The translations under genes were made by a program, and so were the position numbers. The notes below the pieces were generated by a model. It made no database searches, was not told the DNA's origin, and was given only the letters and a program-made list of their open reading frames with translations. 64,000 nucleotides of DNA from Candidatus Hydrogenedentota bacterium (lineage in GTDB: Bacteria; Hydrogenedentota; Hydrogenedentia; Hydrogenedentales; JAEUWI01), in NCBI GenBank assembly GCA_034669905.1, contig JAXMOL010000042.1:10681-74680 (forward strand), read 5' to 3'. Positions 1-64,000 of this stretch are shown in pieces. Positions within the stretch are counted from its first letter, which is position 1. Each line of letters begins with the position of its first letter.

Positions 1-248
1 ACGACGACCGGGTCGTCGCCGGGCGCGGTGTCATAAATGGCATCCAGCTGCTGCTCCAGACGACGGATTACGGCACGGTGCTCTTCGGGCGGTGCCAGAT
101 CGATGGCATCGTCCACCTGACGACACCACGTGTACAAGACCTCTACCGCATGGCGGGAGTCCGCCGGAATAAGTTTGGACGCAAACGAAAAACTCTTGCT
201 GTGTTGCTGGATGGTGTCTCGGAAGAGGTCGGTGCTTTCGGTGCTCAT
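1..248 (-). CDS. crtB: Phytoene synthase, N-terminal 82 aa; gene continues off the left edge
   Basis: Not in the ORF track. Manual translation from ATG at 248, overlapping the crtI stop (ATGA): MSTESTDLFRDTIQQHSKSFSFASKLIPADSRHAVEVLYTWCRQVDDAIDL..., carrying the CrtB SKSFxxA and LYxWCRxxDDxxD motifs. Confidence 0.93.
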   Translation of the reverse strand, partial: MSTESTDLFRDTIQQHSKSFSFASKLIPADSRHAVEVLYTWCRQVDDAIDLAPPEEHRAVIRRLEQQLDAIYDTAPGDDPVV

Positions 249-1798
249 GCGCCTACTCCGACACCCAAATCGGCGAGGACCAGTTCGGTGGTGGCCGTGG
301 CCGAGTTTACAACACCGGGAACGCCCGCGCCCGGGTGGGTGCCGGCCCCGACAATATACAGGCCGGGGATTTTCGGGTCCCGGTTGTGGGGCCGGAACCA
401 GGCGCTTTGTGTGAGGGTGGGCGCCAGCGAGAAGGCGGCCCCCTGATAGGCGTTGAGTTCCGATTTGAAATCCGTGGGGGTCATCCACCGCTGGGTGACG
501 ACGTGCTTACGCAGCTCCGGCATGTCCCGCTCCAGGTAGGTCAATATCCGTTCTGCATAGGCGGGGCCGATCGTTTCCCAGTCCAGGGGCGCGTTGCCGA
601 GATGGGGCACGGGGCTCAGCACATAGTAGGTGCCACCGCCCGGGGGGGCGAGGCTCGGATCCGTTACGGTCGGTGCATGGAGATAGAGGCTGAAGTCATC
701 GGGGAGTTCCGCACCGTGGAAGATGTCTTGCAGCAGCCCTTTGTAGCGCGGCCCGAAGAGTACCGTGTGATGGGCAATGTCGTAGTTTTTGTCCGTGCCG
801 AAATAGAGCACAAAAAGGGACATGGACCATTGGGACCGCTCCAGCCGTCGTTGGGTATGTTGTGCCGCTTCTTCTGAGCGATAAAGGCGGGCGTAGGTGT
901 GGTGGATGTCGGCATTGGAAACTACGGCATCCGCTTCCATTTGGGGTAATCCACTGGAGTAAATTCGATGGCGAACCCGGCCCGATTCATGGACCACCAC
1001 CACCTCGTCCACCGGTGCGCTGAGGTGCAAGGTACCGCCCAATTCTTTGAAAAGCTTCACCAGTGCCTGGATCAGGGCGCCCGTTCCACCCTTGGGGAAG
1101 TACACGCCCCAGTTGCGTTCGAGATAGTGAATCAAGGTGTAGATGGCACTCGTCTCATAGGGGTTTCCACCTACGAGGAGGGAGTGAAAACTCAGGGCCT
1201 CGCGAAGATGCTCGTCCTTCACAAAGCGGGCCACCGTGTTGTACACACTTCGGTCCGCCCGAAGCCGCATGAGGTCGGGGGCAACCCGTATCATGTCGCG
1301 AAAATTGAGAAAGGGCACATCGACCAGTTCTTCGTAGCCCTTGGCAAACACCTTGCGTGTGTATTCCAGGAAGCGGATGTACCCGTCCCTGTCGGCTGTG
1401 CTGCGGGCGCTAATTTGTTCCAGCATGGCGTCGAGGTCACCGGTGTAGTCCAGACGGTCCCCGTCTTCCCATTGGAGCCGATAGAAAGGCGAGACGGGCA
1501 GGAGGGTGACATAGTCGGACAGTTTTCGATCGGCCACTTCGAAGAGGGCTTCGAGGCACTGGGGGGCCGTGATTACCGTGGGACCCGCATCAAAGGTGTA
1601 GCCCTGGTCTTCGTAGACATAGGCTCGGCCCCCTGGTTTGTCCCGCCCCTCATAGAGGGTCACCTGCACGCCCTGGGCCTGCAGCCGAATAGCAGCGGCG
1701 AGTCCGCCAAAGCCACTTCCGATGACGGCCGCCGCGGGGCGCTCGGGATGGGGTGCAACCGGTGTTTTTTCCGTTTCTTTCAAGACTGTATCAGGCAT
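245..1798 (-). CDS. crtI: Phytoene desaturase (CrtI-type)
   Basis: FAD motif VIGSGFGGLAAAIRL, GGRAY, FDAGPTVIT and C-terminal VGAGTHPGAGVPGV; crt operon context. Confidence 0.97.
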   Translation of the reverse strand: MPDTVLKETEKTPVAPHPERPAAAVIGSGFGGLAAAIRLQAQGVQVTLYEGRDKPGGRAYVYEDQGYTFDAGPTVITAPQCLEALFEVADRKLSDYVTLLPVSPFYRLQWEDGDRLDYTGDLDAMLEQISARSTADRDGYIRFLEYTRKVFAKGYEELVDVPFLNFRDMIRVAPDLMRLRADRSVYNTVARFVKDEHLREALSFHSLLVGGNPYETSAIYTLIHYLERNWGVYFPKGGTGALIQALVKLFKELGGTLHLSAPVDEVVVVHESGRVRHRIYSSGLPQMEADAVVSNADIHHTYARLYRSEEAAQHTQRRLERSQWSMSLFVLYFGTDKNYDIAHHTVLFGPRYKGLLQDIFHGAELPDDFSLYLHAPTVTDPSLAPPGGGTYYVLSPVPHLGNAPLDWETIGPAYAERILTYLERDMPELRKHVVTQRWMTPTDFKSELNAYQGAAFSLAPTLTQSAWFRPHNRDPKIPGLYIVGAGTHPGAGVPGVVNSATATTELVLADLGVGVGA

Positions 1799-2861
1799 AG
1801 GAGCGACACATCCTTTCGAAGGAGACCCGCATCTGGTTTAGCGCGTCGTTGCATTGGACATCGGGCCGAATGGCGAGCAGGGCATCTTCTACCGCGCCAC
1901 GGAGTTGGTCGGCGGCATCCGCAGGAATGGACTGGCGCAGACGCAAACGGAGAAAGCTATAGTCCAGGTGACCGGATTGGATGTCGTGGGAAAAGTTCAA
2001 CAGTTCCTGGTAAGTATGGGGCGACACAGAATCCGCCGCCCAGGCCCAGGGCCATGTGGGGGTTCCTGTCATCAGATCCTCACGGGCCTTATCGCCCCGG
2101 TCGTCTCGGCTGATGGTTCCCATATCGTCCAGCATCTGAAGGGTGATGCCCACCGATTCGCCGAAGGCAGCGAAGCGCCGGCAGGTTTCAAGATCGGCTT
2201 CGGCCGCAAGTGCGCCCAGGTAAGTGGCGAGTCCCATGAGGCTGCCCGTCTTCAGCCGCGTCTTGGAAGCGGTAACTTCATGGACATGCTCTTGTCGCAC
2301 GTCGGCTATTTTGAGGCTCACGTCGAGCCCCTGTCCCAGGTGACAGCGATATTGGGTTTCACCCAGTTGCTTCAGGGCGGCAAGGGCTCGCTCCGGTGTC
2401 AGTCCCGCTTCTCCAATGAGTTGAATGGGCCAGAAGTAGAGCCAGTTGCCAGCGTTCAGGGCGGGTGCCACGCCGTATCGGAGATGGAGTGCCTTGTCGC
2501 CGCGCCGTATCGTGGCGTCGTCTTCAATATCATCGATAATGAGTGACCCCGCGTGCAGGGCTTCCACCGCAAGGGAAAGGGTGGTGGGTTCGGGGCCCGT
2601 GGCGCCGGCGGCCTTCCACGCCCAGTGCAGCATGCCCGCGCGGATCATCTTGGAGGGCCGTCCGAGAAAGTCCTGCAGGGGGTTTCCCATGGCCCGTTGC
2701 CAGTAGGCGCGGGCGAGGGGGGCATCCTCCGGTCCCGACAGGGCGCGCAGCGAGGCGGGGGAAAAGGCGGTGCGCAGGCGATGTAGCAGATGGGCACGAA
2801 GGCGCGTGGGAATGAGGGCATCGTGCGCGAGGTCAGCAGGCTGGGTCACGGGGGCGTTCAT
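1791..2861 (-). CDS. crtE: Polyprenyl/geranylgeranyl diphosphate synthase
   Basis: FARM SLIIDDIEDD..RRG, GQGLD and KTG motifs. Start moved to ATG 2861 (AAAGGAG RBS, ATGA overlap with the crtY stop). Confidence 0.88.
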   Translation of the reverse strand: MNAPVTQPADLAHDALIPTRLRAHLLHRLRTAFSPASLRALSGPEDAPLARAYWQRAMGNPLQDFLGRPSKMIRAGMLHWAWKAAGATGPEPTTLSLAVEALHAGSLIIDDIEDDATIRRGDKALHLRYGVAPALNAGNWLYFWPIQLIGEAGLTPERALAALKQLGETQYRCHLGQGLDVSLKIADVRQEHVHEVTASKTRLKTGSLMGLATYLGALAAEADLETCRRFAAFGESVGITLQMLDDMGTISRDDRGDKAREDLMTGTPTWPWAWAADSVSPHTYQELLNFSHDIQSGHLDYSFLRLRLRQSIPADAADQLRGAVEDALLAIRPDVQCNDALNQMRVSFERMCRSYA

Positions 2862-4021
2862 AATAGGACTGCTCCTTTGAGTAACTGCCGAAAGGTAAAT
2901 CCACGAGGGGGGCACCCCATAAAAAAGCGGGCTTTGTCCCCCAGCGTGGTGTCCATCCGGTAGAACCGTTCAATGCATTGTTCCGGGAAGCGGTAGAAAC
3001 GACTGAAGACGGGGTGTCGGCGGGCGGGTTCATAGGCTGTGAAGAGCAATCGATTCAGCACCGTGGCAAAGCGATACTGATTTCGATGACGGACGATGAG
3101 CTGCTCCCAATCGGCGTTCACGGGGTTTTCCGGTGCACACTGGGCGATGTGTTCGGCCACACGAAGGGCACAGGGGAAGGAGTAGCCGGTCGCGGGGTGA
3201 AAGAACCCTCCCCGATATCCGACGGCCAGCGGCATCGCGTGCGGCCAGCGAGACGGCATTTCGTAGGGCATGGGTAAGACGCCGGATTCACATCGGATTT
3301 CCGAAGCTATGACATAGCCGTTTTGTTCGGCATAGGAGCGCACGCGCTCCCGGCCGTCGTTGCTGTCCAGCCGGGGGTTATTAGAGAAACAGGTGTCTTC
3401 TATCAGTACCCGTTGGGGAGTAAAAGGCAATACATACATGAAGCGGAAGCCGTCGTCTTGGGCGATGGTCGCGTCCATTAACAGCGGCTCGGTGCGGGGG
3501 CAGGGTGATGTCAGCGCCAGCTCCAATCCGACAAATTTCTGATAGCCCCCCCGAAAGCCAACGGGGGAGAAGGTGGGGCCCCGCCCATCCAATACATAGG
3601 TTCCTTGAAATCTCCGACCGTCCAACAAGACGACGTATCCATCCGCGACCTGGGACACGTGGGCACCCGTCACTATCTGTGTGTGGGGCGATTGCTCGAA
3701 TGTGGTCGTGAGCGCCGTGGCCAGCGCCGCGGAGGAGAAAGAGCGGTACCCACAATCGACCCGCCGGGCCAACTCGGGAAATCGGACCTCGTAAGCGGGC
3801 CACTGCACGGAGGCAACGGCGGAAAGCCACGGTTCTGCGGCGGCCGGCACGTCCGCCTGATGGAACGACCAGGTGTGATTTCCGCACAGGGTGTCCGCGG
3901 ATTCAAGCAACAGCACTCGGGCCGAAGGGAGATGGTGCAACAGGGCAAGGGCAATGAGGCCATTTTGCAGGCCGCCTCCGGCGAGCACGTAGTCCCAGTT
4001 TTTGTCATCGATTCTCGTCAC
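2858..4021 (-). CDS. crtY: Lycopene beta-cyclase (CrtY-type)
   Basis: GGGLQNGLIA, GNHTWSFH, YQKFVGLEL, LMDAT..QDDGFRFMYVLP and GGFFHPATGYS motifs. Start probably GTG 4021, because the track start at 4060 lies at the predicted transcription start. Confidence 0.93.
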   Translation of the reverse strand: MTRIDDKNWDYVLAGGGLQNGLIALALLHHLPSARVLLLESADTLCGNHTWSFHQADVPAAAEPWLSAVASVQWPAYEVRFPELARRVDCGYRSFSSAALATALTTTFEQSPHTQIVTGAHVSQVADGYVVLLDGRRFQGTYVLDGRGPTFSPVGFRGGYQKFVGLELALTSPCPRTEPLLMDATIAQDDGFRFMYVLPFTPQRVLIEDTCFSNNPRLDSNDGRERVRSYAEQNGYVIASEIRCESGVLPMPYEMPSRWPHAMPLAVGYRGGFFHPATGYSFPCALRVAEHIAQCAPENPVNADWEQLIVRHRNQYRFATVLNRLLFTAYEPARRHPVFSRFYRFPEQCIERFYRMDTTLGDKARFFMGCPPRGFTFRQLLKGAVLL

Positions 4022-4065
4022 CAGCCACGACCTTTCCGGAAGCTTCCCATCGTTCCTCACGTCTC

Positions 4066-4094
4066 ATGGTACGCCCGTGGCCTCTATTTGTCAA
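4066..4094 (-). promoter_or_regulatory. sigma70-type promoter of the crt operon
   Basis: Minus strand TTGACA (4094-4089), 17-nt spacer, TACCAT (4071-4066). Confidence 0.7.
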
Positions 4095-4188
4095 GATAAA
4101 ATTAGACAAAACACAGACAGTATGATAGGCTGAATGTGGAGAGGGGGTGGTTGGCGTAGTACAATGGCCTCGAAAAGGAGTTTCAGAC

Positions 4189-4710
4189 GTGAGTGATACG
4201 GTCATTCTGGTAGACGAAGACGATCAGTACGTGGGTACGGCGGAAAAGCTGGGCGTGCACCAACGGGGCGATTTGCATCGCGCGTTCTCGGTGTTTCTCT
4301 TTGATGAGGAGGGGCGCTGGCTCCTTCAGCGGCGACATGAAGGCAAATACCATTCGGGAGGTTTGTGGACGAACACGTGCTGCAGCCATCCGGCGCCCGG
4401 TGAAGAGACCGGGGCCGCCGCGCGACGCCGCCTCGTGATGGAAATGGGGATTGATGTACCGATTCATCGGACTTTCCGGTTCCAATACCGGGCGGAATTG
4501 GACAACGCGTTGACGGAGCACGAAGTGGATCATGTTTTCTTCGGCAGCTATAACGGCGTTGCCCATCCCCATCCGAAGGAGGTTTCGGATTGGCGCTGGA
4601 TTGATTTCGAAGCACTGCAAGGGGAGTTGTCCGCCCGGCCGGAACATTTCACCCACTGGTTTCGAATCGCGGTGCCGATGGTGCAAGCCCATATGGAACC
4701 GGCTATGTAG
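4189..4710 (+). CDS. idi: Isopentenyl-diphosphate delta-isomerase type 1
   Basis: LHRAFSVFLF, WTNTCCSHP, EHEVDHVF motifs; GTG 4189 follows an AAAAGGAG RBS. Confidence 0.96.
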   Translation: MSDTVILVDEDDQYVGTAEKLGVHQRGDLHRAFSVFLFDEEGRWLLQRRHEGKYHSGGLWTNTCCSHPAPGEETGAAARRRLVMEMGIDVPIHRTFRFQYRAELDNALTEHEVDHVFFGSYNGVAHPHPKEVSDWRWIDFEALQGELSARPEHFTHWFRIAVPMVQAHMEPAM

Positions 4711-4841
4711 GAGTAGGACTTAGAGCACGCCCGAAATGTTTGGGAAAGGTCCGGGGGCTCGTGTAGACTGGCGTTCATGTCGAAGTTTCGTTGGCTACCA
4801 ACCGCCCCGACATGTGTACGGGGCCCCTTGAAAGGCACCGT

Positions 4842-6521
4842 ATGAACGCTGTTACCTCGCGTTGGGCACGTACCGCATCGACTCTTTTTGCCCTGGTTGT
4901 CGGGCTCTCTGCCTGCTACCCCAATGTACCGATTGCGCGTTTTCAGCTCATCAACGAGTCCCCCTATGAAATTACCTTTTTCGCGGTCGCGGAATCGGAG
5001 GCCGGGCTGGAAGAGGCGCCCAACCTGCTTACGTCCAACCTGTCGGCGAGCGCGGTGGCCGATGCCGATGTGGATGGCGCAGGCACCTACTGGCTGCGGG
5101 CTGTCGCCTCCGTGAATGGCACGCCCGTGACCCATACCGCGGGGCCCATGCGGATGAATGGCGGAACAGTCGGCTGGGTCTGGGCGGCGGAAGGCGATAG
5201 CGTCGTAGCCAGCACCGCCGCGGCCGATATTTTTGCCCAGACCACCTTGCCCGCACTCCTGATCGACACCAACGGGGTGGCGGTGCCCGATGAGCCGAAA
5301 ATTAACGCATCCCTCTATGTGGTCGATCACCAGGATGGCACCGTCAACCGCCCCACGGATACACCCACCCAACCGGTTGTGTCCATTGGCATTGAACGCC
5401 GGGGCTACTCCACCCAGACCTTCCCCAAGGCCTCCTGGGGCGTTGAAGGGCGGGACGCCGAAGGTAATGACGAAAACTTCGCCTTGCTGGGCCTGCCCGA
5501 AGAAGAAGACTGGGTCCTGTATGGCCCCTGGATGGACCGGAGCCTTATTCGCAATGCGCTTGGCTATGAATTGTGGGGCGCTCTCGGTTGGTATGCACCC
5601 CGAACCCGTTTTTGCGAGGTCTACCTGCACGATGACCCGAGCCGGAGCATTCCCGAGTCCTATGTGGGGGTCTATCTCCTGACGGAGAAAATAAAGCGGG
5701 ACAAGAACCGACTGGACATCAAGAAGCTGGACCCCGAAGACGATGCCGAGCCGGCTATCACGGGCGGCTATCTCATGGAAATGCGGGAACCCGATCGTCT
5801 CGATCCCGGTGAGGTCGCCATTCCCATTCGCGATGGGTTTGTTATGACGCCCGTGTCGCCCAACAGCAGCAAGATTACCGGTGCCCAGGTGGTGTGGTTT
5901 CGCCGTCACATTCAGGCCTTTGAGGCGGCCCTCTTCGGTCCCGATTTCCGGGACCCCGAAAAAGGCTATGCACCCTTCATCGATACCGATTCCTTCGTGG
6001 ACTACATGTTGCTCCAGGAATTCTTTAAAAACCGGGATGCCTTCCACTCCAGCACCTTCCTCTATAAAGATCGGGAGGACGTGATCCACATGGGACCCAT
6101 CTGGGACCTGAACATCGCTATGGGCTATTTCAGCTTTCAGGGCATCCAAGGCACCGACGGCTGGCTGCTCAACACGAACGGTGGTCCCGTTTCACGGAGT
6201 CCCTGGACCGCCCGTCTGTTGGAAGACCCCGCCTTTGCCCAACGCTACCAGGCCCGTTGGCAGGAGCTTCGGAACAGCACCCTTTCCACGGTGGCTATTG
6301 AAGAACGCATTGATGCCCTGGTCGCCCAACTGAACACGGCGCAGGCCCGCCAGTTTATCCGTTGGCCCTCACTGGGCATGACCCTCTTTCCCGATATTAA
6401 TTTTCTCATGTTTGCCGGGCCCCACCCGGATTCCTATCAGGGGGAGATTGAATACCTCAAGACCTGGCTCGAAGACCGCGGTCGTTGGATAGACGAACAC
6501 ATCGCCGAGCTCGCCCGCTAA
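4842..6521 (+). CDS. CotH-family kinase, predicted lipoprotein
   Basis: Lipobox LSAC; CotH motifs RGYST..FPKAS, EDWVL..PWMDRSLIRN, YVGVYLLTEKI, GPIWDLNIAMG. Confidence 0.88.
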   Translation: MNAVTSRWARTASTLFALVVGLSACYPNVPIARFQLINESPYEITFFAVAESEAGLEEAPNLLTSNLSASAVADADVDGAGTYWLRAVASVNGTPVTHTAGPMRMNGGTVGWVWAAEGDSVVASTAAADIFAQTTLPALLIDTNGVAVPDEPKINASLYVVDHQDGTVNRPTDTPTQPVVSIGIERRGYSTQTFPKASWGVEGRDAEGNDENFALLGLPEEEDWVLYGPWMDRSLIRNALGYELWGALGWYAPRTRFCEVYLHDDPSRSIPESYVGVYLLTEKIKRDKNRLDIKKLDPEDDAEPAITGGYLMEMREPDRLDPGEVAIPIRDGFVMTPVSPNSSKITGAQVVWFRRHIQAFEAALFGPDFRDPEKGYAPFIDTDSFVDYMLLQEFFKNRDAFHSSTFLYKDREDVIHMGPIWDLNIAMGYFSFQGIQGTDGWLLNTNGGPVSRSPWTARLLEDPAFAQRYQARWQELRNSTLSTVAIEERIDALVAQLNTAQARQFIRWPSLGMTLFPDINFLMFAGPHPDSYQGEIEYLKTWLEDRGRWIDEHIAELAR

Positions 6522-6543
6522 GCCCGTCGAATTTCTGATTGTC

Positions 6544-6581
6544 AACGCCGTCCGTTCCTCTTGGAGCGGACGGCGTTTTTT
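6544..6581 (+). terminator. Intrinsic terminator after the CotH gene
   Basis: AACGCCGTCCGTTCC-TCTT-GGAGCGGACGGCGTT followed by a T-run. Confidence 0.85.
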
Positions 6582-6591
6582 ACCAGGGACG

Positions 6592-6620
6592 TTGACGCCT
6601 GCCGCCCTTCGGTCTATACT
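6592..6620 (+). promoter_or_regulatory. sigma70-type promoter of the Rid gene
   Basis: TTGACG, 17-nt spacer, TATACT. Confidence 0.75.
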
Positions 6621-6677
6621 CGCGGAAACTGCTAACGTGTGGCCCCAAGGGGGCTGGGAATTCAGGGAGACTCCATC

Positions 6678-7166
6678 GTGGAACAAGATTCGACTCCGAA
6701 ACATCGCCGTGCCTTCATGACGGCTTCTATTGCCAGCCTGGCCGGTGGCGCGGCCGCCGCGGTGAGTGCGACCCCGGCCCATGCCGCCGTCACGCGGACG
6801 GGCCTGCACCCTGATGGTGCGCCGGCGGACGACTCGGGCTACACACCGGGCATCGTGGCAACGGGCGGCGAGAAGGTGGTCTTTGTGTCGGGACAGGGTC
6901 CGGAGGATTACGACGCGGATATGGAAACCCAGATGCGCCAGACCTTCGACCGTATCGGGCGCGTCCTGGCCGAGGCCGGTGCCGGCTGGGAACACGTGGT
7001 TATCCTGCGCTCCTATTTTGTGCACATGGAGCGGGACCTGCCCGCCTACCGCAAGGTGCGGAAGGAGTATCTCAAGAAGCCCTACCCCGCCTCGACGGCC
7101 GTGGGTACTCCCGTTCTGGCTATCCCCGGATTGGATATTGAGATTGAAGCCGTCGCGATTGTTTAG
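6678..7166 (+). CDS. Rid (YjgF/RidA superfamily) protein with Tat signal peptide
   Basis: YTPG, VFVSGQ and C-terminal IEIEAVA; N-terminal HRRAFM..AHA twin-arginine leader; GTG 6678 after GGGAG. Confidence 0.85.
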   Translation: MEQDSTPKHRRAFMTASIASLAGGAAAAVSATPAHAAVTRTGLHPDGAPADDSGYTPGIVATGGEKVVFVSGQGPEDYDADMETQMRQTFDRIGRVLAEAGAGWEHVVILRSYFVHMERDLPAYRKVRKEYLKKPYPASTAVGTPVLAIPGLDIEIEAVAIV

Positions 7167-7427
7167 TTAAGCCTCGGACAACGAGGCGTGCCGACCCGTA
7201 GCGCGTTTACAATACCCCGTGCCGCGCGCTCCCGAGGTACGCGGGTTCGTGCGATTGAGGTGCTCGCAATGAGCAATCACAAGGCCCTCAGCGTATTCAG
7301 CCCGGCGACCTACGCACGAACCCGTCAGGACTCGTTGATACTCGCCTTTTGGGGATCGCGCGGCACGTTTGTTGCCTGAAGTTTCCTTTTCCAAAAGGTA
7401 TTATCGCTATTTTCTCATGAGTTAATT

Positions 7428-7477
7428 AAAACGCCTCGCTCCGACTGGTCAGCGACCGTGAGAGCAAGGCGTTTTTT
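7428..7477. terminator. Possible bidirectional terminator between the convergent Rid and degP genes
   Basis: AAAACGCCTCGCTC...GAGCAAGGCGTTTTTT imperfect hairpin flanked by A and T runs. Confidence 0.55.
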
Positions 7478-7539
7478 ATAGGGACCGGGGTGCCGGGCGC
7501 GGTGGCAAGGGACCACCACGCCCGACGAACACTCAACCG

Positions 7540-9021
7540 TTACGAAAGCTGCAAGGCTACGTAGCGGGAATGTCCTTCCCGGGTAATGTTCAACAACACC
7601 GTGTCGTTCTTCTTGCCCTTTTCCATGGCGTCCTTGAATTCTTCGACGCTCGAAACGGGCTGGCGGTTGACTTCGGTTACGATGGTTCCGCGGCGAATGC
7701 CTTCCCGAGCTGCGGGGGACCCGGCGACCACATCGGCCACGACGACACCTGTCTTGCCGGTGTAGCCGAGTTGCTCGGCAATACCTTCATCCAGATTCTG
7801 CAACTGGAGCCCGAGGCGTCGGTTTCCCTGTGGGGTGCTCCGTTCGGCCACGACTTCATCGGAGTCGAGCCGTCCGAGTTTGACGGACTTTTCTACCTTC
7901 TTACCGTCCCGCAGTACTTCTATCGGCGTCGATTTTCCGGGCTTGGTCGTGGCGACGCGGCTGCGCAGGGCGCTTGCATCGTGGACCACGTGGCCGTCGA
8001 AACGCAGGACGATGTCATCCTGTTCCAGACCGGCTTCGTAGGCGGGGGAACCTTCTACCACCTCGGCAATGAGGGCACCCTGATCACCTTCGATGTCGAA
8101 CCAGTTGGAGAGTTCGGGCGTCAGATTCTGGATGGACACCCCGAGGAAGCCACGGTCTACTTTGCCGTCGTCTTTGAGGTCCTCGACGACGTATTTCACC
8201 ATGTTGATGGGGATGGCAAAGCCGATGCCGTTGTTGCCCCCACTGCGGCTGAGGATGGCGGTGTTCATGCCCACCACTTCACCACGGAGGTTGATGAGCG
8301 GACCGCCCGAGTTGCCGGGGTTGATGGCCGCGTCCGTCTGGATGAAGTTGGCGTAATCCACAATGCCGACTTCGCTACGGCCCTGGGCACTTACGATGCC
8401 CGAGGTGACGGTGAAGTCGAGACCGAAGGGACTTCCCACGGCGAGGATCCATTCGCCCACGCGGACGCTGTCTGAATCACCGAGGCGGACGGTGGGCAGG
8501 CCTTCCGCATCAATCTTGATGAGGGCGACTTCCGTCTGGGGGTCGGAGCCGATGAGCGTCGCATCAAAGCGGCGGCCATCCTCCAACGTCACCCGCAACC
8601 CGTCGGCTTCACCGGCGACATGGTGATTGGTAACGATGTAACCATCCGGGGAGATGATGAAGCCGGAGCCACTGCCGACGGGTGCGGGCATGGCGTCTTC
8701 CTGCGGCATCTGGGGAAGGGGGTGTCCATTACCCCGGGGCCCGAAGAAATGGTGAAAGGGGGAACCATTCGCGCCGGGCGCGCCGGGGTATGCGACGGGT
8801 GCCGCCATGGTCTTACTGATTTCGATATAGACGACGCCATGGGAGGTTTCCTCCGCTACTTTGACATAGGAGTCGCTCAGGTTTTGCAGGGTTGAAATAG
8901 TATCGTTCACATCCGCGCCGTAGACGACGGGCGTATTGAAAAGGGCAAAGGTACCGGCTGTCGCAACAGCGGCTCCGACGATGCCCAAGCTGTAACCTTT
9001 TAGCGTGCTTTTTTGCATCAT
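7540..9021 (-). CDS. degP: HtrA/DegP-type serine protease with two PDZ domains
   Basis: GSGSGFII, TNHHV, IQTDAAINPGNSGGPL; two PDZ domains; N-terminal signal/anchor. Confidence 0.95.
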   Translation of the reverse strand: MMQKSTLKGYSLGIVGAAVATAGTFALFNTPVVYGADVNDTISTLQNLSDSYVKVAEETSHGVVYIEISKTMAAPVAYPGAPGANGSPFHHFFGPRGNGHPLPQMPQEDAMPAPVGSGSGFIISPDGYIVTNHHVAGEADGLRVTLEDGRRFDATLIGSDPQTEVALIKIDAEGLPTVRLGDSDSVRVGEWILAVGSPFGLDFTVTSGIVSAQGRSEVGIVDYANFIQTDAAINPGNSGGPLINLRGEVVGMNTAILSRSGGNNGIGFAIPINMVKYVVEDLKDDGKVDRGFLGVSIQNLTPELSNWFDIEGDQGALIAEVVEGSPAYEAGLEQDDIVLRFDGHVVHDASALRSRVATTKPGKSTPIEVLRDGKKVEKSVKLGRLDSDEVVAERSTPQGNRRLGLQLQNLDEGIAEQLGYTGKTGVVVADVVAGSPAAREGIRRGTIVTEVNRQPVSSVEEFKDAMEKGKKNDTVLLNITREGHSRYVALQLS

Positions 9022-9095
9022 GGCAATCCTTTTGGTTGGGTTTCGTTTACCGCACCCACAAGGGCGGGTAGTAGTTTGTAGCGCTGCCGATGTGA

Positions 9096-9112
9096 TGCAT
9101 AGTTCGTGCCAA
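9096..9112 (-). promoter_or_regulatory. sigma54 (-24/-12) promoter of degP
   Basis: Minus strand TTGGCACGAACTATGCA = TGGCAC-N5-(A)TGCA with exact GG-N10-GC spacing, about 75 nt before the start. Confidence 0.75.
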
Positions 9113-9304
9113 CCAGCGAGGATGTATGTCGATCTGGCCTGTTTACAGGCACTTACAGGGGTTGGTCGACGCTATTCAGCGCGCTTCGCGTGGGTGGGGT
9201 ATAGGTCTGAAATAGAGCATGCCACCTCAGTTTGGGGTGAAAAAGGGTGGGATGAGATACGGCATATTGGGGGAGACAGGGCTGTTGTTTCGAGTGCAGC
9301 ATCA

Positions 9305-9780
9305 GCACTTCACAGGGTGGGCGTTGCCCAAGCCGGTTGGTTTTACCATGCCCCTCGTGTCGCTCTGGAGTCCGTAAGCTTGCTTACGCTTTGGATGAGT
9401 GAGCTTGCTCGCGTCGGATTTTGGGTGTTGGGGAGCCCATGGGCAAGAACGGAAGTAGTGGCGATAGGGCCCACGTCCTCGGGGTGGGTGGGGAGCAAGC
9501 TCCCCGGGGAAAAGCGACCGCAAGCTGCCGCACTCCAAAGGTGGGCGTTGCCCAAGCCGGTTGGTTTTACCATGCCCCTCGTGTCGCTCTGGAGTGCGTA
9601 CGCTTGCTTACGCTTTGGATGAGTGAGCTTGCTCACGTCGGATTTTGGGTGTAGGTGCGACTATGGGCAAGAACGGAAGTGCTTGCGATATGGCCCACGT
9701 CCTCCTACTGGGTGGGGAGCAAGCTCCCCGGGGAAAAGCAGCAGCAAGCTGCCGCACTCCACAGGGTGGGCGTTGCTCAC
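9305..9780. repeat. Tandem ~224-bp repeat (2 copies plus a fragment) of inverted REP-like hairpin pairs
   Basis: GTGGGCGTTG recurs at 9317, 9541 and 9766. Each unit has GGAGT(G/C)CGTA.GCTTGCTTACGCTTT and the inverse-type AAAGC...GCAAGCTGCCGCACTCCA. Confidence 0.9.
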
Positions 9781-9822
9781 ACTGGGTGCTTCTGCCTGAC
9801 GCCACAGGATTCGCGGTATAGT

Positions 9823-11475
9823 TCACCAGCCTGGTCGTAGGAGCGCATACTCGGGAAAGGCAAAAACGACGACCTCTGCGGCATCCCGCGCGACGGAATT
9901 ACTTTCCATGAGGTGGCGGGGTACCTCCTGAAATTCTACCGGCCGCTCCAATACGGAAACGGGAAAGCCCAGTTGTTGACTGAACTGCGCGGCCAGGGAC
10001 GCGCCATGGACGGCGTGCAAGCGTGCGAAGGGGCCTGCCACCAACACGGCACTTTCCGCCGCCGGAGTAAAAGTTCTGCCGTCGCCGTCCGTTACCGAGC
10101 GCATGGTTTGCATTTCGGGGCGAATCGTCTTTTGCAGTCCCGGCGCCAGGCCAGCCACGGCCTGTTGGCGGAGGGGTAAATCTTTTTCGGTTACGGTATA
10201 ACGGACCGTCCCATGACTTTCTGAACCCACCTGCTCCTGAATCCAGGGGGTGGTATAGGCCGCGAGTTCGCCCAGCGTATAACTGGGGACTTCATAGTCG
10301 GTCGCCCAATACACGGCATGTCCTTCGTGACGACGGTGCTTGAGCAGGGGGGCTACATCGGCGACCACCACATCGTGGGCGACGAGGGCGGCGATCAGTT
10401 GGTGGTGGGGCAAATAGGCGGGCGGCAATTCCGAAGCCGGTTTGTGAACCTTGTCCGCATAGAGATGGATGCGGTCCGGCACGGGAATCAGCAGCAAGGT
10501 CTTCCCCATGGCGCGCAGCGAACGGTCCAGCGCATTGAGTGCCCGAAAGGCCGGGCGGTATTGGTAACCCGTTTCTGTCGGGGTGCCCACGAAATCGCGC
10601 ACGTGGACCAGATAATTGAGATCCACCTTTTGAAAAACAAACTGGTCATAGCCGAGGAGGGCCCGTTCGGGTTGGCCTTCGACTTCCCGATAGACGCGGC
10701 CCAGATTTTTTTCGATGGGGTAAATCTGTGCGGACCACCCGCTGGCCCCACCGTAAAGGGCGCGTTGTTGTTGCAGGTGATCGCGGGTGTTGCTGAGCCA
10801 GGCTTCGCGAAAGGGGGCGGGCGTGGAGGATTCCCGGGGCGTCGGTGCTTCGGTCAGTTCCCAGGCCGACCAGCTCACGCCACCGGGCAGGGTGCTGAGG
10901 GGCGAAAGCGTGCTGCGGAGAGATACCTGGGTGGCCACGCCGGAGTCGAAGGCGCCGGCATAACGGGCAGGTGTTTCCTGGTCAACTTCCACCAGGGCAC
11001 CTTTTAAGAGACGGGGTTCGCCTTCACCGTCGAGGGCGTAGGCATCCACCTGGGCCACTACGCCCGGGTCGGCGGTGGCCACCACAGAAAACGTATAGCG
11101 TTGCGCGGGCTTCACTGCGACGGTGGTGCCGAAGCGGGAGGAGAGCATCGTGTCGTGGTCGAAGTTGCGCCACGTCTGTCGCGCCGTGTAGCCCAGGGTA
11201 TCCAGGTGGCCATACATGACATCACGGGCCACAAAGGAGGCCATAGTGCCGTTGGGCACAGAGAATCCGGTGGGGTTTTCCAGTCCGCCATACCACTCCT
11301 GAAAGTCGCCATTGGGCAGCAGGTTTCGTGGGCTCATCTCAGGGGCCGGGGTCAGGGGCCATTGAATCATGGCGCCCGGCGGGGGAATGATCAGCTCGCG
11401 GTTTGGCGCGGGACCACAGGCCGTCAGGAGGCCCGGCAGGAGTAGCAAGGGCAGTATAATGGCTCTACAACGCAC
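9823..11475 (-). CDS. Lipoprotein with an N-terminal CBM-like domain and a degenerate AlgX/AlgJ (SGNH-like) domain
   Basis: Lipobox LLTAC (start likely GTG 11475; track gives 11517); NLLPNGDF CBM-like start; LLLIPVPDRIHLYAD and VYWATD as in the AlgX/AlgJ family. Confidence 0.6.
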   Translation of the reverse strand: MRCRAIILPLLLLPGLLTACGPAPNRELIIPPPGAMIQWPLTPAPEMSPRNLLPNGDFQEWYGGLENPTGFSVPNGTMASFVARDVMYGHLDTLGYTARQTWRNFDHDTMLSSRFGTTVAVKPAQRYTFSVVATADPGVVAQVDAYALDGEGEPRLLKGALVEVDQETPARYAGAFDSGVATQVSLRSTLSPLSTLPGGVSWSAWELTEAPTPRESSTPAPFREAWLSNTRDHLQQQRALYGGASGWSAQIYPIEKNLGRVYREVEGQPERALLGYDQFVFQKVDLNYLVHVRDFVGTPTETGYQYRPAFRALNALDRSLRAMGKTLLLIPVPDRIHLYADKVHKPASELPPAYLPHHQLIAALVAHDVVVADVAPLLKHRRHEGHAVYWATDYEVPSYTLGELAAYTTPWIQEQVGSESHGTVRYTVTEKDLPLRQQAVAGLAPGLQKTIRPEMQTMRSVTDGDGRTFTPAAESAVLVAGPFARLHAVHGASLAAQFSQQLGFPVSVLERPVEFQEVPRHLMESNSVARDAAEVVVFAFPEYALLRPGW

Positions 11476-11695
11476 GGTATATGTTCCACGACCCGTTACC
11501 TGATAGCCCACGCTCACGAAGGGGTGGCATCAGGGAATGGGCGACTCGTTTCGATGAGACGGTGCGGAACTTTGCCACAGGGAAGCACCAGAAGGCGATT
11601 CGGCAAAGCCCGTGCCGACAGGATAACAGGAGTTGTCGGTCGAACAAAAATCCCGCGGCCGCCCGATGGCTCTTCGGACCAAATGTCTGGCCGGT

Positions 11696-11725
11696 TTTAC
11701 AATAAAATGCCGGGGCTCCTATAAT
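11696..11725 (+). promoter_or_regulatory. sigma70-type promoter of the glycosyltransferase pair
   Basis: TTTACA, 18-nt spacer, TATAAT; overlaps the track ATG at 11724, which implies a downstream start. Confidence 0.55.
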
Positions 11726-11756
11726 GTCGCACTGCCACCCAACCGGATATCCCACC

Positions 11757-14060
11757 GTGACGTCTTCCCATAAGATCCCCGTACTCATCGCACTTGGCGA
11801 CTTCGCCAGTGGCGTGACCTCGTGGGCGCTCCGACTTCGCGAGGCCTTCGCGGGCCACCCGCGCTATGAAATCCGTCTGATGAACTGCGCCCGCACCGGA
11901 AACCGCATCGGGCGCTTCGACCTCGAGGCCACGACCCGGGCGCGGGCCAGCGAGCTCATTGCAGCCTGTGGGGAAGTCATTGTGGTCCCCAATTTCGTAT
12001 GGGACCTTTTTCCCGTGTGTGCCGAGCGGATTGCGGCGGGCCAGCCCCTGCGCTGTGTGGGATTCTGTCGTGCCGACTCAGAGGAAGAGTATTACGCGCC
12101 CCTGCGTTGGTATGCCCCCCTCATCAACCAATTCGCGGGCGTCAGCCCGGCATGCGTATCGGTCCTTAGCGCTCAGCATGAACGGGCCTGCGACGCCTTC
12201 CACACCCTGCCCACGGGGGTTTGGGTGCCGGAACGCCTGACGCGGGACTATTCCTGTGCACCGCTGCGCATGGCCTATGGCGGTCGGCTGGTGCAAGAGC
12301 AGAAACGGGTCCTGGATTTTGTGCCGCTGGTCGAGGGGCTCTATGAACGGGGGGTAGACTTCCGCTTTTCTCTGATGGGAGCGGGCCGACAGAAAGACGA
12401 ACTGGAAGCCGCGCTGAAGGCCGTCGACCCCGAAGGGCGTGTGCACTTTCTTGCCCGGCGTAAGCCCGAGGCCATGGCCACCTTCTGGGCGGAACAGGAT
12501 GTCTTTGTGCAGACCTCGGCCTTTGAAGGCACGAGTAACAGCATGTTGGAGTCCATGGCCCAGGGTGCCGTACCGGTGGTGACCCATACCGAGAGCGGCG
12601 TGGATGGCATCATTCACGAGGGAGAAAACGGTTTTCTGGTGGAGATAGGTGACATGGCCGCCATGGCAGAGGCCATCGCCCGATTGGCAAAGGATCCGGC
12701 CCGCCTGGAGACCCTGGGGCGTCGCGCACATGCCACGACCCTGCCCTATTCCATGGAAGCCTACGTCGAAAAGTTTACGATGCTCCTCGATGCCTGCATG
12801 ACCGAGTCACCTCGGAACTGGCCCGAAGGCCGTGCCATCGTGCCGCCCCAGCCCTTCCATGGCATCCGTTTGCCCGCCGGTGAAGGAAAAGGGTCGGAGA
12901 AGGGGCGCATCGCGATCCTCTTTCCCTCCCCCTTGCGCGGCGGCGCCGAGGACTACACCCTGACCATCGCCGAAGGAGCCGTCCGTGCGGGCTATGACGT
13001 GCAGGGCGCCTTTCCCAACAAGGTGGCGCTCAAGTCGCTGATTGAAGATTACTTTCGCGTCGGCGCTTTTCACAACACCCTCGAAATCTGTGACGTGGGC
13101 GCGAAGGCCGGGCAGGCCCCCTTATACAAGCGCTTCACCCGCACCGTTCGGTTATTGCGGCGGCTGAAGCCCCGCGCCGTGCTCTTCCAGTTGTGCGGCA
13201 TGCAGTATGGGCTCGTGAGCCTCTTTGCCTGCGCGTGCCTGGGGATGCCCACCCTGGTGGTCTTTCAGTTGGTGCGCGATGATATTCGGTTTTCCCTTCC
13301 CCGACGGCAGCTTCACCGTTGGATGCGGTATAGGGGACAGCAGTATGTCGCCGTGTCCGCCGCGAACCGTCGGCTTCTCGCCCGGGCCTTTGTCATGGCG
13401 GAAGAGGCCATCCTCATCATCCCGAATGGGGTGAACCTGACGCGCTTTGCCGATGACCCGGTTCTCCGTGACGGGACGCGGCAGCGCCTTTCGGAGGATT
13501 GGGGGATAGCAAGGGACGCCACCCTGTGCCTCACGGTGGGACGTCTCGCGCCACAAAAAGGCCACGATGTATTGATTCCGGCCATCCCCCATATCGTCGC
13601 TGCCCACCCGAATGTACACTTTATCTGGGCGGGGGAGGGGCCCTCAAAGAAGGCCCTGCTCCAACAGCTCGAGACCTATCACTGCGCCGACCGGGTGACT
13701 TTTCTGGGCCTGCGCGATGACATTCCCGCGCTGTTGCAGGCCGCGGACTACTTTGTGCACCCGGCCCGCTTCGAAGGCCAACCCTTCTCGCTCCTGGAGG
13801 CCATGGCGTCCGGCCTCCCGGTAATCAGCACCACCGCGAGTGGCATCCGGGAAGTTATCGAAGACGGTGTCCATGGGCGATTGTGCCCGCCCGATGATAT
13901 CGCCGCACTGCGCGGAAGCGTTATCGCCGCCCTCAACGACCCCGCCGGAAGCCAGACCATGGCCACGGCCGCCCGTGAGCAGGTCAACGCGTTCAGCGAA
14001 GCCGCCATGATCCGGGATACCCTCGCGGCCCTCGAAATTGCTTCAGGGAATATCCCATGA
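11757..14060 (+). CDS. Double-domain GT4 (GT-B) glycosyltransferase
   Basis: Two GT4 cores: GRLVQEQK..FEGTSNSMLESMAQG and VGRLAPQKG..FEGQPFSLLEAMASG. Start GTG 11757 or ATG 11724. Confidence 0.9.
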   Translation: MTSSHKIPVLIALGDFASGVTSWALRLREAFAGHPRYEIRLMNCARTGNRIGRFDLEATTRARASELIAACGEVIVVPNFVWDLFPVCAERIAAGQPLRCVGFCRADSEEEYYAPLRWYAPLINQFAGVSPACVSVLSAQHERACDAFHTLPTGVWVPERLTRDYSCAPLRMAYGGRLVQEQKRVLDFVPLVEGLYERGVDFRFSLMGAGRQKDELEAALKAVDPEGRVHFLARRKPEAMATFWAEQDVFVQTSAFEGTSNSMLESMAQGAVPVVTHTESGVDGIIHEGENGFLVEIGDMAAMAEAIARLAKDPARLETLGRRAHATTLPYSMEAYVEKFTMLLDACMTESPRNWPEGRAIVPPQPFHGIRLPAGEGKGSEKGRIAILFPSPLRGGAEDYTLTIAEGAVRAGYDVQGAFPNKVALKSLIEDYFRVGAFHNTLEICDVGAKAGQAPLYKRFTRTVRLLRRLKPRAVLFQLCGMQYGLVSLFACACLGMPTLVVFQLVRDDIRFSLPRRQLHRWMRYRGQQYVAVSAANRRLLARAFVMAEEAILIIPNGVNLTRFADDPVLRDGTRQRLSEDWGIARDATLCLTVGRLAPQKGHDVLIPAIPHIVAAHPNVHFIWAGEGPSKKALLQQLETYHCADRVTFLGLRDDIPALLQAADYFVHPARFEGQPFSLLEAMASGLPVISTTASGIREVIEDGVHGRLCPPDDIAALRGSVIAALNDPAGSQTMATAAREQVNAFSEAAMIRDTLAALEIASGNIP

Positions 14061-15298
14061 CGGAAAGGCGTCCCCGTATCCTGTGGATTCACCCCGGCGG
14101 GCTTTGGCCCATTGCGGGGGGCGGCGCATCCCGCACCTGGGCTCTCATCGACTTCTTGCGGGCGCAGGGCTATGCCGTGGAATTGGTGATGGGGGATCAG
14201 GGTGCTTTCAACGAGGCCATCGCGGCCCGGGTGGATAAACTCCATATGCCCGCCCGTTCCAATAGTTCCAACGCCCCGGTGGGATTCAAGCGCCGTCTGC
14301 GCAACGCGATCATCGCCCGCTATAAGGCCCTCGATCCGGAGCGGCGTCTTCTGGCAATGCTGCCCGGACGGAGCGTCGTCGCCTTGCAACAGCGGGATGT
14401 GCTGAGCCGAAACCGGCGCCCCGCCCTGGAGCGATTCGCCGCGACCCTTGCCTACGAAGCCCCCCCCCTGGCGGCCATCGCGAGCTACGCCTGGTTGGCC
14501 CCCGTGCTGGACCACATGCCGCCGGGTACACTGCGTATCCTCGACACCATCGACATCCAACATGCCCGTCGCGAAAACGCCGCGGCGGCCGGCGGGAATC
14601 TGGAGCACGTGCAGTGTTCGCCGGAAGACGAGGCGCGCGCGCTCAACCGCGCCGATGTGTTGCTGGCGATTCAATCGGAGGAAGCCGCCACCCTGAAAGG
14701 GATGTGTCCGGAGAAGGAAATTCTCTGCGTGGAGCACGCCCACCCCGTGCCCGACTATGTGCCCTCGCCCGTCGACTCCCAGGAGCTTCTCTATGTGGGC
14801 AACCGTTATGACCCCAATGTCCTGGGCCTGGAGGCCATTCTGGCGCAGGTCTGGCCCGAAGTCTTGCGTCAGTGTCCCGCCGCGACCCTCACGGTGTGCG
14901 GCCGGGTCGGAGAAACGGTGCGGCGCGCTCATCCCGGTGTGACCGTTGCCGGACAGGTTCCGGAGCTGGCCCCCTACTACCACCGCGCCGCCTTGGTGCT
15001 CAACCCCGTACCCTACGGCACCGGGCTGAAGATTAAGACGGTGGAGGGGATGGCCCATGGGCGTGTTGTCGTCTGTACCGAAGCGGGCACGGGGGGATTG
15101 GGCGATATCGCCGGGCTTCCTCTGTGTGTTTCGGAGGTGGGGGAGGCAATGGTGCAGCAGATTGTGGCGTTGTTGGCAGCCCCTGCCGAACGACACCCGC
15201 GTGAGAAGGCCGCGTGGGAATTCGCCCGGGAGCGATTTGCGCCCGAGAGGGTCTATGGTCCTTTGGTGGACCGTCTGCGCGTCCACGGTGGCGTGTAG
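14057..15298 (+). CDS. GT4-family glycosyltransferase
   Basis: GGGASR, YDPNVLGL, PVPYGTGLKIKTVEGMAHG; ATGA overlap with the upstream GT. Confidence 0.88.
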   Translation: MTERRPRILWIHPGGLWPIAGGGASRTWALIDFLRAQGYAVELVMGDQGAFNEAIAARVDKLHMPARSNSSNAPVGFKRRLRNAIIARYKALDPERRLLAMLPGRSVVALQQRDVLSRNRRPALERFAATLAYEAPPLAAIASYAWLAPVLDHMPPGTLRILDTIDIQHARRENAAAAGGNLEHVQCSPEDEARALNRADVLLAIQSEEAATLKGMCPEKEILCVEHAHPVPDYVPSPVDSQELLYVGNRYDPNVLGLEAILAQVWPEVLRQCPAATLTVCGRVGETVRRAHPGVTVAGQVPELAPYYHRAALVLNPVPYGTGLKIKTVEGMAHGRVVVCTEAGTGGLGDIAGLPLCVSEVGEAMVQQIVALLAAPAERHPREKAAWEFARERFAPERVYGPLVDRLRVHGGV

Positions 15299-15431
15299 CC
15301 ATTCCCCGTGTTGCGCCGATGCCATAGTGAAACGTACCATGGCAGCTTGCATTGGGCGGCCTCCTTTCTTATCCACAGCCGCATGACGGGCGACCGACGC
15401 CCCGCAGGTGAAGCGATTGAAAAACGACAAC

Positions 15432-16718
15432 ATGAAGCACCTTTCCCGGCGACACTTTTTACAGGCGGGCATCGTGACGCCCCTGGCCTTCAGTCTGGCG
15501 GGCTCCCGTGTCGCGCAGGCCGAGGAGGCGGTCATCCGTGAAGACTGGCCGGTCTTCCTCGGACCGACCCGCAACAACCTATCCCGGGAAACGGGGCTGC
15601 TGAAGGAATGGCCCGAAGAGGGACCGCCCCTCGTGTGGGAGCGGGAAGTAGGCGATGGTTATGGTCCGCCCGTGGTCGCCGACAAGCGCCTCGTTGTATT
15701 CCACCGCGTGGGTGATGAAGAGGTGGTGGCCTGTATTGATGCGGAGACCGGGGCCACCGAGCATTGGCGCTATGGCTATCCCACCCAATATGTGGATCGC
15801 TATGGGTACAATGGCGGACCCCGCTCGGGGCCCTGCATTGCCGAAGGACATGTGTTTGCCTTTGGTGCGGAAGGGGTCCTGACCTGTCTTCGCCTGGATA
15901 CGGGCGCCATGGTCTGGCAGCGCACGGTCAATAAAGACTACAACGTACCCGAGGGCTTCTTCGGAGCGGGCGTGGCTCCCGTCGTGGATGGCGGCAAGGT
16001 GTTTATTAACGTGGGTGGTCCCGATGGGGCCGGCGTGGTGGCCTTTGACGCCAAGACCGGCGAAACCCTCTGGAAAGCCGGTAAAGACGCCGCCAGCTAC
16101 TCCACGCCCATCGTGGGTACCATTCGGGGGGAGCGGCTGGTGATCTTTCACACCGCCGACGGACTCCTGGTGGTGGAAGCCGATTCGGGCGACATCCGCT
16201 ACAGCTATCCCTTCCGCTCCAAGACCTACGAATCGGCCATTGCGGCCACCCCGGTCTTAATCGACGACAAGGTCTTTCTGTCGGGTACCTACAACATTGG
16301 CGCGGTGCTCCTGCAATTGGCCCCCGATGGCTTGAAGGTTATCTGGCGGGATGAACTTGCCATGCAAAACCATTGGGCCACCAGTGTCTATCACGACGGC
16401 TATCTCTATGGGATGGACGGGCGCCATGAGCGGGGCTCCAACTTTCGCTGCATCGATTTCATGACCGGAGAGATCCAATGGACCGCCGACGAAGGCCTGG
16501 GCCGGGCCTCGTTCTTTATGGCGGAAGGCAATCTTGTGGCCCTGGGGGAGCGGGGTCGACTTGCCCTCATCGAAGTCAACCCGAAAGCCTACGTCGAGAA
16601 AGCACGGGTACGTGTTTCGAGCCGTCGCATCTGGACCCCGCCCATCATGGCGCAGGGCCTTCTCTATATCCGCAACGAGCGCCAGGTGCGCTGTTTCGAT
16701 TTGCGGGCGACAAAATAA
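15432..16718 (+). CDS. PQQ-like (BamB-like) beta-propeller protein with Tat signal
   Basis: LSRRHFLQ leader, DWPVFLGPTRN, WPEEGPPLVW, repeated LDxxTGxxxW blades. Confidence 0.88.
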   Translation: MKHLSRRHFLQAGIVTPLAFSLAGSRVAQAEEAVIREDWPVFLGPTRNNLSRETGLLKEWPEEGPPLVWEREVGDGYGPPVVADKRLVVFHRVGDEEVVACIDAETGATEHWRYGYPTQYVDRYGYNGGPRSGPCIAEGHVFAFGAEGVLTCLRLDTGAMVWQRTVNKDYNVPEGFFGAGVAPVVDGGKVFINVGGPDGAGVVAFDAKTGETLWKAGKDAASYSTPIVGTIRGERLVIFHTADGLLVVEADSGDIRYSYPFRSKTYESAIAATPVLIDDKVFLSGTYNIGAVLLQLAPDGLKVIWRDELAMQNHWATSVYHDGYLYGMDGRHERGSNFRCIDFMTGEIQWTADEGLGRASFFMAEGNLVALGERGRLALIEVNPKAYVEKARVRVSSRRIWTPPIMAQGLLYIRNERQVRCFDLRATK

Positions 16719-16738
16719 ACAGACGTTGGAGTTAAACC

Positions 16739-17971
16739 ATGTATCGCAGTACCCATATCCTTGTCGCCCTGTCACTCCTGCTGCTTTCGGCACAGAGCAT
16801 GGCAGAAGAATCGAAGAAGTTTGAGCAGGACCGTTTCGCCATCGGCCTGTGGGTCGACCCACCCGTGGATTCCAAGGCGGAAGCCCGCTACAAAGAGTTG
16901 GCCGAAGCGAACTTTAACGTGGTGATCGGTGGATTTGGTGGTGCCGACGTGGCCCAACAAATCGCCCTTTGTGAAGCCCTCGACCTGAAACTCATCGCCT
17001 CGGCCCGGGGTAAAGAGGCCACATCGCTACCGGAGAGTCCGGCCATCTGGGGCTATGCGATTCGCGACGAGCCCAGTGCCGACGATTTTCCGGCCCTCCG
17101 TGCGGCCTCCGATGCGATAGCCGCAGCACGCCCGGGGAAATTGCGCTATATCAATTTGTTCCCCAACTATGCCCGGGCTTCTCAGTTGGGGACCGAGACC
17201 TATGACGAGCACGTGAAGCAGTTCATGTCGGTGTTGGAACCCGATGTGCTGTCCATGGACCACTATCCCCAGTTTCATCCGGGACGGGATGGCCGCGCGG
17301 GATACTGCGAAAACCTGGAGACCCTGCGGATCCATTCCCTGGCGGCAGGCGTGCCCTTCTGGAATTTCTTTAACATCATGCCCTACGGTCCCCATACGGA
17401 CCCGACCGAGGGGCAGATTCGCTGGCAGGTCTACACCTCCCTGGCCTATGGCGCCCGGGGTGTCCTTTACTTTTGTTACTACACCCCAGCGGGGAAGGAG
17501 TTTCCCAAGGGGGGCGCCATCATTCGCCGGGATGGACGACGTACCCGGCACTACGGCGAGGCCCAGCGGCTCAATGCGGCACTGAAACATCTTGGGCCGA
17601 CGCTGATGAAGCTCACGAGTACGGGGGTCGTGCGTGTGTCGGAAGAGGCGGGCGATGTGCCGGCGGATAAACTCGCAGGGCTGGGTATTGCCGATATCAC
17701 CCGCGAGGCTGTTGACCCGCCCATGGACTATCTTGTGGGGGGATTCACCCACGAAGATGGGCGGCGCGCGGTTCTGCTCAATAACTACCGCTTTGCGTAT
17801 ACCGCTTGGCCTACCGTAGCCTTTGATGTGCCTGCAGCGCAGGTGATGGAAGTGGATCAGGAAAGTGGGGAGATACGTCCGGTGATGGACGATAGCCCCT
17901 TGATGGAAGGACTACAGGTGTCGTTGGCTTCCGGCGAAGGACGCTTGTTCTTACTGCCTGCCGCAAAGTAA
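16739..17971 (+). CDS. Secreted glycoside-hydrolase-like (TIM-barrel) protein
   Basis: Sec signal ending in SMA; RDEP, YINLFPNYA, SMDHYP and LAYGARGVLYFCY pattern of clan-A-like hydrolases; substrate unknown. Confidence 0.6.
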   Translation: MYRSTHILVALSLLLLSAQSMAEESKKFEQDRFAIGLWVDPPVDSKAEARYKELAEANFNVVIGGFGGADVAQQIALCEALDLKLIASARGKEATSLPESPAIWGYAIRDEPSADDFPALRAASDAIAAARPGKLRYINLFPNYARASQLGTETYDEHVKQFMSVLEPDVLSMDHYPQFHPGRDGRAGYCENLETLRIHSLAAGVPFWNFFNIMPYGPHTDPTEGQIRWQVYTSLAYGARGVLYFCYYTPAGKEFPKGGAIIRRDGRRTRHYGEAQRLNAALKHLGPTLMKLTSTGVVRVSEEAGDVPADKLAGLGIADITREAVDPPMDYLVGGFTHEDGRRAVLLNNYRFAYTAWPTVAFDVPAAQVMEVDQESGEIRPVMDDSPLMEGLQVSLASGEGRLFLLPAAK

Positions 17972-18012
17972 CGGACAGGTGGGGCTCCAGTATGGCTCTG
18001 GGGTCCAACTGA

Positions 18013-18566
18013 GGAGCCGGATCGCGTGGCACGGGAGATGGGTTGGGTATGCCAGCCAGTTCGAAGCCAGGCGGGCGCACCGGGGAGCAAGCTCCCCATA
18101 GAAGAGCGACAGCAAGCTGCCGCACTCCAAAGGGGCGTCGCTCCGCAGGTCGGTGCGCGGTACACACCATCCGTGACTCCCTGGAGTGCGCAAGCTTGCT
18201 TGCGCTTTCGTCCAGCGAGCTTGCTCGCGTTGTAAGGCATTGTGATGCTGGGGCCATCTACAGAGACGGATTCGTGTCACGCGATGACGAGCCGTGCGAG
18301 TTTTCGTGTGCGTGGAGCAACGCAGTCGGTGGCCATGGCGAAAGACCAAACTCGGGCATCCGTCCAGCCAAGCGGCGTTGGACGCCCGAATCCAACGATT
18401 CGTGGAGGCGCGTAAATTCCGTCCCTCCATGCACACGAACCGGCGGAGCCGGATCGCGTGGCACGGGAGATGGGTTGGGTATGCCAGCCATTTCGCAGCC
18501 AGGCGGGCGCACCGGGGACAAGCTCCCCATAAAAGTGCGACAGCAAGCTGCCGCACTCCAAAGGGG
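18013..18566. repeat. Second REP-like cluster: ~122-bp direct repeat (18013-18135, 18445-18566) plus an inverted arm at ~18181-18230
   Basis: GGAGCCGGATCGCGTGGCACGGG...CAGCAAGCTGCCGCACTCCAAAGGGG occurs twice, 432 bp apart, with the same hairpin family as at 9.3-9.8 kb. Confidence 0.88.
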
Positions 18567-18618
18567 TGGCTTTGCTCAGGTCCGGTGGCCGAGCCGCATT
18601 GTTCGTGGTGCTTCCGAC

Positions 18619-19665
18619 TCACACCACCGGCAGGTCTGTCACAGCCTCCTGCATATAGGCCTGTTCCGCGAAGGACGCCAGCAGCAGGCGGTCTTCATTG
18701 TTCAGCGTCGTGTCGCCCGAAACGGTGGCAATATTGGCATCGAGATCTTCGGGGACCGACACGCCGATGTTCAGCAGGTGGATGCGGGGGTCGTTCAACA
18801 CCCAACGAATGGCCGACGCGGGCAGCTTCTTGACCTGCGCCTTGTCGAACTCCGAAACCAGCTTCCCGGCGTTGTGGCCAAAGATACTCGCGCCCATGAC
18901 CTTCATGGCAAGGATGCCCATGTTCAGTTCACTCGCACGGGCCACGCAGCGTTCGCGGTTGGCCAGGGATCGGTTCGAATGGCGGGTATTATATCCCTTA
19001 TGGAAATAGCCGAACTCGACCAGCAACGTGTCAAAGCCATCCGAATCAATGAGTTTGAACATCTCTTCAAAGCGGGAGTGGCCGGTGAGTCCCAGGTAGG
19101 TAAAGAGGCCCTCTTCCCGCAGCTTGACCAGCTCCTCCACAAAAGGCATGCAGCCGTCATAGCCCTGGCGTTCAATGACGGGGCCATGGAGCTGCATGGA
19201 GTCAATGCGGTCCATCTTGAGGGTGCGGAGTGAATCTTCCACACTCTTACGCACGTCTCCGGCCGAGCCGACCAGCACCTTGGAGGCGATGAACACCTCG
19301 TCGCGCACATCATGAATGGCTTCGGCAAAAATCTTCTCGCTGTCGCCATAGATCCGGGCCGTGTCGAAATAACGGAGTCCCTTTTCATAGGCCGTGCGCA
19401 CCATCTTCACCCGGGCTTCATAGTCCCCGCTGGCAATGCCGTAGTATTCGTCTTCCCGGGTCATGAGGGGCGCGCTGCCATAGGCGAGGATGGGCAACTC
19501 AATCCCGGTTTTACCAAAGACCCGGGTGGGCATGTTACCCGTGCCCGTAATCTTTTTCGATGTGTCCGCCTGCTTCCCGTGGGCCGCACCAGCCGCCAGC
19601 ACACCCGTAGCCACGCTCGCCTGAAGAAAGGCGCGCCGTCCCATGTCATTCGATGAGGTACTCAT
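18619..19665 (-). CDS. Aldo/keto reductase with Tat signal
   Basis: Start ATG 19665 (AAGGAG RBS); MGRRAFLQ leader; YFDTARIYGDSE, IASK, DSMQLH and AMKVM motifs. The track's 645-aa N-terminal extension is antisense to the MATE gene. Confidence 0.9.
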   Translation of the reverse strand: MSTSSNDMGRRAFLQASVATGVLAAGAAHGKQADTSKKITGTGNMPTRVFGKTGIELPILAYGSAPLMTREDEYYGIASGDYEARVKMVRTAYEKGLRYFDTARIYGDSEKIFAEAIHDVRDEVFIASKVLVGSAGDVRKSVEDSLRTLKMDRIDSMQLHGPVIERQGYDGCMPFVEELVKLREEGLFTYLGLTGHSRFEEMFKLIDSDGFDTLLVEFGYFHKGYNTRHSNRSLANRERCVARASELNMGILAMKVMGASIFGHNAGKLVSEFDKAQVKKLPASAIRWVLNDPRIHLLNIGVSVPEDLDANIATVSGDTTLNNEDRLLLASFAEQAYMQEAVTDLPVV

Positions 19666-19845
19666 GCTTCCAGTCTCCTTGTGAGGTTCACCCATTACCA
19701 TCATAGTGGCATGCTTTCCCTCCCGGTGCAAGCGGTTACACCCGCCCGGCTCAGTGTCAAAAGTCCCGTGCAGCATGTTATAGTATGCCCTTTCCCCCCA
19801 CACAATCATGGGGCCGCCTCGGGTGACAGGAATTCCCCCCATCTC

Positions 19846-21246
19846 ATGAAGAAGTTTGACGATCAGCTTGTGAGCGGTAGTATTCTCCGCTCCGTTTGGA
19901 AATTGACCTGGCCCGCGGCCACCTTGAATCTCGTGAACGGGATTCATGGTCTCGTGGATCACATTCTTATCGGCCACTACCTCGCCTCCCCCGACAACGC
20001 GGCGAATGCGGCCATTGGCGTGGCCTGGCAGGTCTTCCTCGTCATCGTCGTGTTTATCGCCTCGCTGTTTCATGGCATGAACGTGCTTATTGCGCGCTAT
20101 GCCGGAAAACAGGACCGGGTCAGCATGAGTCGCGCTGCTTTCGAGTCCTTCCTGTCCGCGGTTATTATTCTCGTGTTTTTTTTGGCCCCTGTCGGCTATT
20201 TTATTTCCCCCCATCTGCTCGACCTCGTGCGGGCCCACGAGGATGTACGCCTCCTGGCCCTGCCTTATTTGCGCCTGCTCTTTGTTTGCGGGGCGCCCCT
20301 CTTCCTCATGTTCATGTTCACTGGGGCTTTTCAGGCGTCTGGTGATCCCAAAACGCCCCTCGTGCTGGGTATCCTGACCACCTTCCTCAACGTGTGTATC
20401 AGCGTGGTGCTGATTACCGGCGCAGGTCCCTTCCCCGCCATGGGCATTATGGGGGCTGCGCTGGGTACCGTCCTGGCCCCTGCCGTGAGTGTGGCCATTT
20501 CCATGGTGCTCATTCTGCGGAAGAAGACGATTCTCCATCCGCCCGAGAAGTTTCACCTGTTGCCCGACCTGTCCGTCATGAAAACCGTCGTGCGTATCGG
20601 TATTCCCACCGGGATTCAGGGCGTTTTACTCAATATCGGTGGCGTGTTGCTCTTTCGCTTTCTTGGTTCGCTGGGGGACGAGATATCCGCTTCCGCCCAG
20701 GCGGCCTACACCATTTGCTATGCCCAGCTCTTTTCTATCATCACCTGGACCTGCTTCGGACTCCGCTCCGCGGCGGGCACCATCATGGGGCAGAATATCG
20801 GTGCGGGTAATCCGCAACGGGGTATTCAGGGGGTACGGGTGGCCGCTTCCTTCGGTGCGGTCTGGGCCCTGCTGATTGGCACTATCTTCTGGTTTTTCCC
20901 GGCCGACCTGCTGGCCGTATTCGGGGCGGTGGATGGCACCATCGTGGAAGTGGGCGTATCTCTACTGCGTTTCCTGAGTTTCTCGGGTATCGTGCTGGCC
21001 ATTACCCTGGCGCTGACCGGCGGTCTGCAGGGGGCGGGGGAAACCAAGATGCCCATGTATATCGCCTTTCTGACCCAGATTGTGCTCTTGCTCGGTATCT
21101 GCGGATACCTGGACTGGCGCGGGGCGCTTACTCCGGACCGCGTCTGGATGGCCATTTTCATCAGCCATCTGGGTCGCCTGATTCTGACCTTACTCGTGTT
21201 CCGGACCGACAAATGGGCCCACAAGAAGATCGAATTGACGTCCTGA
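19846..21246 (+). CDS. MATE-family efflux transporter
   Basis: About 12 hydrophobic segments; FQASGDPKTPL, GQNIGAG, LQGAGETKMPM; start ATG 19846. Confidence 0.92.
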   Translation: MKKFDDQLVSGSILRSVWKLTWPAATLNLVNGIHGLVDHILIGHYLASPDNAANAAIGVAWQVFLVIVVFIASLFHGMNVLIARYAGKQDRVSMSRAAFESFLSAVIILVFFLAPVGYFISPHLLDLVRAHEDVRLLALPYLRLLFVCGAPLFLMFMFTGAFQASGDPKTPLVLGILTTFLNVCISVVLITGAGPFPAMGIMGAALGTVLAPAVSVAISMVLILRKKTILHPPEKFHLLPDLSVMKTVVRIGIPTGIQGVLLNIGGVLLFRFLGSLGDEISASAQAAYTICYAQLFSIITWTCFGLRSAAGTIMGQNIGAGNPQRGIQGVRVAASFGAVWALLIGTIFWFFPADLLAVFGAVDGTIVEVGVSLLRFLSFSGIVLAITLALTGGLQGAGETKMPMYIAFLTQIVLLLGICGYLDWRGALTPDRVWMAIFISHLGRLILTLLVFRTDKWAHKKIELTS

Positions 21247-21357
21247 ATCCGTTGGAATTCGGGGTCATGCACGCTTTCGCGGGCCACGTGCTCTATACTA
21301 TGCAGCGTAACAGGATAAAACGGCGGTCTTGCACCGCGTGCGGGAGAATACTTGCCC

Positions 21358-22707
21358 ATGAAACTGGCAATCATTGGTACAGGTTATGTGGGCCTGGTTA
21401 GCGGCACGTGTTTCAGCGATTTGGGACACGATGTGTTGTGTGTCGATATTGACCAGGACAAGATTGACGCCCTGAACCGTGGCGAGATCCCGATCTACGA
21501 GCCGGGCCTCGAGGAGATGGTGCACACCAACGTGGAGCAGGGCCGACTCTTTTTTACGACCGATATCAAGCGGGCCGTGGAAGAGTGCCTGGTGATCTTT
21601 ATCGCCGTGGGCACGCCCCCCCAGGAAGACGGCACGGCTGACCTCCAATATGTGCTCCGTGTGGCCCAATCTATTGGCGAGCATATGAATGGGTATAAGA
21701 TTATCGTGGACAAGTCCACCGTACCCGTCGGCACCGCACAAAAGGTCCGCGATGCCGCCCAGGGTGCCATAGACGCCCGCGGCGTGTCCTTCGAGTTTGA
21801 CGTGGTCTCCAATCCCGAATTCCTGAAGGAAGGCGCGGCCATCGAAGACTTCATGAATCCCGACCGCGTCGTCATCGGCTGCGAGAACGTCCGTGTGAAA
21901 GCCCTCATGGAGGAGATTTACGCGAACTTCGCGCGCAACGGCCGACCGATTCTCAGCATGTCCACGGCCTCGGCGGAGATGACCAAGTATGCGGCCAACG
22001 CCATGCTCGCGACCAAGATTTCGTTTATGAACGAGGTGGCGACCATCTGCGAGAAGGTAGGGGCCGATGTAGACGATGTGCGGCGGGGTATTGGCTCCGA
22101 CAGCCGCATCGGCTACCGCTTTATTTTCCCCGGTATCGGCTATGGGGGTTCCTGCTTTCCCAAAGATGTGAAAGCCCTTATTCAAACCGCCGTGGAGGTG
22201 GGAGCCGATGCCAGGCTCTTGCCCCAGGTGGACCTCGTCAACGAGAAGCAGAAGCGGGCACTTCTGGAGAAAATGAAGACCTACTACCGGGGCCAGCTCG
22301 CGGGGAAACGCTTCGCCATCTGGGGGCTTGCCTTCAAGCCGGAGACAGACGATGTGCGGGAGGCACCCGCCCTGGTAATGGTTGAGGCCCTGTTGAAAGA
22401 GGGGGCGACCGTGGTGGCCTATGACCCCAAGGCCCGGCACCAGGCCCAACGCTATCTGGGGGAACACGAGCACATGGTCTATAGCGACCAATACTATGAT
22501 GCGGTGGAAGGGTGCGACGCCCTCATCGTCGCGACCGAGTGGTCCTTCTTCCGGAACGTGGATATGACCCGTATTAAGGATGGGATGGCGGCCCCGGTGG
22601 TCTTTGATGGCCGGAATGTCTATTCCCTGGCCCACATGGAAACGATGGGATTCGATTACTTCTCCATCGGACGGGACCCGATCCTGGCCTACTCCAGCGG
22701 TCTCTGA
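21358..22707 (+). CDS. ugd: UDP-glucose 6-dehydrogenase
   Basis: IGTGYVGLV, KSTVPVGT, SNPEFLKEG, GYGGSCFPKD, GLAFKPETDDVREAP. Confidence 0.96.
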   Translation: MKLAIIGTGYVGLVSGTCFSDLGHDVLCVDIDQDKIDALNRGEIPIYEPGLEEMVHTNVEQGRLFFTTDIKRAVEECLVIFIAVGTPPQEDGTADLQYVLRVAQSIGEHMNGYKIIVDKSTVPVGTAQKVRDAAQGAIDARGVSFEFDVVSNPEFLKEGAAIEDFMNPDRVVIGCENVRVKALMEEIYANFARNGRPILSMSTASAEMTKYAANAMLATKISFMNEVATICEKVGADVDDVRRGIGSDSRIGYRFIFPGIGYGGSCFPKDVKALIQTAVEVGADARLLPQVDLVNEKQKRALLEKMKTYYRGQLAGKRFAIWGLAFKPETDDVREAPALVMVEALLKEGATVVAYDPKARHQAQRYLGEHEHMVYSDQYYDAVEGCDALIVATEWSFFRNVDMTRIKDGMAAPVVFDGRNVYSLAHMETMGFDYFSIGRDPILAYSSGL

Positions 22708-23028
22708 GCGCGGCGCTGGCCCGGGTGCGGCGTGTTTGTTATGCAGAACAGCTGATTTTGTAGAATTCCACGTGTTATTTGCTGGTGGCGTTTGCACATT
22801 ATGTGGCGGTGGCTGGGGGGCATTTTTTGCGGGTTTTCCCACAAAAAACATCCTTTTGAGCCCTTTGGCTCTGGATTGCCTCATAGGGCTTGATGTACCA
22901 TGGCCTACAGAATTCTTCCTGTTCCTGCCCAACTTCCCGGGCAGGGTATCACGCGATGGGAGGGTGCTATCCTCACACGGAGGAGCAGGAATTAAGAACC
23001 GCCCTGACTATGGAGGTGTACTGGACCT

Positions 23029-23733
23029 ATGCGTTCTACACAAACTCTCGGCGGCCGGTTATCGACGACCGTCGGCAAAGAACTTATCGTCGGCGTGACC
23101 GGCATCCTGCTGGTTGTCTTTATACTTGGCCATCTCGCGGGCAACCTGCTATTGATAGCAGGTCCCGAAGCCTTTAATGGCTATGCAGAGAAACTGCACA
23201 GCCTGGGAGAGCTCATCTGGCTTGCCCGCATCGGCTTGATTGTCGCCTTCGTGGCCCACATCAGCATGGCCATATCACTGGCCCGCGCCAGTGCCGCCGC
23301 CCGTGGTACCCAGCGCTATGAAGTGGAAAAATCGGTCGGACGTAAGACCGCTGCAACCCGCCTCATGATTATCAGTGGGGTCACCATTCTTGCCTTTGTG
23401 CTCTTTCACGTCTACGATTTCACCCTCACCGGGGACCCCGAAGGCGATCGCTCCATCATCAACGATATCAGCGATACGGAAAGCATGGGGCTCTACGGCG
23501 TGGTATTTAATTCCTTCGCCAATCCGCTTCGGTCTATTTTCTACATCATCGCGGTTTGTGGCGTAGGGCTTCACCTCAGCCACGCCATCGCCAGTGTCTT
23601 ATCGACCCTGGGCGTCTTGACGGAGAAAAGCACCGACAAGGCCGAGTTGGCCGCCAAGGTCATCGGCGCCATCGTGGCCGTTGGTTTTTCATCCATCCCA
23701 ATCTACGTGCTTATACGCGCCCAGATGCTATAG
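23029..23733 (+). CDS. sdhC: Succinate dehydrogenase/fumarate reductase cytochrome b subunit
   Basis: Five TM segments with heme His residues (GHLAGN, AHI, FHV, LHLSH); precedes sdhAB. Confidence 0.92.
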   Translation: MRSTQTLGGRLSTTVGKELIVGVTGILLVVFILGHLAGNLLLIAGPEAFNGYAEKLHSLGELIWLARIGLIVAFVAHISMAISLARASAAARGTQRYEVEKSVGRKTAATRLMIISGVTILAFVLFHVYDFTLTGDPEGDRSIINDISDTESMGLYGVVFNSFANPLRSIFYIIAVCGVGLHLSHAIASVLSTLGVLTEKSTDKAELAAKVIGAIVAVGFSSIPIYVLIRAQML

Positions 23734-23745
23734 GAGTCTAGCTTC

Positions 23746-25655
<1,910 letters not shown>

Positions 25656-25656
<1 letters not shown>

Positions 25657-26417
25657 TGGCTGGAAATACCATTAACGTGACCTTGAAAGTATGGCGTCAG
25701 GCCGACAAGAACGCACGGGGTGCCTTCGCCTCCTACAGCGTGAAGAATATCTCCACCGACGCCTCCTTCCTGGAAATGCTCGACGTGGTCAATACGGGCC
25801 TCGAGAAAGAGGACAAAGACCCCATCGTATTCGACCATGACTGCCGCGAAGGCATCTGTGGCATGTGCGGTGCGGTCGTTAACGGCGTGGCCCATGGTCC
25901 CCAATCCGCCACGACCTTGTGCCAATTGCACATGCGCAAGTTCAAAGATGGGGAGACCATCGTGCTGGAGCCCTGGCGCTCGGCCGCTTTCCCGGTGATC
26001 AAAGATCTCGCGGTAGACCGCACGGCCTTTGACCGTATCATCGAAGCCGGTGGCTTTATCTCCGTCAAGACCGGACAGGCACCCGATGCCCATGCGGTCG
26101 CGGTCCCGAAAGTGAAAGCGGACGCCGCGATGGATGCAGCCTCGTGTATCGGCTGTGGTGCCTGTGTCGCAGCCTGTCCCAACGCATCAGCCAGTCTCTT
26201 CACGGCGGCTAAGATAACCCAGTTTGCCAAGCTTCCCCAGGGTGATCCCGAGCGTCGCCGCCGGGTGATGGCCATGGTGGAGCAGATGGACCACGAGGGT
26301 TTTGGCAGTTGTTCCAAGCACTATGAGTGCGAAGCGGCCTGCCCGAAAGAGATCAAGGTGGAAAACATCACCAATATGAACCGGGAATACATGCGGGCCC
26401 TGGTGACCCGGGACTGA
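25656..26417 (+). CDS. sdhB: Succinate dehydrogenase/fumarate reductase Fe-S subunit
   Basis: [33 protein letters not shown]. Confidence 0.97.
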
Positions 26418-26443
26418 GCACGGCCCCATCCACAGTACATGAC

Positions 26444-26478
26444 GACCCGTTTGCAGCGAACTGCAAACGGGTTGTTCT
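26444..26478 (+). terminator. Terminator hairpin after sdhB
   Basis: ACCCGTTTGCAG-CGAA-CTGCAAACGGGT perfect 12-bp stem followed by TGTTCT. Confidence 0.7.
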
Positions 26479-26610
26479 ATTGTATTTGAGTGCGTCTGCG
26501 GGAGGCATATACAATCCGTGGAGAATAAGTGCATAATACCAAAACGAATCACGCTTCGGTACGCTGCGAAATGCTTCGTAGCCTGCCGAACGACTCCTCC
26601 TGGGTAGAGA

Positions 26611-28806
26611 GTGGTTGTGACACCGTTGGACAGTGTGCTGGAGACAGATAAGTACCGCATCATACGGGAGCTGGGGAGAGGCGGCATGGGCGTCGTCTAT
26701 CTCGCGGAAGACACACGCCTGAAGCGGGAGGTGGCCCTCAAGGTGCTCTACGAGCATCTCTACCAGAAGTCCTCCTTCGCCGAGCGTTTCCAGGAAGAAG
26801 CCCGCTCCGTATCCACCCTCCATCACCCCAATATTGTGTGTGTCCATGGGCTGGAGGTCGCCAACGGCTCCGTGGCTATCGATATGGAGTTCGTCGAAGG
26901 TCAGTCGCTCGACCAACTCTCAGCGAGTGCCCGCGTCTCTCCTCATATGGCCGTGTCCATTGCCCGCGATGTCTTGAGCGGTCTCGTTACCTGCCATCAG
27001 ATTGGCATTGTCCACCGTGATATCAAGCCCAGCAACATTCTTATAGCCCTCGATGGCACCGCCAAGCTTACGGACTTTGGTCTCGCGACGGCTTATGCCT
27101 CCCACCTGGAAGATACGGTCAAGGGAAATACGTCGACCGGCTTTTATATGGGCACGCCCCGGTACATGCCGCCCCAGGCCTGGGAGGGGGGCCGTCCGGA
27201 GCCCTTCTGGGACCTTTATTCCTTTGGCCTGGTGCTCTATGAACTGCTCACCGGTACCTTTGTGTTTTCCGGTGACAGCCCGATGGAGATCGTAAAAAAG
27301 CAGTTTACCGACCCCATACCGGACTTGCTTCCCGTTACGAAAGTAGCCTCCCCCGAGTTGGTCGAGGTGCTCGATGCCATGCTGAGGACGGCGCAGGAAC
27401 AATCCCCCCGCGATGCTTCCGAAATGCTCTGCGCCCTGGAGCGGACACCGGAGTGTAAGGAACTCAGCACCAGCAATGGTTCGACGACGATTACCCTGCC
27501 GCCCATACGTCGCGCCACCGTGCGCGCAGGTGCCCGCTGGCGAAATGCCCGGCGGAGCCTGCAACGGAGCCGTGCCCTGCTGGGGGTGGTCTTGGCGTTG
27601 GTGCTCTTGATGGGCTTGGGAGTCTGGTTGCGCACGGTCCCCACTTCCGGTGCCGGGCCGATACCGCCGTCGGATTCGGTTGCGGTGACGCCCCATATGC
27701 CGACATTTTCCGAATGGGCCCGTGGCAGCCAAGCCTATGTCAATGGCCGCCTGCTGGCAGTGGATGGTGTGGAAGAGGCGGGGCGGTGGCAGATTACGTT
27801 GGATAGCGCGGGTGCGCCCCAAACGATTCTGGGGTATACCGACTCCGGGTTCTGGCTGGTGGATGTGCAATCAGACGTAGGTAACGACACGTGGCGAATC
27901 TCAGGAGGCTGGGCGCGGTATGTGCAGCCTGACAGCCGGCGTATGCAAATGGGATACGTGCAGGGCCACCTGGTTTGGGAGGGGCGAAGCGACGCCATGT
28001 CGATCTCGATGAACTGCGTCAATGAGATGTCGAATGCCGAACACACCGTGCAACTGGTGCTGTTGCTCAAACAAGCCCAACCCGACGCATCCGATTTCGT
28101 GCGGAAAATGGAGTCAAACAGTCGGTTGCAGTACATGCTGTATACATCGTTGCTTGACCGCCCGATGGATTGGCCCCGACGCATAGAAGCCGTGATGCCT
28201 TCCGTCACTGGGGGGCGAATTCTCGTGCCCCGGGTTGAAGGGGAGATTGTGCCCGATGGCCAACTGGCGGAGGAGCTCTGGTCCCGTAGTTACTACTTTG
28301 CTCAAGGGCGTATCGGGTACCTGGCGGCCCAGGTCCCTGTCCGGGGCCCCCAACTCCTGGTGCGTTGGACCGAAGGGGAGGTCGTGCTGGGTGTCCACAC
28401 AGAAGCACAATATCCCGGTTCCAACCTTGAGCTGGCCATCATGCCCTCCGTCGGTTCCGGCCTCGCAAGCGCCTATCACTTCTATGCGGCCTGCGACGAA
28501 TCCGGCCTTTATCGCAAACGCTTTTATGAAAGTCGACGGGAGCGTCGATGGGAATCCGAATGGAATTTCGCGTGGGACATGGCCATGACCGTGGGAGAGC
28601 AGGGCACCGACGTGGAAATTCGTATCCCACGCAAGGCGCTGGAGACTATCGCACGGCCCGAAATTGGATCCCGGTGGCGTCTCAATGCCCGCTGGCGTAC
28701 GGGTGACGCTGAGGATGCATCGGATCTCATTGCGCAATGGGGCGATGAAGAGATCTTGATGCTGGAACATGGCGTACTCTTGGAGTTTACGGGAGCCTCC
28801 GAATGA
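26611..28806 (+). CDS. Membrane Hanks-type Ser/Thr kinase with a large ectodomain (copy 1)
   Basis: LGRGGMGVVY, VALK, HRDIKPSN, DFG, GTPRY; one TM (ALLGVVLALVLLMGLGVWL); C-terminal DGQLAEELW..VEIRIP..WRLN CBM9-like region. Confidence 0.93.
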   Translation: MVVTPLDSVLETDKYRIIRELGRGGMGVVYLAEDTRLKREVALKVLYEHLYQKSSFAERFQEEARSVSTLHHPNIVCVHGLEVANGSVAIDMEFVEGQSLDQLSASARVSPHMAVSIARDVLSGLVTCHQIGIVHRDIKPSNILIALDGTAKLTDFGLATAYASHLEDTVKGNTSTGFYMGTPRYMPPQAWEGGRPEPFWDLYSFGLVLYELLTGTFVFSGDSPMEIVKKQFTDPIPDLLPVTKVASPELVEVLDAMLRTAQEQSPRDASEMLCALERTPECKELSTSNGSTTITLPPIRRATVRAGARWRNARRSLQRSRALLGVVLALVLLMGLGVWLRTVPTSGAGPIPPSDSVAVTPHMPTFSEWARGSQAYVNGRLLAVDGVEEAGRWQITLDSAGAPQTILGYTDSGFWLVDVQSDVGNDTWRISGGWARYVQPDSRRMQMGYVQGHLVWEGRSDAMSISMNCVNEMSNAEHTVQLVLLLKQAQPDASDFVRKMESNSRLQYMLYTSLLDRPMDWPRRIEAVMPSVTGGRILVPRVEGEIVPDGQLAEELWSRSYYFAQGRIGYLAAQVPVRGPQLLVRWTEGEVVLGVHTEAQYPGSNLELAIMPSVGSGLASAYHFYAACDESGLYRKRFYESRRERRWESEWNFAWDMAMTVGEQGTDVEIRIPRKALETIARPEIGSRWRLNARWRTGDAEDASDLIAQWGDEEILMLEHGVLLEFTGASE

Positions 28807-30980
28807 ACACCCTATACCGAATGGCGCGCACTGGACTGATTGCGACCCTGGCGGGCATGTGCCCATTGCTGGTGGCTGCCCAGGAGGAAGGGTTTCAGCC
28901 CCTTTCTTCCTATCCGGAGTCCTTATACGTTTTTAATGGCTATGTGTACTGCAGTGCCGAAGATGGGATCCACGGCCGGGAACTGTGGCGCGTCTCCGTC
29001 CCCGAAGGTAAAGCGGAGTTGGTCCGCGATATTACCCCGGGAGAGCGGGGGAGCCTTATCGATAGCTTCTACACCTTCAAAGACAGGCTGTACTTTCGTG
29101 TGGAAGACCCCCGACATGGCGGGGAACTCTGGTGGAGCGATGGTCAGCCAAAGGGTATGACGGAACGCCTGATGCGATTCTCCGAAGGGGATGCGCGGGA
29201 TGGACTGCGAAGTTTTCTTGGCGATACCAATGGGTCCCTGTTCTTCACGGTGGGTAGTAAACTGGATTCGAAGAAGGTCTACGTGTGCGAGGGTACCCGT
29301 GGCAGTATCCGTCAGTTCTTGCCCGACCAGACGTCGAATTTTCGAACCATATCGATCGACGGGAGCCTGTGGGAGGGGCTACTCTTCTTTCACGGCGACG
29401 GAAGTCTGGAGGGGACCCACCGCAACGGGTTCTGGTGTACAGATGGCACGGTGGAGGGTACGACCTTTCTCGCGCCTTTTGATAACGCACCGGGCGGGTT
29501 CTGTGCCATGGGTACGAAGGGGGTACTGTTTTTTGCCAAGGCGAATGGCATCGGGCAGGAGCCCTGGTTCACAAAAGGGACGCCGGAATCCACCCGCCTG
29601 CTACGGGATATCTGGGAAGGGGTGGAGTCCAGTGACCCTGCCGACCCCGCTTACTTGGAAGTCAAAAAACATCCGGCACAGTCCCGGGCCTTCTTCCGGG
29701 CGAACCACCCGGAATATGGCGACGAACTATGGGAAACTGATGGCACGCCGGAAGGGACGAAGCTCGCTTTTGACCTGGTGAAGGGCCGGGCTGGGAGTTC
29801 CCCGTATAAGATGACCTCCCTATGGGATGCCATCTACTTCAATGCCCGAAGGCCCGATGTGGGCAACGAGCTGTGGCGACTCAGGCCAGGAAGCCCCTGG
29901 TCGGTACAGCTTGTCAAGGACATTAATCCCGGCTATTCGTCTTCCAATCCCTATGCCTATTGCCAGCTCCCTCTGGTAGAGGGCATGGTCTTCAGTGCGG
30001 AAACGTCCCAGGGAGAGGAGTTGTGGTTCTCCGGTCTTGCGAACGACGACACACGACTCTTGCTGGATATATTTGAAGGGCCCGGGAGTTCAGAGCCGCT
30101 GGAGATGACGCCCATAGGAGACGTCGTCGTGTTTTCCGCCTACCACCCCGTGTCCGGCGAGGAACTGTGGGTAACCAACGGGAATTCGATGACCCGTCAA
30201 CTGTGTGATATCTATTCCGACCACAGTGAGAATCCGTCTTCTTTCCCGGAACAATTGACCCCTTTGGGTGACCGCATGGTCTTCGTGGCGGATGATATCC
30301 AACATGGGCTGGAGCTTTGGGTAACGGATGGCTATACGGGTGGCACCGAACTGCTGAAAGACATCTACCCGGGGCCCAGGGGCAGCCAGCCCGCCGAGCT
30401 CACCGTCGTGGGCGACTTGCTCTATTTCACGGCCGAGGCCCCGGAGTCCGGTAAAGAACTCTACGTTACCGATGGTACGAAAGAGGGCACCAGTATCATC
30501 AAGAATATTGCGACCGACGAATCGGGTTCCCGACCGAAGCATCTGACCGCCTGGAAAGGCCACCTGATTTTCAGTGCGACACGACCCTATGAGGGAGAAG
30601 AGCCCTGGATTGTACGACCCGGAAGAAAGCCCGAAATTCTGTTCAACATCCGCCCGGACGGAGCCGACAGCAGCCCCCGGGGCTTTGTGGCCTGGAAGGA
30701 TCATGTCTACTTTATCGCCAATGACGGCATCCACGGTGAAGAGCTCTGGCGGACCGATGGGACCGCCGAAGGTACGGTGCTTGTCAAGGATATTGTGCCC
30801 GTTCCGTTTCGAAAGATTTCTTATCATTCCCTGACGCCCCTCGGAGACAAACTGATTATTACCGCGGAAAATGACGCCCAGGGGAGGGAGCTTTGGGTAA
30901 TGGATTCCGAGCGCCCGGCACCCCGTCTGATGGCGGATATCGCATCCCGAGACAACATCCGTCTGTTCAACAATCCGTGA
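28803..30980 (+). CDS. Secreted ELWxxDGT-repeat beta-propeller protein (copy 1)
   Basis: N-terminal signal peptide; more than 10 repeats of G.ELW.(T/S)DGT..GT.L..DI..G..SS.P; ATGA overlap with kinase 1. Confidence 0.92.
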   Translation: MNTLYRMARTGLIATLAGMCPLLVAAQEEGFQPLSSYPESLYVFNGYVYCSAEDGIHGRELWRVSVPEGKAELVRDITPGERGSLIDSFYTFKDRLYFRVEDPRHGGELWWSDGQPKGMTERLMRFSEGDARDGLRSFLGDTNGSLFFTVGSKLDSKKVYVCEGTRGSIRQFLPDQTSNFRTISIDGSLWEGLLFFHGDGSLEGTHRNGFWCTDGTVEGTTFLAPFDNAPGGFCAMGTKGVLFFAKANGIGQEPWFTKGTPESTRLLRDIWEGVESSDPADPAYLEVKKHPAQSRAFFRANHPEYGDELWETDGTPEGTKLAFDLVKGRAGSSPYKMTSLWDAIYFNARRPDVGNELWRLRPGSPWSVQLVKDINPGYSSSNPYAYCQLPLVEGMVFSAETSQGEELWFSGLANDDTRLLLDIFEGPGSSEPLEMTPIGDVVVFSAYHPVSGEELWVTNGNSMTRQLCDIYSDHSENPSSFPEQLTPLGDRMVFVADDIQHGLELWVTDGYTGGTELLKDIYPGPRGSQPAELTVVGDLLYFTAEAPESGKELYVTDGTKEGTSIIKNIATDESGSRPKHLTAWKGHLIFSATRPYEGEEPWIVRPGRKPEILFNIRPDGADSSPRGFVAWKDHVYFIANDGIHGEELWRTDGTAEGTVLVKDIVPVPFRKISYHSLTPLGDKLIITAENDAQGRELWVMDSERPAPRLMADIASRDNIRLFNNP

Positions 30981-31097
30981 TACGCAAAGACGGTGTTGCA
31001 AAAGGGTAGTGCAATAGCGCCATAATAGGCCAAGGGGCAATGGAGAGAGACGGGACAGGGGCACCCGTATACGGTGCTTGCCTGAAAGTTGGGGTCC

Positions 31098-33182
31098 ATG
31101 CCGACGGTTGAGAATGTGCTGGAGTCAGAAAAGTATCACGTGGTTCGGGAACTGGGTCGCGGCGGGATGGGTGTGGTCTATCTCGCGGAAGACCGGCAAC
31201 TGAAGCGCAAGGTCGCCCTGAAGGTACTCTACGAACATCTCAACAAAGAAACCGCCTTTGTCGAGCGATTCCGCGAAGAGGCCCGTTCCGTCTCTACCCT
31301 CCACCATCCCAATATCGTCTGCGTACATGGCCTGGAGCACGCCAACGGGGTGGTCGCTATCGACATGGAATATGTGGAGGGATACTCCCTCGATATGGTG
31401 ATGGGTACGAGTCAGATGACTCCCCATATTGCCGTATCCATCGCCCGCGATGTCTTGAGTGGTCTGGTCACGTGCCACGAAATCGGGATTGTCCATCGGG
31501 ATATCAAACCCAGCAACATCCTCGTCCACCATGGTGGCACGGCGAAGTTGACCGATTTCGGACTGGCCACGGCCTATGCCTCCCACCTTGAGGCCACGGT
31601 ACGGGGGAATACGTCGTCCGGTTTTTACATGGGAACTCCTCGTTACATGCCGGTGGAGGCGTGGGAGGGAGGCGACCCCAAGCCCATGTGGGATGTCTAC
31701 TCCTTCGGCATCGTACTCTATGAACTCCTGTCGGGGGGGGCAGCCTTTGCCGCCGAGAATCCGATGGCGATCATGAAAAAGCACCTGACCGAGCCCTTGC
31801 CCTTGATTCGGGAGGTGGCCTCGGGCATATCGGACGAATTGGCGGATCTGGTCGATGCCCTGGTGCGCGAGCCGACGGACAATCTGTTGACAAGCGCGGA
31901 AGCCCTTCGGGTCCTTCAGGGAACGCCAGAGTTCGCAGAACTGCAAGACAGTAATGTGGCCACCACCATTGCGGTATCTCCCGTGCGTCGTTCGCTACGG
32001 CGTGCCCGTCGGCTGCGTATTTCACGTACGCCAATGTTCATCGGGGTCGGATTGGTCTTACTCCTACTTATCGGCTATCTCCTATGGGATGGTTCGACGC
32101 CAGGCGCTACGCATGGCTCCGGGCAGTTTATGACCATGCGGGTGGTGGGCGCGACTTCTGCCGAAGAAACCTGGATGGTAGAAAAGACACCGGGATCGAC
32201 GGCGCTCTGGTTTACAGGATATTCCGACTCGGGGCTGACGCGAATCGAAGCCCAACGGGTACAACCGGGCGAATGGACACTCAGCGGGGGCTGGGCCCAA
32301 TTGGTGATGCCCCAGGCAGGGAGTTTTCAATATGGCACCGTCACGGGCAGTCTCTTCTGGCCCGAGGGGACGGCCAGCCTTTATGTCAATATGGAGCGGG
32401 TGCGCGAGGTGGATGGGCTGCGAGAGCGCATCTCCATGGCGAGTATGCCCTCCCCCCGAATTCGGAGTCAGCAGGAATTCATCCGTGGGCTTGAAAAGCA
32501 GGACTTGCTACAGGCGCTTATCTACAATGAGTTGCTCGACGTCGCCAAGTTCCCGTGGGTACTGGCCATCGAATCCATGTTTCCCGGGACAGCCCGTTCC
32601 CGCTACGCCATCCCCTATGGCGCCGACCCGATCGTGGTCGATGGACAGCTTGACGAGCCCCTTTGGACCAACGAGTATTTTTACCCCGATGGGGGGACGC
32701 TCGGTGACGTGGTGCCCGGCGAAATGCAGGTGCCGGTCGAATTGCGAGCACGCTGGCGGGAGGGCGGGGTCGTGATCGCTTCGGAAATTGATAGTGGGGA
32801 TCCGAGCCTGCGATTCGAGTTGGGTTTCATGCCCGCCTTTGAAGTGTCGTTGCGAAACTCCGGGCGGCTGGTATTGGAAGCCCCATCCAGCGGCGCGGTG
32901 AGCTTCCAGTACTTCGAGGCCGGTGTACGCAGGCCGTTCAATGCCCAATGGCCGGTCGCGCTTCAGCAGGGCAATGAAAAAACGCGAATCGAGATGGATA
33001 TCCCCTCGGATCTCCTGGAAGAAAAAGCCCGCGCGGTTGCGCAGAAGCGATGGCGCATCAACGCCCGGTGGACGCGTAGTGATGGCGTGGGTTCCCGTGA
33101 GGTAGTGGCCCAATGGGGAGACCATGAATTTATCGCCTTGGAGCATGGGGCGCTATTCGTTTTTCAGGCGCCGAACGGCTGA
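31098..33182 (+). CDS. Membrane Hanks-type Ser/Thr kinase with a large ectodomain (copy 2)
   Basis: Same catalytic motifs as copy 1; TM MFIGVGLVLLLLIGYLLW; C-terminal DGQLDEPLW..IEMDIP..WRIN; start ATG 31098. Confidence 0.93.
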   Translation: MPTVENVLESEKYHVVRELGRGGMGVVYLAEDRQLKRKVALKVLYEHLNKETAFVERFREEARSVSTLHHPNIVCVHGLEHANGVVAIDMEYVEGYSLDMVMGTSQMTPHIAVSIARDVLSGLVTCHEIGIVHRDIKPSNILVHHGGTAKLTDFGLATAYASHLEATVRGNTSSGFYMGTPRYMPVEAWEGGDPKPMWDVYSFGIVLYELLSGGAAFAAENPMAIMKKHLTEPLPLIREVASGISDELADLVDALVREPTDNLLTSAEALRVLQGTPEFAELQDSNVATTIAVSPVRRSLRRARRLRISRTPMFIGVGLVLLLLIGYLLWDGSTPGATHGSGQFMTMRVVGATSAEETWMVEKTPGSTALWFTGYSDSGLTRIEAQRVQPGEWTLSGGWAQLVMPQAGSFQYGTVTGSLFWPEGTASLYVNMERVREVDGLRERISMASMPSPRIRSQQEFIRGLEKQDLLQALIYNELLDVAKFPWVLAIESMFPGTARSRYAIPYGADPIVVDGQLDEPLWTNEYFYPDGGTLGDVVPGEMQVPVELRARWREGGVVIASEIDSGDPSLRFELGFMPAFEVSLRNSGRLVLEAPSSGAVSFQYFEAGVRRPFNAQWPVALQQGNEKTRIEMDIPSDLLEEKARAVAQKRWRINARWTRSDGVGSREVVAQWGDHEFIALEHGALFVFQAPNG

Positions 33183-33226
33183 GGTCTTCGCGGACAATTG
33201 GCTGAAACGAGAAGGAGCGAACAGCG

Positions 33227-35380
33227 ATGAGCTGGCGAACTTTACCGTTGATGTGTGCGTGTTTGTTGGTCGGGGGGCTTTCCGTGCCTGCGCAGACGGG
33301 CACCTTCAAGCCCTTGTCATCCCAGCCTGAGGATGTCGTCGCGATGGATGGGTGGCTCTACTTCAGCGCCGACGACGGCCGCTTTGGCCGGGAATTGTGG
33401 CGTGCAAATATCGAGGGGAATGCCGAGCGACTGACCGATCTTTCCCGTGGGGCGCTCAGCTCAGAAATTTATAGTCTCTATCCCTATAAGGGCGTGCTCT
33501 ATTTCGGTTACCGGCCGGAAGGAGGGGTGGGACAGCTCTGGCGTTCCGATGGTACTGAGGTCGGGACCTATCAGCTGAGCCGTTTGCCGGCGGATGGCAC
33601 AATGGCCCCCTTTCATAGAGTGCTTGCTCACAGTCGTAGTCGACTCTATATCGTAACGGGAGAAGGGCAGGGTACGAAGCAGCTCTGGGAAAGTGACGGG
33701 ACGAGTGAGGGCACCCGAAGGGTGTGCGAGGCGAGCCGTGGGAATCCCATAAACTGTGACTCCTTCCATGGGGTCGTTTCCGGAGCAGACCTCTATCTGA
33801 ACATGAAGTGGGGAAAAGGCTTCGCTGTGGCGCGAGTGGATGGCGCCACGGGGTTGGCACATGTTATTCGGGAATTCGAATCGGAAGCGGTTTCCTTTTT
33901 CGCCCTGGAATCTGGCGAGGTCTTGTTTAGTGGTTTTGAGGAGCGTACGGGCGGCGAGCTATGGAAGACCGGACCTACACCCGGCTCATGCGAACTGGTC
34001 CGGGATATATATCCCGGCAAAGAGTCATCGAAGGTCGGGGAGATACACCGCTTTGTAACGGACCCCTTCGGGGTAATGACGCTGTTTGTCGCAACGACCC
34101 CGGAGTACGGACGGGAGTTGTGGCAAACCGACGGGACCCGGGAAGGCACGACGATTTGGAGAGACCTGGTAAGGGGGGCGGGCAGTTCCGATCCGAACCG
34201 ACTGACTTCCTCCCGGGGTGAACTCTATTTCGTGGCCCTCGGAGAAAACGTCGGGAGAGAGGTCTGGTATTACAGTGCGGGAACCGACGAGGCAAAGCCG
34301 ATCAGCGATGTGAACCCCGGGCTTGGCAGCAGTAATCCGTACGCCTTTTGTCTGGCAAAAGATTCTTCGTTGTATTTCAGCGCCGAGGATCAGCATGTGG
34401 ACGAAGAGCTATGGGTCTTTCCGGGAACGGGAGATAAATCCCACCAGGTGGCGGACATCTATCCGGGAAAGCAGAGTTCTTTTCCCTTCTTTACCACCCT
34501 GCTGGGCGACTTCATCGTGACGGTGGCTACCGATCCCGTGGTCGGGCGTGAGCTTCGAATCTTAGGCACCAATGACGTGCCTCGGGTCCTTGTCGACATC
34601 TGGACGGATAACAGCGTAAATCCGTCCTCCTCACCCAGTCAGTTCACGATCTTTCGCGATCGCCTCTTCTTCGTCGCGAACGACCTCCGGCGTGGCAATG
34701 AGCTCTGGACCAGCGACGGGACCAACGCGGGTACCCGTCTGGTCAAAGACATTCATTCCGGGCGTAAGAGCAGCAACCCGAGCCAATTGACGGTAGTGGG
34801 TGATCTGCTGTACTTCGTGGCGGATGACGGTGTCCATGGCTATGAATTGTGGCGCAGTGATGGGAGCGAGGCCGGGACCGCCATGACGATGGAAATTGCG
34901 TGGCCCATGTCGCCGCGCATCCGACATCTCACCGCCTTCAAGGAGAATCTGGTTTTCAGTGCGTGGCGGGAAAAGGAAGGGGCGGAACTCTGGATTGTGC
35001 GCCCGGGGAGAAACCCCGAGATACTTAAAGATATCAACGCCGGGGCAGGCTCCAGCGATCCCAACGATCTGGTGGTATGGAAGGAACACGTCTACTTTCA
35101 GGCGGATGATGGCATCACCGGCATGGAATTCTGGCGGACCGATGGGACGGAGGAAGGCACCGTCATGGTGAAGGATATCATCAACGCACCGGTGGAAAAG
35201 ATTCGCGCGCTGGAAGTGCGTCCCGGGTTGGGGGGGCTTGTTATTTCTGCGGAGGTGGATGGGGCTGGCGCCGAACTCTGGGCCTTGAAAGAGCAGGGGC
35301 GTGCCCTGCATCTCGTGCGGGATATTGCATCCCCCTCGGTGCTCGGCGTCTTAAACCCGCTGTATGTGTCCGTTCCGTGA
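33227..35380 (+). CDS. Secreted ELWxxDGT-repeat beta-propeller protein (copy 2)
   Basis: Signal peptide MSWRTLPLMCACLLVGGLSVPA; repeats such as ELWQTDGT, ELWTSDGT, ELWRSDGS, EFWRTDGT. Confidence 0.92.
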   Translation: MSWRTLPLMCACLLVGGLSVPAQTGTFKPLSSQPEDVVAMDGWLYFSADDGRFGRELWRANIEGNAERLTDLSRGALSSEIYSLYPYKGVLYFGYRPEGGVGQLWRSDGTEVGTYQLSRLPADGTMAPFHRVLAHSRSRLYIVTGEGQGTKQLWESDGTSEGTRRVCEASRGNPINCDSFHGVVSGADLYLNMKWGKGFAVARVDGATGLAHVIREFESEAVSFFALESGEVLFSGFEERTGGELWKTGPTPGSCELVRDIYPGKESSKVGEIHRFVTDPFGVMTLFVATTPEYGRELWQTDGTREGTTIWRDLVRGAGSSDPNRLTSSRGELYFVALGENVGREVWYYSAGTDEAKPISDVNPGLGSSNPYAFCLAKDSSLYFSAEDQHVDEELWVFPGTGDKSHQVADIYPGKQSSFPFFTTLLGDFIVTVATDPVVGRELRILGTNDVPRVLVDIWTDNSVNPSSSPSQFTIFRDRLFFVANDLRRGNELWTSDGTNAGTRLVKDIHSGRKSSNPSQLTVVGDLLYFVADDGVHGYELWRSDGSEAGTAMTMEIAWPMSPRIRHLTAFKENLVFSAWREKEGAELWIVRPGRNPEILKDINAGAGSSDPNDLVVWKEHVYFQADDGITGMEFWRTDGTEEGTVMVKDIINAPVEKIRALEVRPGLGGLVISAEVDGAGAELWALKEQGRALHLVRDIASPSVLGVLNPLYVSVP

Positions 35381-35482
35381 GGGGGGGTAGGAAAGAGGTC
35401 TAAGGGGGTCCAGGGCCGGTGTGGCGACTTCGGGGGGCGTCTTATCAACGGGGGGCTTCCCTGTGATGGGGTCTTGCACATG

Positions 35483-35512
35483 AAAAAAGCGCCCACTTCT
35501 GTGGGCGCTTTG
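35483..35512 (-). terminator. Intrinsic terminator of gyrA
   Basis: Minus strand AAAGCGCCCAC-AGAA-GTGGGCGCTTTTTT. Confidence 0.85.
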
Positions 35513-35541
35513 TGCGAGATTCTCATACCGTAACAGGATGA

Positions 35542-38067
35542 TCAGGCATCACTGTCCTTGTCCTTTTCGGCGTTCGTCGGTTCTGCAGGTGTTGTCTCCA
35601 CGTCCGCGACCGCATCGGCCACATCGTCTTCGGCCTCTTCGGCCACCGCCTTCGCGACCGCACTCACCTTGGCCCCTTCCTGAGGCTTCATGATGCGCAC
35701 GCCCTGGGTATTGCGGCCAATCGTCCGAATGTCCTTGACCGACGTCCGAATTACAATGCCATCGGTCGCCACCAGTACCAACTCGGCCGCGTCATCGACG
35801 GTCATCATGCTCACCACGTTGCCATTTCGCTCGGTGGTCTTGATGTTGATGATGCCCGAGCCGCCGCGGTGCTGCAGTCGGTATTCACCCACCTTCGTGC
35901 GCTTACCGAAACCGTTCTCCGTGATACTCAGCACCGTGCTCTCATCCTGGGCCAGCGACATACCCACCACGTAGTCTTCGTCCGTCAGGCGAACGCCGAT
36001 GACGCCCCGTGCGGTACGGCCCATGGGGCGGGCATCTTTTTCCGGGAAGCGGATGGCCATGCCCTTGTAGGTGGCGATTAAGACATTGTCATCGCCAGAG
36101 GTCAGGGCCACGTCCATCAGCTCATCGTCTTTATTGAGATCCAGGGCGATGATACCGGTCGTACGCGGATTGCTGTAGGCCTTGAGCGAGGTCTTCTTCA
36201 CGATACCCTGACGGGTCACCATGAACACGAAGAGATTTTCATCCTGCAGGTCGCGAACGGGCAGGAAGGTGGTCACCACTTCATCCCCACCCAGATTGAG
36301 CAGGTTCACCATGGCACGACCACGGGCCGTCCGACTCATCTTGGGCAATTCATGGACCTTGCGCCAGTAGACCCGGGCCTTGTTGGTGAAGAAGAGCATG
36401 TATTGATGGGCGGAAGCAATGAAGAGGTCTTTGACGAAATCTTCGTCTTTCGTATCCATGCCCGAAACACCACGGCCGCCACGCTTCTGCTTACGGTAAG
36501 TGCTCACCGGAAGCCGCTTGATGTAGCCCTGGTTGGAAACCGTCACCACCATGTTCTCGTCGGCGATGAGGTCTTCGATATTGAATTCCCCTTCGTCTTC
36601 GATGATGTCCGTGCGCCGTTCGTCGCCATGTTTTTCTTTCACGGCAACAATCTCGTCGCGAACAACGGCCAGGATGTTCTTCGTGCTCGAAAGAATGGTG
36701 CGATAGCCTTCAATCTCTTTCAGCAGCTCCGCGTATTCCGATTCCAGCTCTTCGCGCTCGAGTCCGGTCAGGCGACGGAGCCGCATGGCCAGGATAGCGT
36801 TGGCCTGAAGGATTGAAAAGGCGAAGCGCTCGATCAGGCGATCCCGCGCTTCGTCGGAGTCTTTCGAAGCCCGGATGATCTTGATGATTTCATCAATGTT
36901 GTCGATGGCCTTAAGCAGGCCTTCCAGGATATGGGCACGGGCCTCGGCCTTGTCGAGCAGGAAGCGGGTACGTCGTTCGACGATTTCCGCGCGGTGCTCA
37001 ATATAGTAGTGAATCATTTCCGCCAGGTTGAGTACCTTGGGCGTATTCGCCACCAGCGAAAGGAAGATGATGCTCGCCGTGGACTGCAGCTGGGTGTGCT
37101 TATAGAGCTGGTTCAAGACGACTTCTGGCTCTTCACCCTTGCGCAATTCGATGACGATGCGCATGCCGTCTTTGTCGGACTCGTCCCGCAGGTCGGTGAT
37201 GCCTTCCACCGTCTTGCTGCGGACCAGATCGGCAATCGATTCGATCAGGCGGAGCTTGTTTACCTGGTAAGGGATCTCCTGGATAATGATGCTTTGCTTG
37301 CCCTGGCCCCCTTCCTTCTTCGATTCCACCGCCACGCGGCCCCGTACTTTGACGCGGCCCCGGCCCGTGCGATAGGCATCCTTAATTCCCTTGCGACCCA
37401 GAATGACGCCGCCCGTGGGGAAGTCGGGCCCGGTCACATACTTCATCAGGTCGTCGGGGGTGGCTGTCGGGTTATCGATGCGGTGGATAACGGCATCGCA
37501 GACTTCGGTCAGGTTGTGGGGCGGGCAGCTCGTTGCCATGCCCACGGCAATGCCGTAGGAGCCGTTAACCAGCAGATTAGGGTAGGCAGACGGAAGGACG
37601 GTCGGCTCCATAAGCCGGTCATCGAAGGTCGGCTGCATGTCGACTGTTTCTTTGTCCAGGTCGGCAAGCATCTGGGCCGTGATGGATTCCATCCGCGCTT
37701 CGGTATACCGGTACGCTGCCGCGTTGTCACCGTCGATGGAGCCAAAGTTACCCTGGCTGTCCACGAGGGGGTAGCGCATGTTCCAGGGCTGGGCCATTCG
37801 GACCAACGCATCGTATACCGACGAGTCACCGTGGGGGTGATACTTACCCAGGGCCTCACCCACGATATTGGCGCACTTTCGGAAGGCGCGCCCTTTGGTG
37901 AGACTCAGTTCCTGCATCACATAGAGGATGCGCCGATGCACCGGCTTCAGTCCATCGCGTACATCGGGCAAGGCACGACTTACGATAACGCTCATGGAAT
38001 AGTCCATGAACGAATTCTTCATTTCCTGCTCGATGGCTATCGGCTCAATTTTATCTTCTGTACTCAT
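35542..38067 (-). CDS. gyrA: DNA gyrase subunit A
   Basis: RALPDVRDGLKPVHRR, YHPHGDS, AAYRYTEAR, GyrA-box QKRGGRG, acidic tail. Confidence 0.98.
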   Translation of the reverse strand: MSTEDKIEPIAIEQEMKNSFMDYSMSVIVSRALPDVRDGLKPVHRRILYVMQELSLTKGRAFRKCANIVGEALGKYHPHGDSSVYDALVRMAQPWNMRYPLVDSQGNFGSIDGDNAAAYRYTEARMESITAQMLADLDKETVDMQPTFDDRLMEPTVLPSAYPNLLVNGSYGIAVGMATSCPPHNLTEVCDAVIHRIDNPTATPDDLMKYVTGPDFPTGGVILGRKGIKDAYRTGRGRVKVRGRVAVESKKEGGQGKQSIIIQEIPYQVNKLRLIESIADLVRSKTVEGITDLRDESDKDGMRIVIELRKGEEPEVVLNQLYKHTQLQSTASIIFLSLVANTPKVLNLAEMIHYYIEHRAEIVERRTRFLLDKAEARAHILEGLLKAIDNIDEIIKIIRASKDSDEARDRLIERFAFSILQANAILAMRLRRLTGLEREELESEYAELLKEIEGYRTILSSTKNILAVVRDEIVAVKEKHGDERRTDIIEDEGEFNIEDLIADENMVVTVSNQGYIKRLPVSTYRKQKRGGRGVSGMDTKDEDFVKDLFIASAHQYMLFFTNKARVYWRKVHELPKMSRTARGRAMVNLLNLGGDEVVTTFLPVRDLQDENLFVFMVTRQGIVKKTSLKAYSNPRTTGIIALDLNKDDELMDVALTSGDDNVLIATYKGMAIRFPEKDARPMGRTARGVIGVRLTDEDYVVGMSLAQDESTVLSITENGFGKRTKVGEYRLQHRGGSGIINIKTTERNGNVVSMMTVDDAAELVLVATDGIVIRTSVKDIRTIGRNTQGVRIMKPQEGAKVSAVAKAVAEEAEDDVADAVADVETTPAEPTNAEKDKDSDA

Positions 38068-38242
38068 TCCATGTCCTTACGGTCACGTTGCGTTGTGTCG
38101 TCTTCAGCCGAGCGATAGGCGGTGCACAGGCGAAAACGCTCTGACGTGCGTTGGAATCATCGGCGCAAACGCATCAGCGTGAAACTCCGGTTCGCACTCC
38201 CAAAGGGACCCAGGGGACGATGTGCGCGTCACGCACCTCGCC

Positions 38243-40678
<2,436 letters not shown>

Positions 40679-40719
40679 TCATAGCGCCCCCGCGTTAGAT
40701 GGTTTTTAGGATACACGTA

Positions 40720-40748
40720 AGTATAGCAAAATCAACACCTTGAAACAA
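40720..40748 (-). promoter_or_regulatory. sigma70-type promoter of gyrB
   Basis: Minus strand TTGTTT, 17-nt spacer, TATACT with an extended TGn element. Confidence 0.6.
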
Positions 40749-40992
40749 CATTTCCGCTATATTTAGAGGTCAATAAACTCTTGACACACGCTATCTTGTG
40801 GATCGCGGTTTTCGGGTTCGAAAGTAAGCCGCCGGGGGGCGTTTTTCCCCGCTGCACCGTGGGGTGGAGGGGTGAGTTGGCCCTTATCTCGAAGATCCCG
40901 CCCCTGAATCTCGGTGTCGCCCACCTCTCGCGCATCTACACGATGGCACGTTTATTCAGGCCGCGCTGTTGCGAATTGGCAGGAGCCCGACT

Positions 40993-41319
40993 TCAGACTT
41001 CATCATCCAGCGACTCCCCGTCGGCCAGCAATACGATGTAGATATCCGACACCAGCTCTTTTCGGGCCATGCGGTTAATCTTTTTCAGGATCTGCCATTT
41101 GCGGTAGTTGATCTTATGCATCCACACCGCGCTGTCGGCTTCGATGCGCAGTTCCCGGTCGGTGATGCCCCGGGGGCGGGCGTGTTTGGCCACGGTCTCG
41201 CCCACGATTTCGGGCCAGTGTTCCCAGATCTCGGCATGTTCCAGGTGCTTGCCCAGTTCCGTGGTCTTCTTCATTTTGGCGAGGATATCACCCACGCCTT
41301 CCAGCTTAGTGCGCTTCAA
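40993..41319 (-). CDS. DUF721/DciA-family protein
   Basis: WPEIVGETVAKHARP..LRIEADSAVW; canonical position between recF and gyrB. Confidence 0.88.
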   Translation of the reverse strand: MKRTKLEGVGDILAKMKKTTELGKHLEHAEIWEHWPEIVGETVAKHARPRGITDRELRIEADSAVWMHKINYRKWQILKKINRMARKELVSDIYIVLLADGESLDDEV

Positions 41320-42379
41320 GTTGGCCTCGTATCATCTGATAGCGGCGGTAGGGCCGCGATCCAATTTTTTCCGTCAGTTCTCGTTCCGTAGTGGTAACAA
41401 GACATTGTACTTTATCCGCCAGGGACTCGAAAAGGTGTTGGGCGCGGTGGGCATCCAGTTCGGCGAGTACCTCATCGAGCATCAGGATGGGGTATTCTCC
41501 GGTCTGGCTATGAATCAGGGCGATCTCGGCGAGCTTCAGGGCCAGGGCGGCCGATTTCTGCTGACCCTGTGAGCCGAATACCCGGGCTGACTTGCCCGCG
41601 ATTTGAATGTCGATGTCGTCTCGGTGGGGGCCCCGGGTGGTTTGCTTGCGGCGGATGTCCGTGTCCCGCGTGCGGGCGAGGAGCTGGCCGAAGTCCGCTT
41701 GCCCATCCAGGTCCGGCGCATAGGTGAGGGTCAGGACTTCCGCCGCCGCGATGCGCTCGTAGGCGTCCGTGGCCTGGAGGGACAATTCGGTGACAAAGCG
41801 GGCCCGCTCTTCCATGAGGATTTCACCGGGGGGCACGAGTTGGGCGTCCCACACTTCCAGCAGGGTTGGATCGGGTCGGAATTGCTTAAGCAGGCTATTG
41901 CGCTGCTTGAGGGCCTGGCGGTATTGCTGGAGGGCGCTGAGGTAACGGAGGTTAATCTGGGACAGCTCCATATCGAGAAAGCGTCGCCGGAGGGTGGCGC
42001 TGCCCTTGATGAGTCCCACATCCTCCGGGGAAAAGAAGACGGTATTAATGCGCCCGAGGATGTCACTGATACGGGTTTGGGGTACGCCGTTGATTTTGAA
42101 CCGCTTGGCTTTCTGCCAATAGTGGGCTTCCAGATCCACCACGCGATCGCTTCGCTCGGCCCGGGCCGTAATTGAAAAGCCGTCTTCTCCGTGGCGGGTC
42201 AATTCCCGTTCATGGAGGGTGCGGTGACTGCGTGCCGTGCACACATAGAGGAGGGCTTCCAACAGGGAGGTCTTACCCTGGGCGTTGTCCCCGTGGATAA
42301 TATTCAGACCCGGCTCCGGCTGAAAATCGATATCGGCCAGACAGCGGAAGCGCCGACACGTTAATTGGGAAAGCCACAT
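41306..42379 (-). CDS. recF: DNA replication/repair protein RecF
   Basis: Walker A GDNAQGKT, RRRFLD, GPHRDD, SQGQQK, MLDEVLAELD. Confidence 0.97.
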   Translation of the reverse strand: MWLSQLTCRRFRCLADIDFQPEPGLNIIHGDNAQGKTSLLEALLYVCTARSHRTLHERELTRHGEDGFSITARAERSDRVVDLEAHYWQKAKRFKINGVPQTRISDILGRINTVFFSPEDVGLIKGSATLRRRFLDMELSQINLRYLSALQQYRQALKQRNSLLKQFRPDPTLLEVWDAQLVPPGEILMEERARFVTELSLQATDAYERIAAAEVLTLTYAPDLDGQADFGQLLARTRDTDIRRKQTTRGPHRDDIDIQIAGKSARVFGSQGQQKSAALALKLAEIALIHSQTGEYPILMLDEVLAELDAHRAQHLFESLADKVQCLVTTTERELTEKIGSRPYRRYQMIRGQLEAH

Positions 42380-42484
42380 CAGGGAACTCCGCCCGCAGGT
42401 GAACGCCCCGGAACGCGGGGGTGTGTATCAGCCGTGGGCCACAGGTGCCAGGGGAACCTGCCAAAATAAATCTACGCGCCGTCC

Positions 42485-43342
42485 TCAGCCGGCGAGGCTG
42501 AGCAGTTCATCAATCGACCCATGGAGGTTGAAATACTGCTCCGTCAGCCCCGGCAGGGTTTCACAGGTCATTCCGGCGGCCACATAGGTCTCGTCCAGCA
42601 CCAGTGTTGTGTTTTTCGGATGGGCGAGGTAGCCGCTGAGGCTACACATCTGGTTGGCGATAGACAGGTTGGCCGCAAGCTCGCGGTGCGCTTCTTCACA
42701 CTTGGAGAGCTCATGGTGGCCGCGGATGGCATTGACCACCGCAGGAGTGAGCTTCCACTTCTGTGCCAGACGGGCGCCCAGCTCGGCATGATCCACGCCG
42801 ATAACGCGTTGCTCGGCCTGGTACCAGGGGATACCTTCGGCTTCCACCAGCGCGCTTACCGCGGCATATTCGTCGGGCATATACTCTTCGAGGATAACCT
42901 TGCCGATATCGTGGATCAATCCATAGGTAAAGGCTTCATCTTCTGAGCCCACAAAGCCTTTGATGCATCCGGAAAGGACGATGGACTTCATGGCGAAGCC
43001 GCAGGCCACGGAGTGGGTGAGGAAGTGGGTGGCACTTGTTTTCATGCATTCGAAGGCCGTGGCGGTCATGGCCAGGTTTTTTAAGACCTTCGCCCCCAGC
43101 AGCACGGTGGCGTGATCCACACTCGTTACTTCCTGTCCCAGGCCATAATAGGCCGAGTTCACCAGGCGAAGGGTCTTCAGCGCGATAGCCGGATCGCCCG
43201 ATATGATGGCCGCAACGGCCTTCATGTCACAACTTGGGTCATCCAGCATTTCGGTGAGTTTGGCAACGGAATCAGGGAGGCTGGGCAGGGTAACGACTTC
43301 ATCCAGCAGGGTGTCGATATCAAATCCATTATCAGGGCACAT
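42485..43342 (-). CDS. HDOD-domain protein
   Basis: LPSLP, DPAIALKTLRLVNSAYYG, GLIHDIGK, DHAELG..LAQKWKL; start probably ATG 43342. Confidence 0.93.
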   Translation of the reverse strand: MCPDNGFDIDTLLDEVVTLPSLPDSVAKLTEMLDDPSCDMKAVAAIISGDPAIALKTLRLVNSAYYGLGQEVTSVDHATVLLGAKVLKNLAMTATAFECMKTSATHFLTHSVACGFAMKSIVLSGCIKGFVGSEDEAFTYGLIHDIGKVILEEYMPDEYAAVSALVEAEGIPWYQAEQRVIGVDHAELGARLAQKWKLTPAVVNAIRGHHELSKCEEAHRELAANLSIANQMCSLSGYLAHPKNTTLVLDETYVAAGMTCETLPGLTEQYFNLHGSIDELLSLAG

Positions 43343-43664
43343 CAGCCAAGCTCTCCCGGTTCGGGCAGGTTTCGATCGCCGAAACTGCGTTCCTGCATGC
43401 AAAGTATGTGGAGATAGTCCCCCGGGGAAAGCAATTCACACCCGGCAGGGAGCAGGGAGGTCCGAGGTTTCGTGGGGTCTTCCCCCGGAGATATGAGGGT
43501 CGCGCCTTTGGGGTTGCTTGCGGGTCCCACCAGCACCACATTGCCCTTGCTGCCGCCGACCAGTGTCAGTCCGCCCACAATCGCTTCGCCTTGTTTCTTC
43601 CAGGAAATCACGACCCATTCACTTTCCAGCAGGTGTGGCCACCCGCATCACGGCCAACGTTGAA

Positions 43665-43704
43665 ACAGAACTGGCCCGGGAGGGGAACCAACCCGGGCCA
43701 GAAA
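43665..43704 (-). terminator. Terminator after the TIGR04073-like gene
   Basis: CTGGCCCGGG...CCCGGGCCAG 10-bp stem followed on the minus strand by TTCTGTTT. Confidence 0.7.
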
Positions 43705-43718
43705 CGAATGATCTTGCC

Positions 43719-44102
43719 CTAGAAAATGTATTCGGGCTCAAGGACCGCATCGTAGTTCACGTCTTTATCCGTAAACGGAAAAGTCGCCATCTCGAATACG
43801 CCCGTGCTCGTGCGCATGACCGCACGGGCACCACCCAGAACGGGCACCACGCCAAGAAGGTAGGCCAGGGGCTTTCCTTCTTTATATTTCTTGTCAAAGG
43901 TCACGGGGATTTCTGCCCAGCCGAACATCACGTTCGACAGGCCCCGGCCCAATTTGGTGAGGGACTTTTCCAAACCCGTGGGTTTTGGGAGGTCCAATTC
44001 AGGATTGTACAACTGGGCCGATACCGGCGATACCTGTGCAAACAAGGCCGTAACCATCAGGACGGCAACTACAATTCGGAAAATTGGGTGTTTGGTAGCC
44101 AC
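43719..44102 (-). CDS. Exosortase-system-associated protein (TIGR04073-like)
   Basis: Signal peptide, then KLGRGLSNVMFGWAEIP..G..R...GVFEMATFP; GTG 44102 after GGAGG, downstream of a clear promoter. Confidence 0.8.
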   Translation of the reverse strand: MATKHPIFRIVVAVLMVTALFAQVSPVSAQLYNPELDLPKPTGLEKSLTKLGRGLSNVMFGWAEIPVTFDKKYKEGKPLAYLLGVVPVLGGARAVMRTSTGVFEMATFPFTDKDVNYDAVLEPEYIF

Positions 44103-44176
44103 AACGCTCCCTCCACGTCTATCGTTGGATGTGTCTGGTAAGACACACTTTCCCTGAATAACCATATCGTCTTCGG

Positions 44177-44205
44177 AGTGTAGCACAGCCCATACAACTT
44201 GTCAA
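44177..44205 (-). promoter_or_regulatory. sigma70-type promoter of the TIGR04073-like gene
   Basis: Minus strand TTGACA, 17-nt spacer, TACACT with an extended TGn element. Confidence 0.78.
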
Positions 44206-44405
44206 TTAACTACTTCACCCTAATTTTCCGGGATTTTCTCCCTTCGCGGTGGCCTGCTTGGTTGTCATTGTTTCAATTTCAAGCGGTGCGCTTCACCCTG
44301 CAACACCTGTTTCGGGAAGGGGGCTTCCCGGCGTTGGGGGGTGGGGCATTCTAAGAAGCCCTTGTTAAAGGAGTTAGGGTGGGTTGCTCCCGTGGGAAGT
44401 GGAAC

Positions 44406-44421
44406 TGGCACGGCGCTGGCA
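44406..44421 (+). promoter_or_regulatory. sigma54 (-24/-12) promoter of hsp20
   Basis: TGGCACGGCGCTGGCA with GG-N10-GC spacing, about 67 nt before the ATG. Confidence 0.65.
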
Positions 44422-44487
44422 TTGTAACAGGCAAGCCAACAAAAACAGCGCCGCCCACGGCGGCAGCAACATAAAGGAGATACTACC

Positions 44488-44940
44488 ATGAGCCTCTTAG
44501 TCCCCATCCGACGGAATACCCGAATTGCCTGGCCGACCTTCGGCGAACTGGAACAGCAACTGGACCGCATGCTCAGTAATACTACCGAGCACCCGGAACA
44601 AGTCCCCCTTGGCTGGTCCCCGGCCATCGACATCCGCGAAACCGAAGACGCCTATATCCTCGAAGCCGACCTGCCCGGTATGCGCAAAGAAGAAATTGAC
44701 CTCAAGGTGGTCGAAGACCGCGTGACCCTCTCGGGTACCCGTAAACGGAGTGCCGAGCACAAGGAAAATGGCTACCGGCGCTACGAACGGACCGAAGGTC
44801 GCTTCGAAAGGAGCTTCCGCCTTCGCGGTGGCATCGACGGCAGTAAGGTAGACGCCCACTTTGAACACGGCGTCCTCACTGTCACGCTGCCCAAGCCCGA
44901 GGAAGCGAAGCCCCGGCAAATCGAGGTGAAGGTCAACTAA
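44488..44940 (+). CDS. Hsp20/alpha-crystallin small heat-shock protein
   Basis: PAIDIRET, ADLPG, ERTEGRFERSF, GVLTVTLPK, IEV tail; AAAGGAG RBS. Confidence 0.96.
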   Translation: MSLLVPIRRNTRIAWPTFGELEQQLDRMLSNTTEHPEQVPLGWSPAIDIRETEDAYILEADLPGMRKEEIDLKVVEDRVTLSGTRKRSAEHKENGYRRYERTEGRFERSFRLRGGIDGSKVDAHFEHGVLTVTLPKPEEAKPRQIEVKVN

Positions 44941-44979
44941 GACCGGACGACAAATCCCACGATTCTTTCCCATGGTCAA

Positions 44980-45022
44980 CGGAGTCCCCGCCCAGCCTGT
45001 CGCTGCGGTGGGGGCTCTCGTT
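44980..45022. terminator. Hairpin between the convergent hsp20 and lipoprotein genes
   Basis: GGAGTCCCCGCC...GGTGGGGGCTCT imperfect stem. Confidence 0.45.
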
Positions 45023-45035
45023 TGCAGGGGTCCCG

Positions 45036-45890
45036 CTAAAAGGCGGGCTCCGGCGGGAAGAGCGCGTCGCGGTTGGCCAGCAACTCCTCGCAGGTATCCA
45101 GGTCGTCGGGGATGGGGATCAGTATCAACGGACTCAGCCCGAGATCGTCCCACTGGTCGGGATTGTTGGGCGTGTTCAAGATACCCAGCGATGCGCCGAC
45201 CACCAGTTGTTCGGAGCGATCCATCACCACACCGCGCAGGCTCCCGTCTGAATATAGCGTGACGTCATTCTCAAAGATCTCTCGTCGCGCCAGATAGATC
45301 TCGCCTTCCAGAAAGCCGAAGAGGTTTGCCATGACGGTGATGCCGGGCTTGCCGTCTCCATCGTCATCGTTGATGAGCGGACTGTTGGGGTCCATCGTCA
45401 GGGCTTCGTCGGGGTTGCCGTCGATGCCAATGAGCGTGGGGGTTGCCGGCCGTGCCAGTTTCCATTCCCCGTTTTCTTCAAAGACCGAAACCACGGCGCT
45501 CCGCGGCTGGATGGCCTGGGTGCCCGCATCCGGAACGGTCGTCACGAAAGGTTGATTGGCCTTGTGCTCCGCATGGCAGAAGCGGTCGTATTCCACCAAT
45601 TCACCGTCTTCAATGACCAGCTCGGTGAAGCCATAGGAGATCACAAAGGTCGAGAGGGGGCCATTGGGAGTTTCTCCATCATAGGCCACAACGTCATAGT
45701 GGGCGTAGCGGCCTGCCATGGCTTCCATCGCTTCTGCCTTTGTCGTGGGCGCCACCCAATCCGGGTCATTGACGGGGGAGGCATACAAGGGACTCGCCGG
45801 CCAGGGCTTGGGCTGAGAACAGCCCGCAACAAGGAACAAGGCAATGGCTCCACCAAGGACAGCGGTGCTCCGAGAAATCAACGTGGTCAT
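45036..45890 (-). CDS. Hypothetical lipoprotein
   Basis: Start ATG 45890; lipobox LVAGC; DDDGDGKPG DxDxDG-type motif. Confidence 0.8.
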   Translation of the reverse strand: MTTLISRSTAVLGGAIALFLVAGCSQPKPWPASPLYASPVNDPDWVAPTTKAEAMEAMAGRYAHYDVVAYDGETPNGPLSTFVISYGFTELVIEDGELVEYDRFCHAEHKANQPFVTTVPDAGTQAIQPRSAVVSVFEENGEWKLARPATPTLIGIDGNPDEALTMDPNSPLINDDDGDGKPGITVMANLFGFLEGEIYLARREIFENDVTLYSDGSLRGVVMDRSEQLVVGASLGILNTPNNPDQWDDLGLSPLILIPIPDDLDTCEELLANRDALFPPEPAF

Positions 45891-46102
45891 GATCAGTTTC
45901 CTTACTTCGCACCGACGCAGTCCCAACGACCAGGGCCGAATCCTTTGCTTGTAGTGTAACAGACCCGTGCGGACGGCCCGCCGACATAACATCCCTCCTG
46001 CGTTTGTAGTCGCGTCGGGTAGCTTGGCATACTCGCCCCAAGGGCATACTTCTATCATATAGACCCGTCCATCCATTACTTGGGTTCAGGAAAGGCAGCC
46101 TC

Positions 46103-47341
46103 ATGAAGCGAAGAGACTTTTTCAAAACGGGTGCGTTGTTATCTGGCGCGGGGTTGGCGACCACACCCGACAACGCCCACGCTGCGGAAGCCTTGCCCGC
46201 CACCCAATGGAAACCGGACCCGGATCTGGGCACGCACTGGGAGGTGTTCAACAAGATATCCGGCCAGTGCGATGCCCGCATGAGTTTCCTGAACGAAGGC
46301 TACACCGACCCCGAAGCCTGGGCCACCGAGGCGCGGGCCCACCTCGTGTCCTGTTTCCACTATACCGACACGACCCGAAACCTCGCCCCGAAGGTGATTG
46401 ACAAGGAATCGTGCGACGGGTTCACCCGGGAGCGCGTCGAAATCAGCACCACCGCTGGCCACCGCGCCGCCCTCTACCTCCTGGTGCCGGACAGGCTCGA
46501 TGGGCCGGCGCCTGCGATTGTCGCGTTGCACGACCACGGTGGCTATTACTTATGGGGCAAGGAGAAAATAACGCGGGTCGAGCCCGTGCACCCCGAGCTC
46601 CAAAAATTTAAAGACCGCTACTATAGCGGACGGGATATTGCCGACGAACTGGCCCGTCTGGGCTATGTGGTGGCCGTGCCCGACATGATGCACTGGGGTG
46701 AGCGCGCCATGTATTTCGACGCCGACCCCGAGCGTATCACCGCCCGCTCGTTGGAGGTGACGGCAGAGGACATCCAGCAATTTAACGCCCGCTCCTGGGC
46801 CCACGAGGAGCTCATCGGTCGGACGGCCCTGGCCACGGGCACCAGTTTTTCCAGTATCATTTCCTGGGACGATCAGTGCGCTGCCGATTATTTGTGCAGC
46901 CGTCCCGAGGTAGACGCCAACCGGGTTGGCTGCGTGGGTCTCAGCCTGGGTTCCGTGCGGAGTATCTTCCTGGGGGCCCTCCATCCCAAGGTGCGGGCTT
47001 CCGTAGCGGTGTGTTGGATGGCGGAATACCAGGCATTGATTCGTAATAACGTCCGCTGGGCAGTTGGGTTCACCAAGCTCGTACCCGGTCTTTACGGGGC
47101 GCTGGACTGGCCCGACCTGGCGGGCCTGCACCACCCCGGCGCGCTCATGTCCATCAACGGCCTGAAAGACGAACTCTATCCCCTGGAGTCCACGCAACGG
47201 GCCGTGGCGAAGATAGAGAAGATATTCGAAAAGATGGGCGCACCCGAGAACTATGAAGGCGTCTTTTTCGACGGGCCCCACGAGTTTAATGCGACGATGC
47301 AGGAAAAAGCCTTCGCGTGGTTGGCCTCCCAACTGGCGTGA
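46103..47341 (+). CDS. Alpha/beta hydrolase (dienelactone hydrolase/acetylxylan esterase-like) with Tat signal
   Basis: MKRRDFFK leader; LHDHGG, nucleophile GLSLG, GLKDELY, GPHEF. Confidence 0.88.
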   Translation: MKRRDFFKTGALLSGAGLATTPDNAHAAEALPATQWKPDPDLGTHWEVFNKISGQCDARMSFLNEGYTDPEAWATEARAHLVSCFHYTDTTRNLAPKVIDKESCDGFTRERVEISTTAGHRAALYLLVPDRLDGPAPAIVALHDHGGYYLWGKEKITRVEPVHPELQKFKDRYYSGRDIADELARLGYVVAVPDMMHWGERAMYFDADPERITARSLEVTAEDIQQFNARSWAHEELIGRTALATGTSFSSIISWDDQCAADYLCSRPEVDANRVGCVGLSLGSVRSIFLGALHPKVRASVAVCWMAEYQALIRNNVRWAVGFTKLVPGLYGALDWPDLAGLHHPGALMSINGLKDELYPLESTQRAVAKIEKIFEKMGAPENYEGVFFDGPHEFNATMQEKAFAWLASQLA

Positions 47342-47476
47342 CGGGCCCGGTGCCTGGAAAATCGGACGCCAGGTATGGACTTTTGCACGGTTTGGGGATA
47401 GAGTAAGCGAAGGAGAGTGTCGGTAAGAATCCGACATTCCATGGCCCCATGACAACGCCAACCGGGAGGTCTGCCT

Positions 47477-48358
47477 GTGCCCATTGCCCACCATCCCCTG
47501 TTGTTGGTCCTTCTTCTCGGCATGGTCATGCTGCCCCGCCCATCCCCCGCCGACGAATTGCCCCGACCACTTCCCGGAAAGACGATTAAGGTATTTCTCC
47601 TGGCCGGCCAGTCCAACATGGAGGGCCGGGCTGATGGTACGAAGCTCTCCGAAGACGACCAGGCGAGGCTCCGCGCCGCCCGGGAGCGCGTCTGGCTGGC
47701 CTTCAACGGACAACCCGTCCGGCCCCTGGCCGCCTACACGCCTTCCGAAGAACTGCAGGAGATCTATCAGCGGCCCCGCATGTTTGGTCCCGAGCTCTTC
47801 CTGGGGATGGCCCTTGCCGAGGCCTGGCCCGAGGAGCAAATCCTGCTCATCAAGCGGGCGGAAGGGGACACCTCGCTCCACGGACGGTGGAATCCCGAAT
47901 GGCATCGGGAAAAGGCCGCGCGCATGGGAGAGGCCGACGCACCGCCCCTCTACGATGAATTCATGGCCTATACCCGCCAGGTGCTCGGGGCTTATGCCGT
48001 AGACGACTACACCCTGGAGGCCATGTGCTGGGTCCAGGGTGAAAACGACAGCAAGGTCCCGGAAGCGGCGGAAGCCTACGGCGCCACGCTTCAAAATCTC
48101 ATCGAACGGGTCCGCGCCGACACTGGGCAAAAGGACCTGCCCTTCTTGTTCTTTCAGGTCGGTTCCACCGCCGTGGTCGCGGGTATGACGCAGGCCGCCG
48201 CCGACGTGCCCCACGTCACCATGATTCCCCAGCGCCCCGAACCCGATTCGCCGGACTACTACGCGACCATGCGCAATGGCCACTATAACCACGTGGGCAT
48301 GAAGAAACTGGGTCACCGCTTTGCGCAAGGTTTCCTGGCCGGGAAAGGGGAGCGGTAG
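47477..48358 (+). CDS. SASA/DUF303 (sialate O-acetylesterase/CE6-like) SGNH esterase, secreted
   Basis: Signal peptide; LAGQSNMEG, FGPEL, WVQGEND, C-terminal GHY. Confidence 0.85.
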   Translation: MPIAHHPLLLVLLLGMVMLPRPSPADELPRPLPGKTIKVFLLAGQSNMEGRADGTKLSEDDQARLRAARERVWLAFNGQPVRPLAAYTPSEELQEIYQRPRMFGPELFLGMALAEAWPEEQILLIKRAEGDTSLHGRWNPEWHREKAARMGEADAPPLYDEFMAYTRQVLGAYAVDDYTLEAMCWVQGENDSKVPEAAEAYGATLQNLIERVRADTGQKDLPFLFFQVGSTAVVAGMTQAAADVPHVTMIPQRPEPDSPDYYATMRNGHYNHVGMKKLGHRFAQGFLAGKGER

Positions 48359-48724
48359 TGCACTGTCTTGCGGGCCCATACCGTCACTGGTCTTCCCAAA
48401 AGGGTCGACATGCGGTGTGCCCGGCGCTCTCCCGCAGGGCGCAGCGGGACATAAGCAGCATCAGCAGCGTAATACCCGTCAGGAAGAGAGCGGCCAGCGG
48501 GCCATTCGACGGCACCGGCCAGGGCACACATCGGGTCCCGGGTAGTCCCCGTCTTTGCCAGGGGCCTTCTTCTCTCCAGGACTTTCGTCCGGGAGACGCA
48601 CAAATCCCAACAGATAGGAATGGATTCCGCCATAAATCCATAAGTATCGATACGTATTCGTGGATTGGGGTAAGGGATCGTGTACAATGCATAGGGTGGG
48701 GAGGTCTAAACTAGAGGATTAGAT

Positions 48725-51700
48725 TTGCAGAATCTTGTCGCTACGGTTTTTGTTGGTGCAAATCGACCGAATACCTATGTTCCTTTGAAGCAATTGTTCG
48801 CGGCTACAGGCCAACGCATTCGAAATACCCTATTGCGGGGGATTCCCGTTGGATTAGTAGTTTCCAGCGCACTCGCCCTTGCCGCAGTGTTTTCCACCTC
48901 CGCGTACGCAGCGCCTTCGGTGCTGTCCGTGGTGCGGACGGACGCCAATCCCACCAGTTCTTCACAAGCGCGCTTTACCGTTACGTTCAGTGAGAGCGTC
49001 ACGGGGATAGACACGTCCGATTTCACACCGGCCGTCGGCGGTGGGGTCTCGGGGGCAAGCATCGTCGGGTTTACGGGAGGGGGCAGCGTCTACACGGTAA
49101 CCGTCTTCACCGGCACGGGTGATGGTACCCTGCGGATGGATGTGGTCGATGACGATACGATTATCAACGGATCCAGTGAGCCCCTCGGGGGCACCGGTGC
49201 CGGGAATGGGGCATTCTCCAGCGGGGAAAGCTATACCATAGACAAGACCATACCGGCGGTAAGTTCGGTCGTCCGGACCTTTGCAACCCCGAACAACGGA
49301 GCTTCGGTGGATTTTACGGTGACCTTCAGCGAAAGCGTTACCGGTGTGGATACGGGAGATTTCACACTCACAAGCACGGTAACGGGTCCTTCTGTGAGCA
49401 CCGTTTCCGGTGCGGGCACGACCTATACGGTCAGTGTAGACACCGGTACAGGAGACGGTACGCTTCGCCTGAATGTGGTCGACAATGACTCCATTGCCGA
49501 TGGGGCGGACAACCGTCTGGGGGGCGCGGGGCCGGGCAACGGCGGGTACACATCGGGCGAGGTGTATACCATGGACAAGACGCCGCCCGGGGTAACATCC
49601 GCCTTGCGGGCGGACAGCAGCCCTACGAATGCAACGGGTGTCGGTTACACCGTGCTGTTCAGCGAGAGCGTTTCGGGTGTGGGCACGGGTGATTTCAGTG
49701 CCGTGGTGACCAGCGGCGTCGTAAGCGGAGCGTCTGTGTCGGGTGTCTCCGGTAGCGGCACGACCTATACGGTCAATCTCGACACGGGCTCGGGGGACGG
49801 TACCCTTCGGCTGGACCTGGTGGATGACGATACGATCGTGGATGCCGCAGGAAACCCACTGGGTGGCGCCGGAACCGTCAACGGGGACCATACGGGCGAT
49901 GAGGAATATGTCATCGACAAATCCGCCCCGGTTGTATCGTCCATTACGCGGTTGGATAGCACCCCCACGAGTGCGTCCAGCGTGGACTATATGGTGACCT
50001 TTAACGAGCCTGTAACCGGGGTCGACGTGGCCGATTTTCTGGCGACGGTCAGCAGTGGCAGTATTTCGGGTGCGTCCGTCTCGGGGATATCCGGGAGCGG
50101 CACGACCTATACGGTGTCCGTTGGGACCGGTACGGGGGACGGCACCCTGCGGCTGGACGTGTCGGACGATGACAGCATTAGCGATGCCGTGGGAAATCCC
50201 CTGGGTGGTTCTGGCGGGGGGAACGGAGACTTTACCGGTGGAGAAGCCTACGTTGTGGATCAGTCGCCGCCATCGGTGGCGTCAATTTCGCGTGCAGACA
50301 GTACCCCGTCCAACGCCGCGACGGTGGACTATACGGTGTCCTTTAATGAAGCGGTCTCGGGCGTGGATGCTGCCGATTTCAGTGTGACCGTGACCGGTGG
50401 CTCGATTGCGGGGGCCTCGGTATCTGGTGTTACCGGGAGCGGAGCGACCTATACGGTAACGGTCGGGACGGGCACGGGTGACGGGACCCTGCGCCTGGAT
50501 CTCGTGGACGACGACAGCGTCATGGACACTGCCGGGAATCTGCTGGGTGGCACGGGCGCGGGCAATGGGGACTACGCGGCCGGCGAGGCCTACAGTATGG
50601 ATAAGACCGCGCCCACGGTGACGGTGGAGCAGGCAGGGGGACAGGCCGATCCCACCAACACCCTCCCCATTGCCTTTGACGTGACCTTCAGTGAGGACGT
50701 GACCGGCTTTGCCATGGGGGACGTGACGATGGGCGGCACGGCCACTGGTGTGACCTTTAACGTGAGTGGCTCGGGCACGACCTACAGCATTCAGATCACG
50801 GCGATCACGGGCGATGGCACGGTGATTCCCACGATAGGGTCGGCCGTGGTCATCGACACCGCGTCTAATGCCAACGACGCCTCAACGAGTACGGACAACA
50901 CGGTCACCTACGATACGGCGGCGGCAGTCGTCTCTTCGATTCTGCGTGTGTCGGGTACGCCTACCAACGCCTCCACCGTGGACTACACCGTCACCTTCAG
51001 CGAAACCGTGACCGGCGTCGATGCAAGTGATTTCACGGCAACGGTGACGGGGGGAGCGATTTCCGGGGCCACGGTGTCGGGCGTTTCCGGGAGTGGCGCG
51101 ACCTACACGGTAAGTGTTGGGACCGGCACGGGCGACGGGACCTTGCGACTCGATGTGGTCGACGACGATACCATCGTGGATGTGTCGGGCAACCCACTGG
51201 GCGGTGTGGGGGGCGGTAATGGCAATTATTCGGGTGACGAGGAATATACGGTCGACAAGACGGCACCGACGGTGACCGTGGAACAGTCCGGTGGCCAGGC
51301 GGATCCCACCAACACGCTCCCCATAACCTTTGACGTGGTCTTCAGCGAGGGGGTCACGGGCTTTGATGCAAGCGACGTAGCGATAGGTGGTACGGCGGGG
51401 GGCGTCGTCGTGAACGTGAGCGGATCCGGCGCGAGTTATCTCCTGAGCGTGGTTAGCATCGCCAGCGATGGCACCGTGATTCCCACGATTTCCCCGGGGG
51501 GGACCGCGGACGGGGCCACCAACGCCAACGAAGGGTCCACGAGTGTCGACAACACGGTCACCTACGACGTGACACCGCCCCAGGTCGCATCGAGCACCCG
51601 GGTCGACAGCAACCCCACGATGGCGGCAAGCATCGATTTTCAGGTGACCTTCAGTGAAGCCGTGACCGGGGTGGATACGGGTGATTTCACGACGACGGTG

Positions 51701-54700
51701 ACCAGCGGCAGCATTTCCGGGGACGCCGTCTCGGCCGTTGTGGGAAGTGGCACAACCTATACCGTAACCGTCAACACCGGGACCGGCGATGGCACCTTGC
51801 GCCTGGATTTCCTGGACGATGACAGCGTCGCCGATGCCCAGGGAAACGTGCTGGGTGGTGCCGGTGCGGGAAATGGCGATTTCACGAGCGGTGAGGCCTA
51901 CACGGTGGACAAGAGTGCGCCCTCGGTGACCTCCGTCATTCGGGCAGATTCGAATCCGACCAACGCGACGACGGTGGATTTTTCGGTGGGCTTCGACGAA
52001 TCCGTGACAGGGCTGGACACCGGTGATTTTTCGGCGGTGGTGGCCAGTGGAAGCATTTCCGGTGCATCGGTTGTGGGCGTTTCCGGCAGCGGTGCCAGCT
52101 ATACGGTGAGCGTGTCCACGGGCTCGGGGGATGGTACGTTGCGCCTGGATCTCGTGGACGATGACAGCGTGGCAGATCTTGCGGGGAACCCCCTGGGCGG
52201 CGTGGGTGCGGGTAATGGAAACTACACGGGGGATGAGCCGTACACCGTCGACAAGACGGCGCCCACGGTCACGGCCATAACCCGCAGTGATGGGGATCCC
52301 GCCAATGCGGCCACGGTGGACTTCACGGTGACCTTTTCGGAAGACGTCGGTGTGGTAGACGCCGCGGATTTCACGACGTCCGGAACGGTGACCGGACCGT
52401 CCGTCGGTAGTGTTGCCGGGAGCGGCGCCACGCGCACCGTGACGGTAAACACCGGGAGCGGGAGCGGCACCCTTCGTCTCGATCTCACGGACGACGACAG
52501 CATCACCGACTCCGCTGGAAATGCCCTGGGTGGCGTGGGCTCGGGCAACGGGGACCACACCGGAGACGAGTCGTATACGATTGATAAGTCCGCGCCGACG
52601 GTGACGGTTGAGCAGGCGGGTGGCCAGGCCGATCCGACGAACACCCTGCCCATCGTTTTCGATGTGACTTTCAGTGAGAGCGTAACCGGTTTTGCGATGA
52701 ACGACGTCACCCTCGGCGGGACCGCGACGGGGGTCTCCTTCAACGTCAGCGGTTCCGGTGCCAGTTACGTCATTCAGATCACGTCCGTGTCGGGGGACGG
52801 CTCGCTGGTGCCGACCATCGCATCCGGCGTCGCGGTAGATGGGGCGAACAACGGAAACGACGCCTCGACCAGTACCGATAATTCCGTGGTGTACGACACG
52901 ACCCCGCCGCAGGTGGACACGGTGACGCGGGCCCTTGGCAATCCAACGAATGCGTCGAGCGTAGATTTTACCGTGACCTTCACCGAGCCGGTGACGGGCG
53001 TGGGCGTGGACGATTTCGCCGCAACGGTCACCGGGGGCGGAATCTCCGGCGTTTCGGTGACGGGCCTGTCTGGCAGTGGCGCGACGTATACCGTATCCGT
53101 TGATACGGGAACGGGCGACGGCACGATACGCCTGGATGTGACGGATGATGACAGTATCGCCGATGTAGCAGGCACCGTGCTGGGTGGCGTGGGTGCCGGC
53201 AACGGAGATTTCAGCAGCGGCCAGGTCTATACCATCGACCGAACGCCGCCGACGTTCACCGGGATTGTACGTGGCGACCCGGACCCGACCAATGGGGCAA
53301 CGGTTACGTTCAGCGTGACCTTCTCCGAGAACGTAACGGGCGTGGGCAACAACGACTTCACCCCCGTTGCCACGGTGGCAGGCCCATCGGTCAGTTCGGT
53401 GACTGGTGGCGGCTCCACGCGAACGGTAACCGTCAATACGGGTACTGGAGACGGTACCCTGCGTTTGGATGGGACCGACGATGACAGCATCACGGATTCT
53501 GCCGGCAACGTCCTGGCCGGTCCGGGGGCAGGCAATGGGGACTATACAGGGGATGAGAGCTATACCATTGATAAGACGGTCCCGACTGTCACGGTCGAGC
53601 AGGCCGGTGCGCAGGCCGACCCGGTGAATGCACTCCCCATCCTGTTTGATGTCCTTTTCAGTGAGGCGGTGACGGGCTTTGACGCGACGGACGTCACGAT
53701 GGGCGGTACCGCGACCGGCGTGACATTTAATGTGAGTGGGTCGGGTACCACCTTCAGCATCCAGATCACTGGGATAACGGGCGACGGGACGACGGTGCCT
53801 TCGATTGCGACCGGAAGCGCGACCGATGGGGCGAACAATGGGAACCAGGCCTCGACAAGTACGGACAACGCGGTTACCTACGACACAACCCCGCCACAGG
53901 TGTCTTCCATAACGCGTGCGGATACAAATCCCACGAATGCATCCAGCGTGGATTATACGGTGACGTTCAGCGAGCCGGTGACGGGCGTAACGTCCGGTGA
54001 CTTCGCGGCCACGGTGACCGGCGGGAGCATTTCCGGCGCGTTCATATCCGGCCTTACGGGGACCGGTACCACCTATACGGTAAGCGTGACCACGGGTACG
54101 GGCGACGGTACCCTGCGGCTGGACCTGGCAGACGATGACAGCATTGTCGACGTGGTGGGTAATACCCTGGGAGGAGCCGGGGCGGGGAATGGCGATTACG
54201 TCGCCGGCGAAGCCTACACCATCGATAAGACGGCCCCCGCGGTATCGTCCATCGTGCGCGCCGGGGCCAACCCCACGAATGCCGCTACCGCCGCCTTCCT
54301 GGTGACATTCTCGGAGAGTGTAAGCGCCGTGAACAGTGCGGACTTCACGTTCACCACCACCGTGACTGCACCGAGCGTCACGGGCGTCACGGGAAGTGGC
54401 ACGGCATGGACCGTGACGGCTAATACGGGTACGGGTGACGGCTCACTTCGTCTGGATCTCAGTGACGACGACAGCATCGTCGACACGGCGGGGAATCTGC
54501 TGGGTGGTACCGGCGCGGGCAATGGGGATTTTACGGGGGGGGAGGCGTACACGATTGATAAAACGCAACCGACGGTTACCGTGGAGCAGGCGGGTGGACA
54601 GGCGGACCCGGCGAACGCGTTTCCGGTTGTGTACGACGTCGTATTCAGTGAGCCGGTGACCGGATTTCTTGTGACCGACGTAAGCATGGGGGGTACCGCA

Positions 54701-57700
54701 CCGTCACCTGTCTTCAGTGTGAGTGGCTCCGGCGCGACCTATACCATCCAGGTGACCGCGACCGGTGGCGACGGCACGCTGGTGCCCACTATCGCGGCAG
54801 GGGTGGCGGCAGATAGTGCCACGAACGTGAATGCCATGTCCACGAGCACCGATAACTCCGTTCGCTACGATGCGGTGAACCCAAGCGTGGTGTCCATAGT
54901 GCGCGTTGGGGCGACGCCCACCAATGCATCGGGTGTCGATTTTACCGTGACCTTCAACGAATACGTCATGGGTGTAGATACCAGCGATTTCGCGGCCACG
55001 GTGACGGGGGGCAGCATCACCGGTGAGTCGGTGACGGGCGTATCGGGCAGCGGGCCGACCTATACCGTGAGTGTGGATACCGGTACGGGTGATGGCACGG
55101 TGCGCCTCGACGTGGTGGACGATGACACGATTATCGATGCCCTTGGTAAAACCCTCGGCGGCGCCGGTGCCGGAAATGGGGATTATTCCAGTGGCGAGGA
55201 ATACAGCATCGACAAGACGCCGCCGGTGCTCAGTTCCGTGACCCGCACGGATGCCAACCCGTCCAATGCCTTGACGGTGGATTTCACGGTGACCTTTTCC
55301 GAGAGTGTCAGCGCCGTAGACGTCACGGACTTCGCCCTCTCCGCGACGGTGGTGTCCCCCACCGTGGACAGCCTGACGGGTAGTGGCACGAGTCGTACGG
55401 TGACGGTCGGCACGGGTACAGGCGACGGCACGCTCCGCCTGGATGTTTCCGATGACGACAGTATTGTGGATGCGGCGGGAAATCTCCTTGGTGGCGCCGG
55501 GGCAGGGAATGGGGACTATGTGGGCGACGAGACCTATACGATCGATAAGACCAAACCCACGGTTACGGTGGAACAGGCGGGCGGACAAGCCGACCCGACG
55601 AACACGCTCCCGATACGCTATGATGTGACGTTCAGCGAGAACGTTTCCGGATTCCTGGCGGCCGATGTAACGATGGGGGGTACCGCAACGGGCGTTACCT
55701 TCAGCGTGAGTGGCACGGGCGCGGCCTACACCCTCCAGGTCGATACCGCCAGTGGTGATGGCACCATCATTCCGACAATCGGGGCCGGTGTGGCGGCCGA
55801 CGCCGCGACCAACGTAAACGTCGCCTCCACCAGCACGGACAATAGCGTGCGCTACGACACGACCCCGCCTCAGGTAACCGCTATCGTCCGGTCGGGCGCC
55901 ACGCCAACGAATGTCTCCAGTGTGGACTATGTGGTTACCTTCAGTGAGCCGGTAACGGGCGTGAACACGGCTGACTTTGTGGCGACCGTGACGGGTGGCA
56001 CCGTGACCGGGCCATCCGTTTCGACCATCTCCGGCAGTGGAACGACGTACACGGTCAGCGTCGCGACCGGTACGGGCGACGGGTCCCTGCGCCTGGACCT
56101 GGCGGACGATGACAGCGTGGTGGATGCCGCGGGGAACGCGCTCGGCGGTACGGGCGCGGCCAATGGTGACTATACGAGTGGGGAGGAGTACGTTATTGAC
56201 AAGACGCCGCCCACAGTGACTTCGGTGGTCCGTGGGGACCCTGATCCGACGAACGGAAGCAGCGTGGACTTCACGGTAACCTTTTCCGAGACGGTTACGG
56301 CCGTTGATGTCACGGATTTTACGCTGGCGTCCACGGTGACCGGCCCATCAGTCAGCAGTGTTTCCGGTACGGGTGCTACGCGGACCGTGGAGGTGGACAC
56401 GGGAAGCGGTGACGGTACCCTGCGCCTGGACCTGGTCGACGACGACAGTATTGCGGACCTCGCGGGAAATCTTCTGGGCGGCGTGGGCGCCGGCAACGGC
56501 GATCACCCCGGCGATGAATCGTACACGATTGACAAGACCGCACCAACGGTAACGGTCGAGCAGGCAGGGGGCCAGGCCGACCCGACCAACACCCTGCCCA
56601 TCACGTTTGACGTGGTCTTCAGCGAGAGCGTAGGCGGCTTCGATGCGACGGATGTGAGCTTCGGCGGCACGGCAACGGGCGTGACCTTCAACGTGACTGG
56701 TACGGGCACGACGTACCTTATTGAAGCGACGGCCGTGGCCGGTGATGGTACCTTGATTCCCAGTATCGGGTCTGCCGCTGCAGCCGACCCGGCCACCAAC
56801 GGAAACGAGGCATCCACCAGTATCGACAATTCCGTGTTGTATGATTCCACCCCGCCCCAGGTTTCGTCGGTCACCCTGGCGGACAGTAACCCGACGAATG
56901 CAACGAGCGTAGACTTCACGGTCTTATTCGACGAAGTGGTGACCGGTGTCGATACCGGCGATTTCAGTGCGACCGTGACCGGTGGAAGTCTTGCGGGTGT
57001 TTCCGTTTCTGCGGTATCGGGCAGTGGCACCACCTACACGGTCAGCGTAGCCACCGGTACGGGGGACGGGACCCTCCGCCTGGACCTCGATGACGACGAC
57101 AGCATTTCGGATGCGGCCGGAAATCTGCTTGGTGGAACGGGCGCCGGCAATGGGGACTACGCCATGGGACAGGTCTACACGATAGATAAGACGCCCCCCA
57201 CGGTGGTATCCGTCACGCGTGGCGACCCCAATCCCACGAATGCGAGCAGCGTCGACTTTACCGTGACCTTTTCCGAGACGGTGGGCGTGGTGGACGGAAC
57301 CGATTTTTCTCTTTCGGCAACCGTAACGGCTCCGTCGGTCAGTGGCGTTGCCGGCAGCGGTGCCACCCGTACGGTAACGGTAGACACGGGAAGCGGTGAT
57401 GGTATCTTGCGCCTGGACCTGGTGGACGACGACAGTATCGTGGATCCGGCCGGGAACGTGTTGGGCGGCGCGGGCGCGGGGAACGGCAATCACACCGGGG
57501 ACGAGAGCTATACCGTCGACAAGACGGCGCCCACGGTGAGCGTCGACCAGGCGGGGGGACAGGCCGACCCCACCAATGCCCTGCCCCTGTTGTTTGACGT
57601 GGTCTTCAGCGAGGGGGTCACGGGCTTTGATGTCAGCGACGTGAGCATGGGCGGTACGGCGACCGGCGTGAGTTTCAACGTCAGTGGATCCGGCACCACC

Positions 57701-60700
57701 TACACGATCCAGGTCACCGCGATCACGGGAGACGGTACGGTGGTGCCGACGATTGATGCGGGCGGAAGTGCGGACGCCGCAACCAACACCAATGAGGCAT
57801 CTACGAGCACCGACAACACGGTGGAATATGATATTACGCCGCCGCAGGTGACGGCCATTGTGCGCCTGGATGGGAATCCCACCAACGGTGCGAGTGTAGA
57901 TTTTTCCGTCACCTTCAGCGAGGCCGTATCGGGCGTCGATTTGACCGACTTCACCGAGACCGTCACCGGAGGTAGTATCACCGGCACGTCCCTCGACGGG
58001 ATTTCCGGGAGCGGAACCACCTATACCGTTAGCGTTGGAACCGGCTCCGGCGATGGTACCTTGCGCCTGGATGGGCTGGATGACGACAGCATCACAGACG
58101 TTGTCGGGAATGGGCTGGGTGGCGCGGGGGCGGGCAATGGCGCTTACAGCAGCGGGGAATTCTACACCGTCGACAAGACGTCCCCCACGGTGACCCTGGA
58201 GCAGGCCGGAGGGCAGGCCGATCCGACGAATGCACTTCCCATCGTTTTCGACGTGACCTTCAGCGAGAGTGTGAGCGGACTGGATGTTTCCGACGTGACC
58301 ATGGGAGGCACGGCAACCGGAACGGTGTTCGCCGTGAATGGTACCGGGGCCAGTTACACCCTATCCGTGACAGCTACCTCCAGTGATGGCACGCTCATTC
58401 CCACCCTCGCCACGTCCGCAGCGGCCGACGCCGCGGGCAATCTCAGTCTGGCGCCGAGCAGCATCGACCGAACGGTTACCTATGACACGGTCGCATTCAA
58501 TGGCCTGTTCACAAGCTTGTTCGTCAGCCCCACCCTGGCCCGCCAGTCCTCAATGCTCGCTATCAGTTTTGAGGCCACGGAACTGCTCTCGGGCGACCCA
58601 ACCGTGACCGTGGCCGGCAATGTGGCGACCAAAACCGGTCAGTTCGGCCTCTTCTATGAGTATAGTTACACGGTTACCGGAGCCGAAAGCGAAGGGGTTG
58701 TGCAAGTCTCCGTAGCGGGCTCGGACCGGGCGGGCAATCCCGCCAGTGTCATGACGAATGTCACCCTGGATTTTACGCCCCCGGCACCGCCCACGATAAC
58801 CTCGACGGTTCCCCGGAGCCCCTCCACGGATCAAACCCCCGTTGCCGAAGGGCTGGCGGAAGCCAACAGCATCGTTCGGCTTTATGATACCGATCAGATG
58901 CGGGAGTTGGGATCGGGGCAGGCCGATGGCTCGGGAATCTTCTCAATCGCAAGTCTGCCGCTCGTCCAGGGGGTGCACGAGCTCTATGCGCGCGCTACGG
59001 ACGGCGCGGGGAATCTGGGTGCCTTCTCCGATGCGTTCACCTTCGAAGTAGATCTGAGTGAGTCGGGGCAATTGTTCAGCAATATCGCCATCAGTCCGGA
59101 CCCGGCCAAACAGACGGATCTCATCACAATTTCGTTTGACGCAACGGAACCGCTGAATAACGACCCCATCGTCGTCCTGGACGGGGAGCTTGCGACGTTC
59201 CTCAGCCGGAGCGGACTTGCCTATACCTATACCTATCAGGTCAGTGGCACGGACACCGAGGGGGCCAAGCTGGTTGAGGTTATTGGTGCCACGGCCGCCG
59301 GTGCGCCCGACAGCAATTCCGCCCGCGTCGTACTGGATTTTACGGCGCCAGCACAGCCCGGGTTGACCCGCACCGTTCCGTCGAGCCCCTCCAATTATCC
59401 CACGCCTATCGTGGAAGGGACTGCAGAGGCCAAGAGCTTCGTGCTTCTTTACGACACGGATATGGTGACGGTCCTCGGTTCCGCCCAGGCGAAAGACAGT
59501 GGTGCTTTCATTATCCGGACCAACGTGCTGACCGCGGGTACCCATAGCCTGACCGTGATATCCAGCGATGCCGCGGGAAATCATAGCCCCCCGTCGAATG
59601 CCTTGAGCTACGAGGTCGTCACCGCGCCGAACCTGTTTTCCAATATCGTCATTACGCCCGACCCTGCAGGGGTCACCGACACCCTGATGGTCGTATTCGA
59701 TGAGAGTGAAGCGCTCAACGGTGACCCCATGGTCACCATCAGTGGCAACACGGCTACAAAGCAATCCTACGTTGCGCCCACCTACACCTATACGTATGCG
59801 ATCACCGGTGCGGAAAGCGAAGGGACGCAGGTTGTGATCATTACGGGGGCGAACGCAGCGGGCGATCCGGGGTCGGCCTCCCGTGGCGTCGTGTTCGATT
59901 TTACGGCCCCCTCGGCACCAATCCTGACGCGGTCTACCCCGCTCAGTCCGGCTACCGTGCTGACGCCGAGCATTTCGGGGGTCGCCGAGGCAGGCAGTGC
60001 AATTACGCTTTATGACACGGACGGTGTCACCGTGATCGCCACAGGTACGACGGATGCCAATGGGGCCTTCACGCTGATGACCAGCTCCCTGAATGAAGGG
60101 GTCCACAGTATTAAGGCCAAGGCGACCGATGTGGCCAATAACGAAAGCCCCCAGTCGGTGGCACTGACTTACGAAGTGGACCTCACCGCCGGGGCCGGCC
60201 TGTTTACTAACCTGGTCATCGCCCCGGATCCGGCCCGACAGGCCTCGGTACTGTCCATCAGCTTCGATGCGACCGAGACCCTCGATAGCGACCCGACCGT
60301 CACCGTTGGGGGAAATACTGCGACGAAGCAGAGTAAGAGCGGTCTCACCTATAGCTACTCCTACACCGTCTCCGGGGTCGATGTCGCGGGCTCCAATTCG
60401 GTAGATGTGAATGGGGCGGATCTGGCGGGGAATACCGGTTGGACGAATGGCACGGTCTTCTTCGATTTTACCGCGCCCACCGTAACCGTGAATCAGGCCA
60501 CGGGCCAGGGGGATCCAACGACCACCCTTCCCATCCGCTTTGATGTGCTGTTCAGTGAGGTCGTCACCGGCTTCGACAGCCCGTCTGATGTGGTCATGGG
60601 GGGGACGGCAACGGGTGTGACCTTCAACGTGACCGGAACCGGCACCACCTACGTCATCGAGGTCACCGCGCTGACGGGTGACGGTACGCTCATACCAACC

Positions 60701-63700
60701 ATCCTGTCGGCTGTGGCGCAGGACAGCGCCGGGAACGGTAACAGCGCCTCGACGAGTACGGACAATAGCGTGGTGTACGACAGTACCGCCCCAACGGTAT
60801 CCATGGTATCGGCCGTGGCGGATCCGACCAATATTACCCCCATCGGCGTATCTGTCGCATTCAGTGAGGCGGTAACGGGCTTCGTCTCCGGAGATATAGT
60901 GGCAGGTAACGCCACCATTCAGAATTTTTCCGGTGGCCCGGTTTCGTATAGCTTTGAACTGGTTCCCCTGGGAGACGGCCCGGTAACGGCAGACATCGGC
61001 ATGGGAGCGGCGCAGGACGCCACCGGAAATCTGAGCGCAGCGGCGACGCCGTTCAGCCGGACCTATGACGGGACCCTCCCCACGGTTACGATGAGTTCGA
61101 CGGCAGGCGATCCGGAGAACACGGCCCCCATCGCGGTCACCGTGACCTTCAGCGAGCCCGTGCTGGGCTTTGCTGCGGGAGACATCACCGTGGGTAACGC
61201 GACCGTCCAGAATTTCACCGGTAGCGCCGATGCCTATACCTTCGAACTGGCGCCCCTGGGGCAGGGGCTGGTGACCGCAGATATTGGTGCCGGCGTGGCG
61301 CAGGACGCAGCAGGGAACCCCAATGTGGCCGCGCCCGCCTTCAGTCGCACCTACGACTCCCTGGCACCGGCCGTAGTCAGTATCCTTCGGCGTGATGGCA
61401 ACCCGACCAACAGTGCGACGGTCGACTATACGGTTACGTTTTCCGAATCAGTGGTCGGCGTGGCGACGACCGACTTCAGCCTGACAAGCACCGGCACGCT
61501 GACCGGTCCATCCGTCACAGGGGTGACGGGCTCCGATGCCACCTACGTGGTGTCGGTGGGCACCGGTACTGGCGATGGAACCCTGCGTCTCGATCTGAAT
61601 GACGATGACTCCATCGCCGACCTTTCCGGAAATGCACTGGGAGGGACCGGCGTCGGCAACGGCGACTATCCGACCGGGGAGAGTTACACGGTTGATCGTA
61701 CTTCTCCCGCCTGCACCATGGGTTCTACGACACTCGATCCCACGAATGTGACCCCCATTCCGGTTACGGTAACCTTCACCGAGCCCGTGAACGGATTCGT
61801 CGCTGGCGATATTGCTACCAGCAATGCGACGGTGACCAACTTCGCTGGCAGTGGGGCATCCTACAGCTTTGACCTGGTTCCATCCGGGGAAGGAGCTGTA
61901 GGGGCAGTCATTAATGCCGGGGTCACCCACGATGGGGCGGGTAATCCCAATGTGGCGGCCACGCCTTTCAGCCGTGTATTTGATTCGCTCCTCCTTTTGG
62001 TCAGCATGTCTTCCGCGGCACCGGAGCCCACCAATTCCGCGCCGATCACCGTGACCGTGACCTTCAGTGATCCGGTCATGGGGTTTGATTCCGGGGATAT
62101 TACGGTGAGCAATGCGACCCTGCAGAACTTCACCGGGACGGGTGATACCTACACCGTTGAATTGCTGCCCGTGGCTGATGGACTGGTGGAAGCCGAGATA
62201 GACGCGGGTGTGGCGACCGACGGGGCGGGCAATCCGAATACCGCGGCCCTTCCCTTTACCCGCACCTATGACACGCTCTCGCCCGTCGTAGACCGCATCG
62301 TTCGCGCGGATGCCGATCCGACCAATGGCGCCTCAGTGGACTATACGTTGACCTTCAGCGAGGCCGTGACCGGGGTCGATGTGGGTGACCTGGTCCTGAC
62401 GACGACCGGTGCCATAAGCGGCGCCACGATAGATGGGGTTTCCGGTGGCGGACTGGAATATACGGTCACGGTTCTGACGGGTGCGGGGGAGGGGACCCTA
62501 CGGGTGGACGTGGTCGACGACGATACCGTGGTGGACAGCGCAGGCAACCTGCTCGGCGGAGTGGGACTAGGTAACGGAAGTTTTTCAACGGGCGATAGCT
62601 ACACCATCGATCGGAGCTCCCCGTCCGTTGCGCTCACATCGTCGGCGACCGACCCGACGAATGCCGCCTTAATCCTGGTGAACGTCATCTTCAGCGAATC
62701 GGTCGTGGGCTTTACGGTGGATGATGTTACCGTGGGAAACGCTACCGTGCAGGACTTCACCGGCACGGGCGATAGCTACAGCTTCCATCTCGTTGCCTCG
62801 GGCGAAGGCTTGGTGACGGTGAACATCGGGCCGGGGGTGGCAAATGATATTGCAGGCAACCCGAACACCGCCGCTACACCCCTTACGCGGGTCTACGACG
62901 TGACTGGGCCTGATGTCTCCCTCAGTTCGGCCACGACGGACCCGACAAATGTTCTCCCCATCCCCGTGACCGTGACCTTCAGCGAACCCGTGTTTGGCTT
63001 CACGTCAGGCGATATTTCAACCTTCAATGGAACGCTGACGAACCTTGCGGGCAGCGGAACGACCTATACCTTTGAGCTGATTCCCGCGGGAGACGGCGTG
63101 GTAACCGCGAGTATTGACGCCGGAATAGCGCAGGATGCCACAGGCAACGACAACACCGCCAGCATGCTGTTTTCGCGGGTCTATGACGCCATTGCGCCCA
63201 TGGCTACCGCGATTACTCGGGTGGACGGTGACCCGACGAATGCCAGCTCCGTATTGTTCGATGTGACCTTCAGCGAAGCGGTTACAGGCGTCGATACGAC
63301 CGATTTCGAACTCGCGACGACCGGCACCCTGGTGGGCGCCTTTGTATCCAACGTTTCCGGGAGTGGCGCCGCCTATACCGTCACCATCGATACCGGCGAA
63401 AACGATGGGACGCTCCGGTTGGACATACGCGACGATGATTCCATCTCCGATCTCGCCGGAAACTTTTTGGCCGGGACCCTTTCGGAGGACGGCGATTTTA
63501 CGGACGGGGAACGCTATACCGTCGACAAGACCCGGCCGACAGTGACGATGAGCTCGACCGCTACGGACCCGACAAGCGAGTCCCCCATCTACGTATCGGT
63601 GGCGTTCAGCGAACCCGTAAGCGGCCTTGTGATTGGGGACATCGTAGCGGACAACGCCATGGTGTTGAATCTGATGGGAAGCGGTGCCGACTATGCGTTC

Positions 63701-64000
63701 GAGCTTGTGCCCCTGGCCGATGGGCTTGTCAGCACGGAAATCGTTGCCAATGTGGCGGAAGATGCCGCAGGTAATTTGAACACCGCAGCGCTACCGCTTA
63801 CACGTGTTTACGATACGTCGTCCCCTGGCGAAGGTGAAGGAGAAGGTGAAGGCGAAGGAGAAGGAGAAGGAGAAGGCGAAGGCGAAGGCGAAGGAGAAGG
63901 CGAAGGCGAAGGCGAAGGCGAAGGCGAAGGCGAAGGCGAAGGCGAAGGCGAAGGCGAAGGCGAAGGCGAAGGCGAAGGTGAAGGTGAAGGTGAAGGTGAA
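48725..64000 (+). CDS. Giant (>5,070 aa, 3'-partial) secreted Ig-like repeat surface protein/adhesin
   Basis: Absent from the ORF track. An in-frame TAA at 48707 is followed by TTG starts at 48725 (AGAGGA RBS) or 48785, a signal peptide ..LVVSSALALAAVFSTSAYA|APSV and ~47 TVTFSExVTG-type and related Ig domains. The track lists no stop-terminated ORF in this frame, and frame spot checks are consistent to the window end. Confidence 0.92.
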   Translation, partial: MQNLVATVFVGANRPNTYVPLKQLFAATGQRIRNTLLRGIPVGLVVSSALALAAVFSTSAYAAPSVLSVVRTDANPTSSSQARFTVTFSESVTGIDTSDFTPAVGGGVSGASIVGFTGGGSVYTVTVFTGTGDGTLRMDVVDDDTIINGSSEPLGGTGAGNGAFSSGESYTIDKTIPAVSSVVRTFATPNNGASVDFTVTFSESVTGVDTGDFTLTSTVTGPSVSTVSGAGTTYTVSVDTGTGDGTLRLNVVDNDSIADGADNRLGGAGPGNGGYTSGEVYTMDKTPPGVTSALRADSSPTNATGVGYTVLFSESVSGVGTGDFSAVVTSGVVSGASVSGVSGSGTTYTVNLDTGSGDGTLRLDLVDDDTIVDAAGNPLGGAGTVNGDHTGDEEYVIDKSAPVVSSITRLDSTPTSASSVDYMVTFNEPVTGVDVADFLATVSSGSISGASVSGISGSGTTYTVSVGTGTGDGTLRLDVSDDDSISDAVGNPLGGSGGGNGDFTGGEAYVVDQSPPSVASISRADSTPSNAATVDYTVSFNEAVSGVDAADFSVTVTGGSIAGASVSGVTGSGATYTVTVGTGTGDGTLRLDLVDDDSVMDTAGNLLGGTGAGNGDYAAGEAYSMDKTAPTVTVEQAGGQADPTNTLPIAFDVTFSEDVTGFAMGDVTMGGTATGVTFNVSGSGTTYSIQITAITGDGTVIPTIGSAVVIDTASNANDASTSTDNTVTYDTAAAVVSSILRVSGTPTNASTVDYTVTFSETVTGVDASDFTATVTGGAISGATVSGVSGSGATYTVSVGTGTGDGTLRLDVVDDDTIVDVSGNPLGGVGGGNGNYSGDEEYTVDKTAPTVTVEQSGGQADPTNTLPITFDVVFSEGVTGFDASDVAIGGTAGGVVVNVSGSGASYLLSVVSIASDGTVIPTISPGGTADGATNANEGSTSVDNTVTYDVTPPQVASSTRVDSNPTMAASIDFQVTFSEAVTGVDTGDFTTTVTSGSISGDAVSAVVGSGTTYTVTVNTGTGDGTLRLDFLDDDSVADAQGNVLGGAGAGNGDFTSGEAYTVDKSAPSVTSVIRADSNPTNATTVDFSVGFDESVTGLDTGDFSAVVASGSISGASVVGVSGSGASYTVSVSTGSGDGTLRLDLVDDDSVADLAGNPLGGVGAGNGNYTGDEPYTVDKTAPTVTAITRSDGDPANAATVDFTVTFSEDVGVVDAADFTTSGTVTGPSVGSVAGSGATRTVTVNTGSGSGTLRLDLTDDDSITDSAGNALGGVGSGNGDHTGDESYTIDKSAPTVTVEQAGGQADPTNTLPIVFDVTFSESVTGFAMNDVTLGGTATGVSFNVSGSGASYVIQITSVSGDGSLVPTIASGVAVDGANNGNDASTSTDNSVVYDTTPPQVDTVTRALGNPTNASSVDFTVTFTEPVTGVGVDDFAATVTGGGISGVSVTGLSGSGATYTVSVDTGTGDGTIRLDVTDDDSIADVAGTVLGGVGAGNGDFSSGQVYTIDRTPPTFTGIVRGDPDPTNGATVTFSVTFSENVTGVGNNDFTPVATVAGPSVSSVTGGGSTRTVTVNTGTGDGTLRLDGTDDDSITDSAGNVLAGPGAGNGDYTGDESYTIDKTVPTVTVEQAGAQADPVNALPILFDVLFSEAVTGFDATDVTMGGTATGVTFNVSGSGTTFSIQITGITGDGTTVPSIATGSATDGANNGNQASTSTDNAVTYDTTPPQVSSITRADTNPTNASSVDYTVTFSEPVTGVTSGDFAATVTGGSISGAFISGLTGTGTTYTVSVTTGTGDGTLRLDLADDDSIVDVVGNTLGGAGAGNGDYVAGEAYTIDKTAPAVSSIVRAGANPTNAATAAFLVTFSESVSAVNSADFTFTTTVTAPSVTGVTGSGTAWTVTANTGTGDGSLRLDLSDDDSIVDTAGNLLGGTGAGNGDFTGGEAYTIDKTQPTVTVEQAGGQADPANAFPVVYDVVFSEPVTGFLVTDVSMGGTAPSPVFSVSGSGATYTIQVTATGGDGTLVPTIAAGVAADSATNVNAMSTSTDNSVRYDAVNPSVVSIVRVGATPTNASGVDFTVTFNEYVMGVDTSDFAATVTGGSITGESVTGVSGSGPTYTVSVDTGTGDGTVRLDVVDDDTIIDALGKTLGGAGAGNGDYSSGEEYSIDKTPPVLSSVTRTDANPSNALTVDFTVTFSESVSAVDVTDFALSATVVSPTVDSLTGSGTSRTVTVGTGTGDGTLRLDVSDDDSIVDAAGNLLGGAGAGNGDYVGDETYTIDKTKPTVTVEQAGGQADPTNTLPIRYDVTFSENVSGFLAADVTMGGTATGVTFSVSGTGAAYTLQVDTASGDGTIIPTIGAGVAADAATNVNVASTSTDNSVRYDTTPPQVTAIVRSGATPTNVSSVDYVVTFSEPVTGVNTADFVATVTGGTVTGPSVSTISGSGTTYTVSVATGTGDGSLRLDLADDDSVVDAAGNALGGTGAANGDYTSGEEYVIDKTPPTVTSVVRGDPDPTNGSSVDFTVTFSETVTAVDVTDFTLASTVTGPSVSSVSGTGATRTVEVDTGSGDGTLRLDLVDDDSIADLAGNLLGGVGAGNGDHPGDESYTIDKTAPTVTVEQAGGQADPTNTLPITFDVVFSESVGGFDATDVSFGGTATGVTFNVTGTGTTYLIEATAVAGDGTLIPSIGSAAAADPATNGNEASTSIDNSVLYDSTPPQVSSVTLADSNPTNATSVDFTVLFDEVVTGVDTGDFSATVTGGSLAGVSVSAVSGSGTTYTVSVATGTGDGTLRLDLDDDDSISDAAGNLLGGTGAGNGDYAMGQVYTIDKTPPTVVSVTRGDPNPTNASSVDFTVTFSETVGVVDGTDFSLSATVTAPSVSGVAGSGATRTVTVDTGSGDGILRLDLVDDDSIVDPAGNVLGGAGAGNGNHTGDESYTVDKTAPTVSVDQAGGQADPTNALPLLFDVVFSEGVTGFDVSDVSMGGTATGVSFNVSGSGTTYTIQVTAITGDGTVVPTIDAGGSADAATNTNEASTSTDNTVEYDITPPQVTAIVRLDGNPTNGASVDFSVTFSEAVSGVDLTDFTETVTGGSITGTSLDGISGSGTTYTVSVGTGSGDGTLRLDGLDDDSITDVVGNGLGGAGAGNGAYSSGEFYTVDKTSPTVTLEQAGGQADPTNALPIVFDVTFSESVSGLDVSDVTMGGTATGTVFAVNGTGASYTLSVTATSSDGTLIPTLATSAAADAAGNLSLAPSSIDRTVTYDTVAFNGLFTSLFVSPTLARQSSMLAISFEATELLSGDPTVTVAGNVATKTGQFGLFYEYSYTVTGAESEGVVQVSVAGSDRAGNPASVMTNVTLDFTPPAPPTITSTVPRSPSTDQTPVAEGLAEANSIVRLYDTDQMRELGSGQADGSGIFSIASLPLVQGVHELYARATDGAGNLGAFSDAFTFEVDLSESGQLFSNIAISPDPAKQTDLITISFDATEPLNNDPIVVLDGELATFLSRSGLAYTYTYQVSGTDTEGAKLVEVIGATAAGAPDSNSARVVLDFTAPAQPGLTRTVPSSPSNYPTPIVEGTAEAKSFVLLYDTDMVTVLGSAQAKDSGAFIIRTNVLTAGTHSLTVISSDAAGNHSPPSNALSYEVVTAPNLFSNIVITPDPAGVTDTLMVVFDESEALNGDPMVTISGNTATKQSYVAPTYTYTYAITGAESEGTQVVIITGANAAGDPGSASRGVVFDFTAPSAPILTRSTPLSPATVLTPSISGVAEAGSAITLYDTDGVTVIATGTTDANGAFTLMTSSLNEGVHSIKAKATDVANNESPQSVALTYEVDLTAGAGLFTNLVIAPDPARQASVLSISFDATETLDSDPTVTVGGNTATKQSKSGLTYSYSYTVSGVDVAGSNSVDVNGADLAGNTGWTNGTVFFDFTAPTVTVNQATGQGDPTTTLPIRFDVLFSEVVTGFDSPSDVVMGGTATGVTFNVTGTGTTYVIEVTALTGDGTLIPTILSAVAQDSAGNGNSASTSTDNSVVYDSTAPTVSMVSAVADPTNITPIGVSVAFSEAVTGFVSGDIVAGNATIQNFSGGPVSYSFELVPLGDGPVTADIGMGAAQDATGNLSAAATPFSRTYDGTLPTVTMSSTAGDPENTAPIAVTVTFSEPVLGFAAGDITVGNATVQNFTGSADAYTFELAPLGQGLVTADIGAGVAQDAAGNPNVAAPAFSRTYDSLAPAVVSILRRDGNPTNSATVDYTVTFSESVVGVATTDFSLTSTGTLTGPSVTGVTGSDATYVVSVGTGTGDGTLRLDLNDDDSIADLSGNALGGTGVGNGDYPTGESYTVDRTSPACTMGSTTLDPTNVTPIPVTVTFTEPVNGFVAGDIATSNATVTNFAGSGASYSFDLVPSGEGAVGAVINAGVTHDGAGNPNVAATPFSRVFDSLLLLVSMSSAAPEPTNSAPITVTVTFSDPVMGFDSGDITVSNATLQNFTGTGDTYTVELLPVADGLVEAEIDAGVATDGAGNPNTAALPFTRTYDTLSPVVDRIVRADADPTNGASVDYTLTFSEAVTGVDVGDLVLTTTGAISGATIDGVSGGGLEYTVTVLTGAGEGTLRVDVVDDDTVVDSAGNLLGGVGLGNGSFSTGDSYTIDRSSPSVALTSSATDPTNAALILVNVIFSESVVGFTVDDVTVGNATVQDFTGTGDSYSFHLVASGEGLVTVNIGPGVANDIAGNPNTAATPLTRVYDVTGPDVSLSSATTDPTNVLPIPVTVTFSEPVFGFTSGDISTFNGTLTNLAGSGTTYTFELIPAGDGVVTASIDAGIAQDATGNDNTASMLFSRVYDAIAPMATAITRVDGDPTNASSVLFDVTFSEAVTGVDTTDFELATTGTLVGAFVSNVSGSGAAYTVTIDTGENDGTLRLDIRDDDSISDLAGNFLAGTLSEDGDFTDGERYTVDKTRPTVTMSSTATDPTSESPIYVSVAFSEPVSGLVIGDIVADNAMVLNLMGSGADYAFELVPLADGLVSTEIVANVAEDAAGNLNTAALPLTRVYDTSSPGEGEGEGEGEGEGEGEGEGEGEGEGEGEGEGEGEGEGEGEGEGEGEGEGEGEGEGEGE
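63827..64000 (+). repeat. Coding hexanucleotide tandem repeat (GGN GAA)n = (Gly-Glu)29+
   Basis: 174 nt of GGC/GGT/GGA-GAA in frame with the giant ORF, reaching the window edge. Confidence 0.97.

Follow-up and report, generated by a model that had tools for sequence, protein, structure and literature searches.

PpkA, which acts with RtkS in Serratia or TagR in Pseudomonas in the threonine-phosphorylation pathway of the T6SS, is a single-pass Hanks kinase with a separate signal-peptide partner on its periplasmic domain and a likely FHA target, and with RtkS there is already a case of a membrane Hanks kinase acting with a periplasmic protein (accessible part of PMC6082577). We describe here kinases paired with propeller proteins of the ELWxxDGT family; no sequence or fold link was seen, however, between PpkA-RtkS/TagR and their barrel plus CBM9-like ectodomain or 14- to 18-blade partner. 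Moreover, the PpkA pathway uses the Fha protein of the T6SS, whereas the FHA protein linked in relatives of the present locus is a sigma-54 activator. No T6SS genes are present in the unit, which sits between sdhCAB-like genes and gyrA. Mycobacterium PknD also combines a kinase, one TM and an extracellular beta-propeller sensor (accessible part of PMC4601284). This layout is shared only by a fused sister lineage of our kinases, the propeller of the locus itself being a separate gene after a stop codon. The PknD propeller is of the six-bladed NHL type, in contrast with the TIGR04534 repeats in nine-blade rings found here.

FHA-domain sigma-54 enhancer-binding proteins of Myxococcus xanthus were reportedly described by Jelsbak, Givskov and Kaiser in 2005. 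In such activators, as in PknH-EmbR (accessible part of PMC4601284), the FHA domain stands in place of the receiver and its recruitment by a Ser/Thr kinase is proposed or shown. Here, FHA-GAF-AAA-HTH proteins are instead found in cassettes with one receptor family and a propeller; the genome under study differs from these relatives in that its FHA activators are unlinked from its kinase/propeller pairs. PghK of Shewanella has a CBM9-like outer domain on a signalling kinase, and according to the preprint no other sensor kinase containing a CBM is known; it is nevertheless a two-TM histidine kinase that works with a response regulator, and it has neither a barrel nor a propeller partner (10.1101/2023.05.05.539549). 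The kinase/propeller pair works like PpkA-RtkS and PknD and is identical to neither: the logic of a kinase with a periplasmic partner, or with an FHA regulator, is known, while no publication was found for these components or for their combination.

Layout of the locus and of its proteins

The window, a stretch of 64,000 nucleotides from a Candidatus Hydrogenedentota genome, contains at 26611-35380 two kinase and ELWxxDGT gene pairs in tandem, with all four ORFs on the + strand, as the initial annotation had described. The features, with one locus of the same genome outside the window, are as follows.

26441-26476, + strand: terminator-like hairpin 3' of the sdhCAB-like genes (upstream Fe-S gene), 16 pairs and a T-rich tail, consensus match only
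26611-28806, + strand: K1, RD-type Hanks kinase with TM and barrel/CBM9-like ectodomain, 731 aa (kinase domain aa 15-264, predicted TM aa 322-340)
28803-30980, + strand: E1, signal-peptide ELWxxDGT propeller, partner of K1, 725 aa, 11 TIGR04534 stretches
31089-33182, + strand: K2, RD-type Hanks kinase with TM and ectodomain, 697 aa from TTG, with an ATG at 31098 (kinase domain aa 16-272, predicted TM aa 314-332)
32121-32456, + strand: K2 ectodomain, N-terminal domain, predicted 8-stranded beta-barrel then three helices, AlphaFold2 pLDDT 94.7
32598-33170, + strand: K2 ectodomain, C-terminal domain, predicted CBM9/DOMON-like beta-sandwich, 1i82 at Z 16.8
33227-35380, + strand: E2, signal-peptide ELWxxDGT propeller, partner of K2, 717 aa, 14 predicted blades
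33305-34618, + strand: first ring of E2, with nine predicted blades, matching the lone ring of the fused kinases over its full length
34619-35347, + strand: E2 second part, five predicted blades from a conserved NPSSSP motif
35486-35511, - strand: terminator-like hairpin of convergent gyrA, 11 pairs, consensus match only
C33:49089-51476: fused kinase in the window's genome, with 20 relatives of the same layout

The K1 and E1 ORFs share the four letters ATGA (28803-28806), and a gap of 44 bp separates K2 from E2, with AAGGAG preceding the E2 start; both spacings had been read correctly. The flanking genes are presumably sdhB and gyrA, judging from recognisable sequence. The two hairpins, as consensus matches, may form the 5' and 3' boundaries of the unit, in line with its earlier placement between the terminators of these two genes.

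Both kinases match Pfam Pkinase (E 1e-45 for K1, 6e-46 for K2) and retain the GxGGMG, VALK, HRDIKPSN and DFG motifs. In a hydropathy scan each protein showed one strong hydrophobic 19-mer, at aa 322 in K1 and aa 314 in K2, with no other above 1.6, leaving ectodomains of ~390 aa (K1) and ~365 aa (K2). K1 and K2 are thus predicted to be receptor-type Hanks Ser/Thr kinases with one TM between an N-terminal kinase and a C-terminal ectodomain, which agrees with the initial annotation. A PASTA/PknB identity was rejected, as NF033483 scored 245 and 241 bits against a cut-off of 450, over the kinase domain only, and no PASTA match was found; the defence kinases MAD6 and PglW were rejected too, K1 and K2 being far below cut-off.

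The K2 barrel resembles various 8-stranded barrels (Z about 10, 4-12% identity) and has no assigned family. The C-terminal half of the ectodomain has, in the model, a clear CBM9/DOMON-like beta-sandwich fold: structure comparison with 1i82 gave Z 16.8 and rmsd 2.8 over 168 aligned residues, Foldseek matched 7nwn (E 7e-7), and a profile search matched 1i82 (E 0.0011). In the ESM Atlas, the ectodomain retrieved CBM9_1-bearing clusters at 0.90-0.91. The K1 ectodomain matches the family profile at E 1e-100, K1 itself being among the profile rows. Pfam gave nothing useful for the ectodomains or propellers of the window; its CBM9_1 model matched none of the three ectodomains of the genome, and 3/67 family members when E values as high as 1 were allowed, with 7.7e-5 as the best. 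No aromatic column conserved at 70% was found between W332 and F348, the interval in which we take the second tryptophan of the two-Trp clamp at the sugar site of Thermotoga CBM9 to fall, with the register of the first clamp Trp uncertain and the alignment to CBM9 weak. Heme-binding DOMON domains have conserved Met and His ligands. His342 is present in 55/67 ectodomains, and a heme-binding DOMON was rejected since no column has Met at 70%.

E1 and E2 score 460.1 and 405.5 bits against a TIGR04534 cut-off of 65, with 11 stretches each, and their N-termini resemble Sec signal peptides, as judged by eye, so that the partners are indeed candidate signal-peptide proteins of ELWxxDGT blades, as first proposed. 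Among partner N-termini, 71/73 have a hydrophobic core and 3 a lipobox-like string. E2 is predicted to consist of a nine-blade ring plus five further blades; in a long class of relatives, this second part is a full second ring of ~440 aa. No solved structure related in sequence to the propeller was found (one match, E 0.36), and an ESM Atlas query with E2 returned clusters without names. Foldseek placed the E2 model near the multi-propeller proteins LRP4, LRP2 and LRP6 at TM-scores of 0.17-0.29, a generic propeller likeness, and kinship with these was rejected. Neither ELWxxDGT nor TIGR04534 was found in the papers searched, and in this literature the family has no described function, as the initial annotation held. 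Nor was a kinase and ELWxxDGT pairing found in print, although comparative-genomics tables in subscription journals or bioRxiv supplements could contain it.

Pairing and co-inheritance across the phylum

The kinase ectodomain family is present in 49 of 135 genomes of the phylum, and those homologues that have names belong to the Hydrogenedentota; a kinase domain is found in each of the 116 long representatives with this ectodomain. We considered 81 kinase genes: 75 tabulated (74 from other genomes and the third pair of this genome), the two of the window, and 4 found later by profile, outside the profile-building set. In the tabulated set, the propeller gene is adjacent in 65 cases and lies across one FHA activator gene in 7, and 3 genes meet a contig end; the later finds gave 3 adjacent propellers and one contig end. 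One kinase gene, in L081, is broken by an in-frame stop, and its 5' half was left out of the 75 while its 3' half was counted. Altogether, a propeller gene lies downstream of 77 of the 77 scorable kinase genes, directly in 70 cases and across one FHA-GAF-sigma54 activator gene in 7, these genomes being kin and the pair counts not independent events. The co-occurrence of homologous kinases with a downstream ELWxxDGT gene, which the initial annotation had put forward as a check, was thus seen throughout, and an obligate pairing is supported wherever it can be scored. The order of kinase then propeller is constant across nine family codes, and the activator shifts among four positions.

In the genome of the window, all 39 TIGR04534 matches lie within four genes, each linked to a kinase, and neither a propeller gene nor an FHA activator occurs within -3/+7 kb of any of the 26 other kinase ORFs. 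The linkage therefore exceeds chance. An ELWxxDGT match is found in 77/135 genomes versus 49/135 for the ectodomain, meaning that the dependence is one-way and that many propellers work without this kinase. Outside the phylum, a single-protein search for related loci returned 2 Hydrogenedentales loci and 3 weak matches from other phyla; these 3 genomes match the CBM9 half only, and their loci showed no kinase ORF. In a sample of 301 genomes from one other phylum, with up to 7 candidates scored in each, the ectodomain profile had no match at E 1e-20. A total of 179 clusters match the ectodomain at E 1e-30, and one of 10 that were inspected has an organism name; the family may thus extend beyond the phylum.

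Between the two pairs of the window, identity is 66% for the kinase domains, 30% for the ectodomains and 41% for the propellers. At the DNA level, likeness is confined to the kinase domain (73%) plus a 256-bp stretch of the propeller, on which ground a recent duplication was rejected; by these comparisons the copies are old paralogues. Tandem duplication occurs in 5/49 genomes and is a secondary, minority arrangement. Tree distances of ectodomain and propeller correlate (r 0.82), with the same nearest neighbour in 38/57 pairs, and both K1/E1 and K2/E2 have their own orthologous pair in genomes G065 and G069. This supports the inheritance together of cognate kinase/propeller pairs. Kinase domain and propeller distances correlate as well (r 0.84), however, which means that linked genes in general would show such congruence, with or without contact.

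Fused relatives and linked activators

At 21 of 22 fetched loci of a sister lineage, kinase, TM and ELWxxDGT repeats are in one frame, the remaining locus being cut by a contig end. In a kinase tree of 46 rows (12 of 57 split kinases, 8 of 20 fused, and all 26 others of the genome), the fused and split kinases form one clade at 100/100, apart from the 26. A single ELWxxDGT ring is the whole ectodomain of the fused form, which has no barrel-CBM9 domain; structural matches of the E2 model cover residues 4-438 for ring 1, which hhalign aligns with the fused ring over 427 columns (E 2.5e-127). Fused kinases are non-RD (HCD in 19/21) and split kinases RD (67/70), a difference which, together with the missing barrel-CBM9 domain, means that the two forms may be activated differently. 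This lineage argues most strongly for a single receptor made as two separate parts.

An FHA-GAF-sigma54-HTH activator gene lies near 30 of the 75 fetched split kinase genes, in four arrangements, and directly behind 13/22 fused loci; the other 45 split rows show none, partly owing to contig ends. The linked activators combine FHA, Sigma54_activat with GAFTGA, and HTH_8, with no receiver domain; the FHA signature GR...SxxH is found in 37/38, and GAFTGA or a one-letter variant in 37/38. By domain content, these proteins of relatives, encoded outside the window, classify as FHA-type sigma-54 enhancer-binding proteins. Boxes of the -24/-12 type were detected beside 12/29 loci with an activator versus 1/42 without, and at 10/29 versus 6/42 under a looser filter. 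No propeller gene had such a box immediately before it, and the propeller was rejected as a sigma-54 target on this basis. A juxtamembrane Thr is present in 42/65 split and 17/18 fused kinases, and a Thr or Ser at one column of the FHA-GAF linker in 39/43 activators.

The activator is absent from the locus of the window, from the other two loci of its genome and from all same-genus loci following sdhB, and no -24/-12 box was found near the unit. The genome encodes rpoN, BamA and three FHA-GAF-AAA activators with GAFTGA. One of its 26 other kinase ORFs has an FHA activator 4.0 kb upstream.

A candidate receptor in two pieces

We favour, with moderate confidence, the reading that each pair is a two-subunit receptor, in which a periplasmic propeller would dock on the outer domain of the kinase and govern its activation, and the output would likely pass through an FHA-GAF-sigma54 protein. 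The recognition and output steps rest on gene context, on the fusion and on analogy. The kinase domain would be inside, the barrel and CBM9-like domain outside, and the propeller, with its predicted cleavable signal peptide, exported to the periplasm, the presence of BamA placing this export in a cell with an outer membrane. The fused kinases have the propeller ring as their sole ectodomain; the ring of the pairs would likewise do the recognising, and the barrel/CBM9-like domain would offer it a surface for docking and relay. Binding of a ligand, most probably a glycan or polypeptide of the envelope, would bring the kinases together as dimers that autophosphorylate; a phosphothreonine in the juxtamembrane segment may then recruit the FHA domain of the activator, whose FHA-GAF linker would be phosphorylated by the kinase and whose AAA+ domain would open a sigma-54 promoter. 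In the window, the two copies would provide two input channels, with diverged ectodomains and similar catalytic cores, acting in trans on one of the unlinked FHA activators. A complex prediction with E2 alignment residues 5-655 and K2 ectodomain residues 1-349 gave 0.01 and 0.00 (mark 0.32), which is uninformative either way, the input being cut to 1000 residues with removal of the end of the last blade, and the controls being without folding. The split receptor of the initial annotation is strengthened by the 77/77 linkage, by co-inheritance and by the fused sister form; the pair is not a split PknD, because the kinases of the window keep a barrel and CBM9-like ectodomain of their own that the fused form lacks.

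It is unlikely, in our view, that the CBM9-like domain itself senses a glycan such as a cell-wall fragment, with the bound propeller stabilising, scaffolding or inhibiting the kinase, and so setting its level or threshold, without recognising the ligand. The clear CBM9/DOMON fold suits this alternative, as do RtkS, which works by stabilising PpkA (accessible part of PMC6082577), and the need for a CBM9-like periplasmic domain in PghK signalling (accessible part of 10.1101/2023.05.05.539549). The missing aromatic column at the expected clamp position speaks against it, and a ring that forms the only ectodomain of the fused lineage fits a recognition role better. We give a low probability to mere co-transcription, whereby the propeller would be an envelope protein, part of the response or sharing a promoter, with no kinase contact: the many ELWxxDGT proteins without this kinase and the contact-free congruence of trees would agree with it, but the gene order stays fixed while the activator moves, no -24/-12 box directly precedes propeller genes, and the sister lineage fused both parts. 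Equally improbable is a propeller leaving the cell as a signal or self/non-self tag that neighbouring cells would perceive through their cognate kinase, for although it has a signal peptide and no anchor, a type II secretin scores over cut-off in the genome, and ectodomain and propeller diverge fast and in pairs, a ~75 kDa protein would have to cross the outer membrane inwards, and a ring tethered to its kinase, as in the fused form, cannot diffuse.

Returning to the two-subunit receptor, a broader version of it is offered only tentatively. One kinase clade of the Hydrogenedentota would have two interchangeable designs, a non-RD kinase with a nine-blade ring attached to it or an RD kinase on whose barrel-CBM9 domain a free co-receptor of two rings docks. 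Both would lead through phosphothreonine to FHA-GAF sigma-54 activators, some of them accompanied by a tiny Fis-type feedback protein under sigma-54 control. Such a bacterial receptor/co-receptor system would take the place of two-component signalling, its paralogous channels being insulated from each other, and ligand recognition would be the general role of ELWxxDGT rings.

E1 and E2 belong to a TIGR04534 subfamily tied to a receptor kinase, free or fused. If the receptor reading is true, it would give a first function to the large, unstudied ELWxxDGT repeat family, one made directly testable by the kinase, the fused lineage and the transcription read-out together. The triplets L045, L050, L064 and L095 carry a linked activator plus their own -24/-12 promoter, and such cassettes are matched sets of kinase, FHA activator and promoter for the question of how a Ser/Thr kinase leads to sigma-54 transcription. 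Finally, the free and fused, RD and non-RD forms within one clade would be a natural experiment on the origin of a co-receptor.

Two kinase–propeller pairs in tandem and their relatives

Four ORFs, all on the same strand, fill the interval 26611-35380 and make up two tandem pairs, each a kinase gene followed by a gene for an ELWxxDGT repeat protein (K1/E1 and K2/E2).

Features of the tandem unit
26441-26476, +: terminator-like hairpin at one unit boundary (sequence)
within 26611-35380, +: K1, kinase, 731 aa (ORF)
within 26611-35380, +: E1, repeat protein, 725 aa (ORF)
within 26611-35380, +: K2, kinase, 697 aa (ORF)
within 26611-35380, +: E2, repeat protein, 717 aa (ORF)
35486-35511, -: terminator-like hairpin at the other unit boundary (sequence)

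K1 and E1 overlap by ATGA, and 44 bp separate K2 from E2. Both kinases have the full set of Hanks motifs, HRD-type, and a single TM segment each. Against TIGR04534, the NCBIfam model of ELWxxDGT repeats (cut-off 65), E1 reaches 460 bits and E2 405 bits, with 11 stretches in each. The initial annotation had described the four genes in the same way (tandem pairs, ATGA overlap, 44 bp, one TM, ELWxxDGT), and ORF, motif and TIGR04534 checks found it accurate. Identity between the copies is 66% for the kinase domain, 30% for the ectodomain and 41% for the propeller, and the two pairs are old copies. Elsewhere in the window, bacterial Ig-like repeats (Big_12, Big_13) occur in an ORF of >5,000 aa that is still open where the window ends (48725-64000, +) and likely encodes a giant surface protein. 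The genes at 245-4710 are recognisable by sequence as those for phytoene desaturase and synthase, lycopene cyclase and IPP isomerase, and resemble a carotenoid cluster.

The same genome (G000) carries a third split pair, with a 4-bp overlap, on contig C64 (C64:2993-7236, = L001). All 39 TIGR04534 matches of G000 are confined to four genes, the three split propellers and a fused gene on contig C33, and no TIGR04534 gene was found near any of its 26 other kinase ORFs. A search with the K2 ectodomain gave 78 matches, in 49 of 135 phylum genomes and 21 of 66 genera; the 75 outside G000 were fetched as 70 regions, corresponding to 74 genes. When these are taken with the third pair (n=75), the propeller is adjacent in 65 (first repeat at most 513 nt away), one gene lies between in 7, and the remaining 3 are at a contig edge. 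Four further ectodomain genes came from a profile search (propeller adjacent in 3, contig edge in 1). Overall, the window's two included, a propeller lies downstream in 77 of the 77 scorable genes (of 81). Pairing is a rule, and the co-occurrence of a downstream ELWxxDGT gene with kinases of this ectodomain, proposed earlier as a check, is borne out. The rule runs one way, as 77 genomes of the phylum have an ELWxxDGT match. Named homologues belong to Candidatus Hydrogenedentes, Hydrogenedens or Hydrogenedentales. Single loci show variants: a cassette with two consecutive propeller genes (L085:177-5979, -), an in-frame stop within the kinase gene (L081), and a propeller divided over two ORFs (L091).

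The site after sdhB holds a pair in 8 of 8 same-genus genomes. Tandem pairs occur in 5 of the 49 genomes (G000, G065, G069, G063, G106). In the first three, K1/E1 and K2/E2 each cluster with their own orthologues, and these tandems descend from one shared duplication; that of G063 is a different combination of pairs. The ectodomain tree matches that of the propellers (r 0.82; the nearest neighbour is shared in 38/57), and since kinase domain and propeller match equally (r 0.84), this agreement indicates joint inheritance, not contact.

A fused sister lineage and the predicted folds

The C33 gene of G000 joins both parts in one protein.

Fused gene
C33:49089-51476 (= L002:7090-9477), -: fused non-RD (HCD) kinase-TM-ELWxxDGT gene; relatives L104-L124

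Among loci found with the C33 ring (the best 22 of 30 examined, with split-type propellers among the rest), 21 of 22 have a single reading frame for kinase, TM and ring, the ring being 433-449 aa long. It aligns end-to-end with ring 1 of the free partners (E 2.5e-127 over 427 columns) and more weakly with ring 2 (E 5.6e-80). A maximum-likelihood tree built on 46 kinase domains places the fused kinases (100/99) beside the split ones (97/93) as sisters at 100/100, separate from the 26 other kinases of G000. From this sister grouping, a single kinase clade is always accompanied by an ELWxxDGT ring, tethered or free, on the predicted outer side. Fused kinases with their ring are a family of their own, non-RD (HCD in 19/21), whereas split kinases are RD (67/70; the third split kinase of G000, HCD instead of HRD, is an exception).

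The ectodomain model, built from an alignment of 67 ectodomains (pLDDT 94.7), predicts that residues 1-112 fold as an 8-stranded barrel, followed by three helices and, at 160-350, by a beta-sandwich. Three routes identify the modelled sandwich as CBM9/DOMON-like: structure comparison with 1i82 (Z 16.8), Foldseek with 7nwn (E 7e-7), and a PDB profile search with the ectodomain whose sole match was 1i82 (E 0.0011). The barrel is structurally similar (Z about 10) to many 8-stranded barrels of unrelated proteins. At the CBM9 sugar-clamp positions, tryptophans are not clearly retained in the ectodomain alignment, nor does it hold a conserved Met for heme; the fold therefore names no ligand. The histidine kinase PghK offers a precedent for CBM9-like sensing (10.1101/2023.05.05.539549). 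A receptor with the CBM9-like domain as sensor and the propeller as stabiliser or inhibitor is an unlikely reading.

The E2 model (pLDDT 85.9, pTM 0.62) has 14 four-stranded blades by a count of its strands; by structural matches, residues 4-438 form one ring of nine blades, followed by five more. Among 57 partners, 31 are short, like E2, and 25 long (800-920 aa). The second part measures 434-445 aa in 10 long partners divisible at the conserved NPSSSP motif where the second part of E2 begins, and is a second full ring. A hydrophobic core is present at the N-terminus of 71/73 partners and G000 encodes BamA, which makes the periplasm the likely propeller compartment.

Linked activators and sigma-54-like boxes

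The gene between kinase and propeller is an FHA-GAF-sigma54 AAA-HTH activator in 7 of 7 cases. Such an activator lies inside the fetched region for 30/75 split genes (placed between the paired genes, behind the propeller, upstream, or in divergent orientation) and directly behind 13/22 fused loci, and FHA and GAFTGA motifs are unbroken in 37/38 linked activators. FHA-bearing sigma-54 activators have reportedly been described in Myxococcus. Boxes resembling the sigma-54 -24/-12 consensus lie at most 900 bp from the cassette in 12/29 loci with an activator versus 1/42 without, and in 10/29 versus 6/42 without the distance filter. A -24/-12 box accompanies the linked triplet of kinase, propeller and FHA activator in L045, L050, L064 and L095. 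The juxtamembrane Thr is conserved in 42/65 split and 17/18 fused kinases.

ORFs of 55-70 aa follow several boxes; one matches Pfam HTH_8, and a profile of three found six more in the fetched loci. These stand-alone Fis-type HTH ORFs (L050:2556-2741, -; L064:9256-9426; L095:9744-9935; also beside cassettes in L045, L069, L079, L119, L052 and L055), at least three of them directly behind a -24/-12 box, may act in feedback by competing with the DNA-binding domain of the activator. Further small ORFs (50-66 aa), likewise conserved, stand behind boxes in L056, L065, L074, L072 and L087, the first three ~190 bp 3' of the propeller; Pfam gave no notable match for them.

Neither activator nor box was found at the window locus or its same-genus orthologues. 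Within the genus, a divergent activator accompanies two third-type pairs only (L043, L051). The orthologues of the C64 pair in G066 and G069 have one, and none was found at C64:2993-7236 itself. As rpoN is present in G000, along with three FHA-GAF-AAA activators that carry GAFTGA and are not linked to a pair (C7:154999-156969, C11:118382-120229, C26:86126-88078), the window pairs may have their output in trans. Two other FHA proteins of G000, one FHA-GAF-AAA without GAFTGA (C27:67826-69700, -) and one FHA-GAF without AAA domain (C15:78954-79931, -), are possible non-activating modulators. An FHA/sigma-54 output is likely for the family, and an even call for the two window copies.

A receptor model and its precedents

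Kinase and propeller are very probably functionally coupled; that their genes are merely co-transcribed is improbable, given as much weight as the propeller being an exported signal. We rather infer that the propeller, predicted to be exported, would dock on its cognate kinase at the barrel/CBM9-like ectodomain, as the recognition subunit of the receptor. With a ligand bound, kinases would come together and autophosphorylate, juxtamembrane Thr included, and the phosphorylated kinase would recruit the FHA activator, turning on sigma-54 promoters. A direct co-receptor role is probable; the whole chain, from docked co-receptor to sigma-54, is favoured by a little, and a co-receptor that comes free or fused is a tentative reading.

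The proposed mode of working is like that of PpkA with RtkS or TagR (PMC6082577), and the fused form has the layout of PknD (PMC4601284). Membership in these, in the PghK and Myxococcus systems or in PASTA systems is ruled out: unlike PpkA-RtkS/TagR, the window unit has no T6SS context, and K1 and K2 have neither the fused propeller of PknD nor PASTA. 'ELWxxDGT' and 'TIGR04534' were not found mentioned in the literature searched (subscription journals and bioRxiv supplements outside its scope), nor was the module found in those papers. The kinase-propeller module is a real, conserved signalling module, one of known logic with unusual parts.
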